A DNA stretch of 64,000 nt from assembly GCA_015680685.1 (NCBI GenBank), contig MNCI01002312.1:453652-517651 (forward strand). The letters run 5' to 3'. The translations under genes and the position numbers were made by a program. Within the stretch, counting starts at the first letter, position 1; every line of letters begins with the position of its first letter. Positions 1-64,000 of this stretch are shown in pieces. This DNA comes from Gnetum montanum (Eukaryota; Plantae; Gnetophyta). The notes under the pieces are model-generated. The model worked only from the letters and a program-made list of their open reading frames with translations, was not told the origin of the DNA and searched no databases.

Positions 1-23
1 TAGGGGTACCTCGCCACTCATCA
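1..23 (+). mobile_element. 3' terminus of an Athila-type LTR (element lies upstream of the window)
   Basis: TAGGGGTACCTCGCCACTCATCA matches the LTR ends at 7147, 18225 and 30087; no PBS follows, so it is a 3' or solo LTR inserted into the adjacent element. Confidence 0.85.
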
Positions 24-1150
24 GCTATCATAAAAGAAAGTTAGCTAACTTTGTCGAATACTATGAGTTGTTAAAAGTTCTTATTTATCAAATCACTTAG
101 TTTATATAGTCCCTAGAGTACACTACTTGAAACAAATGAAATCTCACAAAAATGCTTGAGCACAATTCTAGCAATCTACTCCTAATTTTCCCTAGAGAGA
201 AACTTCCATAAGAAAACTAAAAATAGAGATTTAATGGGTTTTAAAAAGACAAAAGAAAAGAAAGTATATTTGTTTGGGATCTCAAACATTTAAGTAAGAT
301 AAATTGACATGAGGAAACATTTCACAATAAAGCTATTCCAATTTAATCTATTATGAATTTTCTAAAACCTCTGAGCTTAACAAGCAATTTCATAAAAGTC
401 ATTTTTATNNNNNNNNNNNNNNNNNNNNNNNNNNNNNNNNNNNNNNNNNNNNNAGAACTTCCAAAAAAATTTGACAATTTTAAGATTGCAATATTAAGAC
501 AACAAATTTTAAAAATATAGAAGCTATTTTAGTCATTTCAAGGTATCAAAGATTTTCTAGATTTTCCTAAACTCAAATAGGCAATTTCTATAAGACATTA
601 CTATTAAATTACTCAAGATGCTTTTCTAATAAAGCATAACTCTTATTTGGCAAATCTTAATAGAAATCTAATGTTACACAAAAAATAGAGCTATAAAGGC
701 AACTTAGAAAAATCCAAAAATCAAATGGTAAGCACGATACTATCTAAACCATTAGCTAAGCAACTAAGATAAAATAGAAAGAAAAGAACTCATAGGATTA
801 AAACAAAGCAATTGAATTGATGAATTAGCAAGCCATCTTACAATCTTCAATATCTTTTTTCTTGATCTTCCACCAATTCCCCTCATTCTACCCATCAAGC
901 TCTTTCTATAATAGCTTAGGGTAGTTACAAACATTATGAAAAATTAAGGTGGATTACAAAAATTATGAGGGTTCGTTATAACCACCATAGAGTTAAATGC
1001 TATAGTCAACAAGTGTTTGGTAGCTACAACCACCATGGAGATTAAAAAGCTATAGTTGATAAGTATCTTATTTAGTGGTTAGAAACCATCATGGTAGTTA
1101 GTTATAACTACCATAGATATTTAAAAAATTACAATTGAGACTTGTCCATT
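24..1150 (-). repeat. Conserved LTR core (proximal U3/R/U5) shared with ~23860-25010
   Basis: Colinear matches, e.g. rc(TAATCCTATGAGTTCTTTTC) near 783-800 vs ~24193-24210 and rc(CATCTTGAGTAATTTAATAG) at 601-620 vs ~24368-24387; TATA-like TATAGAAA at 903-910 (-). Confidence 0.9.
409..452. other. Assembly gap (N run)
   Basis: Run of n. Confidence 0.99.
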
Positions 1151-1204
1151 TTTCTTACAAAATAGTTATATATATATATTATTTTCAATTTTAAAAACAA
1201 AGAA

Positions 1205-1752
1205 CGGGTCATAGCTCCAATCATTCACAATTTCTCTATTGCCATTATATCTTTCTTCATTGCAGCCTTAGAATCTTCAGAATTATGAATATCCACATAC
1301 GTTTCCCAAGTGGCTCTTCCATCGGCACTGCATACAATTTGCACATCACTCTTGCTAATATCGTTGTCTTCAAAGAAATCTACGATATCCTCAATAGTGG
1401 CAGAGAAGGGCTGTCCCCTGAGCTTCAGGACTCTAGTCTGCTTGGCCTTGTCCTTGCCTGCATCGTGAGATCTGCTTTGGAAGAAGTATAGTTGCCACCA
1501 TCGTTATGTCTCAAGTCTGCATGTTCGTTGGCTATGGCCTGATAGTAGTCCTGCTTCTTGGCACGGAAAACTTCAATGTAACGATTGCCCATGTTGTAGT
1601 GATCTTTCCTAAGAGCATACTCAACCTAAACAGAGCGCCAAATACGCAGAATTCCTCTCCGGTAAAACGATCATTCTTGTAAACAAGGAAAACATCAATA
1701 ACGTCAAGCCCGCTGAAGAAGTCACAGACATTATTTTCAATGCAGTTGAAAA
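1205..1752 (-). pseudogene. Captured fragment of plant hnRNP F/H-like RNA-binding protein (two qRRMs), frameshifted
   Basis: Translations FNCIENNVCDFFSGLDVIDVFLVYKNDRFTGEEFCV / VEYALRKDHYNMGNRYIEVFRAKKQDYYQAIANE / RVLKLRGQPFSATIEDIVDFF...DSKAAMKKD match qRRM motifs; no intron-like interruption. Confidence 0.85.
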
Positions 1753-1923
1753 TAATATTTCCATAGCGTAATGCCATCCCGGCAGGACCATGGCATTGAG
1801 GACTGCCACTTGAAACGTTTTTAAATGAGTACATCTGAACTCTGAAGTTATCTTTTATTTCTTGTCCAATGCTGCAGTCCTCAGCAGTTATCATCTGCAC
1901 TTCTATTCACAAACCAGAATCAG

Positions 1924-2139
1924 GTTGACGAGAATGCTAGCATCCACCATTATTTCGGCCACGATGCGAGCAACATGGTCATGAATCTTGTACATCTTTC
2001 CACTGGTTTTTGTGCAGGTGTGAAGCAGCTTCAACGCCACGCATTTCTTGCTGATGAGAACGACGCCATCCTTAACCACAATGTTGACAGTTGCATCTAT
2101 ATTGTCGATAGCTTCCAAAGCGTACTCCACTTGGTACTG
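1924..2139 (-). pseudogene. PAC1: Captured fragment of 20S proteasome subunit alpha-3 (alpha type-4)
   Basis: YQVEYALEAI...KDGVVLI...KLL...KMYKIHDHVA...IMVDASILVN parallels PAC1/PSMA4 YQVEYAMEAI...KMYKIDDHVACAVAGIMSDANILIN; both ends truncated. Confidence 0.9.
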
Positions 2140-2228
2140 CGAGTTAGTTGCAGATCGCATCCAAACGGAATGCCAAGCTTTGGCTAACTATATTCTAATC
2201 TTGCGGAGCATCCACTTCTTGGTGATGA

Positions 2229-2288
2229 TGCCGAAGTGAAGTTCACGGATAACACAATTGCCGTAGTGAAGTTCACGGGTAACACAAT
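2229..2288. repeat. 30-bp tandem duplication inside unassigned cargo
   Basis: TGCCGAAGTGAAGTTCACGGATAACACAAT / TGCCGTAGTGAAGTTCACGGGTAACACAAT, 2 mismatches. Confidence 0.9.
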
Positions 2289-5200
2289 TAAAACTTATGC
2301 ATGGAATCACCGTAGCTACCCAACTTTGATTAAGCTCTTTGAAATCATCATCCTCGTTATTTGAAATGCGTCACTTGATCAATACTGCAGTTTGCGGCAA
2401 CTTCTGAGATCAAGAACAGGACGTCATTCGGTTATGCGTATATCCCTCCCTTATAGTCGTACGAGCAAACCTCTTAGTAACCTTCATCAAATCTTGCAGA
2501 ACCTCCATCGACAAAGCCTCCATCTCCGTTATTTTCAAGAAGATTATTAATATCAACATCTATCACATTTCCTACATATGTTGAATCATTTGAACCTTCT
2601 TGAAGTTTTGAACTGTGAATTTCCTCTTTTTCAGCTTCTTCTATTAGCTTCTTTACAAGCTTAATACTGTGAACTATTAAGATCAATATGACAATCCTTA
2701 TTTTGATGAGGTGCCCATCTTTTGAGCTCTCTACTTAACCCTCCAGTTCTTAAATTTTGGAATAAAATTATGAACCTAGTTTTTCTTAACAATGACCATC
2801 ACTGCTCCATGAAATGGTAGAAATGTGCCAACACTAGCATAGTCACAAGCCTCCTCAATGTAGTCACACAATGAAAATGGAATTCGGCTTGTTTCTACCT
2901 CATAGTTTGTCAATGCAAGGTTACGAGAGGTCCTAGAGGAGTGTGGAGGTCAAAATATGGGAATTTAGAGTTTTTTATTTATTTTTGGAAATCCACCTTG
3001 ACCCAACTATGCTAGGACTATGCTGGCTAGCGTAGTTAGCGTCACCCCTGGCATGATTTGCAGTGTGCGATGGAATTTGACTTATTTTGGTTCAGTTGTT
3101 TGCTATTTCAAGGCTATCGGAGGTTCTATGGTGAAGTTTATGGTAAATTGTGTCAATTTAAGGCTATTTATGGTCATTTCTTCCTCAACTACTAGTGACT
3201 ATGCTAGCCAATGTAGTTGAGGCCTTCCTTAATGTAGTTTAAATAAGAAAATGATTTTTGATGGTTTTTGATAGGTTTTAGGCAATTCTGGAGCTACTAG
3301 AGATCTTGGTTAGGGTTTGGTGTATGGAGTTGTCATTTCAAATTCAATTGGGATTTTGGTTGATGTTTGAAAACATCTTCCTACTAGTGACTACATTGGC
3401 CAGTGTAGTCAAGCTATTGGTCAACATAGTTCCCACAAATGACATGTTTTGGCATGAGTTTGCCTGGTTTCCATCAATGTCAACACCTAGTTTTTGTTTT
3501 TGGCATAAGGTTTCATGGCATGGGTCGGTAGTTGGGAGGTTGGTTTAGGTAGTAATTGGGTTTTGCAATTCACTTCAATGCTTCTAGGTACTTGAAACCT
3601 AGCGTAATCACCCTAGAAAATTGAAAATCCAAGTGTATTAGGATTTCCGTTGGCTTTCTTCCTAGGCATCTAGTAGGATCCATCTTGAATTTGAAAATTT
3701 TTATGCATTAGTTTCCCACTCACCCAACATAGTCCTACTTACCAATTGTGATCATTGAGTTCAATGGGACTTGGGTGAGTGTTTTGGAAAACCAGGGTTT
3801 TCCAAGAGGATGCATAAGTATGGAAGTGATTTTCAAGAAACAACTTTACACAAATCATTCTCTTCCTACCACTTTCAAGCTCCAATGCCTTGGATCAGAT
3901 CTCTACACCTACTTCAGCACCTCCCACTTTCATCCCTGGTGTAGTTGAGGTTTTCACTCTAAGAGGCCAACATAGTTGCTTTAGAAGGCTTCAAATAACT
4001 ACTCCTACATTGATTACAACCATGTCAAGGAGATGGGCTTCCATCACTAAGAACCCTACTTTGGAAGACATTGATACTACTACCCATGGCCTCTCCAATC
4101 TACCACAACCCATGATAGCTAAAAACTCTAACACCATGATACCTAGGTATACATATTCTAGCCTTTTCTTAGAAAATTTCACTACAATCCTAGGCATTTT
4201 TTGTCATGATGGTTTGTGTGTTTGTTGTTTTTGAATTTTTTAAAAATCCTATGTTATATCTAGGCTATTTCTATGGGTTTCTTATGTTTCTTAGGTCATG
4301 GGATTGGTACATGTTGAATTAAAAAATTATTTCTACTAATTCTGGGCATTTTTCTATGGTTTTGGGCAAAAAAGCAATACCATTTTTGTATTTTTTTTTC
4401 CTATCTAAATGGTTTATATTTTTTGATTTTTGTATCTATATAGTTGTAGTACTATGTTTAATGGTCAAGTGAAATTTTGAATTACCTAATTTTGACCTAC
4501 AGTTTATTCTCTATGAATTTTTCTATAAGACTGTGCAGAGTGGGTTTTCAGTTTTAACTATTTTTATATGGTAATTTGGTAATTTTTCATGTTAGATTAG
4601 TTAATGATTTTTTTGTTTTAAGGTTGTGGGTTTTTAACTCTCTATTTAAGGATTCCAACAACTATAGAATCATGGAATTTGGATGTGTAGTTAATTTTTG
4701 GCGATTTTTTTTCCTAAACTCATGTGAAATGGGCTTTTATTATTACGGTTTGATTTATGTCACTTTAGTAGCGTTTTTTACATAAAAGGCTTGGAATTTT
4801 TATGATTTCTAGTTTTGGGTTTCTAAATTTTTGTTTCAGAATTCTAGAAACTATGGAATCATTGAATTTGGTTATGTAGTTGATTTTTAATGAATTTTTT
4901 GGTGAACTAGTGTCTAAGTGTTATTTTTTGGTTATGGTTTACTCTTGTGAAGATAGGTAGCATTGGCACTTTGGAAAATTTTTCCAGTCAATGTCTCAAG
5001 ATCTTGAGGAAGCTTTGAGGCTTTTGGGAGGATTTGCAAGTGGTTTCAGCTAAGTGAAAATTCCTTTTGATATTTTTTATTAGTTTTCTACTATGGCCAT
5101 TTTCCATAGTTTGGTGTTGTTGTGAAGTTTTCTATGGAGTGTTATGGTTTTGGTTGGAGTTTCAAATTTTTCCTAGGCTTGGAACTTCAACATAGATACC

Positions 5201-6253
5201 AAATTTTGTTGAATGTTTTATGCCCACACAACTTCCAGCCTTAGGAAAAAAAGTTTTAGCTCTAATATATCATTTTTTATCAAGTGTGAACTACCTTGTA
5301 TAGTTACAGTTTTGCCCATGAAAACTGCAAACCTTCCTATCTATACAAGTAATGCTAGTATCGATATTGGTGTTTAATGGTTTACAAAGTGTTCTACATG
5401 TTATGTTTTTAGTTCTAAATAGTAATTTTTAATTTTTATGAAAATTTTAACTATTTTTCCTAGAATTTTTACTATGGCTACTTTCACCATTAACTAGGAT
5501 GTTTAGAAAAATTTTGCAAAATTCAAGTTGGTGTTTTGACTATAGTAGTAGGTACAAGCTAGTTTTCATGCTTTTGATGTTTTTCCATAAAAATTTTACA
5601 CTTTTATGCATATCTTAGCATGGAAACTACCATCAATTATTGGTAGGTCACTTGGTTGTACATAGTTTTGTCTTGGTTTGGTTGTTTGTTTACATGAAAA
5701 ATGTTGATATTAGGGTTGTAGTTGTTTTGGCTATTTAAATTTTGGTTATATTTGGTTATGGCTATTTAGGGTTGTGATGGTTATTATTGTTTTGTGTAGG
5801 ACCTTCCTCCAACCCATCTTGGTGGTGATAGAGCTGATAGGGTTGCTATGCTGCTTCCACACCTCGAGGCCTAACACCCCACCTACTCACATGACTTTAG
5901 AGTCTGGCTCATTATGGTTCTAGCTAGGAACATAAGAATTCTTGGCCCTTTTGCTGCAAAAATTTAGTGTGATGATATGGTCACACTTATTAGCCCACAT
6001 AGCTATTGTCATTGTTGAGACCTTGTTGCCCTGATCTTCTAACTTCATCGTCAAGTTCATAGAAGACAATCCTAAGATATGCATGAAGAACAAGGTTCTT
6101 GATAGCACTCGTACAATAGGGACTTGTGAGCTATCCAAGATTTGGAACATGCTAGAGTTCAACTTGTATAATGCTAACAACACTTCGCTAATTGAACACC
6201 AGACCCACACACTATTTTAGAATCCTTCCAATACTGTCTACCATGTGGAAGGA

Positions 6254-7147
6254 TGATGAAGTGTTCAATTGATACGTCGACTGGGCCGCATTAATGGAGC
6301 CTTCTTGATCCAGCCATGTTGACATGATCCTATTGACATATCCATCAATGCATTAATGCGACCCTGTTAATGTAGAGTCTGTCTCTTGCTATAAATATGC
6401 ATGCACCCATAGCATTTATGGCATCTTTTTGGTAGTTGTAGTGAAGCCGTTGTAGTTTTTTTACGTGTAAGTTAGAATATTTCCCAAGTGCCCGCAGCAA
6501 GTGTGAGAAAGTTGTATGACTCTTTATTCAAGTGCTATGTACCTAAGCCCATTAGCATGAGTGAAAATAAAGATGAGATTTTTGAACATTCCTTGCAGCA
6601 TTTGGATTTAATTACTTAAGCATTAAAACACTTTAATATTTTGACATTTTAAGCATTCCAAAGTGCTTTATTATTATTGCTTTATGGTTATTATCCTTTC
6701 CATATTCTATGAGAACCATAGGCATGACCATCTCAAACATATATCAAACACTTGGTAACCTAGTGATGCTTAACATCTAGTAACCCAGTAGTGGTTAGGA
6801 TATGCTCAAGATATGCATGGAAGATGGGATTGATTACTTATGCTAGGAAGAATTAAACAATAGAGTAGAAAAATTACAAATTACCCAAATTTCCATTTCC
6901 TACATTAAAAGAATTAGACCTTTAAAGATAAAAAGAAAACTGATAAAAATCATTTGCCTCAATCTCACTCAACCATCACTCTAGAATATCACAGGTGAGA
7001 TTGGGAAGACAACGACCATTCTAACTAAGGTTTTGCTAGCTAGATTTCAGTGTACGTAAGTGCTTGTAGTCTCCAAAATTTGACCAAGTTGTGAGTGAAT
7101 GCTCGTGATTCATATGGTTGGACGTAGGGGTACCTCACTACTCATCA
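6254..7147 (+). repeat. 5' LTR
   Basis: Direct repeat of 17334-18225; TATAAAT near 6390. Confidence 0.95.
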
Positions 7148-7148
7148 T

Positions 7149-7166
7149 TGGTGCTATTATCAAGGA
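7149..7166 (+). promoter_or_regulatory. Primer binding site, tRNA-Asp type
   Basis: TGGTGCTATTATCAAGGA differs from the Athila consensus TGGCGCCGTTGCCGGGGA only by C>T/G>A changes. Confidence 0.8.
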
Positions 7167-7329
7167 CTGTTAGTCTTACATGCGCTATCTAGTCTTAGCA
7201 AGATCATCATTCACTTCATTGGAACGGACCTAGGATAGTGAAATCTACGCACGCTAGGTGCCTTAAGTAAAAGAATAAGGAACACTAGTTTAGTTGTTAT
7301 TTAACATCAAAAATGTATTCTTCTCATAG

Positions 7330-9800
7330 GTGATATGGATCCAACCCACTAGTGCGGTAGGAATGTCGGGTGGTATATGCACATCCAGATGAGTATATCC
7401 CCAACTTCACCTTTATCCTACATCAAGATGAGCATCTATGATGGCGGGACATGGAGGGCAACATCATATTACCTTTTTATCGATCAGTTCTTGGAATGCT
7501 ACTTCAAAATCTTGCCAAACTTGGCATTTAGGACTATGGTGTGGAATACATAATGAAGGATCATGACTACCAAGACTATCATCCAAATGAGGCATAATGT
7601 GCACAAGACTGGCAACAAGTGGAATGCCATGAACACATAAAGAGGAAATAGTTCAGTAATCCTTTTTTCTTACAGGACTTTCATGATGATGAGAAACTTT
7701 GTTTTTACGATTCCCATTCAGTAGAACCTCCTCTGATGCATAAGATCATTTAGTCCATCATTCAAAGTAAACAATCAAGCGATCAGGATCCCTAGGATGA
7801 TGAGGGATTGCACAAAAAAGATCATGACAAAGGGAAAGATGGACATGAAGATCGGGGTCATCATCAGAGCAGAGGAGGAGATTGAAATTAGGGTAGTGGT
7901 AGTTCTCCTCCTTATTTTCCATCTTCTCATTCGACCTTATCTTCACCAAGTTTTGACTTCGATCACAATCATAGTTGGAAGGATTGGGGTGATGGTGATC
8001 GAAAAGACCGATGGGATTGCAAGGACCAATGGGCACAACATGAGGAAAAGCATGACCAATCACATGAGTCTCACCATCAAGAAAGGAGATGTAGTTGAAA
8101 TCATCACAGATGCAATGGCCATCAACAAGAATATGACTCGGATGAACCACTGGTGGCTACTTGAAGCATGCTTAACATAGTCGAGGCAATTTAAATACCC
8201 AGTAGGCACTTGAAAGATAGTCAGATCAAGTGCATTAACATGAACAATATCCCCAAATTTAAAGGAGGATATAATTGTGATCCATAGACTCACTTGTAAG
8301 CATTTCATGATGCTTGCACCCTACAAACTGTAGATAATGATTGGTAGAAACTCAAGCTATTCCCCCAAACACTCATCAAGGAAGCGGAAAGATAGTACTA
8401 GTCATTGGAACCAAAATTAATCAGAAGATGGAATATGATGCTAGAAATTTTCAATGATAAATACCAAACTTACTCTAGAGTGGCTAATTTGAGATGAAAA
8501 ATCTAGGGATGGAAGCAAGGTAGCCATGAACCATTGGATGCAACCATGGGTAGATATTACTCATTATTACATTGATGCCCTCGTCATGGCTACTCTTAGT
8601 GGGAACAACTTCGTCATATCATAGATGGACTCTACTTTGAAATAAGAAAGACCCTTGGCCTTTACACTCAAGGATGACTATCTAAGTTAATGGCCCATCA
8701 ATTATAGCACCTCATTGCGTACATGGCCAAAGAGGAAGGGGAACTAAGGAAAAAAGAAAGGGTAGAAGAATATAATTAGGACCCTTCCATCCAAAATAAG
8801 GAAGTCCAATTTTGTGAAGAGGAGGAAGAATCACCACTAGATGCAACAATGAACCAAAAAACCTTGCCCATACAAGAATTTGCTTTAAAATTTTGGCCAA
8901 GTTTGAGAAGATGTGGGATTCTTTGGATGAAAGGTTCCAAACTATCCTAAAAATCACAGAGGAATCCAAAGAGTGAAGTAATGATCATGATCAGTAGAGG
9001 AGAAGAGGAGCTGAACATGCCTACCATAAAGGTAAGTGTAAAGTTGCTGCAGTAGAATGGGTTGCAGACTTTGACATAGAGGAAGATGATGGGTCTAACA
9101 TATGCCAGTATGAACATCTTAAGGGGTGTTGCTTGGTGGTGTCACATTTACAAGAGTTTGGGATGTATGCATGAATCCTTATTTGAAAAAAAGGAAAATA
9201 CCTTGCAGATTACCTTATCCCCAAGGCAATCCTAGGTAGTTCCACCAACAATGGGGATATTATCCAAGTGGAGCACAGTCGCAACCGTACAAGTATTACC
9301 AACAATGGCAACATCCACAATCATGGGGGATGCCACCTCCAAGGTAGCAGTACCCTTACTGGCAACCAAATCCTTATGGGTACTACATCCAAGAGCCAAT
9401 CTCCTTACGGGACTCTTCTAGTCACACACCATTTCAAAATATTATTATCCCTTGGAATACTTTTGAACATAGTCTCCATCGCCTAGGGGGAAAGAACCCA
9501 CATCTATACTATCCTCTGTCACCTTCTCCTACCAAATTTACTCATCAGCCCTCCACTCAACTACCTCCTGTTCCACCTATGTAGGGAGAAATACCATCAT
9601 AGCCATAGCAACATAATTCCACGAGGGTTATCAACTTACAACTGGCTTCTCAGCCAAGTGGACTAGAATCAAAACTGTAGAAACACCCTTTCTTCCAGTC
9701 CAATATCCCAAACATACCTTCACATTCACCGATGGCTAGTGCCTTTGAACCTCTAATTGCCTCCACCATTCAACCCTTTGAGCAACCTTCAAGCCAACAC
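7330..9800 (+). pseudogene. gag: gag (decayed)
   Basis: Retrotransposon-gag-like motifs at ~8240-8700 (IPKFKGG, KLKLFPQTL), Pro/Gln-rich tail; many stops. Confidence 0.75.
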
Positions 9801-9820
9801 CCCCCAAAGTACAAACTTTC

Positions 9821-12800
9821 ATGCTAACACACACTGTGATGCACTGGATAAAGGTAGGTCATCTTCCTCGGAAATTGATTGATCTTGGAAGTCCCCTCAT
9901 ATACTTTCAAGTGGCAAGAAACGAGCCATGCAAAGCTCTCTTAGATTCAAGGTTAGGCATCTATTTGATTTCACATGATATGTATAATACTTGGAACTTA
10001 CCCTTGATGAAGAAAAGCAATATTTGGCTTGAGTTGGAAAACCATTCCATAATTATTCCCTTGGGATTGGTAGAAGATATCGTGACCACTGTTTGTGGGT
10101 GGTCCTATTTTGTTGACTTCCTTGTTATTCAATTTGATCATTGTAAGGGGAATTTCATAATCATAATGGGAAGAGCCTGGCTCAACATAGTGGATGCACT
10201 ATTGTAACTCTAAGATTTCAAAAAAAAATCCTTTTGGAAAGATTGAGAAGAAGTGCATCCCATGCATTGCGTATAGTGAATCTGGGTGCAACTATGTGTA
10301 GAAACTTTGGTCCACTAAGTGGACATCTATTCAAGCATGTAGTCAGTGTGTTGAAGAATCATAGATTCAATGATGTCTGTATGTAGTAGCCACGAATCAA
10401 GAAAGCACCCAATGGCTTACCGTTGACTCTAATAGCAACACTCTATGCACAAAACCATCTAAGGGCCTTGTATGTGCTTACATGAAAAGCATGGATGAAT
10501 TGGAAAAGGTCCATAAAAAATTCTCCACTATTGATGACAGTGATGATTGGGGAAATCTACAAATCCTTAAAAGCTTTAGAAAAGAACACCTGGAACTAAA
10601 AACCTTACCAACCAATTTGGAATATGCATGCCTGCAGAATGGCAAGCTAGTAATCATCAATCCCACTCTTGCTCTTGAACAAAAGAAGAGGTTGCTAAAG
10701 ATGGTGAACAAATGGATGGATACTTTTACATGGTCATATCCTAAACTAATCAGAGTTGACCCTAGGGTATGCCAACATTGGATCTATATCAACCCCTCTG
10801 TGAATCCATGACGACAGCTGCAAAGATGAATGAACCCCAAATCGAAGTAGGTCGTCAAGGATGAAATTGAACAATTGTTGAAAGAAGGGTTCATCTATTT
10901 CATTGTGAATAGTGAATGGGTCAGCCCACTCATTATAGTACCAAAGAAGAATGACAAATGGGGAGTCTGTATATATTTTGAACTACTAAATATGGCAACC
11001 TTCAAGGATCACTTCCCAGTTCTGTTTGTGGATCAAGTGTTGGATACTATTGCAAGGCATTGTTACTATAGCCTTTTGGACAGTTATAGTGATTATAACC
11101 AAATCCAAATCGGACCCAAAAACCAGGCCAAGACAACATTTACAAGTCCCTAAGGAACTTTTGCATATAAGAATATGTCCTTTGGCCTATGCAATGTGCC
11201 TACAACATTCCAATGCCTCGTCCTTAGCATCTTTCATCAAAAAATTGGCAATGAGATAGAAGTTTTTATGGATGACTTATCTACCTATGGAGCAACATTT
11301 GAATAAGCCTTGGACTACCTTGAGAAATTTTTAAAAAGATGTGTGAAAAAAAATTTAGAGCTCAACTGGCAAAAGAGTCACTTGATGGTCCAAGAGGGCA
11401 TTGTTTTGGGGCATCAAATTTCACAAGCAGGGATTGGTGTAGACCCTAAAAAAATTAGGATCATCCAAGGAATCACCAGTCAACCAAGCACTATAAAAGA
11501 GGTTTGGTCATTCCTTGGACAGACTGGTTATTATTGATGCTTCGTCAAGAATTTCTTAAAGATCACCAATTCGTTGGTGGAACTAACAAAGAAGGATGCT
11601 TTGTTTGTCTAGAGTAGGGAATGCGAGTCTGCATTCTAAACACTAAAATAGAAACTCATAGAGACTCCAATTCTATGGGCACCTGACTAGTCTAGATCAT
11701 TTCACATCATGATGGATGCATCTAATTATGCATTGGGAACCATGCTGACATAGTTGGATGACCAACGACGTCCATGTTACATCCACTATGCCAACCAAAG
11801 CATTGTGGATGCTCAACTCAATTACACCACCATTGAAAAGGAATTGATAGCGGTGGTGTTTGCCTTGGAAAAGATCAGACAGTATGTGCTCAGATACAAG
11901 GTGTTTGTACATACAAACCACTGTTCCATCCGGTTCCTTATGAACAAACCAATGGTAAGTCCCCGTATCATATGGTGGCTCAAGATCCTTCAGGAATTCA
12001 ATCTTACTATGGTGGAAAAAAAGGGAACTAAGAATGTGGTTGCTAACCAATTATGTTGGTTACAATGGGACAACATAGAGGAGGAGGAGCCACTCTCTGA
12101 CCAATTTCCAGATGAACTCCTCTTTGCTTGAGTAATTGCCAAGGAAAGGCCCACAATATCAACTTGGTTTAGTGACATCCTTACTTATCTCTCAACACAA
12201 GAATTGCCAAAGGAGTGGGATCATCAGAAGAAACAACAGTTTCTTCGTAAGGCCAAGCATTTCATGGAAATCCACAGACACCTTTACAAGGTGTGTGTAG
12301 ATGGCTTGGTTTGATGGTATGTGCCTGATGAGGATAAACTACACATCCTTCAAGATGCTCATGAGGGCCCTTGTGGGGGTCACTTTATTGGACAATGCAT
12401 GGCCGTTAAAAACTTGCTTGTAGGATATTACTAGCCTACACTCTTCAGAGATGCTCAATGATTTGTCTACTCCTGTGAATGATGTTAGAGAGATGGTGGA
12501 ATGATAGGACGAATGGAGGGACCTCAATAGTGGATCCAGCCACTAGAACCTTTTGATAATTGGGGCATCAACATGATGGGTTCCATCACACCCATGTCCA
12601 ACTGAAAGGAATATATATTCATTGAAGTAGACTACTGTACCAAGTGAGTAGAGGTAGTAACTGTCACCAACTGTTCCTCAACCACAGCCACACGGTTTGT
12701 CCTACAGCAAATCATGAATAGGTTTGGGGTGCCACATGCACTCATTTTAGATAATGGAACTCACTTTATAGGCAATACTTTTTGTAAACTCATGCAGCAC

Positions 12801-13400
12801 TTGGAGGTCAAACATAAATTTACAACACCCTATCATCCCCAAGCCAACGAGCAAGTCGAAGTCACAAATAGGGAGATTACAAAGATCCTAACTAGGACCA
12901 TTAGCAAATATAGAAGGGATTTGAGCATGAAACTTAACGATGCTCTTTGGGTCTATCACTCAATGTGGAAACTTCCTATCTGCTATTCTCCTTATGAGTT
13001 AGTGTACGGGAAACTACCAAAACTTCCAATTCAAGTAGAACTTCGGACACTATCTACCACCAGTGACTTGGGTCTTGACTTATCACTAGCACAATGAGAA
13101 TGACTCATCAACTTGAATGTGCTAGATAAGAACCAACTAGTAGCCCAATCATCAAATGTAATACAAAAGGCCTATAATAAAAAACGTCATGATCTGAGGA
13201 TTCAAAAGGTGAAATTTCAATGTGGAGATAAGGTACTCTACTAGAACCCCACACATATACTGCAACATACTAAGTTTCAAACACTGTGGGAGGGACCTTA
13301 TATCGTTTCTAAAACCTTTTCATCTACGGCCCTACTTATCCAAAAACCTAAGAATCCAAAAAAAAACATAGTTAGCCAATATGAAACAGTTAAAACCCTT
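9821..13400 (+). pseudogene. pol: pol: protease, RT, RNase H, integrase (decayed)
   Basis: ALLDS/IIMGRAWL (PR); SEWVSPLIIVPKKN, KDHFPVLFVDQVLD, EVFMDDL (RT); DASNYALG, NYTTIEKELIAVVFALEK (RH); RFGVPHALILDNGTHF, TTPYHPQAN, WEGPY (IN). Confidence 0.95.
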
Positions 13401-13485
13401 CCACAAACTCCACCAAACCAGTGTCACTACCCTTTCATCACAAAGTCAACCTCATTCCATTTTCTAGGTCTGCTCCTCATAGCTC

Positions 13486-13500
13486 AGTTGTGGGGGAGAT
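13486..13500 (+). promoter_or_regulatory. Internal polypurine-tract copy after pol
   Basis: CAGTTGTGGGGGAG resembles the terminal PPT TAGTTGTGGGGTA at 17321-17333; a second PPT is known in Athila elements. Confidence 0.65.
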
Positions 13501-15099
13501 CATCATCCGTGCTAATAACCTCTACTGGCTCCTCAGTTGTTTTTGAAAGTTTTTTTTACAACATTCTTCATATGTTTGACCATTCTTACTTTTTCCTTTA
13601 TTTATTTCTATATGTATATATGTACTTATCTTTTAGTTGTTTTCTACCTCTCATTAATAAGCTATCTTATTTTCAAAAGACATACTAGTATAGTTGTTCC
13701 TCTTTGTGATGGTGCATATTATAGTCTGCCTATTATATCTAGTTCCTGCCTTAGCATTTCTATTCCAAGAAGTCACGTTATAATTTCATTTCATTTAATA
13801 GGCAGTAAGTCCATGTCATCCACCCATCCAACCACTCCATTGTTTTCCTTATTTTGGAAACATGCAATCCCTTTTCCATTAAAACAAATTTTAATTAATT
13901 GGTGACTTGTGTAGTTTGTAGACTTGAGGAGGACCCAATGGTTTGAATAGGGTGTGACTTCAAGGGGAATTCAACATTCTTCATACTTTTCTATTCCCTT
14001 ATCTGCAAGAGTGTCCTCATGGACTACTTACCACTCCAATATCCTCCCATACCACTACATGGGTTTTTTCATGGTGTGGTTCCCATAAAAAAACATGGGA
14101 ATTCAAAACACACCCCGTAGACCACCTCTAATGGGCTATAAGCACTAGTTATGGGACTTGTTTTGTTCCCTCTAACTTAGCCCCTTTTTCACTTCCTATC
14201 TCTCACTCATGTTGGAGTGGTGTTTGTTTGTGGAGCATTCTTATGCCTTAAAGGAATGGACTAGTCTTAGAATGTTGATGCGATATCACTAAGCATGGTT
14301 GGTTTTGGATCTGAACTAAGGATGGCTCCTACCAAGTCACTTAATCACACACTTCACAAGGGATTTCATATGACCAAACTTAGGAATTCCATTTCACTCC
14401 CTCTTCTCTCCATCATTTGCTTCCCATTACCTACCTCATTGCTAGTTTTATGTGTTGATCATTTTTTGTGCCTTGCTTGAACTCATAAATTCTTCGGCTG
14501 GTTCTCATGGTGTGAGGATTAACTTGTGGTAACCATTAGCTAACTATAGGGCCCACTGACTCCTATATTGATGATGTGCAAGTGCAACTAAGGCTAATGC
14601 CTGCTATGGGGAGAACCCACTTGCATATCCTTTGGTACCGATTGTTAATCTCCTTCCCCTTTGGTATAATTCGTTAATCATCTCCACTCTATCCATCACA
14701 TGGCTCTTCACCCACAAAGTTCCATCTTATGATATTCTCCTACCTTCAACTATTCTTTTGATGACAATCTTCCTTCCTCTTTCTATTGGATAGTTCTCTA
14801 GTCTCTAATTTCTTACATCGCCCCAACTTTGTGTTCCAATCTAAAGATTTGGGTCCTTACTTCATCGGTCAATGCAAGTCAACTAAGCTGAATAACTACA
14901 TCAACTAGGCCCCCTATACGCATCCCCCTGCATTTACGTAGCCTCATTTATGTGGCCCTATCGATGCATGTCAAAAATACTATATATACCCATGTTTTGC
15001 CTTAAAATTACTTTTCCTTGAAATTGAAAAATGATTTACTAAAAAAAACATGGAAGGTGAGCTCTACCCTTTCCCTGCCTAATTAGGAAGTTGTGAAAA

Positions 15100-17100
15100 T
15101 GGGTAGAGATAACACGTTATGCTAAAGATACACTTCATCATGCCCTAGTTGCCTCATGGTGCAAAATGATGAAAGACAAGACTCTTGCCCAATGCAAATA
15201 AGGGAAGAGTAGCAACCACCTCCACCATTGGCACAAACAACAAGGTCGAGCTCATAAACAATCATAGGACACATAAGCAAGATTTTTCAATCGCTCTTGA
15301 GCCAGCAAGAGCAATTAGTAGGAACTAGTGGTGGAGAAGACCCTTTGATGTACCACCCTGCAATGAGCCATCTTGAACAAGTGGCTCGATCTGTAAGTTT
15401 TCTAGAGAGAACAAGGTCGATGTTTTCTACCACATGAACACAAGCCTGCAAGAATAGACCTTAGTGTCTGAGAAGTAATGGTGTCCACCCAACAACTATT
15501 TTCTAAAATTTTAGAAAATGCCACTACTTTTTCTATGTGCTTGGAGGATAGAGAGGGGGTGACTTTCCTAGTAATGCAACACCAAGGATAAGAGGTTGCA
15601 GTAGAAGTGGTTGCTAAAACAATCACTATGACTCTTAATGCACCTACGACACTTGAACTAGATGTACATGAACTTGGAGATGTACAGATGTCCACAGGAA
15701 CTCAACGTAGTAGAATCAATGTAGCCCAATATGAAGAATTGTTGGACCAACTGGTGGGAACCGAGCAACCACTTCTGGATATTTTTGATCTTCTAGACAA
15801 CATCACTACCACTCAGTCAAAGTTACTCTCAACCAAGGATAAGTGCCTCATCTTGGAGGGGCAACTTGAAGTAGCCCAAGTAGATTATCAATGCTTTGCT
15901 ATGGAATTTGCCCAACTGAGGGCCCAACTTGCAAATATAGCTCTCCTCAACTGTGAACTTACTAGGGATGAAGCTTTTCAACAGCTTGAAACCAAACTTT
16001 AGACATTTGAGAATGAGTGAGAGTTGAAAATCTTTGACAAGTCCTTAATAGATGCTCAATCTTACCATCTAAATAAGGACTTAATAGAGGTTCACCAAGA
16101 GAATGTTAGGCTAACTACATAAGTTCCTTGCCTGTGCAATGTTGGTGTTGAAAATCAACACATGAAAGATTTTATTCATCAACAATAGGAGGAGCTAGCT
16201 AGGGTAAACATTGATGTAAGGAGATTGACAGTTGAAAATCATAATCTGTCCATGGAGGAAGTTCAAGCCTTGCGATAGAAATCAGCTATTGAAATCACCA
16301 CTTAGAAAAATGAGGCCCTTAAGTTTGAATGAGTAAAAAATCATTATAGGGACCAAGTGGGATTGCAAAAGGAAGTCAATAAAAAATAGATTCAAGTTGA
16401 AAAGGTTACAGTGAACCAAGCACTCCAACATCTCAGGGAAGGAGGCAAGGTTTGGAAACCCATCTTCGATGGATTGAACGCCTACAACCAAGCTAAAATC
16501 CATCTCAAAGAGCTACAGATTGAAGAGATGATAGAATACATGGAATTAGCCAATCTCCATTATGCAAACTTGGCTATGCTGATAGCTGGAAGGCTGTGGT
16601 CAAATGTGGAGAAACATGTGGCCACCTCGTATTCTTTATAAGAGGGCGAGTTCCAAGCACATAACAAGATAATGAAAAAGCTAGAAATAGTCAATGTGGA
16701 ACTCGAAGTTTTTCATACCCATTTTAAAGGATAATGCGTAGTTGTAGAGAACTTGGCTCAATGAATAAATGAATACTAGCAGTTGCAAACATCGGTCTGA
16801 GCATTCGATATTGAATGAAAATAGTTTGCTACCTAGTTTGTCAATTTGAAGGAACTCTTCCCTACACTTCCATGCCCTTGGGATGTTCCCATTCTAGCAC
16901 ACATAGGTGAAGCTACCTGGATGATGAATGATCCCAAAAGAAAAGAGAAGATGATAAGGACATTTCTGGAGGATTTTTGATTACCTCTAAAAGTTGCAGC
17001 GACTACATGAAAACCATCATCAATGCCTCAACTACCATGTGCACCAGAAGCTAGCAAAGGCCCATCAAAACCACCACCACTAAGAACTATGTGACCTTCT
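15100..17100 (+). pseudogene. Extra 3' ORF (env-position), coiled-coil rich, decayed
   Basis: ORF pieces 15607-16002 and 16411-16641; C-terminal LANLHYANLAMLI...PWDVPILAHIG homologous to ~60270-60700. Confidence 0.65.
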
Positions 17101-17333
17101 CCAGCAACTTCAACATTTCAATAGGGTTGAGAATCTATGGTTGTTAGGGTGTTTAATTCCATTGTCTATGAACATTGCAATTTTGTAATTTGGTTTGCCA
17201 TACACTAGGACACTTAATATGTTAATAGAGTTAGTGTGTGTGTAAATGTGTTTTGTTGTGTGTACCATCAATAACTTCATGCCTTCCAAATTGTAATAAA
17301 CTTGAGGATGAGTTTTCACTTAGTTGTGGGGTA

Positions 17334-18225
17334 TGATGAAGTGTTTAGTTGATACATCGACTAGGTTGGGTTAACGAAGCCTCATCAACGCAGCCACGTT
17401 GATGCATCACCGTCCACGTATCCGTCCATGCATTAACGTGACCTTGTTAATGCAGAGCCTGTCTCTCGCTATAAATATATGTGCACCTGCAACATTTATG
17501 GCATCTTTTTGGTAGTTGTAGCAAAGCCCTTGCAGTTTGTTTTCATGTAGGTTAGAATATTTCCCAAGTGCTCACAGTATGTGTGAGAAAGGTGTACAAC
17601 TCTTTATTCGAGTGCTAATGTACCTGAGCCCATTGGCGTGGGTGACAATAAAGATGAGCTTTTTGAACATTCTTTGTAGCATTTGGATTTAATTATTTAA
17701 GCATTAAAACACTTTAATATTTTAACATTTTAAGCATTCCAAAGCCCGTTATTATTATCACTTTATGGTTATTGTCCTTTTCATATTCTATGAGAACCAT
17801 AGGCATGACCATCTCAAACATATATCAAAAACTTGGTAACCCAGTGACACTTAACGTTTGGTAACCTAGGAGTGGTTAGGATATGCTCAGGATGTGCATG
17901 AAATATGGGATCAGTTGCTTATGCTAGAAAGAATTAAGCAATAGAGCAGAACAATTACAAATTACCCAACTTTCCATTTCCTACATTAAAAGAATTAGAC
18001 ATTTAAAGATAAAAAAACTGATAAAAATCATTTGGCTCAATCTCACTCAACCATTGCTTTAGAATATCACAAGTGAGATTGGGAAGACAATGACAATTCT
18101 TATTAAGGTTTTGTTGGCTAGAATTTAGTGTACGTAAGTGCTTGCAGTCTGTAGAATTCGACCGAGTCACTCGTGAATGCCCGTGATTCATATGGTTGGG
18201 CATAGGGGTACCTCACTGCCCATCA
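17334..18225 (+). repeat. 3' LTR
   Basis: Direct repeat of 6254-7147, preceded by PPT. Confidence 0.95.
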
Positions 18226-21200
18226 AAGGGTAAGCATGGTTTTAAGTTTTTGTTTTTGGCTACTGTAATTATTGGTTTTACTAGGATATTTGGTTTTAAC
18301 ATTTTTCTTGCTTGAATTTGTGTACTTATAGGTACAAGGTGGATGACAAGGGGTTCATCAAGCAGGACTAGCTTCTATTCTTAGTCCAAATAGCATTGGA
18401 GGTTTTTTCCAAAAACCCCATAGTAAGGCTTGCAGTGGTGGAGCAACTAAGAGGTGACTTGGGCAGGTACACCACATGTTACTCCAAAGCCTACCAATGT
18501 TTTGTAGCCAATGGGACAATGCATGGCTGGTGGGATAAGTCATATCTCATCCATATACCCATTGAAGGCCCCCTACAATCCTCTTTCAGCAAGAAAGGTA
18601 AGACTTATATTTTTGTTTATATTTCTATTTTCATGTCAACATTTTCATGGCTATACAATTGTAGGTTACTTAGGCTTTAAGTGTCTAAATAGTTTTAATG
18701 GCTATGTTTGACTATAAATTTGGTTTCAATTCAGTTATACTTTGTTATATTTTTTGTTTTATCTACCTATGCCTATGCTAATAAACCCTTTGTTATATTG
18801 TAGGTGTTAGCACCTCCTCCATCGTTGCACTTGTTATTTCAAGATTCTTTGAGGAGACTTTGATTCTCAAGTATGGAAAGGTGGATTTGGTGTAGCAATG
18901 GTTGGCTAGCAAGGTACCTAGGCCTATCCAAGAAAACATTGCTAATTCAAGTTTGCGTGATCCATTTTCCCCTAGCACCATTGTGTCTACCCTTGAGATG
19001 ATGAACAGCATTTACTCTTTGATCAAGGAGTGAAGAAGTTCATCATCCAAGTTCATGGTATTCTTGTTACCTTAACCATCAATGAATCCACTTTTAGTGA
19101 TCTCTTTGGTATTCCTCGTGAAGGCCTAAAGTTTGTCACTAAGGTGGGTAAAGATGTGGAGCACCAAGAGGAGGTGGAGGAGCGGCTAGGCACTCGATGT
19201 GATCATAACGGGTTGTCTTGTAGCCAATTCAAGGCTAAGGAGGCATATCCCTTATTCCACTCCTAGGGGTTCCCCAAGTTGTTGTCATAGGGAAAAATCA
19301 TGAGAATTGAACATGTGTGAACCATGAAGAATGTTATTTTGGAGGATGCTCAATTCAACTAGATTGGTCACTTAGTTTCTAGGCTTCATGGTGAAATCCT
19401 CAAACTCCATGACAACCTCACAACAAAATGCCACATGCATTATGCATTCTTCTCAACATATTTGAGGAGGTTCATGGAGTTCCTATTGGTGAGGAAGGAT
19501 GGAAAATGGGTAAGCCAATATCCATTCTAACTCTTCAAGCCATGTGTTAAACATGTTTATCCCACTATGTAGACTCAGAACCAGCCACAGGATGTTGGGT
19601 AGTCATCGTCTATTACCGCTAAGGCACTTAGTGGTAGGTGTTGTGTTTCCCTTGATAGCATGGGGATTCAGCCCTAGGTTATGCATGGAGATGTAGATCA
19701 GGCTAGGACATTATGAGCTGAAGCTGAGGATTTAGCTAGAGCCAAATTGAAGAGGCCCATGGTCAAATAGGAAGCACAAGTCATTAAGTAACCCTCCAAG
19801 AGTAGGTTTGTGGTGAGACTGGGCTCAATAAGCAATGTGGTCACAAGTATGATTTAACTTATCTCAGTTGTTTCACATTGTTGTATTTTATGTTATAGGG
19901 CTATATTGTTATTATAAGGCAAGATATACTAAGTTATGCCATGTTTTGCTCTTATTGTTGTTGTGGACAAACAACAAAAGTTAGCAGACCAAGTAACAAT
20001 AATAGATGTGGAGCAAAGACACCTAGAGGAGGAGATCCTAGAACACCATGAGGATGAAGGATTATCTAATTCCCATTGGATGACTTTGAGACCATATTCA
20101 ATTTCTCACAGCTCAGTTTACCACCTGTCATCATTTGAGAGGATGCTCCAAGTACGTATGCGTTTGTTTCATGTGTTTAAGTTATGTTGCTTTGTGCTTA
20201 AGCTTGGTCTTAATTGTTTATGGGTTGTTATGCTTACCTTAGATACTAAGCCATAGCCTACAACCTCCACCTCCACATTTGCATGAAGAAATGAGTGAAC
20301 ATTCTAAACAAGAGGGAGTTCACGTAGGGGATAGCAAAGGATATGATTGATCAATTGCATTAGGTTGCTCCCGATATGGGTAAGTACTTAGTTCATCTTG
20401 CACTTTATATTTTTTGCTTTATTGTTGTATTGTTTTAGTTATTTTGTTGTTTGTTATTCTTTGGCTATTTGGTTACTTATTGTTTTTGCTTATGTTTTAG
20501 TTTATGTTATTTTTAATACCTATGCTTAGATGAGATCCCAACCATCCCATTGAGATCAATGCCTTACCTAGCCTATCATCAAATGTAGAGAGTGTACCAC
20601 ATACGTTATATGAAAGTGCCACTGATTGTGCATTTTCATGTACCAAAAACTTCATGGGAAATTAAACATTCCAATGAGTTCCTATGGAAATGTGTTGTAG
20701 TGTTGGAGAAAGAAAACAAGAGACTAGTTGAGGTAAACAAAGATCTCAAGGATCATAAGGAATTCGTGAAAGCCCAAGTGGCTAATAGGAATTCCTTGTG
20801 AACCAAGGAGATCGAATGGGCACAGTACTAGAATGCCATCCATAGCAAGGTTACCCTTGCTTGGTAGGTTGCTGAATAGAAGCTGCAAATTAACTTGCAC
20901 ATGCGCAATACTAAGGAGTAGAGAGACTGTTGTGCTTGGATTCTTGAGTGGGATAGAGCATAGAAGGACCGCAAGAAGAAGTATAAGGCTGAGCATGAAG
21001 CTTACCTTAAGTGCTTAAAGGAGGAGTCCATCAATCAACGCAAGTTAGAGCTATTTGTGAGGGGGATTTAGGCAGAAGATGTCTTTGAACTATTTGAAGG
21101 CATCCTAACCATGGTTGGATCCCCATCTCCTAAGATGTCCATCACTACCACTTTTGGAGAGGTGACTACTAGGACATTTTCATGAGAGCCACCCACATGT

Positions 21201-21452
21201 ACAAACATTGATGACAACACCCTAACAAGTAGAAATCTTGGGGAGGTGGATTGGGCCCACATGACTGAGGAACAGATCCTCCATCATTTAGAGGTTGGTC
21301 TTTGAAATCTCTCACTAAAAGATGTTGCTTCTAGGCCCTTTGAAGTTTGCTTATTTAATTTTGTTAGCACATTTTGGTCATTTAATAAAGTAGGCTTTAT
21401 GAGATATATTCCATCCTTCTTTTTATGAATGCTACACGCTATTTTTTTGTGG

Positions 21453-21818
21453 GTGAGAAGCAAGGGACCTTTCTTGCTTTACAAAGACGAACATCAAAAG
21501 TGCTGCAGAATTAGGAGGGTTGCACCACTTACGTGAGCCCTTAAAGGCCTTAGGGCTTGGATAACTGGATAGCGATAGACCAGCTTAAACGTTCCTATTG
21601 TCCAAGTGGATCCATCGTTGAAGGGCTTGATGACGGTGTGGGCAGTCTATTTAAATTTAACCTACTAGCCAGTGTTAGCGGTGACATTTTAACATTGTCT
21701 GAAAATTATGGCGGGAAATGAATACTCCCGTCAACGCTTTGCATTCTCAGGCGTACGTTTCTATTGGATGCGAGCCATGCACAAGGTCACTGTTGCCGGG
21801 CAACCTGAATTAGAAGGA
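21453..21818 (+). pseudogene. APR: Captured 5'-adenylylsulfate (APS) reductase fragment
   Basis: VRSKG...HQKCCRIRRVAPL.*ALKGLRAWITG...VPIVQVDPS/EGLDDGVGSL.K...[20 protein letters not shown]; diagnostic plant APR motifs with frameshifts; absent from the ORF track. Confidence 0.92.
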
Positions 21819-21834
21819 GCAAATTGCATTACTT

Positions 21835-22222
21835 CATCAAACTTGAAAGTGGGCCGCTCCAGTCATGGAAAGTGTCTGTGAGATGGCAAGAAACAGACGG
21901 ACAGTCCTGCACAAGCTGGCGCATCATATTTTCAACATGAACCACCATGGCGCTTCTAACGGATTTATAATGCTCTAGTCTGTAAACGTCTGTCCGTCTG
22001 CGGTGGAAGTCAGTCTGGAATCTGCAAAGATCTGAGATCAATTCCCAGAGCATCTCTGCTCTGAAGAATTGGGTCTTCTCTATCATTGGTTTTCAGCAAC
22101 TCTACGTGGGCTGCTTCTGTGTTGACGAATGTGACCACTACACCTGCCTCTGCAATCTTTCGCACCAGCTGAAGCATCGGATTCATATAGCCCTGCAATG
22201 GAAACACAAACGCTACCACATG
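21835..22222 (-). pseudogene. Captured UDP-glycosyltransferase N-terminal fragment
   Basis: [19 protein letters not shown]...VTFVNTE...LQIPD and, after a frameshift, PSVSCHLTDTFHDW. Confidence 0.9.
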
Positions 22223-22476
22223 CCCGAAGTCTACAATTCAGTGACAATCCAGATTATGCCTACTTGAAGAATTTATTTCGTGAATTGTTTATTCGACAAA
22301 GTTTTGAATACGATTATGTTTTTGACTGGACCATCTTAAAGTACCAACAAGCACAGAGTTCTAGATCAGCGCCAAAACTTTTGTCGGTACAGCAAGATCC
22401 GGGTAGTAGAGCACTGCAATCATCTGCTACATTTGGTGCAGCTACCGGCACTGTTCATGAGCAAATTGAAGCTGCC
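22221..22476 (+). pseudogene. CK1: Captured casein kinase 1 C-terminal fragment
   Basis: [42 protein letters not shown]. Confidence 0.92.
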
Positions 22477-22550
22477 GAATTGCCAGAAAGGCTCAGTGCG
22501 ATGAGCTTTGTTAGATGTCCAATATCAGGCACAATAATCCTCTCCAAGCC
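22477..22550 (-). pseudogene. Captured single plant extracellular LRR (RLK/RLP-like)
   Basis: [25 protein letters not shown] fits LxGxIPxxIGxLxxLxxLxLxxN. Confidence 0.7.
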
Positions 22551-23029
22551 TTCCAGTTCCTTCATGACGAAAATCTCCGCAATGACTGGGATATTCTGTT
22601 GAATGGTGGAATGGTGCAGGAAATGGCACACATTGCAAACAAGCAAGAATAATAAAAAAGACTGCGTATCACTGTTGCGCATGAACAACCAGAATTGAAA
22701 TCAGGGGAACATGCTAATCCTGCAAGAAAGCAGCACGGATGCATCGGGCTCATACATGATCTACGCATTGGTGGATATCGTGGCCATGAATGTCGTATTC
22801 AGCGGTGGAGATCCCAACTACGTGGCTGTCCTTCCATCAGGATTTGCCATTTACCGGATGGCACGTGCTCACAACGTCCAGATTCTGATAAATTCTCGTC
22901 TATGACTTGCTCAGCCGGTGGTGTGGTGCTACTGTTGGAGGATCTCTTCTCACAGTAGCATTTCAGATTTTAGTTGATTCAGCTTCCACAGTGAAGCTTT
23001 CTCTTGGCTCCGTTGCAACTGTTAACAGT
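22551..23029 (+). pseudogene. Captured class IV HD-ZIP (ATML1/PDF2/HDG-like) C-terminal fragment
   Basis: [28 protein letters not shown]...CVSLLR...[48 protein letters not shown]...[15 protein letters not shown]...[11 protein letters not shown]. Confidence 0.95.
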
Positions 23030-23194
23030 CAAAATCCACTACCAGTGCTCAAGAGCTTGGCTTCATGCAAACACAGAAGCAGTGTAGATTATGGAACTGC
23101 ACAAATTATATCATTGAAGAGAAATTCTCAGATTCTAGAGGCAGAGCAACTGCAGATTGAAAGAGTTCTGTGAAGCGAAAGAAAGAAAGAAACA

Positions 23195-23601
23195 ATGGCA
23201 GGAACAGAGGCGGACGCCGTGGATTTCGAGCCAGAAGAGGACGATCTCATGGACGACGACACGGCAATGGATGAAGCTAATGCTAACACCGATGCAGCAG
23301 CTCCGGCTTCTGCTCTAACCCTGAACGCAACAATCGCTTCTCCGGTTGCGATTTCGAGTCACTTGATTCAGACGGCGGCCCTGGCCCTCAGATATGTATT
23401 GAAGGATGGATAACTTTGGTAACTGAAGTTCATGAGGAAGCACAAGGTGGTATAACAAATCTGAATGGAGCTGAGCTGTTAACGCAGACCATATCTGTTG
23501 ACTGGGCCTTCAGTAATGACCCTTTTAGGCGCAATACGGTCAAGAGGAGGTCACCACGCCGTGGTCATCGATCTAGGAGTCCAGCGAGGAGAAGATACTA
23601 G
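23195..23601 (+). pseudogene. Y14: Y14/RBM8A (exon junction complex) retrocopy, ATG to stop, two internal deletions; 3'UTR-like sequence follows to ~23800
   Basis: AVDFEPEEDDLMD, DFESLDSDGGPGPQ..IEGW, VHEEAQ, LNGAELLTQTISVDWAFS, RSRSPARRRY*. Confidence 0.95.
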
Positions 23602-23859
23602 ATGTCTTTGGCTATATCTCTACTTAGAGGCTTGCTGTAAGTGTTTATGTATGATTTTCATACAACTTTTTCCTGTAAGTTTTACATTTTTGTGGTGAGT
23701 CACCGTTTAAAAGTAAAGTATTAAGAAGCATCGTATGGCAATCCACACCTCTTAACATGTTTTTCTTATGTATTATTAATATGTACCTAACATTGACATT
23801 TGAACAAAGCTTTAAAATGTTATCGATAAAAGAAGAAGACAAAATTATGTGATAGTTAT

Positions 23860-25239
23860 TCAAAAGGACACTTTGGCAACTATAGTTTGTATTTCTATGG
23901 TAGTTATGATTAACTACCATGGTGGTTGTAACAAATTCTCATTAATTTCTATGGTGGTTATAACTAACTCCCATAGTGGTTATAACACACTTTAANAGTG
24001 TGTTATAACCACTATGGGAGTTAGTTATAACCACCANATCTCTCATGATGATTATAATTACTACGAAGCTATTATAAAAAGAGCTTCAAGGGTAGAATAG
24101 AAAGGAAAGGGGGAACTTGGAAGAAGACATATTAAAGATTACTTGTAAGAATGGCTTGTTGATTGCATCATCAATTCAAGTGCTTTATTTAAATCCTATG
24201 AGTTCTTTTCTTCTCATTTTGTCTTAGTTGCGTAGTTAATGATTTAGATAGTTTTGTGTTTGGTATTTAATTTTGAAATTTTCTTATTACTATTATAGCT
24301 CTATTTTTGCACAATTCTAGACTTTTGTTTGGTTGCCATATAAGAGCTTATGTTGTCTTTCGTAAAACATCTTGAGTAATTTAATAGTAATGTCTTTAAT
24401 AGTAATGTCTGAGTCTATAGAGTCTAGAAAATATTTAATATATTGAGTTGACTTGAAATAGCTTCAACTTTTAAAGTCTTTTCCTTGATGTCTCAATTTT
24501 GAAATTCATATATCTTTTCTTATAGTTCTAATATTTGCAATTCATGACTACTATTTAATTAGACAAATAATTGCTTGTATTTTTTTCATTTACAAATCAT
24601 TTTGGTAGTTTAATAAGTGTGTCTTTAATGAAATTGCTTCTTGAGCTTAGAGGATTTGGACAATTTGCAACACTTTAGATTGAATTGAAATAGCTTTATT
24701 TTGAAGTGTTTTATCATGTTCAATTTATTTTGCTTAAATATTTGAGATTTCACACAAATATGATTTTCTTTCTTTTTCTCTTTTAAATTTCATTGAATCT
24801 CACTCTATTTCTATTTTTCTTATGGATCTTCCTCTATGAGGAAAACTAGAAGTAGATTTATGTAGAATTGTGCTTAAGTATTTTAGTAAAATTTTATTTG
24901 TTTCAAGAAATGTACTATAGCTACTATATAGACTAAGTGACTTAACAAAATAGGAATCTTTAATGACTCACAATATTCAACAAGGTTAACTGAATTTCTA
25001 TTATAATGGCTAGTTTCAGTTTCATACACAAGCCTAAGCATTTTAATATTCATAATATCAAGCACACATTTACAGTTAGTTCACTCTATTACCACTAAGT
25101 TTATTTGGAGGTATTTAGGCATTGGTGTTTCAAGGGACTAATAAACACCTAAACTCAAGTTTGAAGGAACACCTTCATTTCCTATGATCCCAATCACAAG
25201 AGTGAAGGAACATGTTCGCAGTCCCAAATGGTCCCAACA
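23860..25239 (+). repeat. Conserved LTR core of copy R
   Basis: Inverted homologue of 24-1150; clustered GTT(A/G)TAAC motifs, then TATA box and purine-rich R-like segment. Confidence 0.88.
24073..24080 (+). promoter_or_regulatory. LTR TATA box
   Basis: TATAAAAAGAGCTTCAAGGG; counterparts at 903-910 (-) and 63922-63929. Confidence 0.65.
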
Positions 25240-25704
25240 TATTTATTTTAGTTTAATTTTTTAAAGTTATAGTTTAGTTTCATACTTTGTTGATTTTTGG
25301 TTAACTTGTGTTTTGTTGTGGTATAGGGACCAAGTAACACTGACAACCCTAGCAGAGAAGGTGGAAGTGCTCCTAAACCCCATCCAATAGCCCCTTAGTA
25401 CAATCTATTGGTCATTGCTCTATGGTTATTTCATTCATTTTAGTTATTGACATTATTTATGTTGTGATGTATTGGCTAGTGTTAGCCATCGATGTGTTGA
25501 GAGACAGTTTATTGTTTAGATTTCCATGGTTACTATGTTGTAGACATTAGATATTATTTTTAAATTTTAACTTAGTTTATATGTTCTAAAAGTTTAGTGT
25601 TTCATATATGTTTAATGCTCTACATTTTTGTTTATGTCATAGGCTATGTTGGTTAACTTGTAATATGAGAATAATGTAAACTAGGTTGTAATGGTTATAA
25701 GAGG

Positions 25705-25810
25705 TTTACTAGTTTTAGGCCATGGTGGGCCACACATGATGTTTTGCCAATTTTAGGGCATGGAAAGCCATATGTTTTTGCTAGTTTTAGGCCATGGTGG
25801 GCCCTACATT
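25705..25810 (-). repeat. Short tandem repeat (CATGGCCTAAAACTAG-type units)
   Basis: About three units, homologous to the 43150-43550 array. Confidence 0.75.
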
Positions 25811-26129
25811 TGAAAAGAAAACCTTTTTATTAGTTTTTATGTTTTTAAAATTTTTATAAATATTTTCAAGTTTTAAATTTTTTGTCATATTTTTTATGGT
25901 TTATGTTTTGCGATAAAAAGCCATAAAATAAAAATTATAAATAAGAGAAAATTTTAGGCTACGTGCAAAGTAAAGATTAAAACAAAGTGAAACAAGGGCA
26001 AACAAATGATGCATACAAAATGTAAACTAGTTTATGGAAGGTTATAGGAAAAATAGGCAATATGGTTACAAGTGCAAGGATAAGCGAATCAAGGGGATGC
26101 ATTAATTATGCAAGTGTTTCCTAATCTTT

Positions 26130-28700
26130 GACAGATTTGAAAAATATGTATGAACTACTTTGCATGATTTTGTATTCCTCATTTCCTTCACTCACAACAT
26201 TGAAGGGGAGCTATTTCCATGATGAGTCCATTGTTGTTGGTCTTGACCTCTTTTGCTTTCTCAGGCTTCTTGACTTTGTGGTTGACAGTAGGAATTTCTT
26301 CCTAAAACTTTACTTTGGCCTCATGTTCAATGTCAACATTGTTAACTACCAAGGGAACCACACTATTATCATGGATGATGATGATTTCACCTTCCTCATA
26401 AGGTAGGTCGATCTATTGATGGATCAATGAGGAAATTGCTTGTAATTGAGCTAGCCAAGGCCTTCCCAAGATAAGGTTGAACCCTAGTGTTTCATCCACC
26501 ATCAAGAAATTGGCTGTTGTGGGGAATTTCTTCCTTGCCAGAAAGTCTAAAGAAATTGAGCCTTTTATGGATACCCAAGATCTATTGAAGGACTTAAGAG
26601 TGTTTATTGTGGTATATTGCATTTGCTATATTAGTCCTAGATGTTCCAAAATGGTGTAGGGTATTATGTTTGTTGTAGCTCCATCATCAACATGCACACT
26701 ATGCACCTTGTACTATCCTATTATAATGATTATGAATAGGGGAGCCTTAGTTATCTCACCATCTTGGGGGTTGGTTTTGACTTCAGTATCATGAAACACC
26801 AACACCTTTGACCTTGTTTCTTCCTTTGTGAAGGTAGTACCATCACTGCATGGATGGACTCTTCACTAGCAAGGATATCATCATTAAAAAGAATAGAGTC
26901 CAACATCTTAACTAATGCTTCACAATGTATAGTTGAAGTCATCAAAGGTCATAGAAGCTAAAAGAGGTGTTCTTTTATTTTAGTAATTGTTTGACCTATT
27001 TCATTACATTGAGGAATTCCTTGTCATTGGTTATGGGATTTTTGTTCTTAGGGTTCTTAGCTTCCTCCATGCATCCCAAGAGGTAAACTTCATGGTTCAG
27101 TTGTTGCTTGGCTTCTTTTCCCTTTCCTTGTGGCTTGGGATCCTCCCATGGTTGGTTAGTTGATATAACCTAAGCATCAGAACTCATTAGAATAGATGAG
27201 ATGGGAGTAGGACTCTACAAGCCTACTTTCTTCCATGCCATGGCCTATTTTTTGTTGTTGTTCTTTAGCTTTGATATGAGCTTCTTATGTTGTTTTCTTA
27301 GGGAGTTTGTTGTTGTTGTTTGTTGGTTATGAAGAATTTGTTGCTTTGGCTACTATGGAAGGATGCTTATTAGTTGTAGGGGCACATTTGGTTTTGGCTT
27401 CAGTGGGAGGGGACATCCTAATCACAAAAGGATCCCTGGGAGGCATAGCTGATGTTATCCTTATAAAAAAAGGGGACCTTAAGCTAGTAGAAGTTGAAGG
27501 GATCCTATCATTGTGAGGGAATATTCAAATCAGAAACAACTCCCTCGTAGGTTTAGCATTGTTTATTACATTGAATGTCGTGATAGTGTATAGACTATTA
27601 TTGGCATTCAATGGGTCTTTGTATACTTTCATGGGTTGATGTTGTAGTTTAACTAGGTTCAAGGAATTAAGCAATAATTCATCCTTATCTATCATCTTCT
27701 ATAGGTCATCCTTAAGTGCTAGGAAAATGTTAGTGTCATGACTTGGTAGTTGATGAAAGGGACAAAAGCCATCAAGTTTGAAGTATTTAGATACTGGGGG
27801 ATCATCCTTGGTTGTAAGAATAGGATTTTTATCTATCTCACGTAACTTATCATGCCTTTAATAAACATTTTCGATCATTTGTTTGTACTAAATTCTCCCA
27901 CTCTTTAACAATTGATTAAGGAGTTCTAATGGTTTTAACAATAACTAAGTATACTTTGACTAAGCTTTTAATTCAAATTTTGGCCTTCTACAGGTTGATG
28001 TAGAGCTCTCAAATGCGGAAGGTTGATTATTATGTTAAATAGGAACCTTGGGTTGATTGGTGTTTGGCCCTTGTGTAGTTATTTTGTTGTTGTCTCTAGG
28101 CACTATGGCCATGGTTGTGTTGTTTTTCCTCCCCTTCTTCCTATCCTTCCATGAATGTTGGTTTTTAAATGCCACATAGGCAGGGTCATGGCTAGCCTTG
28201 GCTGCATCCTCTATGTTCTTCATCTAGGAAAAGGCTTGGCTTAGTGACTATGGATCAAGGTAATATAGCTTCAACTTAATAAATTTATTAAATACCCCTT
28301 TGAAGATAGCAAGAATGTGGATCTCAGCTATCGATTCTGGAATCTCATTAAGAAGAGCATTTCATAATTGTATAAAATTTATTACTAGCTCAAGGGGTCC
28401 CTACTTAACCTTCATTACTTGGTTAAGAGTCATATTGGGTTTCAAGTTATACATGAAATAGTTTATGAACTGTGAAATCAAGTCTTTAAGAGAGGATATG
28501 GATCCTTTGGGTAAAGCATGATACCAATCCAAGGATTTTCCCATTAGGAACATAGGAAATATCTGCATGATGATATGCAGCTAGGCTTGCAGTAACATGC
28601 ACTTAGAACAGAAGGTTATGAGGTGGGAATTTTAGTCACCTTCATCATTGTACTTGGTGAATTAGGAAATGTGAATGCTTAATGGAAGAGTTATTAGTGG
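26130..28700 (-). pseudogene. gag: gag-protease of element A (decayed)
   Basis: GKSLDWYHALPKGSISSL (gag); VHVDDGATTNIIPY, FNLILGRPWLAQL (PR); colinear with 40200-42800. Confidence 0.85.
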
Positions 28701-29194
28701 GAAAACAAGACTAGTGGATTAATTTTGGTAGAAATCCATTATCTTAACTATCTAGCTTGTAGAAGATTTAAGCTTCTGTAACTCTTTCATCAAGTCTTTG
28801 ATCATTTGAAATGCTTGATTCATTCCTTAGGACATTCCTATAGGCTATGATGTTTGCACGAATGGTTGGGGGACTATTTGAGAGGCCTATGACCTCATGA
28901 TGGGCTATGGTATTTAAGGGAGAGGCTGGGTTATGATGGTCATAGATAAGCTAAACAAGGAGAAGGATATTTGTGCTAGAACTTGAGGCACAAAGAGGAC
29001 AAATGATGTTTGTCTCCTAGGTCATCTATTATTCTACTATGGGATCCACTAGTATAGAAAAGGTGTGTGTCGTGGTGAGAACCACTAGTGAGGAGTGTGC
29101 AAACAAAGGCTACATGGAAAAAGGCATGGACTCAAAGAGGGAGGCCATTTGAGGCATGAATTGTGCCTAATGGGCCACTATAATAGAAGCTAGT

Positions 29195-30087
29195 TTATGA
29201 GTCATGATTTTTTTAGCTTTGATATTAGATATTCTATATTGGAGCATCAATATTAGATACATGATATTGAGTCCCAAGAAATGATGTCAGATATCCAATA
29301 TTGCCTCTTTTGTGCTAGCCTATAAATACAACACTTGGATGCATGGTTGAGAGAGTTTTTAGTTTTAGATTTCAATTAAATTTTTCATAGATTGTTGATT
29401 TCTAGTTCTATTATTTCCTAGTGCATGCCCATAGTGTGATGTTTGTAATTATATGACATCCTTATTTGAGTGTGATGTACTTGGACATGTTACATGATTA
29501 GAAATAAAGATTGAAATTACTTTTGTCATTGCAACAGCCACTTAGATTTATTATTGATTTTAATAATTTAATTTTTTAATTTTTTTCTATTTTCCTTAGT
29601 TAATGTTTCCATTTATTACTCTTTGCAATTCCTATCATTAAGCAGAATGAGTACGACTAATCACAAGCATTTAAGTGTAACTACTTGGTAACCCAGTAGT
29701 GTATCATTTGGTGAGCCTAATGATGTATGTTTGGTATTCTTAGTGGTAGATACATGAAGTCCAAGGCATGTGCGAATAATTAAGAATGGATACTCATCAC
29801 ACATAGGTGAGTTTAAACTTTACTTTCCATTGTTACTTAGCTTAATTAATTAATTTCTTTGTTATCATTAGGAGCAGCATAGGGTTAGACAACATCATCA
29901 TATGCCTCACCATGGACTAAATCATACATGATAAAGCTACTACTAGTTCAAGTGGGAAGACAATGAACTACAATCAAAGCATAATGATTTAGATGCAAAA
30001 CTAGTCTGATCAATGGAATTCGACTAGATCGTGCTTGAATGCTTGTGATTCATATGGTTGGGCATAAGGGTACCTCACCACTCATCA
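29195..30087 (+). repeat. 5' LTR
   Basis: First half repeated at 60993-61488; ends ...CCACTCATCA. Confidence 0.9.
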
Positions 30088-30229
30088 TTGGCATTGTTTC
30101 TAGGGATGGTGTTAGTTATCTACACTAGTTATATTATACACGATCACTATAAATACATTAATGATATATCTTTTAAAAAATAATAAATCACACACACCAT
30201 AAACCAATAATAATGTCTCTTTCTCAAGA

Positions 30230-32620
30230 AATAAATAATGCACTATATAACAAAAACATTCATAGAGAACTAACGAGATATATGTTGAAGAAAATTTGGG
30301 TGAACAACCTTATGTAGCAGTTTCATATGTTCATGAAGACCATGATGACACTCAAGGACTACATTCATCTAAGGTAGACAAGCCTAGAGGAGATGAAGTA
30401 ACTCTTGGACCAAGGGAGGCCTCAAGGCCATGACCTCCTCAAAGACTAAAAAAGATGTATCAAGGGATCCTGGGAAACACTATAGAAGCCATGGAAATCC
30501 TTCTAGTTCCTCATCTTCCTCTTCCTCTTCAACATCTAGTTTTAACAAAGATGAATTTAGGTATATTAACCAAGCTCATCATTGGCATCAAAATAAAAAT
30601 GAAAATAAAAATTGAACCCCTGTGAGAAATCAAAAATGTCAAAATGAACATAGAAAAAATCATCATAATCAAATGGATAGAAATAGAAATTTTCATCACA
30701 ACATGTTTGATGATGAAGAACCCTTGTTGGCCACTACAAGCCTAATTTAGATCATAGGGGTAGTTAAGATATCTCATAGGCATCACAAAGAGGGTTACTT
30801 ACCCAAGCTTAATATGAATAATATTCCTGAATTTGTAGGAGGCTATGATTTAGATCCACAATATCATCTCTAAGCCTTCCATGATGCTTGTGCTTTCTAC
30901 AACATTGAAAGTGGATGGGAAAAGCTTAATATTTTTCCTAGGATACTAATCGATCAAGCCAAAGTATGGTATAGATCATTAAAACCAAATTCAATCCAAC
31001 GGTGGTCCACAATGTTAGAACTCTTCAATAAGAAATAACAAACCTATGCGAGGGTGTCCAACCTAAGGAGATAGATCCAACAATGGAAGCAAGAACAACA
31101 TGAATCCTTGGACATGACCTTAGATAGATATTATTCCCTACTAAATAGATTCCCAAGCCATGGTTTCTTTGAGAAAAGATAACTTTTCCACATCATAGAT
31201 GGGATTCATAATGAAAAAAGGGAGATCCTTGGGATGTATGCCCCAAGTTAATTATGTGAGCTATGAATCCATCAAATCTAAGAGCTAATCAAGCATGTGG
31301 CCAAAGAATAAGGGGAGATATGCAAATGGGAGAATGTCAAGAAATATCACTAGGACCCAACTCCTCAAAAGAAGTAGGTTCACATTTGTGGTAAGGAGAA
31401 AGAAACTGTTCTTGATAAGGTGATTTCACACTGGCTCTTACCAATACAAACGTCTATCACTGAACTTAGACCAAAGTTTAATAGGATGTCAAAATAGGTG
31501 TATGACAACATTGCAACTTTGGTAAAAACTATAGAGAAGAAGGTCATGCAAAATGAGCTAGGTGATCACAATAAACAAAGGAGAAAAAACTAGGAAATAG
31601 CTAGGAACACTTTTCAGCAAACAAGAAAAATGGTAGAAGAAAGTGAGACTATAGAATGAACCATAGATGAAGACAATGGATGTGACATCTACATATATGA
31701 CCATTTGAAGGGCCACTACTTGATCTTGTTGCATCTACATGAGTATTGGTTAGATGCATTGAATCTAAAGTTTGTACAAAAGCACATGTCCAAGAGATTT
31801 TCTTTTCCACATTGTAATGATAGCCAGTTCCACAACCAATCATACTATCCTAGGGGGACTTATTACCAGCCTCAACACTATCATCAAACATAGTGGAAAA
31901 ACCAATAGTCATGGGGAAGGCCACCACCAAACTAGCCCTACCCTCCCTATCATCCAAAACTATATGGATATTATGTTTAACACCCCATTTCTCCAACCAG
32001 TTCTATGTCTTATACTTCAAATTGCCACTATGACTCTCCTGAGTACCATCAACCCATGACATCTCTTGAGGGATCACCACCTTAAACCTCTTACCATCCA
32101 TCTTGCCCTCAATATTCTCATACTCTATCTCATCACATGCCACTGCCAATGACATAGGAAGGTTTTTCACCACAATATCAATAAATGAATGCCAATTGGG
32201 CTACAAATGTGCATAAACATGTTGATACTAGTAGGTTCCCATCACAAACATAGAAATGTCCTTTCTTTAGGATAGTCCATAGGCAAAATCACAACACTCA
32301 TGGACCTACCACATCATCTAAACTAGCACAATGCCAATTTAGTGCAACACCTTCTTTTCCACAACCAATGTCCTCTGACCCTACATAAGGGCCGCCATCC
32401 ATTGTTACTGCAACATCCAACTATAGCAATGAATCTAGAAGTGTGGGGAGGCAAACAAATCCATGCATATCATATCATAATCAAGGGTGTAATCATGGGC
32501 CAAAGATCCATGATGTTAGCACACCCCATACCTTGACCCACCATACATTTAACAACTAAGTGTGTGAACAACAATTTTTCTACACAACTACTATGGCTCA
32601 AAAATGAAAGGTTACTAATG
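30230..32620 (+). pseudogene. gag: gag (decayed)
   Basis: Homologous to 8240-9750 and closely to 49930-52330 (-); no PR/RT/IN follows. Confidence 0.8.
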
Positions 32621-34769
32621 TTTTAACTATGCATGGATCTTGCTCATCCACTTATTAATTCTTGCCATGGTCAAATGCTTAGTTGCGGGGGAAGCCCCCC
32701 ATTATAACCTTTAGAATTAATAGATGTTTTTCATCTTTTTGTTTTACATTTTTTTATCATTTTCTCATTTCTTGATATAATTTTTCCTATAATTTTTGGC
32801 TTTTTCTATCTTTTGTTTTCATTTCCTTTTTTATAATCTCACTTTTGAATAAAATGATCATGTAGCCCATTAAGATGAGGTTTTCTCTATGTTGTCGAGT
32901 CATGAGGGATTGATTATTTAGACAATGAGCCACATCATCCATCCACTCATTCCAATAATAAGAGGCTATTTCTTTGGGCATAATGATATTCTTATTCATC
33001 ATTAAAACTAACAATAAATTCATAATCATTATGCCTGGACAAAAAAGTGAAGAACTAAGGGGGAATATGAAGGATGTGACATCATGGAGATTTGTGATTT
33101 TTATTTGGCTACTTCTATATGTTCTATCATGTTGATTTGGTTGTAATTATATCCTTGTAGATATAATGAAAAATGGGAGTAAGAGTAACCTAAAAGGGCA
33201 TTGAATAAAATTATGACGGTCCCACTAGAAAGACATGTATCCATGCCTGAAGGTTGGTAACTTCTCATACTTCTACTTTCATCAAAAAAGAAAAAAGAAA
33301 AAAAAACAAAGTGCCATTAATAAACTCCTCCCTTGGACAAAATGCCAAGTGATGCTACTCCTTACAACTATGGTAGTCTTATGGTTGTTAGCCGAAGTGA
33401 TGAAATAATGTGATGTCATTGAAATGTGGTTTGGACTTGGTTTGAATCTTGGAAAGATAGGCTAATGATTACTTAACCATTAATAACATACAAGGATTCA
33501 TTGTACTTATGGTATGACACCTTATGTCCTGATTTTTTCAATCCTTTCTACAGTCTATCTCATTTCATTGTTCTTGTGATCCTACATCGTGGTTTTGTGT
33601 AACATAGAGTTATTTTCTCAAATTGGTGATTTTAACATGTGTGTTTTGTTTCACAAGTATGTGTTGCATTCAAACCCTTTAGTGCCTACAGATATTTTTA
33701 GGTGTGGCTAGAAAAGGATATTATAGGTTGAAGCCTACTTTGGGGAGGATCCACTTGTGTAACTTGTGACTTGTATTTGTGTGTAGAACCACATCATTCT
33801 TAACCTTCCAAGTGCTTAATTGTTAAATTTCATGCTTTCCTTATCATGAAAATTGATACATTCCACATCATTGGTATAATACCCCTTTTCTTGTGTCTTC
33901 CTAAGCTTTTAACATTAACAACACCATCTTCTAAAACTTCCAATGCCTACAACTAATTTCCTACTTACCCTAGAATTATGGACCTAACCGTAAACCTTCC
34001 AACCAATCACAAAGATTTATTTTCCATGCTCAATGTCCTCATTAGATGTAAATCCATGGACCCTAATATCAACTACCCAATATTAGGTCAAGATGTTGGA
34101 TACCCAATATTGGATCTCACATAACCTATATATATGACCCTCACAGTGCCCAAATTGCACTCTCTTCATTTGCAACTAGTAGAGTTTTTCAAATTTTCTC
34201 TCATGAATTAGAGCTTTATGCAATCAACTTCTACTTATGATATTTAGCTTTCTAATGCTCCAATTATTGTACCATTTGAACCTATTTAACCTAGTAGTGT
34301 TCAAGTCAGTCATGGTGAGAGGGAGGGAGGGTGGTGGATGGCAGGGTGTAGGTTGCTTGCATGGAAAACTTATGCTAGTTTTCTAAAATTTGCTATTCCA
34401 TGGAAGACTTACACCAGTTTTCTAGAATTTTCTATCACATGGAAGATATTATAAGGGTAAGAGTGTTAAAAAATTTAAGTATTATAATGAGAAAAATGAA
34501 TCATATTAATGTCAGAAACTGTAATATTTTCATTCAAGGGACCATAACCTTCATAATACACCATACATAAGCAAAAAGAAACCAATCACGAAGAGTCATA
34601 AATAAGATAAACACTTTTTGGGAATTTTTTTAAATTTTTTTTGAACTCTACAATCATATGAACTAAAGAACTTAATGGAACTAAGATCATGACTAAGGTA
34701 TAAATCTATTAATGATAAATAACAACACCTTAGTAACATTCGATCCTTGATTAATTGTAGATGGCCCCA

Positions 34770-36719
34770 AAAAGAGAAGCTCAAGTAGGACCTTTGCAAG
34801 GAGTAGCCAAACACCCAAGGGGTGGTAGAGGCCAACAAGGTAAGCATGCTAAGCATGAGGAACAGGAGGCCTAATCATTCAATATCCATTAAGAGGCTCC
34901 TATCATAGGATAGTTGGTCCAAGAAGAGGCTACAGAATAGTAAGCTCCCATGTAGGGACAAGGCCTCACATTATCCCTAGAATTCCTTGAGGTCATCTAA
35001 GAAAAATTTATGTTGATCATGCTCATTGTGGAAATGAACTTTGGCCCATTTATGATTCTTTCTCTAGAGGTAGTTCAGACATAACTTCAAGTATCACATT
35101 TATGACCCATCCTTTCAAACAGGGGCAAATGGTACCTTGGTGAAACCTACTAATTCTAGCATAATAAAGAAGATGGTACCAATGACAACATTTGTAAAGT
35201 CAATGTTTCATTCTCAGTCAAATTAATCACTAAAGCTCTTAATATGCCAAATGAGGGGGCAAAGTTAGCCCATCTATCCATGAGATCTGAACCTAACATT
35301 AGAAAACTATGGCTGAGGTGAGCATATGACAAGGATGACAAAACATATAATGAATTGACTCTAGAAGAGAGGACCTATTTCAAGATAGGCATATATCATC
35401 TCTTCCTAACCAAAGGGCTCAATAGGATTTCAACATATGTAGCCAGGGGAAGTTTCATACTAATGGGCAAGTATATGTCCAACCTCCCCCAATTATATTG
35501 CATAGAAATTTAGAGGTGATTTGAAAAAAGAAAGGTAGGGAAGACAACAATTCCATTTTCTTGCCTCATTATGAAGCTTTATAAATGTGACAATATCCTA
35601 GGGGTACAAAAATGACATTTCCATGAGGGCTTAGAATGCTTCCTTCACTAAATTGCTTAAATTGGTAGCACCAAGGAAAGACCTTGATGAGGAACAAGAA
35701 CCAAAGAAAAAAGTGGAGCCTAAAAAATAAGTAGAAAAAGAGCTTGAATAGCATTACGAGCCATAAGTTCCATTACTACCACCACAAGACTATAGGCCTA
35801 TAATGAGCCACTTGTAGAAAATTGATGAAACACTTAGCTTGGGGAGTAGAGAAGAATCAAGCCTCTTTAGAGACATCAATGATGCCATGCAGCCCATTCT
35901 TCTTGTAAGGGGACAAAGTTCACTACAATCAAGAGAGAATTCCACTAGTTGCAATAAATTTCTAGTAATGCCACATCCTTCCAAGTAATTATTGAAATAG
36001 GAGAAGGTGCCACAATAGTGGTCATCCAACATCAGGATGTGGTAGGTGCAATAAAAGTAATAATGGATTACATCAAGGAATCATTCAATGTGCCTATTGT
36101 GCCCTTAGTGGATTTGAGTGGGACCAGAGATGCGTAGATGCTTACTAGGACTTTGATGACTCTTGTAGCCCATGAGAATGTATTAGATAGATTACTCTAG
36201 GTAGGATAAGTAATGACCATCTTGTTTACATTCCTAGTGATGTCACTACAGTACAGTTAGACCTCATTACTACCAAGGGGAAGCTTGTCATGGATAAGAC
36301 TAGGGCAGACGATGCAGAAGTAGAAGTGAAATAGTTGTAATAGGAATTGCCCACCTTTAGAGTTGAAGGATGGGATCATACCTAGTTTGTTGCACCTGAT
36401 CAGCTAGATTAATTTAAAATAGAGAAACTGGATAAATTGATCAAAGAGAACAAAGCTATAGAGTAAGAAAAGGAAAAGGTGGTCTAGAATGGCTTCACTT
36501 CTAAAGCATAATCCTATGCTCAAAAAATGGTACTAACCACCACTCAAGAAGAAAATAATAAAATTACTGTAGAGAACATAAGGTTAACCATCATCAGAAG
36601 CCAAAAGAACATTCTTGAAGAAAGTTTCTACTAGTTAAGAAAAAACTGGTGAGGATCAACTAGGACATTAGTGAATTAACCAAATAGAACTACACCCTCT
36701 CAATGAAGGAGGTCTATGC
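34770..36719 (+). pseudogene. 3' accessory ORF, first part (decayed)
   Basis: VSFSVKLITKALNMPNEG resembles plant transposon accessory domains; E/K-rich tail. Confidence 0.5.
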
Positions 36720-39083
36720 TGAAACACCACCACATCTAGACTATGGCTCCCAAGTTTTACAAAATTTTGTATAAAAATGGAAGCATAGTCAGCCTCTTGT
36801 GGAGAGCATAGTTAGCCTCTCGTGGAGAGTGTAGTTAGCAATAGGCTAGTTGTTGCAAATTTTTGCTAATTGTCAAGACTATGCTTGATCCCAATTAAGA
36901 GCATAGTCAACCTCTCATGGAGAGTGTAGTCAGTAGGAAGTCCAGTTTTGCAAATTTTTTATAAGTGTTGACACTATGCACTCCCCTAGATGGGAGTGTA
37001 GTTAGCCTCTTGTAAAGAGCATAGTCAGCCTTTGGTGGAGAGTGTAGTCAACCTTTTTTGGAGAGTGCAATTAATGGAAAGGCCAATTTTGAAATTATTT
37101 TTGAGTGTTGATACTGTGCTCTTTCCCAGATGGGAGCATAGTCAGCCTCTCATGGAGAGCGTAGTTAGCCTCTTGTGGAGAGCATTGTCGGTAGAAGGCT
37201 AGTTTTCACAAATTTTTGCTAAGTGTTGACACTACATGCTTCCATAGATGGGAGTGTAGTCATTCTCTCATAGAGAGTGTAGTTAGTAGAGGGCTAGTTT
37301 TGCAAATTTTCTAGGTGTTGAGACTATGCTTTCCCCTAGATGGAAGTGTAGTCAGCCTCTAGTAGAGAGTGTAGTCAATAGGAAGCAAGTTTTCATAAGT
37401 TTTGGCAAGTCCTAAGACTGTGCTCACCCCTAGTTGGGAGAGTAGTTAGCCTCCCATGGAGAGCATAGTTTTCAAAAATTCATTTTCTTACAAGATTTCA
37501 CCAGCATTAAGACTACTCTCTCCCCCAACCCAAAGTGTAGTCAGCTTGTCGTAGAGAGTGTAGTAAACCAGAATAGTCTCTAGTGGCCTCCACAACATAG
37601 AAATAATGCTCAGATTAGCTCTAGAACATAGTGAACTCACCTTTGACAAGCACAATAACAATGCTTAGCTCAGCTCCAAAATGTAGTGAACTTACCTTTC
37701 GTAAGTGTAGTTGACAAAATGCTTCTTTCTGATATTCCTTTTTGCCCCAAATTTGTAACTACGCTCAACCCCATGTAAGAGCATAAAGAGCATAGTATCT
37801 AACTTTCATTTTTTAGGTACCTTGTGGTCTTCTTAGCCTACACATGCATTTGGCAGCACAATCATAGTCTCACAGCCTCGCAAAGTCTAGCAAAGCATAG
37901 CAAAGCACAATACCACTAGTCCCATTGGTAAACCACATGAATAGTGACTATGCTGAGTGTAGTTCCAACTATCCCCTCCACCATGTGGTTGCCATCCTGT
38001 GTTTTTAACTAATCCTAGATCTATAAATACCCATGTCCTCAATTTTTAGGGTTGGAAAATCAAAGGGTTAGAAAATATAAGAAGTGCTTGGGAGAAAACC
38101 AAAGGAATTTTTGCTAGCTAAGAAGAGGCAAAGTTGCAGACCATCAGAGATCCCCATAGTCCAATAGAACACTACAGCCAATGGCACACCATAGAAACCA
38201 ACTCAACGGATGAAAATACCTTGGGGGAATGCCAGTCTTCATGGCCAGACATTTTAGAGACTATGACTACTGCACTTTTTGTACACCATGTACGTTCTAA
38301 TCCTTTTTGGTGTTAACTATGCTCAACCCTAGTTGGGGGTAGTGTTCTACTTCACACTCTCTCTTCTTGCATTTTTTGCACTTTATTTGTATCTTTTTGC
38401 TATTTTACAATATAATCAATTTGGAACTATGCTTGGATGGTAGTTTTTATTCATTGACACCATGAACTCTATTGAAACTCTTGACTACACTTGCCCCCTT
38501 GGGTACCTCTTGACTACGCTCAACCCCACTAACACCATAAACACTATGAACATTACAAACACTATTTGTACCATTAGTACCATCTTGCATCAGCATCATA
38601 GCTAACCATGCTACATCCATCATTGCATTTGGTAAGTCCATGTTCAATCAACTAGACCATCCAAGGTGCCCCATATCTATCTCTAGTAGTCCCTCATGCA
38701 AATTTGGGTTTAGGCTATGCACCTATGGACCTTGGTGTTCTAGCCATTGATGTTTTCGATTATTATAGTTTTCTAGCACTAGAAGGAGGCCCAAACCTCT
38801 TTTTTAGACTTTGTTGTGATTTTCTTGCATGCTTTCTACATTGTAATTATCTATTAACCTATCGGTATAGATTGGACTTCATAGTTGGTCCCCCTAGGAC
38901 CTTGCATAGCAATCCAAATCACACTTGTTTTCACTATTGCTAAGTTCTCATTCTCTGGAGTATAGTTGTCTCCAGTGTAGTTAGCATAGTCCACTCTTCA
39001 ATGTGGAGAGCATAGTCAATGTAGTCTGCTTTCCAATGTGGAGAGTGTAGTTAGTGGTGTTAGCTAAGATAGAGTTAGTTTCA
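36720..39083 (+). repeat. 5' LTR (2.36 kb) with internal tandem array
   Basis: TGAAAC...GTTTCA termini, TATAAATA near 38022, repeated at 57835. Confidence 0.88.
36760..37570 (+). repeat. ~85-bp tandem array in LTR U3
   Basis: Recurrent ACTATGCT...GAGCATAGTCAGCCTCTTGTGGAGAG...TTTTGCAAATTTTT...AAGTGTTG. Confidence 0.85.
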
Positions 39084-39149
39084 GCATAGTCTACTATGTT
39101 TTGTAGCCAACAACCCTTGTAGTTCCCCTTGCAACTTGATCTACAATCA

Positions 39150-42100
39150 TGAATCTAGAACAACCTTCAACATCTGTGTCAAATGTGCTTGACATCTTGC
39201 CCATCCAATAAGAGATTAGGATTATGAGCCTTGTGATTGCAAGACCAAGGTAATTCCTTAGGTTATGTAGTAAAGATCTAGGATACACTGTGCTAACCAA
39301 TTAGCACACAACTTTATATGCACAAAGATTGAAGAAGTGTTGTCTATAGATCACCCTAACACGAAGGCAAAATGGAACTACAAGCTAATCCATTAGGACT
39401 GATGAGAGTATATTTCTTCCTCATTTGACATCATCTTTTTCATGGAGCCTAATCATCAGCTGTTAACCCAACTCATCTAAGTCATAAGTGTGACATAGGT
39501 GAGTGCAATGTAGGAATAGATTATGAAGAAGTACTATAGGAGGAAGAGAATGAGTTTGAAGCTTGCACCAAGCATGAGGGGCCCTCCCACACTACCTTCC
39601 AATGAGAAATCCCTAGTTTGGCCCCTTTTTGGTTTAGTTCACCTATTTTCCCTAAGATGGTCATAGCACTAACATCACCTTCCCACTTCGTTAGGCCTAG
39701 GTTAATGCCTATAGTAGTAATGCATCAGACGCAATACACACATTATAATGTAGCAGCTTTCCTTAACTTGTCCTTCATGACATCATCGCAACCTATTCAA
39801 CCATATCTAAGCATAGCAACCATATCAACTCAATAATATGTCCATGTAGGACCCTTCCATAGGTCCCAAATAACTCAAGCACCCTACATCTTGCCTATTG
39901 CATCAACACCTTTAGTGTTGATCCAACCCATGCATGCATTGCTTGCCCCAAGCACCATGCCCATATCATATCTAACACATTAAGCACATCGTGTAGTACC
40001 ATAACTGGTGACCAGGTAATGGACCACACAATCAGCCCAAGAATAGATAGTGCAACCAAATCAGTTAGTTGGAGCATCTCAAAACTTAGACTAGGCATTC
40101 TAGTTGATCCAAAGCTTGATTGAAAAGGTGAAGCGACTCAAAGCTACCTCCTCCAAAATTTTCAAAGTGGTGGACTTCTACCAGGATGACCTTATAATTC
40201 CTACAGTTCCACCTCTAACTCTTCCAACTAGGGTCCCATTGCCTTAATTCACCAAATACAATGGTGAGGGAGATCCTAATGTGCATATGGTCACATTTAG
40301 GCTCAACTGCCTCCTGTTGCAAGCATGGCTACATGCTATCATGTGCATGTTCACCATGTCACTAACTGGAAAAGCATTAGATTGGTACTATGCACTACCC
40401 ATAGGCTCTATCTCCTCTTTGGAGGACCTCTTGATCCAATTTTTAATGCACTTCAAATACAATTTGAAGCTAGAGGCAACCTTAGACGAACTAATGTAAG
40501 TCAAGTAGGGCAACCTAGATCCCATGCAGAAATTCATTCAAAACTAGAGTGCCTCACTAAATGAGATACAAGAGCTGATATCATAAGAACATCTCCTAGC
40601 CATTTTTAAGGGCATAGTTAATGAATTTATAAAGTTGAACCTATACTACCTAGGCCTGTAGTCCCTAAGCCAAGCCTTCATTCAAACAAAAAGCATAGAG
40701 GATGCGGCAGAAGCTACCAAGGACCCAACCTATGTGGCCTACAAAAATCAACATGCAAGGAGGGATAAAGATAAGGGAAAATAAAATGCAATGGTGGAAA
40801 CTATAGCCAAATAAGCCAAAGCAACCAACTAAGGATAGAAGGCTAAATAGCCCAAAGCCTCGACTAATAACAAAGTTGCCAACTCTAGTGCTAACGCAAC
40901 CAACCAACCAACATCCTCAGTGGCCATAGTATAAGTTATTCAAAGGCCCAACTTTGAGTGTAAGGATCACTCTAAGTATACCTTGTTGCCACTAAAGCCT
41001 TCAAAGCTACTAGACCAACTACTAAAAGTTGGACATATCCAATACAAACAAATGTCTAAGGATGCCTACATAAAACATGATAGATACTACAAACTTCTAA
41101 GAAATCCCACTTTGATAGCACTGAACAAGCCCCTAGTCCCAAGACATTTTAGGTTGGACCAATTTTTCCCTTACTACTAATTGCCTAACCATAGCTCATA
41201 CTTTTTCCTAGCTTTTTAAGATGATATAAAAAGGATGATTGATAGAGGTGAGCTGATGCTTGACATTGCAATCCCAGTTACGTCTCAAAACTAGTCCATG
41301 AGGGTGTACAATGATCCTCTAAATGCTAATGATGCTAGCTATGTCATAAATTCCATTAGTGTTGATGATAGTTTAGAACCAATGCAACAACCATTTTTGG
41401 TAGTAGTGCCCTTTGGTAATGAAAGGGCCTGTAGGCCTCCATGGGTTCAAGGATTTTCTTCATTTTTAGAGCATCACCTTGGGCACCCACAATGCCCTTC
41501 ATGGTTAGGGTCCGACAACATGTCACAACAATAACTATTTAACCATCCTTTGTCATTAGAGTTTGACAACATGCCAGCCCCTCACCTATCTAAAGCCTAG
41601 TAGTAGCCAAAACATTGGTCCCTTCTCATCCAAGGGTCATCCTCACTAGCAACATGGGTAGACCCCCTAGGTGGTAAATGAAATTATTAGGCAACATCAA
41701 GACCCAAGAGTGCTTGGTCCACCAAGACTAGCCCCTATATCTATGGTTCCCATGGCCAAAACAACTGAAGAGGCCATAACCAGCAAATCACAAGGGAGTA
41801 CTGAGGCCCCTAGGCAAGCCAAGCAAATAAAGCCTAAGTATCCTCCACAAGAAATCTATCTCTTAGGCCACATGGAAGAAGTGAAGGCCAACAAAAACAT
41901 GTCTAATGGTAAGGACTTCATGGAAACATTAGCCCAAGTCAAATAAGTGCTTGAATAGAAAAATACAACATTAAGCTTGTATGACTTGATCATGACCTCA
42001 TTTTCTAACTATGAAGCACTAGTGTGGATGTTGATCTCCATCCCTGTTATAGAGACATTCATGCAGATGAGACCTCCATCCATGCAGTGATGTTGCCCCT

Positions 42101-42830
42101 TGCACCACAGGAATCGAGTTCCATGTTCCTAGAATTTTGTGATGAAGTGATCAAGGTCAATCCTAAGAGGGGTAAGGTCATAATAGCTCCAATTTTTATT
42201 ACTATACATGTTGTGCAATGCAAGATTTGTAGAGTGCACATCAATGATAGAGCAACCATAAACATAATACCATACACCATTGTGGATAAGCTAGGCCTTG
42301 TAGACCAAATTAAGGTAATGAAAATCATGTGCTTGAAATTCTTCAATGGATCATGCATCATCATTAAGGGCATGGTTACTATATATTTTGTAGTAGGGGA
42401 GAAATTCCCCACCACTACCAAGTTCATTATTATAGAAGAGATGCTAGTCTTTAATCTAATATTGGGTAGACCTTGGTTAGCCCAGTTATGAGCCATCTCC
42501 TCTCTAATTCATCAAGAGATCGACCTTCCATTTGAAGATGGTGAAGTTATCATCCATGGTGATAATGTCACCTCATTAGCCATCAATAAGATAGACATGG
42601 ACCAAGGGCTGGAGGTTGAGTTTCCTGATGATGCACTTGTGACAAAGAATGAAACTCATAAAGCAGATACAACTAAAATAGTGGTAGAAATTAATAACCT
42701 CTTAGAGGATGCCCTTTGGGAAAATTTTCCCTTTGACATAGCAAGCAAGAGTCAAGCGGATTACCAGATGGTGTAGGCTAGATCCTACACGGCTTCTAAC
42801 CCACATTGGGTTAGGAAGCAACTGCACAAC
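39150..42830 (+). pseudogene. gag: gag-protease of element B (decayed)
   Basis: GKALDWYYALPIGSISSLEDL (gag); RVHINDRATINIIPY, FNLILGRPWLAQL (PR). Confidence 0.85.
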
Positions 42831-43149
42831 TAAGGTGCCTCATTAGTCTTAAAATGTGCTAGGTGCTTACTTTCTATTTGTTTCTATGCACCCTGTATTT
42901 TACTTTTTGCTTATGTTACATTTATTTTACATTAGATTAGCATGTAGCCTATTATTTGCAGTTAGCTTCATTACTTAGATTATGCATCGATTTGCTTAGT
43001 TTACACATTTACCTACTTTGTTTATGCATTCTTCTACTTTTTCTATGCATTTTATCATTTATTTTACACTTCCATAACTATTACTTTAATACATAAAAAA
43101 CCTCAAAAATGCATAAAAATCATAAAAGCCAAAATTACAAAAAAGAGAC

Positions 43150-43550
43150 ATAGTAATAGGTGGCCTACTATGACCTTAAACTGGCAACATTGCGACCTGG
43201 TATGGCCTTAAACTGGCAATGTTGTGGCTCACTATGGTCTTAAAATAGCAACTTTGTTACCTGCCATGGCCTTAAACTAGCAATTTAAAGGCCCAGAATG
43301 GCCTTAAACTGTTGCTTTCAATTCCATTACTAAAAGCCCAAAATGGCCTAAAACTACCACTATAATTGTGGTCCATCATGGCCTTAAATTGGGCAATTCC
43401 ATGGCTCTCTATGGCCTTAAACTAGAAACACATAGCTCTAAGTGGCCAAAAACTAGCATGGGATCCATCAAAGATTTAAATTAACAATAGACTTGCTATG
43501 GATTGCAATGGCCTAGTATCGCTATGGCCCGTAATGGCAGAAACTCACAT
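43150..43550 (+). repeat. ~30-bp tandem array (ATGGCCTTAAACTAGCAA core)
   Basis: More than ten degenerate units. Confidence 0.85.
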
Positions 43551-46500
43551 AGTCATAGAAAATGCAATAAAATCATCATATAGGGATAAAATTTTTCACA
43601 TTACACATAGAAAATAATCATCCATATAAAATTTAATGTGAATAGAAATACATAGAATGAATAGCATCACATAGAAAAATGCCTAGGGGGAGGTACATTT
43701 GGTCATACTTAACTAGTAGCACTAGGTGGGGACGAAGGTTTTGCTTCTTCTACTAGGTCACTGGGGCCTACAACTTTACTTGGTACTTAGCATGACCATT
43801 AACAAAGATGCATGATTGGTAAGAAAGCATGCATTATATGAACTAGCTCAAAACATAAAAAGCATAAGAAACTAATGTAATAGAAACTAACATGGGATGG
43901 CCCTGCATTGGTGAGTTCTAGAGGTAACTTTCCAAGGTTGACCTTTAAGCGATGGAGGATCTTAGCTTCAAAAAGTTGCATCTAGTCTTCTTGGTCAAAT
44001 TTAATATCTACAAGTGTCTTACCTTTGTCCATGATGGTCCACATGGGTGGCTCCATGGAGAATGTAGTAGAAGAGGCCTCTCTAGAGGGGGTGATGATTT
44101 GTCTCATAGGAGAGTCACTCACAACCATATGCTACATGAACAAGTCATATGCCTACTTCCTATTGGTCACCTCAAGGAACATCTCAAGGAAACAACATTT
44201 GGTAGACTCTTCCTTGTACCATCATAGGTACACATAGCACTCTTGCTTGTACTAATGTTTGTGGTTCTTCTACAATTGTCTCCACCAATAAACCTTTATG
44301 ATATAATTCTTCCAATCTTGATTCTTCTGAGCAAGAAAATCTATCTAGAGCTACTACTCTACCAACTCCTGCATGGCCTCATTATTTTCTCTAAGAGCTC
44401 TCTAGTACCTAGCATGCTCAAATTGATAAGTATGCTAGGTGCCATCTCCCCATGATCTAGCTACTATGAAGTCATATCTAGATTGAAGATCTTTGATCTT
44501 CTCATCTTTACTAGCCACCCTCTCCTATAGTTTGTGCATGTGTTTTCACAGGTACTCATTAGAATGCCTACAGACCCATAATGGCTTTGCACAAGGAAGC
44601 ACACACTTCTTAGATGTCTCGTACATGTGATGAGGCACTGAATCAACTTTAGGAGGAAGGTTGAGCAAAGTGTCCATCCTTGCTAGCTTGCTTAGATGCT
44701 ACTATAGCTTAAGACCTATAGGAAACAACTAATTAATCTCAGCTAAAAATTAAACATTTAAGCAATAAGCAAGATAGCATAAAGTAGAATAGCATTGCAT
44801 GCATACCTAACTTAGGTATTCTTGTCGCAAGTGGGCCACCATGTCCTCAACAATGCCTACCATGAAGGCAAGTTTATCCAACATGTCTACCCATGGCTCC
44901 ATGTGATAGGTATATGTAGGACCACTAGTGAAAACATTTGATACTCTAATATAGATGGAAATAAAAGTGAATTACCCAATAATCCCTCAAGTGTGAGTGT
45001 AAGGGGCTCACCTAGCTACGTACCATCAAATAAAGTGTCAAAATCATCCCTATTGGAATGGAGCAACCCCTCTTCTTCAAATGGTCAAAGGATTTCTACC
45101 ATCTTGTGAAGCTCATCTCCATGAGCTACCTCCTCCTCAGCCTAGGTGAAGGCTTCCTTCGTTGTTGCTTTAGCTACTGCTCTTGCAACCCTCTCTTCTC
45201 TTTCTACAGTTAACACATGTATGTGTAAGGCATAGTATCATTAGCTAAATAAAATTATAGCATAAAAAAAACATAAAATAATATATACATAAATGTAACC
45301 AAAGAATCTAGCATCTATGCATACTAACTTGCAACATGCACATGCAAGCTTTGTAACTTGATGTGGATCTTTTTACTGTTTGTTTTCTTTATCTCAAGGT
45401 CAGCTTCCTCTTGAGGATGTAGGCTCTTGATCTTTGTCTTAGATGGCCCCATCATCTCTACTATGTGTAAATCCTTCTTGCTTACATCCCTGATGCGAAT
45501 TGGAGGGTCCTTATCCATACTCTCACATGAATAATGTGAGTGTCCCATAGGAACCTTGGTTGTTAATGATAATGACTCATTGATCTTATTTGGAGGGTCT
45601 TGCATGCATGTGGTCAAAAAAATATGTTTGACACATGGTTGGGATAGTTGCTCATGGTCTTACACCATCCATCATCCATCATCTCAGACAACTAGAAGCT
45701 CTACAAACTTTCATAGGTATCTTGCAAAGAATGTGAAGTGGATGTGGGACCTCACCTGGAGGTTGAATCGAAGCTGAGAAATCTTTGCATGAAAACCAAT
45801 GGCTATGTATGTGTCCTAATTAAACCTCATACCCTCTAGTAGCACCTCCTTCATTACTTGCACTTGTTCCACCCCTAGGATCTTTCCTTAGAAAAGTCAC
45901 TTTGGAAAGACACAAATGTAGAGCAAAGGGTAGAGCTCTTGCACCTCAATCACCTACACATCTTTGATTGATATGCCTTTATGAGATCAAGTGGCCCCCA
46001 ACTAGTCCTAGATTTCCTCTCTTTGGTTCACCTCCCTATTGGCCTTATCAATAATCATTGTGCCATTAGTAGGATTGCCAAAGAGATTAATGAAGAAGGC
46101 CTCACTAAGGTCCAACAATACCATGATGTCATGCACTCAAGTAACAAATCTCTTGACATCACTGCTAAAGGAGTTGATGATGGTGACCATTTCAACCACT
46201 AAGATACTTAGGCTAAGGGCCAAGAATAGGTCTATTAACCCAACATGTGTGAGCCAAGCTATCAGTGCATCTAGCACTCTATGGCATAGCCAATGTTGTG
46301 CACCTTCCATGTTCCCATATTTCATGATGAGGGTTGCCTCTGTGTGACCTGTGGTGACCACTATCACCTCGGATGAAGCAACCACCATTGCAATATGAAG
46401 TAAAATAAGGTTACCATTTCATCATGCAAATAAGGTAAATTTAAGGGCATACACATAAGCACATGATCTAAAAGGTATGAGATGGGGGAGGGGGTGGGGG

Positions 46501-46602
46501 GGGGGGGGGTTGGATGCTGTAGACACCTCCTCAGAGTTAATCTCAGTAGTATCCCACTCCTCATCTAACCAGCAATGGGTCCTTAATTACTTGTACATTT
46601 AC

Positions 46603-47555
46603 ATCCTACACCCAACCATATGAATCATAAGAGTTCAAGCATAATCTGATCAAATTCTATGGATGGAACTAGTTGTGGCATCTAGATCATTATGCCTTGA
46701 TTTCAATTCACTGTCTTCTCACTTGGATTGGTGGTAGCTTTGTCATGTATGGTTTAGTCTAGAGTGAGGCATACGATTCTTGATGTTTTTTTGGCCTTTT
46801 TCTACTTCTAATGATAATAAAGAAATCAATTACTTAATTTAATGAACAACATAAAGGTAAAGTATAAACTAGCCTACCGAAAATGATTGTCCATTCCTAG
46901 CTTGTTGTACATATCTTGAACCCACATATCCACTCTACTATGCTACTAGAAAAACCAAGTGATAATGTTGCTGGGATTAACAAGTAAATATGCGTTTATG
47001 CTCAAAACTAGTTGTGCTCATTCTTCCAATTCATTAACATGCATGGAAATATAAATATTAACTAAGTACATGCAATATAAATTACATTAAAATTAAATTT
47101 AATCTAAGTCAAAGTTCTACAATGAATAAGAACCAATCTTGATCTTATTGCTATTCATGGATGTGTCCAAGTACATTTTCACTTGAATAAGATGTTGTAC
47201 AACTAACTCAAATCCACAATGCAAGCACTCATTGACTATTCTCTAAGATTACAAAATAAAACTACAAGAGTTCAGCTACTCTATTGGCCAAAGAATTTCA
47301 TGAACATGGCTATGATGGCATATTTATAGATTTTATTACTAGGATGCATCGATGGGGCCTCATCAATTCATGATATGATGTGTTGATAGGGCCTCATTGA
47401 TTCATGATACGATGCATCAATGTGGCATTTTCAATGAGGCCTAGTTAGCGAGACCTTATTATCAAATCCTTGTTATCGAAGCCTTGTTGTCAAAGATTTG
47501 TTATCAGGACTAGGACATCAGAGCTAAGATATCAGAGCCAATTGATGACTCATCA
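46603..47555 (-). repeat. 3' LTR
   Basis: Direct repeat of 52446-53403. Confidence 0.9.
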
Positions 47556-49929
47556 TAACCCCACAATTGAATAAAAACTTGTCCTCATGTTAATAGGATA
47601 GGAGCAAACCTTGTTTACAAAATTGAAAAGGTATGGAATTATTGACTGACACTAAAAACTGACTGATTTTGAGTGTTACATTACAAAATTTTATTCAAGT
47701 GGATGCATACAAAATGTTAGAGTGATAAAAAGATTGGAAAAAATTTTAAGATTACAAAATTTGCAAAGGTGTTCAAGAATCCACTATAGATGATTCTTCT
47801 TGTTGCTGCTAGCATTGGTAGACTTCCAACCTAGATTATTATGTTGATGCTTCTCTAGTTATGTACAACATTTTTGAAATATGGATTAAAATTTCTTCTC
47901 ATCATCCCTTGGATCTAGTAAACATGTGATGCTTGAGTTGCTATCTTGTATGTGATATGATTTTTCCATGGGCATATCCTCCATTGTTCCTATCTTGGCT
48001 TTGTCTCCATGCCTAGAAAAAGACCTTCTTCCTTAGGCATTTCTTTTATCATCACTTGTAGTCACCAAAGAATCAACATTAGTTTTGGTAAATTTTCCTT
48101 AATAATTAAGCCTTTTTGAATCCCTTAGTTTTCATTTAATCACAAGGTGATGATAGCATACTATGCCCAAGGCTATGAGGTAACTAAAATCATCAAGTTG
48201 TTCACGTTATTTTGATCAATTACTATTAGTTACTATGATGTTAAAAAATAGGATGTTAGAAAAATTTCAAAATTTGAAAGTTGACATCCTTAGCCCCCAT
48301 GATTAATAAGCATAACTCTAGAAGCACACGAGTTTTTAAATAATTGAAACCAAATGTTTGATTTAGAAGATGACCAAGAAATATTGAACTTGAAGGATAT
48401 TTTAATAGAAAAGTAGGAAAAAGTAAAAAAGTAATTGAAAGTGATGAAAAGTAGTCCCAAAAGTATGCATAAATTCAAGAAAATTTTCATTAATGTTCTA
48501 GAAGATCTGAATGTTAGTTCAAAGCCATGATTAACGAAAGCTATGCAAGTGGGTCCTCCCCAAAGAAGGCTCCTACCATAATGCCCTTGCATAATGACTT
48601 CTATAGATGTCCGTGGATACCTAAGAAGTTAAATGTAGAGCATGGATTTGTTCCAAATAGCACACAACTGCTATGGTCGGATGTTGCACTATACTACATA
48701 AGACCAAAATGTTCATAATCATATGTAGTAGTGAGATGAATAATGGGATGATAAGAGATTGCAGAGATCAGGATGTAAGCTACTCGACCATGTCCACAAT
48801 AGGTTCTTGTGAAAAATGTGATTAAAATGATCAATATACTGATCCATCCAAGTTCAAACCAAGTCCATACCATGAATAGTAACCTTGCATTGATGTGTTT
48901 CATCCTACCAACTACCATAAGTCCATAACAACATCAAAGAATGATCATCACTCCAAAAAGAGAAGAAAGGAGAAGAAGGAAGGAAGGGCCTTAGTTAGAG
49001 AGGTGCCTTTAGGCATGTATAACATGTCTTTCTAGCCCCATAACTACTACTTGTAGCCTATTATTATGTCTAAAGGATGTGCTTTGAATTTCCATTATTA
49101 TTGTTTTCCTTTTTTCCTTTTNTGGTCATTCCATCTTTCTTTAAGGTATAATGATCATTGATTAATTTTAGTTTCATAAAATAAAACCAAATTGTTTCCA
49201 TGAGAAAGAACTTTTATTCATAGAACTAGAGGGATGGATGAGGTGGTCTCATTACTTTACACAATTACTTACCCAATCATCTTAATATCATAGCACAAAA
49301 ACCCAACACATAGCATTGAATATTTCATCATGACCTGGAAATATTATTAATTGAAATATTAAATACATTTATAAAACATAAATAAAATGACTCAAGAAAA
49401 GAGAAAAATATTAAGAAATGTAAAACATATCAAGAATAAAAAAGTTTTAGAAGAAATAAGAAAATGATAAAGAATTGTAAAAATAAAAAGGTGAAAAACA
49501 CTTATTAGTTCTTGAACTAGGATGGAGCATCTCGCCCATGACTAATCTTATGCTTGCACATTCAAGAGATGGACTACATAATTCCTTAGTTATACACCAC
49601 TGGCTTCCCATTTATCACCATTATTAAGTTAATTAATCATGTGGTAGCACATCTAACATTGGTGATGGTCTTGTTTGGATCATTTGGAGATATATCTTCA
49701 TCTAGACTTGAAGGTATTTCTATTTTTGGAGGTCCAGATGTGTTTAGTTTTTCTTCTTAATTTTCTATTTTAATTCTTGGTTCTCCATGTTTAATATCCT
49801 CTTCTAGTGTATAATTAAAGTGTAAGATATCTATGTCTAAGTCCTTGGTTTGGTCCATTTTCTTAAGTCTAGCACTAATAAGTAGATTAGTTGCATTCAT
49901 GCATCTTTGAACCAACTTTATATTTTCAT

Positions 49930-52330
49930 TTTTAAGCCACTAGATGTCTTCTAGTTTAGTGGCTACTATGTAGGTTGGTTCTTTCTCACACACTTGTTCC
50001 TTAGCTTTGTTTGTGGGTTGTATTAATATTTTTAATTTTTGGTCCACAATTACACCCTTTACTATTAGTGATGCATGGATTCTTCTTTTGTCTCTCCAAA
50101 ATTGTAGATTCATCATTTCTATCAGGTGTTGGAGTAATAATGGATGTTGGCCTTTGCATAGGATTAGAGGACATTGGTTGTGAAAGGAAGGGTGCTGCAC
50201 TTGATTGGCATTGTGCTAGCTTGGATAAGTTAGTAGGCCCATGAGTCTTGCCCTTCTACCTAGGAGCTATCCTAAAGAAAGGATGTTTTCTATTTTTTGG
50301 TGGAAACCTACTAGCATTATCATTTCTATGTATGTTTATAGCACAAGTGTCATTCTCTCATTGATGTTGTGGTGCTAAACTTCCTGTGTTGTTGTTGGTG
50401 ACATATGGTGAAGGGAAGTATGAGAATATTGAGGATATGATGAAGGATGAGAGGTGTGAGGTGGTGATACTTTAGAAGATGTCATGTTATAATGATATTC
50501 AAGAGTGGTAGTACTGATTTAAAGTAGAGGATGTAGAACTAGTTGGAGAAACAGGTAGTTGAACATAATACCTATATGGATTCGACTAGTAGTAAGGGTA
50601 GTGCTACTTTGATGATGGCCTCCCCCATGATTGTGGACTTTTCCACTACATTGGATGATAATGTTGAGGCTAGTAAGAAGTCCTACTAGGATGGTATAGT
50701 TGGTTGTAGGACTGTCTATAATTACCTTGTGAGAAAGGTAATTTTTTGGGCATTTTCTTTTGTACAAACTTGGGATTCAATGCATAAGCCCAATACTCAT
50801 ATAGATGTAACATGATTGGGCAATAGCCCTTTAAATGGTCATATAGGAAAATGTCACATTCGTCATCTTCTTCCATGGTTGAATCTATAGCCTCTTCTTC
50901 TATAGCCATTTTTCCTATTTTCCGATAAGTGTTCCTAGCTATTTCTTCATTATTTTTGTTCTGTTTATTATGATTACCTAAGTCATTTTGTATTACCTTA
51001 TCCTCTACAGTTTCTACAAAATTTGTAGGTTTTTCATTTATCCACCCTGACATTTTACCTAGCCTTGCCTAGAGTTCATCAAGAGATTGTTGCAGTGGCA
51101 AGGTTTGTTCTAAAATCATCTCATCAAGAGTTGCATCATTTTCCTCATCATAGATATGGATCCTCTTGTTTTGAAGAGTTGGATCCTAGTGATATTTCTC
51201 AACATTCTCTTATTTACATAGCTCTTCTTCTTCTTTTTCCACAAGCTCAATTAGCCTTTGTATCTGATGGGCTTTTAGTTGGTATAATCAACCTTGAGCA
51301 TACATCCCAAGGGTCTTCCTTGTTTCATTATGAAGCCCATCTATGATGTGAAAAATTTTCTCTTTTTGAGAGAAATCATGGCTAGGACATCTATGTAGTA
51401 GCAAATAGTATCTATCTAAGGCCACATCCAAGGGTTCATGATTTTCTTGCTTCCACCCTTGGATTTGTTTTCTTAGGTTGGATACTCTTGCATAAGTTTG
51501 GTATTTTTCATTAGAAATTTCTACCATTGTAGACCACTAGTGGATGGAACTTGGTTCCAATTATCTATACCAACATTCAACTTCATCTATTAATATCCTA
51601 TGAAAGAGCTTAAGCTTTTTCCACTTATTTTTAATATTTTGCAGGGCATAGGCATCATGGAAGGCTTGTAAGTGATGTTGTGGATTAGAATCATAGCCTC
51701 CCATAAATTCAGGAATATTATTCATATCAAGCCTTGTTATGTGACTTTCCCTACGATGCTTGTGGGGTATCTTAACTACCTCTATGATCTACATCAAGCT
51801 CTTAGTGGCCAAAAATGGTTCACTATCATCAAACATGTTGTGATGAGAATTTCCATTTCTATTTGTTTAATTATGAAAATTTTGTCTATGTTCATTTTGA
51901 TGTCTTTGATTTTGCACTTGGGTTCAATTTCTATTCTTATTTCAACCTCATAGTGGAGCTTGATCTCTATACTTACATTCATCTTCATAAAAACTAGACG
52001 TTGAAGAGGAAAAGGAAGATGAGAAACTAGGAGAGTCACCATGGCTTCTATAGTATTCCCCATGGTCCCTTGATTTATCATTTTTAGGTTTTGAGGAGGT
52101 CCTAGGCCTTGAGGCCTTCCCTGGTCTAGGACTTACTTCATCTTCTCTAGGGTTTTCTACCTTAGGTGAATGTAGTCCTTGATCATAGTTAGGGTGGTCA
52201 TGAACATATGAAATCCCTACATGAGGTTGGTCACTCCAGTTTTCTTCAATATATATCTCATTGGTTCTCCAATGAATGTTCTCTTCATATGATGCATTAT
52301 CACTTCCTCATGAGAGAGACATTATTTTTG
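49930..52330 (-). pseudogene. gag: gag (decayed)
   Basis: EKYQTYARVSNLRKQIQGWKQENHEPLDVALDRY...; homologue of 30230-32620. Confidence 0.8.
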
Positions 52331-52445
52331 GTGTATAATGTGTGTGACTTAGTATTTTCTCAAAGATAGTTTGTTAATGCATTTATAGTGATTGTGTAAT
52401 ATAGCTAATCTAGATAACTAGCACCATCCTTGGAAATGATACCAA

Positions 52446-53403
52446 TGATGAGTAGCGAGGTACCCCTTACATTCAACCATATGAATCACAAGCATTCATG
52501 CATGATCTAGGTGAATTCCATGGATGGGACTAGTTGTGGCATCTAGATTGTATGCCTTGATCACAATTCACTATCTTCCCACTTGGACTAGTGGTAGCTT
52601 TGTCATGTATGGTTTAGTCTAGAGCGAGGCATATGATTCTTGATGTTGTTTCAACCTTGTGCTACTCCTAATGATAATAAAGAAATAAATTACTTAATCT
52701 AATGAACAACATAAGGGTAAAGTCTAAACTAGCCTACAAGTGATAAATGTCTATTCCTAGCTTGTTGTACACATCCTAAACCCATGTATCTACTACTAGG
52801 ATTACCAAATGCTATGCTATTGGGCAAACCAAGTAATAACACTACAAGGATTACTAAGAAAATATGTGATTATGCTCAAAATTGGTCATGCTCATTCCAC
52901 CAATTCATTAACATGCATGGAAAAATAAGTAATAACTAAGTACATGGAATATAAATTACATTAAAAGTAAATTTGATCTAAGTCAAAGTACTATAATGAA
53001 TAAGAATCAATCTCAATCATAATGCCATTCTTGGAATGTGTCCATGTACATTGCCACTCGAATAAGATGCCATACAACTAACTTAGATCCACACTGCATG
53101 CACTCACTAACTATTCTCTAAGATTATGAAATAAAACTACAAGAATTTGGCTACTCTATTAACCAAAGAATTCCATAAACATGGCTGTGAGTGTGTATTT
53201 ATAAATTTTATTGCTAGGCTACATCGATAGGGCCTCATTGCTGCATTATATGATGTGTCAATAGGGCTATGTTAATGGGCCCAATTATTAGGACCTTGTT
53301 ATTAGAGCCTTGTTCTCATAGCCTTCTTATCTAGGCTAGGACATTGAAGCTAATCAAAAATTTGACTTTTTGCCAAATAACCTAGCCAATTGATGACTCA
53401 TCA
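52446..53403 (-). repeat. 5' LTR
   Basis: TGATGAG...CTCATCA termini with adjacent PBS. Confidence 0.92.
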
Positions 53404-55669
53404 CACTACTATAGCACTTATCCTTTGACATAGTAAATGGTTCCAAGTGGGTTTTGGAACAAAGTATGTAACCATTGCACAATAAAAAGAGTGGTGCTCT
53501 TGTTATAACAAGGAAGCCCCATCATGTGACATACTATGGATAACCACCAAATGTCCCTAAGATCTCTACCTAAGCCTTCTGTCCCATCAACGTTATTAGC
53601 GGGCTATCTAAGATGAACTTCATAATGCTCCAATTAGCCCTAAGTAGTAGTGTCTTAGTGATAGCACTCACAACCTCAACTACCAAGTGTGAACACATGA
53701 TCATACTAAACTAATACAATAGGTACTCTAAGAGCTCATGGGATCCTAGTTAAAACCATACGGGTTGATGATCCACCCACATATTTGGTGCAAGAGTGTT
53801 GGGAACAAGTTTTCTCATGCAACCTAAGATGCCCATGAGCTCAACCATGATCAAAATGGATATCAACAATACCCTACAGTCATAGAGCAATAGGAGAAGC
53901 ATTAGTATTCATACATTAATACAAATTTTGATATACATATTTTAAATTATTAACATAATCTAGCAGAAATGCCTAATTTTGATAATACATCCTAGGGTCC
54001 CATGAGTATAGGACATCAACTAACTCATTTGGCACACCTAGCACTCATTGGGGTACAACATACTTTGTAGGATTAACATTGCACATGAATGGTAAAATTT
54101 TTACTAACTCTAGACTACCCATGTGGTGATCATAGTCTAAAAAAATGAAAATTTGTCAAACACTTATGATAACTACCCTCTCAACCCTTAATGCATAGAG
54201 AGTGTAGTTTCAACCCATAGCCATGGAGAGTGTAGTCTCATACCATGTCACCCCCTTTGCATCTACTAGGCTCCACTATGGCCCTTCCTCTCCCTCACTG
54301 CTACTGCCTTAGGTGCAATACAAGGCATAGCTCCCAAAGCCCTAAAATTCCAATCATGGCTCTAGTAGCCCTACACCTGCAATCGAGAGCATAGTCTATA
54401 GGGATATCCCTACAATGAGAAGAAAATAGAAAAAAAAACTAACATAGGTCGCAGCCCCTGCCATAGTGTGTTATGGTGACCGTGGCCCTTGCAGCTGCAC
54501 CATGATGTACAATGTGCAAAGCCCTAAGCCTTGCATCCCAAAACATAGGAAAACACACAAAAAAATACCAAAATGGTGCTCAATGATAGTTGTGGTCCCC
54601 TGTTGTTGTGCCACAACACACAATGGAAACCATAGCCTTCATGGCATGCAATGCACAAGGACCTAAGCCTTACATTGTGCATATAGAATGAAAAAAGGAT
54701 GAGAATGAACAATGCAAAATGGTTGTTACAACCTCCTAGGGCCATGCCATACTACGTAGTAGTAGCCATGGCCCTTGCAGTTGCATTGCAGGGCATGATG
54801 CATAGTCCCTAACCTTGCATAGGGCTCTAACCCCATAAAAAGTAGCAAAAATGGAAAATGAAAAATACCCCCTCCATACCACCATGGCTTCCCTATTGTT
54901 GCACCATGCCACAAAAGGCAGCAACCACAATAGCCACTACCACAGTAAGGCATGTAATGTAGCACTTCCAACATGCCCCAAGATAAGATACAGAATGAAC
55001 CAGAAACTGAAAGTAAAGGGGAATAGCATAGTCTGTGTACATGGCTAATGTGGATAGCCTCCTCTCTTCCACATGAACTTGTAATAGGTAGCTCAGTACT
55101 CTCTCTCCCTTAGCAACATTTTCTAGCCTTAGGTGAGTGTGTGTGCTTTAGCACATCATCTTCCATGGGCCTATGATCTCCATTAATAGGAAAGACAGAA
55201 GTAGCAGTAAGACTATGCTTCCAACATCATGGTGAAATGGAAAAAATAAAAAATTACAATAGTAAAACCATGCCTATATACTCTCTAAGGACCATTTAAT
55301 GATCCACCAACCTAGGACTATGCTCACCATTGAATGCCCAATGAGGAGTGTAGTTGGGTGAGAGCATAGTTAACCATATTAATCTTGAAAAGCATGCATT
55401 TTTGTTTCCCTCCTAATGTGCAAGTTAATTTCACTCTTAGGTATGACTATCCCTCCTCTAAATGACATGTTTGATGCATTCTTAGTCCACTAAGACCTAA
55501 AACTAGCACAAATATGGCCTTTTGATGCCTAAAACTAGCATAAACACATTTAACTCCCACAGTAATTTACATGCATGATTAAGCCAATTTCATTCGATTG
55601 ATTTTTTATTTGTGCATATTAACTTTGTCAAACAAGTGCCACTTGACATTTTTTTGGTTTAATTTTCAG

Positions 55670-56340
55670 GAATAGAACATCGCTATGCATGAGTAGATCC
55701 TCTTGCCTTTGCTCCTCATGGGGCCTTATGGTGACATTAAATAAAGCATTAACCCCTCATTACCTAGACCTCAAGCCTATAGCCTACAATGAATATAGAA
55801 CATTCGTAGAGGTGCTACTAGACTAGCCTAACCATCTAGTCAAGCCTCTTGATCTAGAGGCAAGAGATGTCACAGAGGATCCCCTTCTCGAGATCCTTAT
55901 GGCATCGCACAATAGTGAGGTGGGAATGCTAAAACTAAATTCCTCGCTAGAATCCTAGCATGCTCAAAAAATTTCTAAGGTTCCATTGCTTCACATAATT
56001 CTCTTAGACTTCATCAATGAAGGTTAGAATAATGAGCTAGGAACTATAGACCTTGACTCAATAGAGAAGGAGTGCATGCATACACTTGATTGCATTGAGT
56101 GATATCAAGAAAAGTGATGGAAAAATCATTATCATAACTAGCATAAATGCTTGATTAAGAAAGGGGACTTAGTCTTCAAGGCCATTAGTGAACCCACGAA
56201 AAAATTCTCAGCCAACTAGGAAGGATATTTTCTGGTTACTAAGGCCTATGATAATGGAGCATTCAAGCTTGCTAATCAAGATGGAAATGAGCTTCCAATC
56301 TAGTGAATCATTCACACTTGAATCCATACTATATTTAGCA
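55670..56340 (+). pseudogene. pol: pol remnant: pre-RT linker fused to integrase C-terminal GPY/F region
   Basis: TEDPLLEILM...; KKGDLVFKA...KKFSAN*EGYFLVTKAYDNGAFKLANQDG...VNHSHLNPYY. Confidence 0.75.
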
Positions 56341-56379
56341 TAAAAAACTACACATTAATGAAGTAGGGTAAGAATTCAT

Positions 56380-56745
56380 AGCATTTTTCTGCTATGATTT
56401 TAAACTAGCATAGCTTTTTTGCTACAATGTTAAGCTGGCAGAGCATTCATCTACTATGACATTAAACTAGTATAACATTCATCCATTACAATGTTAAACT
56501 GCCACATCTTGTTTGCTACAATGTTAAACTAGTGTAGTATTCATCTACTATGACATTAAACTAGCACAACATTCATCCACTAAGATGTTATACTAGCACA
56601 ACTCATCCACCATGATGTTAAACTAGCATAGAGAAATCCACTAGGACTATAAACTAGCATAGCATGGTCTGTTAGGATCTTAAACCAAGGTCTACTAGGA
56701 ATATAAACTAATAAATCCATGGTCTACCAAGATCTTAAACTGAGT
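56380..56745 (+). repeat. ~31-bp tandem array (ATGTTAAACTAGCA..CATCCACTA)
   Basis: About a dozen degenerate units downstream of IN, as seen in Tat/Ogre 3' regions. Confidence 0.85.
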
Positions 56746-57834
56746 TCATAGTAATAACATTTTTCCATCCTTCTGCAAGCAAGTGAGCAAGCATACTACA
56801 ACTCTTCTTCCACACCAAGCGAGCAAGCACACTACAGTACCAAAATAGAGCACTTGTAACCTACATAACCTATATCACTCATGTGGCCTTTTGCATTTTA
56901 TCATCTATAGTCTATTTGCATTTATGTATTATATGATTTTCTTATCTTCTTAGAGTTGTGTTTGTAGAACAAGTCCTTAGGTGTCCATGCAAAGATGCAT
57001 CTCATCATAGCAACAAGTTGCCACATCACTTTGATGTGCATGATTAGACTAGCTAAAACTTTCAATAGTGCATATCCCGATTATCCTATTATAGCCTACT
57101 CACATCTACTCCTATATCCTAATACCCTTTCATTTCTAATGTAGCAAAGATTGCAAACCTTTTTAATGCTCACATGCTATGACCACATGGCACCCTCTTC
57201 ACATCAAGCTTTAAAACTCAAGTTGGATGTAACATAAATTGTCCTATTGGGGGTCTTTGTTGGTTGCTCAAAGCCTAGGTAGATGTAACATAAGTCATTC
57301 TGGAGAGGAAACACCTATCAAACAAACATGATGTAGTTTTTCAAACAACAAACAAAACCCCATCTAGTGACATGCAACCCAATTGATGGGGCCCAAAGAA
57401 GGTTCATCCCACAAAAAGAAGGAGAAAAGTGGAAAAGCACATCCCTAAGCATCCCATAGTAAAGAAGTTTCATAGCTGACCCATCCTTGAACACATACCT
57501 TAACTCTCTCATAAGCACTCCAACAAGAGGTCAACATTTTCAAAGGCAAGCCACTTTGGTGCCATGATCACCATCAAATATGATGCCCTCACATCATAAC
57601 ATCTCACTTGGACCTCATCTTCCCTTTTATCGCTAGCAAATCATGCACACCTTTCACTCCTACTTCTCACCTACTATCTAATATACCACTATCCACAACA
57701 CTCTTGGCCATGGTGCAATGACATTTGATAAAGTATCAAAGAGTGATGTTGATGCCAAATTTTCTATGGTGTTTTGCTATTTTTTATCGATGTCTCTTGG
57801 GCCACTCTTCTAGACATTAATAAAGAGGAGCTAA

Positions 57835-60025
57835 TGAAACACCATCAAATCTAGACTATGGCTCCCCAATTTTGCAAAATTTTAGCTAAGTGTTGAGACT
57901 ATGCTATTTCCTAGATGGAAGCATAGTCAGCCTCTTGTGGAGAGCATAGTTAGTAGAAGGCGAACTTTTGTAAATTTTTGCTAAGTGTTGAGACTATGCT
58001 GAACCTTTGGTGGAGAGCGTAGTCAGTAGGAAGGCCCCTTTTGTAAATATTTTCTAATTGTTGACACTATGCTATCCCCCAGATGGGGAGCATAGTTAGT
58101 CTCTCATAGAGAGCATAGTCAGCAAAGGGCCAATTTTGCAAATTTTTCTAAGTGTTGAGACTATGCTCTTCTCTAGATGGAAGTGTATTCAACCTCTAAT
58201 GGAGAGCATAGTTAGTAAAAAGCTAGTTTTCATAAATTTTTGTTAAGTGTCAAGACTACGCTCAACCATAGTTGAGAGTGTAGTTAACAAGAAGGCTAGT
58301 TTTGCAAATTTTTTCTAAGTTTTGACACTATGCTCTTCCCTAGATGCGAGCATAGTTAGCCTCTGATGGAGAGCATAGTTAGCCTCTTGTGGAGAGTGTA
58401 GTCAATAGGAAGGCTAGTTTTGAAAATTTTTTCTAAGTGTTAACACTACACTCTTCCATAGATGGGAGCATAGTTAGCACTCGTGGAGAGCATAGTCATT
58501 AAAAGAACAATTTTTGCAAATATTTGCTAAGTGTTGACACTATTCTCTCTTCCAAATGTGAGTGTAGTCAGCCTCTTGTAGAGAGCATAGTCAGCAAAAG
58601 GCCATTTTTGCAAATTTTTCTAAGTGTTGAGACTAGCTCTTCCCTAGATGGGAGTGTAGCTAGCCTCTCATATAAGAAGCAAGTTTTACAAGTCTTAGCA
58701 AGTCTTAGGACTATGCTCACCACTAGTTGGGAGTATAGTCAACCTCCCGTGGAGAGCATAGTCTTCAAAAATCCATTTTGTCACAAGATTTCACTAGCAT
58801 TGAGACTATGCTCTTCCCTAGCCCATAGTGTAATCAGCCTCTTGTAGAGAGTGTTGTTAGCTAGAATAGTCTCCAAAAACCACCACAACTCACAACAATG
58901 CTTAGCTCAGCTCTAGAACATAGTCAACTCACCTTTGGCAACTGTAGTCAACAAAATGCCTCTTTCTTATATCTACTTTTTCCCAAAAGTTGTAACTACA
59001 CTTGGCCCCACATGAGAGCATGAAGAGCATAGTCATGTAGAGCATAGTTTCTACCTTTCATTTTTCAAGTACCCTACAGTCTTCTCAGCACACACATATG
59101 ATTAGCAACATAGTCATAGTGTCATAGCCTCACAGAGTCTGGTAGAGCACACTAAAGCATAGCATCAATAGCTCCATCAGTATACCACATGAATAGTGAC
59201 TACGTTGACTGTAGTCTCAACCATCCCCTCCACCACATGGCAACCATTCCACATTTTTCACCAATCCTAGACCTATAAGTACCCATGCCCTCAAATTTTT
59301 TAGGGTTTTTGAATTGAAGGGTTGGAAAATCTAAGGAGTGCTTGGGAAAAAACCAAAGACATTTTGGTGAGCTAAGAATAGGTGAAGTTACAAACCATCA
59401 TAGAATCCCACAACCTAATAGAACATTGTAGCCAACAACACACCATGGCAACAAACTCGGCAAATGTAGTCACCTGAATGAAATGCTAGTCTTTATGGCC
59501 AGACACCTTAGAGACTATGATTATGCTACCCACTATACCTATTATAAACCATGTACCTTCTAACCTCTTTTGGTGTTAACTATTCTCAACCCTAGTTGGG
59601 GGTGGTGTTCTACTTTGCTCTCTCCCTCCTTGAATTTTCTACATTTTATTTGCATTTATTTGCTATTTTATCACATAGTCACATTGGAACTATGTCGGAC
59701 AATGGTTTCTGTGCATTAACACTACCAACTTTACTGAAACTCTTAACTATAGTCACCCCCTTGGGCACCTCTTGACTATGCTCAATCCTACTAACACCAT
59801 AAAGACTACAAACACTACAAGTACTATTTGCACCCTTAGCACTGTCTCACATTAGCATCATAGCTAACCATGCTGCACCCCCTATTGCATCTTGTAAGTC
59901 CCTATTCAATTGGCCAAACCATCCAAGACATCTTGTCTCCACCTCTAGAAGGCCCTCATGTGGATTTAGGGTTAAGTTATGTGCCCTTGGACCTCGATGT
60001 TCCATCTATCAACATTTTTTATCAT
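57835..60025 (+). repeat. 3' LTR of element B, 3' end deleted
   Basis: Colinear with 36720-~38765, then abruptly switches to host-element ORF. Confidence 0.88.
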
Positions 60026-60029
60026 TACA

Positions 60030-60800
60030 TGTGTAATTCAACAAAATTCTACAATCAAAATAATCTTGTGGTAGAATGAGGCCAAAAAGCATGAAAAGTT
60101 GAATGAACACTTATGGGATCAAGTTGGTATGTATAAGAAAATAAACATAAAGGAAATCCATATGTCCAAAGCTTGCATCAGATCCATGTCAATGCAAAAT
60201 TCTGATTGATAGCCCATCATGGATAGTTGTGCCTTGGTCCAGAAAGCAGAAGTGAAGAATAAAGACCTATAGATTGAGGATTTAAAGGAATACATTGCAT
60301 TACCTAACCTTGGATATGCCAACCTTGCCATGTTAATAGTAAGTTAGCCATGAAATGAATTGGAGTAGTAGGTAGTGACCACCTATGCATTATATGAGAA
60401 AGAGCTTGTAGATAGAAAACTTGATTTACAAAAACATCATGTAGCAAACTCAGAATTGGAGGTGATTAAAGCTTGCTACCATGGATAAAGGGATGTTGCC
60501 TTAGACCTAGCTTAGAGATTAATAGATCATCATGAGTTAAAAGAAAAGGCCAAGGAATTTGAGGAGGAACAACGATAGTTTACGGCTTGGTATGTGAAGG
60601 TTAACAAAATGTTTCCACAACTACCATGTCATTAGGATGTACCAGTGCTAGCACACATTGGTTTAGTGGCTTGGATGATGCATGATCCAAGGATAGAAAA
60701 ATAAAAGTTATAGGAACTACTCAACCATTACAAATTTTAGAAGTGTAGTGACAAAGGGAAGTGATTGATGGAGGAGCCATTGCCTTTGGAAACTACATGA
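60030..60800 (+). pseudogene. 3' accessory ORF, second part
   Basis: IEDLKEYIALPNLGYANLAMLI...DVPVLAHIGLVAWMMHDP homologous to 16510-16940. Confidence 0.65.
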
Positions 60801-60992
60801 GCTTCCCATTTTTGTGTCTTGTAATGTTGTGTCCAAATTTTTGTAAAACACAATTATGGCATGTAAAAGTCCATTTATTTTTTTTAATTGTTTGAGTTAG
60901 TTAATAATTCCATACCATCCCAATATTTTGTAAAGAACTTGTTCCTCAGTTTGTTTAACTCAAGGATGAGTTTTCATTTAGTTTTGGGGGTA

Positions 60993-61488
60993 TGATGAGT
61001 TATGATTTTATAAGCTCCAATATTGGAGCCTTGATATTGGATACATAATATTAGGTCCATAGAAATGATGTTGGATATCCAATATCATCTCTTCCATGTT
61101 AGCCTATAAATACAACACTTGGATGCATGGTTGAGAGAGTTTTTAGTTTTATATTTTAGTTAGCTTTTCATAGATTGTTGATTTTCAATTTTGTTATTTT
61201 CTAGTGCATGTTCACGGTGTGATGTTTGTAATTCTATGACATCCTTATTCAAGTGTGATGTACTTGAACATGTTATATGACTAGAAATAAAGATTGTGAT
61301 TACTTTGATCATTGTAGCATCCACTTAGATTTATTATTGCTTTTAATCATTCAATTATTTAATTGTTTCCTATTTTCCTTAGTTAATATTCCCATTTATT
61401 ACTCTTTACGATTCTTGTCATTAAGTGGAAAGAGTATGACTAATCATGAGCATTTAAGTGTAACTACTTGATAACCCAATAGTGTCAT
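60993..61488 (+). repeat. 3' LTR of the 29195 element, interrupted
   Basis: Matches 29195-~29705. Confidence 0.9.
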
Positions 61489-62486
61489 TGTAGCGACCGA
61501 AAACATTGGTGGCTAGAAAACACCAAAAGGTTGTCGGTCATGACAGTCTTAACCCCAGATCCATGCGAGGGTTGTGCTAGATAAAATGGAAATAGGGCAC
61601 CCTAAATAGTCTAGCTTATCAGACAGGGACTTAATCGGTGTTACTATAACCTTTTGCAAATTTTTAATTTGAAAGCAGTGCTTATAGGATAAAATGAAAT
61701 TTGTTGAATGCAGGAAGGTGATAACAATGTAAAATGTAGTGATAAAGATAAAAACAAAGAAAAAGTTATAGAATGCACCACTTCAAATTTATGACTTTAC
61801 TTTTCCAGGTGGATACAATTGGTTGTACAACACTAGGAAGCATACAGATCCCAAGAGTAACTAGGACATTCAAAGCAAGCCAACAATGTTCTTGAATGCA
61901 AACTCCAAATCCAACAATGCCCAGATGTCACAAAGCCAACTTGTTAACCAAATGCCAACTAAAAACAAGGGGGTTTGTTTTGCTAGCTGCTAACAAAATT
62001 TGTTAACTGCTCAAGTTTTCTGATTATGCGCAAAGGTGCTCAAAATTTGCTAACCCTTTGATCATTGCTCATCGGGGTATTTATAGGACCAAGAGCATGC
62101 AGAAGATGTGATTTGGATGCCATGTGTCTTGGGCCAGTGTTTACGTGTCTATGCTACATGGAAATGCAAGACTGATTGACGAGTCTACCATGCTGTAATT
62201 GCGTTATCAGAACTTGGAGATATGTGCCAATGGTTGAAACAGGTGTAGTGCATTGATGGCGTTATCGGTCCAATGATGTCTAATCCCCATTTTTGGAATG
62301 TGTTGGCACATTTAGCCATTGCATGGAATAGTTGGAATATTTTTTTTTTCAGGATAGCACAAATGAAGAAGTTTAGTATGGTGAGTTAACAGAAAACAAG
62401 CTAATATGTGAAGTGTTTTGTTGTTAAGTTGTATGGAAGCAAAATCAGAAGATTAAGGATCAGATTCTTTGCTATTAAAGGATACA
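61489..62486 (-). mobile_element. ~1-kb LTR (3' LTR of another element)
   Basis: Minus-strand TGTATC...GCTACA termini, TATAAATA at ~62078-62085 (-), PPT stub GGGAG (62487-62491, -). Confidence 0.7.
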
Positions 62487-62491
62487 CTCCC

Positions 62492-64000
62492 TGTTAAAGT
62501 TGACAATGTATTATCGGATTATTTAAATTGGATTAACTAAGGGTCAGGTTTAAAAATTAGATTGGCTATCGTAATGCCCTGCATACGAAGGAGGCAAGAA
62601 AAACGCAACTCAGGAAATCAGGGAAAATAATGGCCAACGCTGCATGCCAAAATGAACCAATCTTCAAACCTGCATAATGTAAACAAATTTAACACAAGAA
62701 TTAGATCTGAAGGCAAGTGCACATCAGAAAACAAAGGACTAGCGTATGCAAGCAAGAAGGGGCGACTAAAACGGCATCTGCACATTCATTTGCAGAAAGG
62801 AAAAATGAGCAGTTTGCCTCATAAACAAAATTTTACTCAGCTCAACACCAGAAGAAAGGAAAAAAATGCGTGTAATCTTGGGTATATTTTAAATCAAAAA
62901 AATATATCAAAAGCTAAAAGCCCTATTCCTGCAGTATTGCTGATTGGCCAACAGGTTCAATGCTTCAACTGACGGAAATTCGGAACAGTCGCTGTACAGA
63001 GACCCAAAACCCTTAGCATCAAAGACCATTCCAGAACACCATTGTTGCTACAGATTTTGTGCATTGGCTGCGGGCATCAAAACAATCTGGCCTTTGAACT
63101 GCCTTTTGCCCACCGAGTTGAGTGCAAGCTACCGTGGCAGGAGGATAACCGAACGTGCAGAACCGTGACATCAAAATTGTTGGTATTTCCAGAGGACGGT
63201 TGCAGATCTAGGCAGAACACATGGTGGCATTTCCAAGTCCGGCGGCAGGGCATTCTCCAATGGAGGCAGTTGCTGAAACATCTTCGGACAAGAATTTGGT
63301 TGCAAGATCTATGGCTTCACCTTCGGGCTCGTATTTTCGGTATTCTGAGTTTTTGAATCGCATAAAGTTAATCACCACTACTTTAAAAAGGGGGGAAGAT
63401 TAAATTAGATTTTCCTAACATCATTATAACTTAGGGATATTTCATTTAGGAATTTGAAAATAAAATAAGCTAAATTAACCAAATATTTTACTAAGCAAGA
63501 CTTACAAGTAATTGCCCAATAAAATTGCATTAGATTACATTAGAAATATTATAAATTACATCTCTACTTATGAGTCTCATGTGTCAAATCCTGCAATAAA
63601 ATACTTTGTTATGAAATATTCATGAAATACCTTATGAAAGGGAACATATGGCTATTTATATTTGTAACTAAATTCTAGCATTTTTTATCTCCTTGGTGGT
63701 TGTAACCATCCAAAATTATTGTTGTAACTTACCTAACTAGTTGGATAAAAATATCCTAGCTTGTTGGGCAAGTAAATTTTTAATTGGATAGTTCAATTAC
63801 TTAGGAGTAAAGTTAGCTAGGATATTTAATAAGTAATCTCTCATTGGCAAACCAAGTTACTTGGGAGATAAGTTAGGTGAGATATTTTCAAAATGTAACT
63901 TCCCTACCTACCTTTGAGCCCTATAAAAAGGCTTCAGGGGTCAAGAGGTGAGGAGAGGGGAAGCATCAAGGAAGTCTCACATCACACTTGGAAGATTTGT
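62492..64000 (+). mobile_element. Probable third cargo-type large LTR, running off the window
   Basis: Starts TGTTA within the neighbour's PPT; CpG-retaining non-TE-like sequence at ~62570-63360; GGTGGTTGTAAC and TATAAAAAGGCTTCAGGGG motifs resemble copy R. Confidence 0.5.

Follow-up and report, generated by a model that had tools for sequence, protein, structure and literature searches.

How do pieces of unrelated host genes come to lie next to the same retrotransposon-like sequence at two places in one neighbourhood? The question is raised by a 64-kb stretch of Gnetum montanum DNA (the window), in which a core near the left end (copy L) recurs in inverted orientation ~21 kb away (copy R), each time beside different host gene pieces. 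L, which runs from about 3729 down to 23 on the minus strand, is best explained as an old LTR, truncated at its 3' end, from the retrotransposon family to which R belongs. The fuller proposal, that L and R are LTRs of one family into whose distal U3 host mRNAs were captured by reverse transcriptase template switching, has in our judgement about an even chance of being right. The features on which the argument draws are the following.

23-894, minus strand: R/U5-like non-coding part of the core (BLAST to 25011-24043, alignment; interrupted by an N gap at 409-453)
895-910, minus strand: conserved TATA box motif (motif scan)
940-1150, minus strand: start of the core, a cluster of direct and palindromic repeats with a GGTGGTTATAAC-like motif (repeat search)
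1151-1244, minus strand: AT-rich linker between cargo and core (read directly; not alignable to R)
1245-1905, minus strand: hnRNP F/H-like putative cDNA fragment (three overlapping, collinear pieces match hnRNP H/F)
1915-2187, minus strand: proteasome alpha-3/PSMA4-type (plant PAC-type) putative cDNA fragment, about codons 16-89 (PDB match)
2190-3718, minus strand: variable distal part, with a 193-bp tandem repeat (2877-3431) and a 30-bp tandem duplication (2229-2288)
3719-3729, minus strand: proposed 5' tip of the L LTR (att-like), TGTTGGGTGAG (TGT(T)GGGTGAG pattern)
21448-25239, plus strand: copy R, the comparator, a solo-LTR-like unit (tip motif, own cargo, core at 23863-25011)

The core shared by L and R

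The L core (23 to about 1150) is homologous to the inverted R core (25011 to about 23863), as the initial annotation had held for a core of ~1.1 kb. Within the window, BLAST aligns 23-401 with 25011-24620 (77.6% identity, E 5e-81) and 476-939 with 24506-24043 (74.6% identity, E 4e-70), both inverted, and at aligned sites the copies are ~80% identical (K2P ~0.23). Through a weaker stretch rich in repeats, the match extends to about 1120-1150 in L and 23890-23863 in R, beyond which the two copies have no alignable sequence. The similarity ends at a common point in both copies, in agreement with the stop at ~1150/~23860 that had been proposed.

Both flanks of the 45-N gap in the L core (409-453) are collinear with R and in the same orientation with respect to it, and L is therefore consistent with one continuous copy with ~113 nt unread, the length that R carries opposite the gap (24507-24619). 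Given that the gap lies in the non-coding core, no reading frame is affected. At its other end L stops at 22/23: positions 1-22 do not match the tail of R in the alignment, and the last ~228 nt of R (25012-25239) are absent from L. BLAST found no further core copy in the window, two exact scans of metagenome contigs with 21-22-mers conserved between L and R returned 0 matches, and Rfam (e.g., hammerhead/retrozyme) and tRNA scans also returned 0.

The TATA motif occurs at only three places in the window, 895-910 (minus strand), 24073-24088 (plus strand) and 63922-63936 (plus strand), with 0 occurrences expected by chance, and the repeat and palindrome cluster lies immediately upstream of it. 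The cluster in L (940-1150) has an RNA fold z of -3.4, is carried by R as the same set of repeat motifs at 23890-24040, and weakly matches 63662-63750. Conserved in L, in R and at 63922, the TATA motif would divide U3 from R/U5, and the conserved core behaves as an LTR segment made up of promoter-proximal U3 and R/U5 would. A UGT fragment considered beside the third promoter-like site (62.9-63.4 kb) was not supported by PDB or Pfam and was rejected.

Host gene pieces in L

Two host genes, and no long series of them, are verified in L, and they are the two that had been named from the letters, an hnRNP F/H-like protein and proteasome alpha-3. The minus-strand piece at 1906-2187 has its best PDB match in the spinach 20S proteasome alpha chain (7qve_j, residues 16-90, E 2.6e-19), followed by yeast alpha-3 (E 1.4e-11) and human PSMA4 (E 7.6e-8); a search for homologous proteins with this piece gave no match. 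An ATG at 2160-2158 may be its initiator. On the same strand, 1228-1503 (E 5.6e-14), 1428-1625 (E 1.8e-5) and 1535-1906 (E 0.026) match the qRRMs of hnRNP H/F. This fragment comprises ~70 nt resembling a 5'UTR, two qRRMs and a putative ATG at 1834-1832; frameshifts disrupt it, and its end falls within the second qRRM.

Because the matching hnRNP pieces overlap in coordinates, there is no room for an intron between them. Frameshifts aside, and judged from the fragments themselves, the coding stretch is uninterrupted over ~590 nt of hnRNP (two qRRMs) and 225 nt of proteasome. Both pieces are in sense orientation to the TATA box of the core and to the LTR. The host pieces in L have an intron-free layout, are 5'-proximal or apparently 5'-complete, are truncated at the 3' end and carry no poly(A), a pattern opposite to that of LINE-type retrocopies. 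Intron loss and junction microhomology in this cargo are putative, which counts against the capture reading.

In the remainder of the cargo, the initial annotation had described further coding-like pieces, a description that was not confirmed: 20 pieces of 2190-3729 gave no Pfam match, an 86-aa piece (2477-2734, minus strand) had 0 matches among 1.84 billion representative proteins in HMMER, and part of the region (2877-3431) is a degenerate 193-bp tandem repeat. The interval 2190-3718 shows no similarity to R, and neither the DNA nor the peptides of the L cargo match anything in the rest of the window; the cargo is thus not shared with R, as had been stated. That 1.5 kb of it has no recognisable origin counts against the capture reading.

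Given a constant end and differing cargo, which are typical of Helitron families, we considered a Helitron whose conserved 3' end would be the core, or else a Pack-type TIR transposon ending in it, with the gene pieces as ordinary captures of DNA. The core homology ends CTGA followed by T in L and CTAG followed by T in R, which is CTRR and then T, and in L an AT-rich 16-nt palindrome lies 19 nt upstream of CTGA. However, this palindrome is a weak one that R does not conserve, the inserted block of R with its inverted-repeat tip runs 228 nt further, and the conserved TATA box would have no role in a Helitron end. The fragments look intron-free and appear to begin at mRNA 5' ends. Neither long TIRs nor a 9-10 bp target site duplication (TSD) was found, as a Pack-type element would have; no TIR and no TSD of 9-10 or 3 bp bounds the cargo or the unit, and the outer flanks of L and R differ. 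This origin is very improbable, and the same absence of TIRs and TSDs around the cargo speaks against the fragments belonging to an independent DNA transposon inserted beside the core, a possibility that had been raised as a check.

Tips and extent of the units

The far edge of both cargo blocks is marked, in the correct orientation, by a motif of 10-11 nt, TGT(T)GGGTGAG, which has only two occurrences on both strands of the 64-kb window, at 3729-3719 (minus strand) and 21448-21457 (plus strand). The motif is an inverted repeat of the 3' end of R, ...CCCAACA at 25239. R accordingly has inverted-repeat ends of the TG...CA type, reading TGTGGGTGAG...GGTCCCAACA, and the 5' end of L, TGTTGGGTGAG, is a perfect 7-nt inverted repeat of the R 3' end, the 3' end of L itself being missing. 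We estimate a chance of ~1% that one of four generic TGTKGG-type sites on the L side would bear the same extension. The match is just 10-11 nt, which counts against capture within an LTR, and a search on the L side for the first 140 nt of R gave only noise.

The tip motif and its inverted-repeat relation to the R end make the units look like LTRs of ~3.8-4.0 kb. On this comparison of two copies, each appears to consist of a constant tip, a variable middle of 2.4-2.6 kb and a constant promoter/R/U5 part, and in both L and R the cargo stands between two stretches of retrotransposon sequence, the tip (10-11 nt) and the core. The L unit probably extends to the tip motif at 3729, rather than ending at 2700 as the first delimitation (24-2700) had it.

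R as a discrete insertion

Compared with its paralog X2, the older gag-protease element X1 contains R as a discrete additional block of ~3.75 kb. Three collinear HSPs (E 1e-5 to 8e-22) between X1 and X2 support this, and between collinear blocks X1 has 4386 bp where X2 has 633 bp, as expected for a discretely inserted LTR. The flanks of R, TTTTT and TATTT, match at 4/5 positions in T-rich sequence. A start at TGTTAGCAC (21362) likewise gives 4/5, and the X1/X2 alignment is compatible with both 21362 and 21448, such that 21362 stands as an alternative start.

The cargo of R includes a Y14/RBM8A retrocopy (23186-23601, E 4.6e-17), which adjoins the core and spans from 3'UTR to 5'UTR. It holds several gene pieces, antisense ones among them, and since simple minus-strand switching does not explain antisense pieces, these count against the capture reading. 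Random ligation would account for the mixture of sense and antisense in R and for the near absence of linkers, if the palindromic cluster were fragile and breaks there had been repaired after integration, independently in L and R, with stray cDNA as filler. Exactly at the border, R does have a perfect 40-nt palindrome, and L has structured repeats. The palindrome surrounds an N at 23996, however, and may be an assembly artefact, and the chain of 5'-complete fragments suits copy-choice better. Repair of this kind also predicts L/R homology of the distal U3 for more than 11 nt past the cargo, and such homology is absent. We consider this DNA-level origin quite improbable.

Given that the cores are inverted and the cargo faces inward, L and R might also be read as the inverted arms of a single 25-kb composite element, with the two cargos as one interior. 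Against this, no target duplication is seen when the flanks, GCCACTCATC and TTTCAGTTTC, are compared, R taken on its own is a discrete insertion in X1, the arms are just ~80% identical, and X1 sequence collinear with X2 as well as a nested 12-kb element lie between the cores. We rejected a single composite element on the missing TSD and the intervening X1 sequence, and regard this disfavoured reading as scarcely credible.

LTR features in the window

No element with two LTRs of the L or R type is present in the window, nor is a second direct copy flanking gag-pol with PBS and PPT. An iMet PBS search returned no relevant site near L or R, and no PPT adjoins either copy. L adjoins the interior of X1, and the flank of L weakly resembles X2 at 55264-55390 (2/300 shuffles), which is suggestive only; L may be the 3' LTR of X1, on this sequence resemblance, and no L-like 5' LTR for X1 was found in the window.

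The true LTR could also be a core of ~1.4 kb only. Made by the same reverse-transcription chemistry but with cargo outside any mobile LTR, L and R would then be dead-end chimeric cDNAs or truncated non-autonomous elements of the Bs1 type, each made once and never amplified, with host pieces replacing internal sequence upstream. The L/R homology starts at the same point, by purine-rich tracts, like an LTR/PPT border; known LTR-mediated retrocopies lie between LTRs and not inside them; and at the far end of L the resemblance to R is limited to 11 nt. However, the inner border of the core has no TG...CA-type inverted repeat to the 3' end, and the shared tips and their inverted-repeat relation would be a coincidence (~1%, as estimated above). 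R is a single discrete insertion with one core, so that a full element would later have had to lose its 5' LTR by an exact deletion. We judge this origin unlikely, though it deserves to be taken seriously.

A model for capture in the distal U3

We suspect that the LTRs of this family have a common 5' tip, a promoter-proximal block (repeat cluster and TATA box) and a long R/U5, and that the distal U3, from tip to promoter, would hold a different insert of 2.4-2.6 kb in each of L and R. The L insert would contain at least two pieces of processed host mRNA, proteasome alpha-3 and hnRNP F/H, in sense orientation to the LTR. In this scenario, reverse transcriptase, after the first strand transfer, would copy R and the proximal U3, and would leave its template, the element RNA, where the structured repeat cluster has its upstream edge. 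It would then copy a co-packaged host mRNA to its 5' end, jump into the next mRNA and finally, close to the U3 tip, resume copying of the element RNA. The insert would be heritable because U3 is copied into both LTRs, and its position in the distal U3 would disturb neither integration nor promoter function.

Several observations support capture in the distal U3: the abrupt common end of the core homology; the TATA motif at three places only, with the repeat and palindrome cluster upstream; the discreteness of R in X1 and its 4/5 flanks; the tip motif at the outer edge of both cargos as an inverted repeat of the R end; and the host pieces, which have an intron-free layout, are 5'-proximal or apparently 5'-complete, 3'-truncated and poly(A)-less, together with the 3'UTR-to-5'UTR span of Y14. 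It is also supported by precedent, given that template-switch capture by LTR elements is documented, and weakened by the lack of a two-LTR element, PBS or PPT in the window and of the last ~228 nt in L. The earlier picture of a constant promoter/att module beside a variable distal U3 therefore gains from the shared tip, the TATA motif and the discrete R, and loses from the same missing element parts. The core homology, the identity of the cargo, the common tip motif and the discreteness of R are demonstrated by the sequence, and from these lines of evidence we infer the U3 assignment, the capture at the RNA level and its recurrence. Uptake of host mRNA more than once in the family is suggested by the sequences of two copies in one window.

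Comparison with known systems

In plants, the capture of gene fragments is attributed chiefly to DNA transposons (Pack-MULEs, Helitrons, CACTA), and LTR elements are known for rare captures, in the internal region. Like Pack-MULEs, Pack-CACTA and gene-carrying Helitrons, L and R combine family-constant ends with variable mosaics of host fragments in either orientation. Those elements capture genomic DNA with introns, whereas the pieces in L and R look cDNA-derived. Their ends are TIRs with TSDs of 9-10 or 3 bp, or TC...CTRR, whereas those of L and R are of the TG...CA type with a possible 5-bp duplication.

Among plant LTR elements, variable U3 regions are known from Tnt1 subfamilies. The BARE-2 LTR acquired Wis-2 sequence by template switching. 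As in Tnt1 and BARE-2, U3 in this family would tolerate wholesale replacement with R/U5 and the ends kept constant, but in those elements the replaced sequence is regulatory or derived from retrotransposons, not from spliced host gene fragments.

Template-switch capture by LTR elements, including multi-gene chimeras, has been documented (Tan et al. 2016, PMC5131818; Bs1 of maize, Elrouby & Bureau). As in Bs1 and LTR-mediated retroposition (PMC5131818), what look like partial, intron-free copies of several unrelated host mRNAs lie head to tail in LTR-retrotransposon sequence, and copy-choice within virus-like particles is the mechanism proposed there too. The retrocopies of those systems take the place of internal coding sequence, between two LTRs, whereas here the cargo apparently lies within the LTR, in the distal U3, and two family members have different cargo at the same border with no two-LTR element seen in the window. 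In maize, many LTR families carry host gene fragments, but a survey of such captures found no element that combined pieces of two or more nuclear genes (Baucom et al. 2009, PMC2774510), whereas L has at least two and R several.

Implications

We tentatively go one step further, with a generalization that we think somewhat more apt to fail than to hold: this would be an LTR lineage whose tip-to-promoter slot is repeatedly refilled by chained, 5'-complete pieces of host mRNA, the products of run-off template jumps. Its LTRs, solo LTRs included, would be able to transmit and amplify mosaics of host cDNA that keep changing, as a retro-counterpart of Pack-MULEs.

If U3 does repeatedly take up spliced host mRNA, this would be a new route of exon shuffling. 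Capture there would spread gene-homologous sequence under an LTR promoter, and would generate cross-talk of transposons with genes through siRNAs. In the apparent chain of 5'-complete fragments, template jumping by reverse transcriptase in plants could then be read directly from the sequence.

A conserved core in two LTR-like units

Unit L lies on the minus strand at the left edge of the window, about 21 kb from its comparator, copy R, on the plus strand. The promoter-side core common to both gives two inverted matches, L 23-401 with R 25011-24620 (E 5e-81) and L 476-939 with R 24506-24043 (E 4e-70), with ~80% identity at aligned sites (K2P ~0.23), even along the core. The match is prolonged through a repeat-rich stretch to ~1150 in L and 23863 in R, and nothing aligns past that point; homology with R and a stop near ~1150/~23860 had both been claimed in the initial annotation, and both hold. 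A gap of 45 N (409-453) falls within the non-coding core of L. Its flanks are collinear with R in order and orientation, and R carries 113 nt opposite; they are thus compatible with an unbroken copy of which about this length is unread.

L has a TATA motif at 895-910 (-) and R has one at 24073-24088 (+); a single further site occurs in the window, at 63922 (+), where chance alone would give none in the whole stretch. Direct and palindromic repeats of a GGTGGTTATAAC-like motif cluster just upstream of the TATA (RNA fold of the L cluster, z = -3.4), and downstream are 0.9-1.2 kb of AT-rich non-coding sequence. Judged from these sequence features, the core order is a putative proximal U3, the TATA, then R/U5. 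Breaks at the palindromic cluster that were repaired with cDNA filler are an improbable origin for the cargo.

R also carries a perfect palindrome of 40 nt in 23952-24036. Its arms are 100% complementary around an N at 23996, and there is a further N at 24037. The surrounding repeat is otherwise old and ~80%-diverged, and the palindrome is either maintained by hairpin-driven conversion or an assembly artefact. A third, distant relative of the promoter block (63662-63936, +) runs off the window end, with a GGTGGTTGTAAC-like motif near 63.7 kb as in L and R and the near-identical TATA motif at 63922. Just upstream is a GC-rich, ORF-rich stretch (62.6-63.4 kb) that has no match in Pfam or PDB.

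Host-gene pieces in L

The verified cargo pieces of L, the host-gene sequence beyond the core, are all on the minus strand:

1906-2187, minus: proteasome alpha piece, matching spinach 20S proteasome alpha chain 7qve_j (E 2.6e-19, residues 16-90)
1228-1503, minus: hnRNP H/F quasi-RRM (qRRM) piece (E 5.6e-14)
1428-1625, minus: hnRNP H/F qRRM piece (E 1.8e-5)
1535-1906, minus: hnRNP H/F qRRM piece (E 0.026)

These matches bear out the hnRNP F/H-like and proteasome alpha-3 fragments proposed initially, and the next-best matches of the proteasome piece are yeast alpha-3 and human PSMA4. The three hnRNP pieces overlap in coordinates, and joined they read as ~70 nt of 5'UTR-like sequence and a possible ATG (1834-1832), followed by a first qRRM and, after a linker, the greater part of a second; frameshifts are the sole breaks, and an intron would have no room. 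The proteasome piece begins at, or at most ~15 codons from, a possible start and stops at about codon 89, directly abutting the hnRNP 5'UTR-like stretch. Both host pieces are in sense to the core TATA layout.

The "unassigned coding-like pieces" of the initial annotation are not supported: they have no Pfam match, an 86-aa example has 0 matches among 1.84 billion representative proteins, and a degenerate tandem repeat with a 193-bp unit occupies 2877-3431. This unassigned sequence of L also contains a 30-bp tandem duplication (2229-2288, 93% identical). No cargo DNA or peptide of L recurs anywhere else in the window, in keeping with the claim that R lacks it.

Retroelement setting

The window DNA is AT-rich, plant-like and crowded with old nested retroelements. 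Two gag-protease elements, X1 (18993-28912, -) and X2 (39997-55400, +), are very diverged (57-70%) head-to-head paralogs, in neither of which RT or integrase is detectable:

28142-28693, minus: X1 gag
26360-26701, minus: X1 protease
40216-40767, plus: X2 gag
42230-42568, plus: X2 protease

R and N1 are nested in X1, and Y2 in X2. N1 (6253-18225) is a complete Ty3/gypsy-type element with RT, RNase H and integrase pieces and an LTR pair of 86% identity; Y2 is a 6.7-kb element (46607-53267) with LTRs 85% identical. What had been taken for a gene lying between protease and pol is, in part at least, this nested insertion.

Direct repeats at 36720-38740 and 57835-60002, 72% identical and with many tandem repeats of ~90-250 bp inside them, could be the paired LTRs of X2. 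A further LTR family beginning TGTTGGATAYCCAATAT occurs at 61069, 34094 and ~29285 (+); its first ~420 nt are 86% identical between 61020-61485 and 29236-29702 and the downstream sequences are unlike, so that it may be a second example of a common LTR start with a differing remainder.

Extent of the units

X1 blocks 26398-25706, 21320-20961, 19558-18993 and 5993-5795 are collinear with X2 42533-43283, 43916-44272, 45620-46195 and 53680-53878, respectively. One interval between collinear blocks measures 4386 bp in X1 against 633 bp in X2, and R, cargo and core together, is thus one discrete extra block of ~3.75 kb. The 3' end of R reads ...GGTCCCAACA at 25239. Its inverted repeat, TGT(T)GGGTGAG, occurs as an exact pattern only twice in the window, both strands counted:

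21448, plus: left edge of R
3729-3719, minus: L side, in matching orientation, 1.5 kb past verified cargo

Only four generic TGTKGG-type sites exist on the L side, and the estimated chance of the same extension on any of them is ~1%. From these sites, the inverted-repeat relation and the R flanks (TTTTT / TATTT), we place R at 21448-25239 (3792 bp) and L from 3729 to below 23. The end of L, initially put at 2700, is extended by the tip motif to 3729. The motif in common with L suggests the start of R at 21448; the initial placing at 21362 is possible, and the X1/X2 alignment is compatible with both. L is without the last ~228 nt of the R LTR, and since positions 1-22 are unrelated to the R tail, it is cut or interrupted there.

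L adjoins the X1 interior, and its flank and tip weakly resemble X2 55264-55390 (score reached by 2/300 shuffles). It may be X1's own 3' LTR; an L-like 5' LTR is absent from the window. L and R as inverted arms of one composite element were rejected, as a TSD is lacking and the two arms are separated by X1 sequence.

L/R homology stops at CTGA/T (L, 20-23) and CTAG/T (R, 25008-25012), the CTRR-then-T arrangement of a Helitron, with an AT-rich 16-nt palindrome 19 nt upstream of CTGA/T in L only. A Helitron or Pack-TIR end is nevertheless very improbable, given the weak hairpin, the apparently intron-free host pieces and the continuation of R past its CTRR site. Nor is the cargo set apart as a DNA transposon of its own by any TIR or TSD.

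Proposed capture within an LTR

We regard the LTR/U3 reading of both units as about evenly balanced. L and R could instead be chimeric cDNAs that came to a dead end, or truncated elements of the Bs1 type whose LTR is the 1.4-kb core alone. This reading would account simply for the common L/R border; it would make the shared tip motif a coincidence and require an exact deletion in R, and we consider it unlikely. Under the LTR/U3 reading, the layout and shared tip agree with the proposal of distal U3 as a variable capture zone beside a constant promoter, which stands in part: the window contains no two-LTR element (no second core copy flanking gag-pol), PBS or PPT.

The L host pieces are 5'-proximal or 5'-complete, 3'-truncated and without poly(A), with little or no linker at the joins; LINE-made retrocopies have the opposite pattern. 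The core-adjacent piece in R is a Y14/RBM8A retrocopy (E 4.6e-17) that spans 3'UTR to 5'UTR and is followed by a different coding sequence, represented by its 3' portion. We infer that the cargo pieces of L and R fit copy-choice capture. Reverse transcriptase would copy the R and proximal U3 parts of the LTR, quit the element RNA where it borders on the structured repeats, copy an mRNA packaged alongside as far as its 5' end, jump into the next mRNA and at last return to the element RNA near the U3 tip.

Copy-choice capture by LTR elements, including multi-gene chimeras, is documented (PMC5131818; Bs1). In those cases cargo replaces internal sequence, whereas in L and R it is apparently inside the LTR. 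None of the LTR elements in a maize-wide survey was found to combine fragments from two or more genes (PMC2774510), and no paper in the library searched describes host-cDNA mosaics inside LTRs. Two exact-match scans of metagenome contigs for 21-22-mers conserved between L and R gave no match. Recurrent capture, based on two copies, is plausible, and L and R are a variation on known LTR-mediated gene capture rather than a new kind of process.

Follow-up and report, generated by a model that had tools for sequence, protein, structure and literature searches.

How did one mobile element come to hold pieces of several host genes, and what kind of element would carry them? The question arises in a 64,000-nucleotide stretch of DNA (the window, analysed as a whole), in which positions 21362-25239 form a discrete 3.9-kb mobile-element insertion that starts with TGTTAGCACATTT and ends with AAATGGTCCCAACA, giving TG...CA ends. 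A first-pass annotation, made from the sequence alone, had read it as a solo long terminal repeat (LTR) filled with captured genes. The outline that it drew reappears in our analysis: a 3,878-bp insertion with TG...CA ends, whose 5' end recurs in two further copies; a 16-bp imperfect terminal inverted repeat, with 12 of 16 positions in agreement; a target-site duplication matching at 4/5 positions; and a TATA box at 24073, where TATAAAA is kept in all three family copies. The features of the insertion (copy 1) are as follows.

21357..21361 (no strand): left copy of the putative 5-bp target-site duplication, AATTT (4/5 against TATTT)
21362..21450 (+): conserved block at the 5' terminus, putative U3 attachment end for integrase; begins TGTTAGCACATTT and includes the 16-bp inverted repeat; first ~35 bp common to three copies
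21451..21817 (+): APS reductase (APR) fragment, frameshifted (PF01507, E 2.5e-5)
21818..22221 (-): UDP-glycosyltransferase (UGT) N-terminal fragment, antisense to the element (plant UGT structures, residues ~13-56, E 1.3e-5)
22222..22485 (+): casein kinase I (CK1) fragment, end of the kinase domain and C-terminal tail (rice CK1 3sv0 residues 254-316, E 3e-20)
22486..22686 (-): tentative LRR fragment (about one repeat) and ~125 bp of other transcribed sequence (LRR receptor kinase, E 0.01)
22687..23030 (+): HD-ZIP IV fragment (PDF2-like C-terminal domain), frameshifted (PF25797, PDF2_C, E 9e-20 and 4.5e-7)
23031..23844 (+): near full-length copy of the spliced Y14/RBM8A mRNA (RBM8A match, E 6e-8)
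23860..24069 (+): start of the conserved family core, with repeated CTATGGTGGTTATAAC-type motifs and an 85-bp palindrome (23952-24036), from sequence comparison and read depth
24070..24079 (+): TATA box TATTATAAAA (TATAAAA from 24073), putative LTR promoter, kept with its flanks in copies 1, 2, and 3
24100..25239 (+): AT-rich conserved remainder, putative R-U5, ending AAATGGTCCCAACA; 75-78% identity to copy 2 over ~870 aligned bp
25240..25244 (no strand): right copy of the putative target-site duplication, TATTT (4/5 against AATTT)

The duplication is imperfect and comes from the only complete copy available; because the flanking DNA is AT-rich, with an estimated chance match of 3-10%, it is weak taken alone. 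Self-BLAST of the insertion revealed a 68% internal duplication at 24269-24726 and the 85-bp palindrome but no direct repeat of LTR type, and no transposon domain was found in the ORFs tested, in line with the earlier description of an insertion lacking both direct repeats and transposon coding sequence. Within the 64-kb window we saw neither an empty paralogous site for the flanks nor an intact element, a paired LTR copy, a primer-binding site, or gag-pol of this family. Rfam detected no RNA gene in the window, so Cassandra-type cargo (5S or tRNA) is absent.

A mosaic of spliced host-gene fragments

About 2.4 kb of the insertion consists of exon-only fragments set end to end, and this cargo lies within the TG...CA unit, 5' of the conserved TATA box, just where the first-pass annotation had placed it. 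Of the genes counted there (at least six, plus a separate unassigned piece), five are confirmed, namely APR(+), UGT(-), CK1(+), HD-ZIP IV(+), and Y14(+), whereas LRR(-) is only tentative. The supposedly unassigned piece at 23031-23194 probably belongs to Y14 as its 5' UTR: it is covered by the same RNA-seq reads as Y14, and molecule ends accumulate at 23051 and 23068. This leaves five confirmed genes and one tentative, not at least six plus one.

Pfam gave no match for the short UGT, CK1, LRR, and Y14 ORFs; PDB sequence searches identified UGT, CK1, and Y14 where Pfam gave none, and offered no support for a second UGT ORF. The LRR identity of the piece at 22486-22686, which is covered by RNA reads, is suggestive. 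Translated ORFs indicate that the APR fragment reaches further upstream than its PF01507 match. A UGT-like contig begins to fit at 21818, which therefore marks the APR/UGT junction; the fit of parent-like CK1 DNA contigs ends at 22485 in all three runs, and 22687-23030 is matched in one block, at ~90% identity, by a 3.3-kb contig of organism E. A protein search with the 134-aa ORF that crosses the CK1/LRR junction returned only distant CK1 fragments, recovering neither the ORF itself nor sister copies.

The Y14 piece runs from 5' UTR to 3' UTR in ~780 bp without introns, comprising a probable 5' UTR (23051-23194), a CDS (23195-23601), and a 3' UTR, followed by an A/G-rich run (23826-23844), perhaps what is left of a poly(A) tail; its RNA coverage fades by ~23811. 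Compared with the RNA reads, the CDS has three internal deletions: 12 nt of a tandem repeat are absent after 23273, a second deletion lies at 23315/23326 with a 10-nt filler site, and the third lies at 23437-23446, where the 10-nt direct repeat GAAGCACAAG fits either side. Deletions at a tandem 12-mer, a filler site, and a direct repeat are as expected from copy-choice. The cargo as a whole is supported as spliced, RNA-derived material. LINE retrocopies each carry a poly(A) tail and a 7-20-bp duplication; here the partial fragments abut with neither tails nor duplications at the joins, and two of them (UGT and the LRR-like piece) are antisense, which does not fit LINE-mediated retrocopies inserted singly.

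We aligned DNA and RNA reads over 20900-23995, a span from the left flank to the core start. Almost the whole of 21420-23811 is covered by parent-gene RNA-seq reads, which leave the flank and the core start uncovered. Parent-like reads differ at 13 or more positions per read over APR and at as few as one over UGT, and only one RNA read reaches at least 99% identity anywhere in the aligned span. Over this span copy 1 looks silent, the RNA coverage coming from diverged parent genes. Since copy 1 looks silent and its cargo is broken, no host function is implied.

Could the mosaic be chimeric cDNA joined into a repeat during library construction or assembly? The assembly is a draft, with a gap of 45 Ns at 409-453, and single Ns stand at 23996 and 24037, around the palindrome at the core start. 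Yet contigs from two independent studies, under two organism labels, bridge several mosaic junctions and the cargo-core boundary at 99.5-100% identity (X1 across 22479-22731 and 23705-23923; X3 across 22375-22741 and 23716-23923), and the same architecture occurs in three copies. The mosaic is not an assembly artefact, an explanation we regard as extremely improbable. One contig of organism B crosses two junctions at only 97% identity, where its neighbours are 100% identical, which may point to another copy sharing this mosaic.

Constant ends, variable middles, and copy number

Three family members lie within the window, copy 1 and two that run past its edges.

1..2833 (-): family copy 2, reaching past the window start; same 5' terminus, TGTTGGCACATTT, at 2833-2821; core at ~1121-23
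62301..64000 (+): family copy 3, reaching past the window end; same 5' terminus, ~1 kb of GC-richer middle, core start, and TATA box at ~63920

The ~35 bp at the 5' end are common to all three. Copy 2 shares the AT-rich core with copy 1, of which it has ~1.1 kb, and its region equivalent to the palindromic repeats folds with z = -2.5; of the core of copy 3, only the start and the TATA box are visible before the window ends. An exact 22-mer from the most conserved core block had no match in metagenome contigs. Pairwise comparison shows the three middles to be unrelated, with no cargo in common. The copy 2 cargo (~2750-1225) includes a proteasome alpha subunit fragment (7qve_j residues 17-90, E 2e-19) and apparent hnRNP F/H-type RRM pieces, among others; the PDB sequence search gave no support for the RRM pieces and no protein identity for the middle of copy 3. 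Copy 3 is additional to the members listed in the first-pass annotation. In this repeat family the ends are fixed, and the middle, stitched together from pieces of spliced host mRNAs, differs in every copy seen.

Read depth separates the ends from the middle. At 21435 the 5' block is present in 26 contigs at a depth of 272, where a single copy corresponds to ~5-7, and the core start reaches 860-4100 in three DNA runs, while most cargo bins lie at 12-60. From this contrast, we estimate tens to hundreds of copies of the core start but only a few of the cargo, and the ends exceed this cargo in abundance by a factor of tens to hundreds. One bin within UGT (22148-22251) is multi-copy at a depth of 210-750, so the cargo is not low-copy throughout. 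Loose contig ends fall exactly before 21362 in 12-14 contigs and before 23894 in 21-29 contigs; the sequence upstream of 21362 is heterogeneous and purine-rich, with low agreement (0.48-0.52), meaning many different loci. Together with the three window copies, the recurring boundary at 21362 turns the proposed discrete mobile insertion into a multi-copy family. We also considered an LTR that starts at ~23849, after the A/G-rich run at 23826-23844, leaving the cargo internal, and rejected it: two other copies and the 12-14 contigs repeat the TGTTGGCACATTT terminus seen at 21362, and the A/G-rich run, coming after the Y14 3' UTR, resembles a poly(A) remnant.

Variable middles between constant ends might also arise after integration, if double-strand breaks at a fragile site, the palindromic repeat region of an LTR upstream of its TATA box, were repeatedly repaired and the gap filled with patchworks of cDNA or DNA, so that the cargo itself never transposed. 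Plant filler DNA consists of abutting fragments in both orientations without linkers, which is how the cargo is arranged; the palindrome lies on the side of the core nearest the cargo, the copy 1 mosaic is low-copy, and every copy seen holds different cargo. Against such filling, exon-only cargo with a nearly whole spliced mRNA and repeat-mediated deletions suggests the work of reverse transcriptase, all three window copies have their insert in the same slot and always retain the ~35-bp terminus, and the 97% contig hints that one mosaic exists in two places. We consider cargo added after integration unlikely.

Identity of the unit and origin of the cassette

The last ~14 nt upstream of 21362 in other copies read ..GGATGGAAAGAAA and ..GGGGGGAAAAAAA in two runs, as consensus sequences rather than single loci, with purines at 12-13 of 14 positions. 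A purine-rich consensus of this kind would be expected where a polypurine tract adjoins 3' LTRs, and this polypurine-tract-like sequence 5' of 21362 would set the orientation and put the cargo at the U3 end. Together with the TG...CA ends, the inverted repeat, the ~5-bp duplication, and the asymmetry of the unit, it indirectly supports a retrotransposon LTR. Two points count against an LTR: none of the three window copies has a polypurine tract in front of it, and R plus U5, if the TATA box is the promoter, would be ~1.1 kb, which is long. The solo LTR of the first-pass annotation is thus borne out in its ends, inverted repeat, and multi-copy unit, while its LTR status has indirect support, paired LTRs and gag-pol being absent from what was seen.

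A nonautonomous cut-and-paste transposon of the Pack type, with 13-16-bp terminal inverted repeats, could instead have picked up retrocopied sequences. It would account for the inverted repeats, for the lack of long internal direct repeats, and for three window copies that stand alone, all without an upstream polypurine tract; fixed ends around variable cargo are also the pattern of Pack-MULEs and Pack-CACTAs. We nevertheless find this very unlikely, given the extreme asymmetry of the ends (~35-90 bp on one side and 1.35 kb on the other), the oriented TATA box, cargo of spliced mRNA rather than intron-bearing genomic DNA, and the purine-rich consensus upstream of other copies; moreover, we know of no plant TIR superfamily that combines TG...CA ends with a 5-bp duplication. 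The solo appearance could also be primary rather than a product of LTR-LTR recombination, if the unit derives from a retroelement of another kind, for example one inserted as a lone LTR-like DNA, or one that is nonautonomous and truncated at its 5' end. No paired copy is seen in the window, as this would predict, but the promoter lies downstream of the cargo, so that the element's own transcript could not regenerate the cargo without a two-LTR mechanism, and the upstream consensus implies internal regions beside many copies. A primary solo unit is, in our judgement, quite unlikely.

We favor, at a rough probability of 60%, a solo LTR of an abundant LTR-retrotransposon family whose U3 cassette was built during reverse transcription, with capture preceding integration. 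The hypervariable cassette would form the 5' part of U3, between the ~35-90-bp attachment block and the enhancer/TATA core. After first strand transfer, reverse transcriptase would copy U3 leftwards, switch away from the element RNA close to the structured repeats that precede the TATA box, and copy pieces of co-packaged host mRNAs or their cDNAs, jumping between and within host templates at microhomologies or template ends, before regaining the element RNA ahead of the polypurine tract. Only products with the U3 terminus, polypurine tract, and promoter would stay mobile, which in this proposal is why the cargo always sits in the tolerant U3 slot; with U3 copied into both LTRs, its cargo would be duplicated at each retrotransposition and outlast solo-LTR formation. 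The antisense UGT and LRR-like pieces are not predicted by simple RNA-to-RNA copy-choice, and would therefore need cDNA or antisense-RNA switching, or joining at the DNA level. A stronger version, in which U3 is a template-switch hot spot and most replication cycles swap the cassette for a fresh patchwork of packaged host mRNAs, is possible but doubtful.

Gene capture by LTR elements is usually described as rare, single-gene, and internal. If the favored reading is true, fixed ends and a repeat-internal slot with a different spliced multi-gene mosaic per copy would mean frequent, position-specific copy-choice in reverse transcription, and exon sequence would be duplicated twice per insertion, upstream of a promoter, and outlive solo-LTR formation. 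Such cassettes could explain part of the very numerous captured exon fragments in giant plant genomes, and the family would be a natural system for studying template switching and RNA packaging choice. Should the hot-spot version also hold, hundreds of LTRs would form a genome-wide engine that copies, shuffles, and disperses exons next to a promoter. They would be the retroelement equivalent of Pack-MULEs and Helitrons and would capture genes at rates far beyond those of any LTR element described so far; exon shuffling, epigenetic conflict, and small RNAs that act across on the donor genes could be among the consequences.

Comparison with known systems

Pack-MULEs, Pack-CACTAs, and Helitrons resemble this family in having fixed termini and variable multi-gene cargo in both orientations, but they carry intron-bearing genomic fragments, whereas the cargo of 21362-25239 is spliced. 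Pack-MULEs have long terminal inverted repeats and a 9-11-bp duplication, Pack-CACTAs have CACTA ends and a 3-bp duplication, and the cargo of both consists of genomic fragments with introns; copy 1 departs from both in its termini, its ~5-bp duplication, and its spliced cargo. Helitrons begin with 5' TC, end with 3' CTRR after a hairpin, and insert between A and T without a duplication. Copy 1 has TG.../...CA on one strand and TGTTGGG... on the other, which does not fit a Helitron either.

Closer in kind are Bs1 of maize, in which the cargo is internal, between the LTRs, and the other LTR transductions found in rice, sorghum, and maize surveys: as proposed here, LTR retroelements hold reverse-transcribed host gene fragments. 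Internal transduction of the Bs1 type does not fit copy 1, where the cargo lies between the conserved 5' terminus and the core, inside the TG...CA unit and without a second repeat; at least five genes are found inside this terminal-repeat unit, and they differ between copies. The accepted capture model for LTR elements is template switching among co-packaged RNAs (PMC13317346), and a maize survey found no LTR retrotransposon with fragments of more than one gene (PMC2774510). Bulk multi-gene capture by transposons has since been reported in gymnosperm giga-genomes, with ~400,000 captured exon fragments per genome, LTR retrotransposons among the hosts, and on average 13.7% of host elements carrying fragments of two or more genes (PMC13477047, 2026). 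The parts of that BLAST census available to us describe no position-specific U3 cassette, no family with constant ends and a variable middle, and no spliced mosaics (PMC13477047).

The first-pass annotation knew of no described family with this layout. In the literature searched we found neither a hypervariable multi-mRNA cassette at the U3 position nor the term "Pack-LTR," so the statement holds for the layout; it holds less well for its parts, as bulk multi-gene capture is published and host sequence inside an LTR has a precedent in Cassandra. The Cassandra TRIM carries a 5S rRNA gene inside its LTRs, MMTV carries sag in U3, and the U3 of Tnt1 is hypervariable. Cassandra and sag are precedents for extra or host-derived sequence inside an LTR that is copied into both LTRs, but each is one fixed, conserved, functional insert, whereas here every copy holds a different, broken multi-gene patchwork. 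The Cassandra family also appears in PMC7215508, and in the chimeric LTR of BARE-2, template switching brought foreign sequence into the LTR (PMC13317346). In Tnt1 and BARE-2, as proposed for this family, U3 is the fast-evolving, swappable part of the LTR; in them the swapped material is regulatory or retrotransposon sequence, whereas here it consists of mosaics of host mRNAs.

Structure and cargo of the insertion

We find that copy 1 (21362-25239) is a discrete insertion in repeat-rich plant DNA, opening with TGTTAGCACATTT and closing with AAATGGTCCCAACA, which bears out the TG...CA ends and imperfect 16-bp terminal inverted repeat reported in the first-pass annotation; 12 of the 16 bp match, and the flanking 5-mers are AATTT on the left and TATTT on the right. 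Read together, the flanks resemble one short intron (GT...AG) from a high-copy element, with the insertion splitting it, and they reach a depth of ~500-5000 in public DNA contigs. The host sequence around the insertion is part of a very high-copy element: a 69-bp block there (21234-21302) reaches a depth of up to 5370, and the majority of other copies diverge on both sides of it (agreement of 0.63-0.79 in the consensus of the loose ends, i.e., places where contigs of other copies cease matching the window); the block has the look of a conserved, exon-like segment adjoining a variable intron.

Copy 1 falls into three parts by GC content: a 5' block (30%), a middle holding the cargo (45%), and a 3' core (29%). 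Self-BLAST returned no LTR-like internal direct repeat, as had been noted from the sequence, and the only internal matches are a duplication at 68% identity (24269-24726) and a palindrome of 85 bp (23952-24036). The palindrome is near-perfect and consists of a CTATGGTGGTTATAAC-type motif; one N falls at its center (23996) and another at its right end (24037), and it may reflect either a genuine inverted duplication or a local error of assembly. The equivalent site of copy 2, a second family member, instead carries this motif in direct repeats. Rfam identified no RNA genes in the window.

Host-gene fragments in the middle of copy 1
APR: PF01507, E 2.5e-5
UGT N-terminus: minus strand; plant glycosyltransferase structures, E 1.3e-5
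Casein kinase I (CK1): residues 254-316 of rice 3sv0, E 3e-20
LRR-like piece: antisense; single repeat, E 0.01
HD-ZIP IV: PDF2_C, E 9e-20 and 4.5e-7
Y14/RBM8A: E 6e-8

Of the six or more captured genes first proposed, five are confirmed by these database matches (APR, UGT, CK1, HD-ZIP IV, and Y14), whereas the LRR identity is only suggestive. When public data were aligned to 20900-23995, the fit of a UGT-like contig starts at 21818, CK1-like contigs cease to fit at 22485 in three runs, and 22687-23030 is matched as a single block by a 3.3-kb contig of another organism.

Oligo-dT RNA-seq reads from the same species span nearly all of 21420-23811, only 1 of 1754 over 20900-23995 being at least 99% identical to the window. 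Identity to the cargo, taken from the cleanest read per stretch, ranges from roughly 91% for APR up to ~99% for UGT and CK1, and within the aligned region no reads fall on the flank and almost none on the start of the core. The reads therefore derive from diverged, expressed parent genes, and the entire middle is thus exon sequence; copy 1 itself looks silent in this RNA sample over 20900-23995.

The stretch 23031-23194, previously set apart as an unassigned piece, is covered by reads whose ends cluster at 23051 and 23068 and is most simply the Y14 5' UTR. The Y14 copy spans ~780 bp without introns: it begins near the mRNA 5' end, takes in the stop codon as well as the 3' UTR, and finishes with an A/G-rich run (23826-23844) that may be what is left of a poly(A) tail. 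Compared with transcripts, it carries three deletions:

After 23273: one unit of a tandem 12-mer missing
23315/23326: segment missing
23437-23446: segment missing; 10 nt (GAAGCACAAG) match either side

Such repeat-guided deletions are the kind of product made by polymerase copy-choice.

The mosaic is real and not an artefact. Contigs of two public DNA data sets, from two studies and under two organism labels, bridge its junctions at or near 100% identity: those of X1 cross 22479-22731 and 23705-23923, and those of X3 cross 23251-23444, 23484-23668, and 23716-23923. One further X3 contig (22375-22741) is 97% identical across two junctions, CK1/LRR and LRR/HD-ZIP, and may represent a sister copy with an identical mosaic. 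Differences between the window and the DNA contigs over 20900-23995 comprise ~110 each of C>T and G>A, ~80-90 of A>G and T>C, and ~13-28 of each transversion, a transition excess of the sort that deamination of methylated cytosines would leave in repeats.

Family members with constant ends and differing middles

Three family members lie within the window, copy 1 and two others, the last absent from the first-pass annotation:

Window start, cut off there; 5' terminus 2833-2821; minus strand: copy 2, terminus shared with copy 1
62301-64000, cut off by the window end; plus strand: copy 3, identical TGTTGGCACATTT start and motif-plus-TATA core start

The 5' terminus common to all three is ~35 bp long, and the core of copy 2 is 75-78% identical to that of copy 1 over ~870 aligned bp. 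Comparison within the window reveals no cargo overlap among the three copies. The middle of copy 2 is unrelated to that of copy 1; it contains part of a proteasome alpha subunit (7qve_j residues 17-90, E 2e-19), and we also read in it putative hnRNP F/H-type RRM pieces, to which a database search added no confirmation; the middle of copy 3 is ~1 kb long and GC-richer.

Closer relatives of copy 1 match up to ~21450 (26 contigs, depth 272 at 21435). Depth is ~270 at the 5' block and 860-4100 at the core start, a figure inflated by repeated motifs there, against mostly 12-60 in the cargo and 5-7 for single-copy contigs, so that the ends are tens to hundreds of times commoner than the cargo of copy 1. 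The exception to low-copy cargo is the UGT bin 22148-22251 (depth 210-750), which is multi-copy in three genomes, with an A>G at 22189 common to 21-31 contigs; it either stems from a UGT clade with many close members or is a piece spread by other elements.

The window holds other repeats as well. A direct pair at 6253-7147 and 17333-18225 (~895 bp, 85.5% identity), spaced 11 kb apart, may be the two LTRs of an old element from a different family. Two direct ~2-kb blocks (36720-38740 and 57835-60002), both starting as tandem arrays with a period of roughly 95 bp (36780-37470; 57866-58860), share ~72% identity, which is low for two LTRs of a single element. The inverted repeat 29684-32528 versus 50014-52858 (2.9 kb, 76% identity) consists of two oppositely oriented copies of one element family.

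LTR identity and the origin of the cargo

We consider it probable that the unit is an LTR, given its TG...CA ends, short inverted repeat, and putative ~5-bp duplication. The unit is strongly asymmetric, with a short 5' block versus a long core, and an oriented TATA box in the core is conserved in all three copies. In 12-14 other copies, the sequence 5' of 21362 varies from copy to copy (agreement 0.48-0.52, below that of every other loose end), and its consensus closes with a purine run, ..GGATGGAAAGAAA in X1 and ..GGGGGGAAAAAAA in X3, as a mix of solo LTRs and 3' LTRs with a polypurine tract would give. This run would set the orientation and place the cargo at the U3 end. A polypurine tract is absent before all three copies in the window, and neither paired LTRs nor a primer-binding site or gag-pol of the family turned up in the 64-kb window or in the public-data alignment over 20900-23995. 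The R-U5 would be ~1.1 kb, which is long for such a region.

The best explanation, to which we assign a probability of about 0.6, is a solo LTR whose U3 cassette was captured during reverse transcription. After first-strand transfer, reverse transcriptase would copy U3 toward the polypurine tract and, near the structured repeat region (folding z = -2.5 for its counterpart in copy 2), would quit the element RNA for stretches of co-packaged host mRNAs. It would switch templates at microhomologies or where templates end (the Y14 fragment seems to reach its mRNA 5' end) and return to the element RNA inside the final ~90 nt of U3. Mobility would be confined to products retaining the terminus, polypurine tract, and promoter, which would explain the fixed cargo slot. 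The antisense UGT and LRR-like pieces would need an extra step, namely a template switch to first-strand cDNA or to antisense RNA, or joining at the DNA level; these two pieces are also the main ground for supposing that the cargo is filler DNA added after integration, an origin we regard as unlikely.

Comparison with known systems

LTRs are able to carry or swap sequence, as seen in Cassandra, whose LTRs contain a 5S gene, in MMTV, whose sag is located in U3, and in Tnt1, whose U3 is variable. The name "Pack-LTR" was not found in the literature searched. In a maize survey, no LTR retrotransposon carried pieces of two or more genes (PMC2774510), and in a 2026 review capture by LTR elements is illustrated by template switching, Veju, and BARE-2 (PMC13317346). 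According to the available part of a 2026 gymnosperm census, there are ~400,000 captured exon fragments per genome, with at least two fragments in 13.7% of host elements on average and several genes combined in some (PMC13477047). That part of the census (PMC13477047) describes no position-specific architecture, unlike the fixed slot that characterizes the family here.
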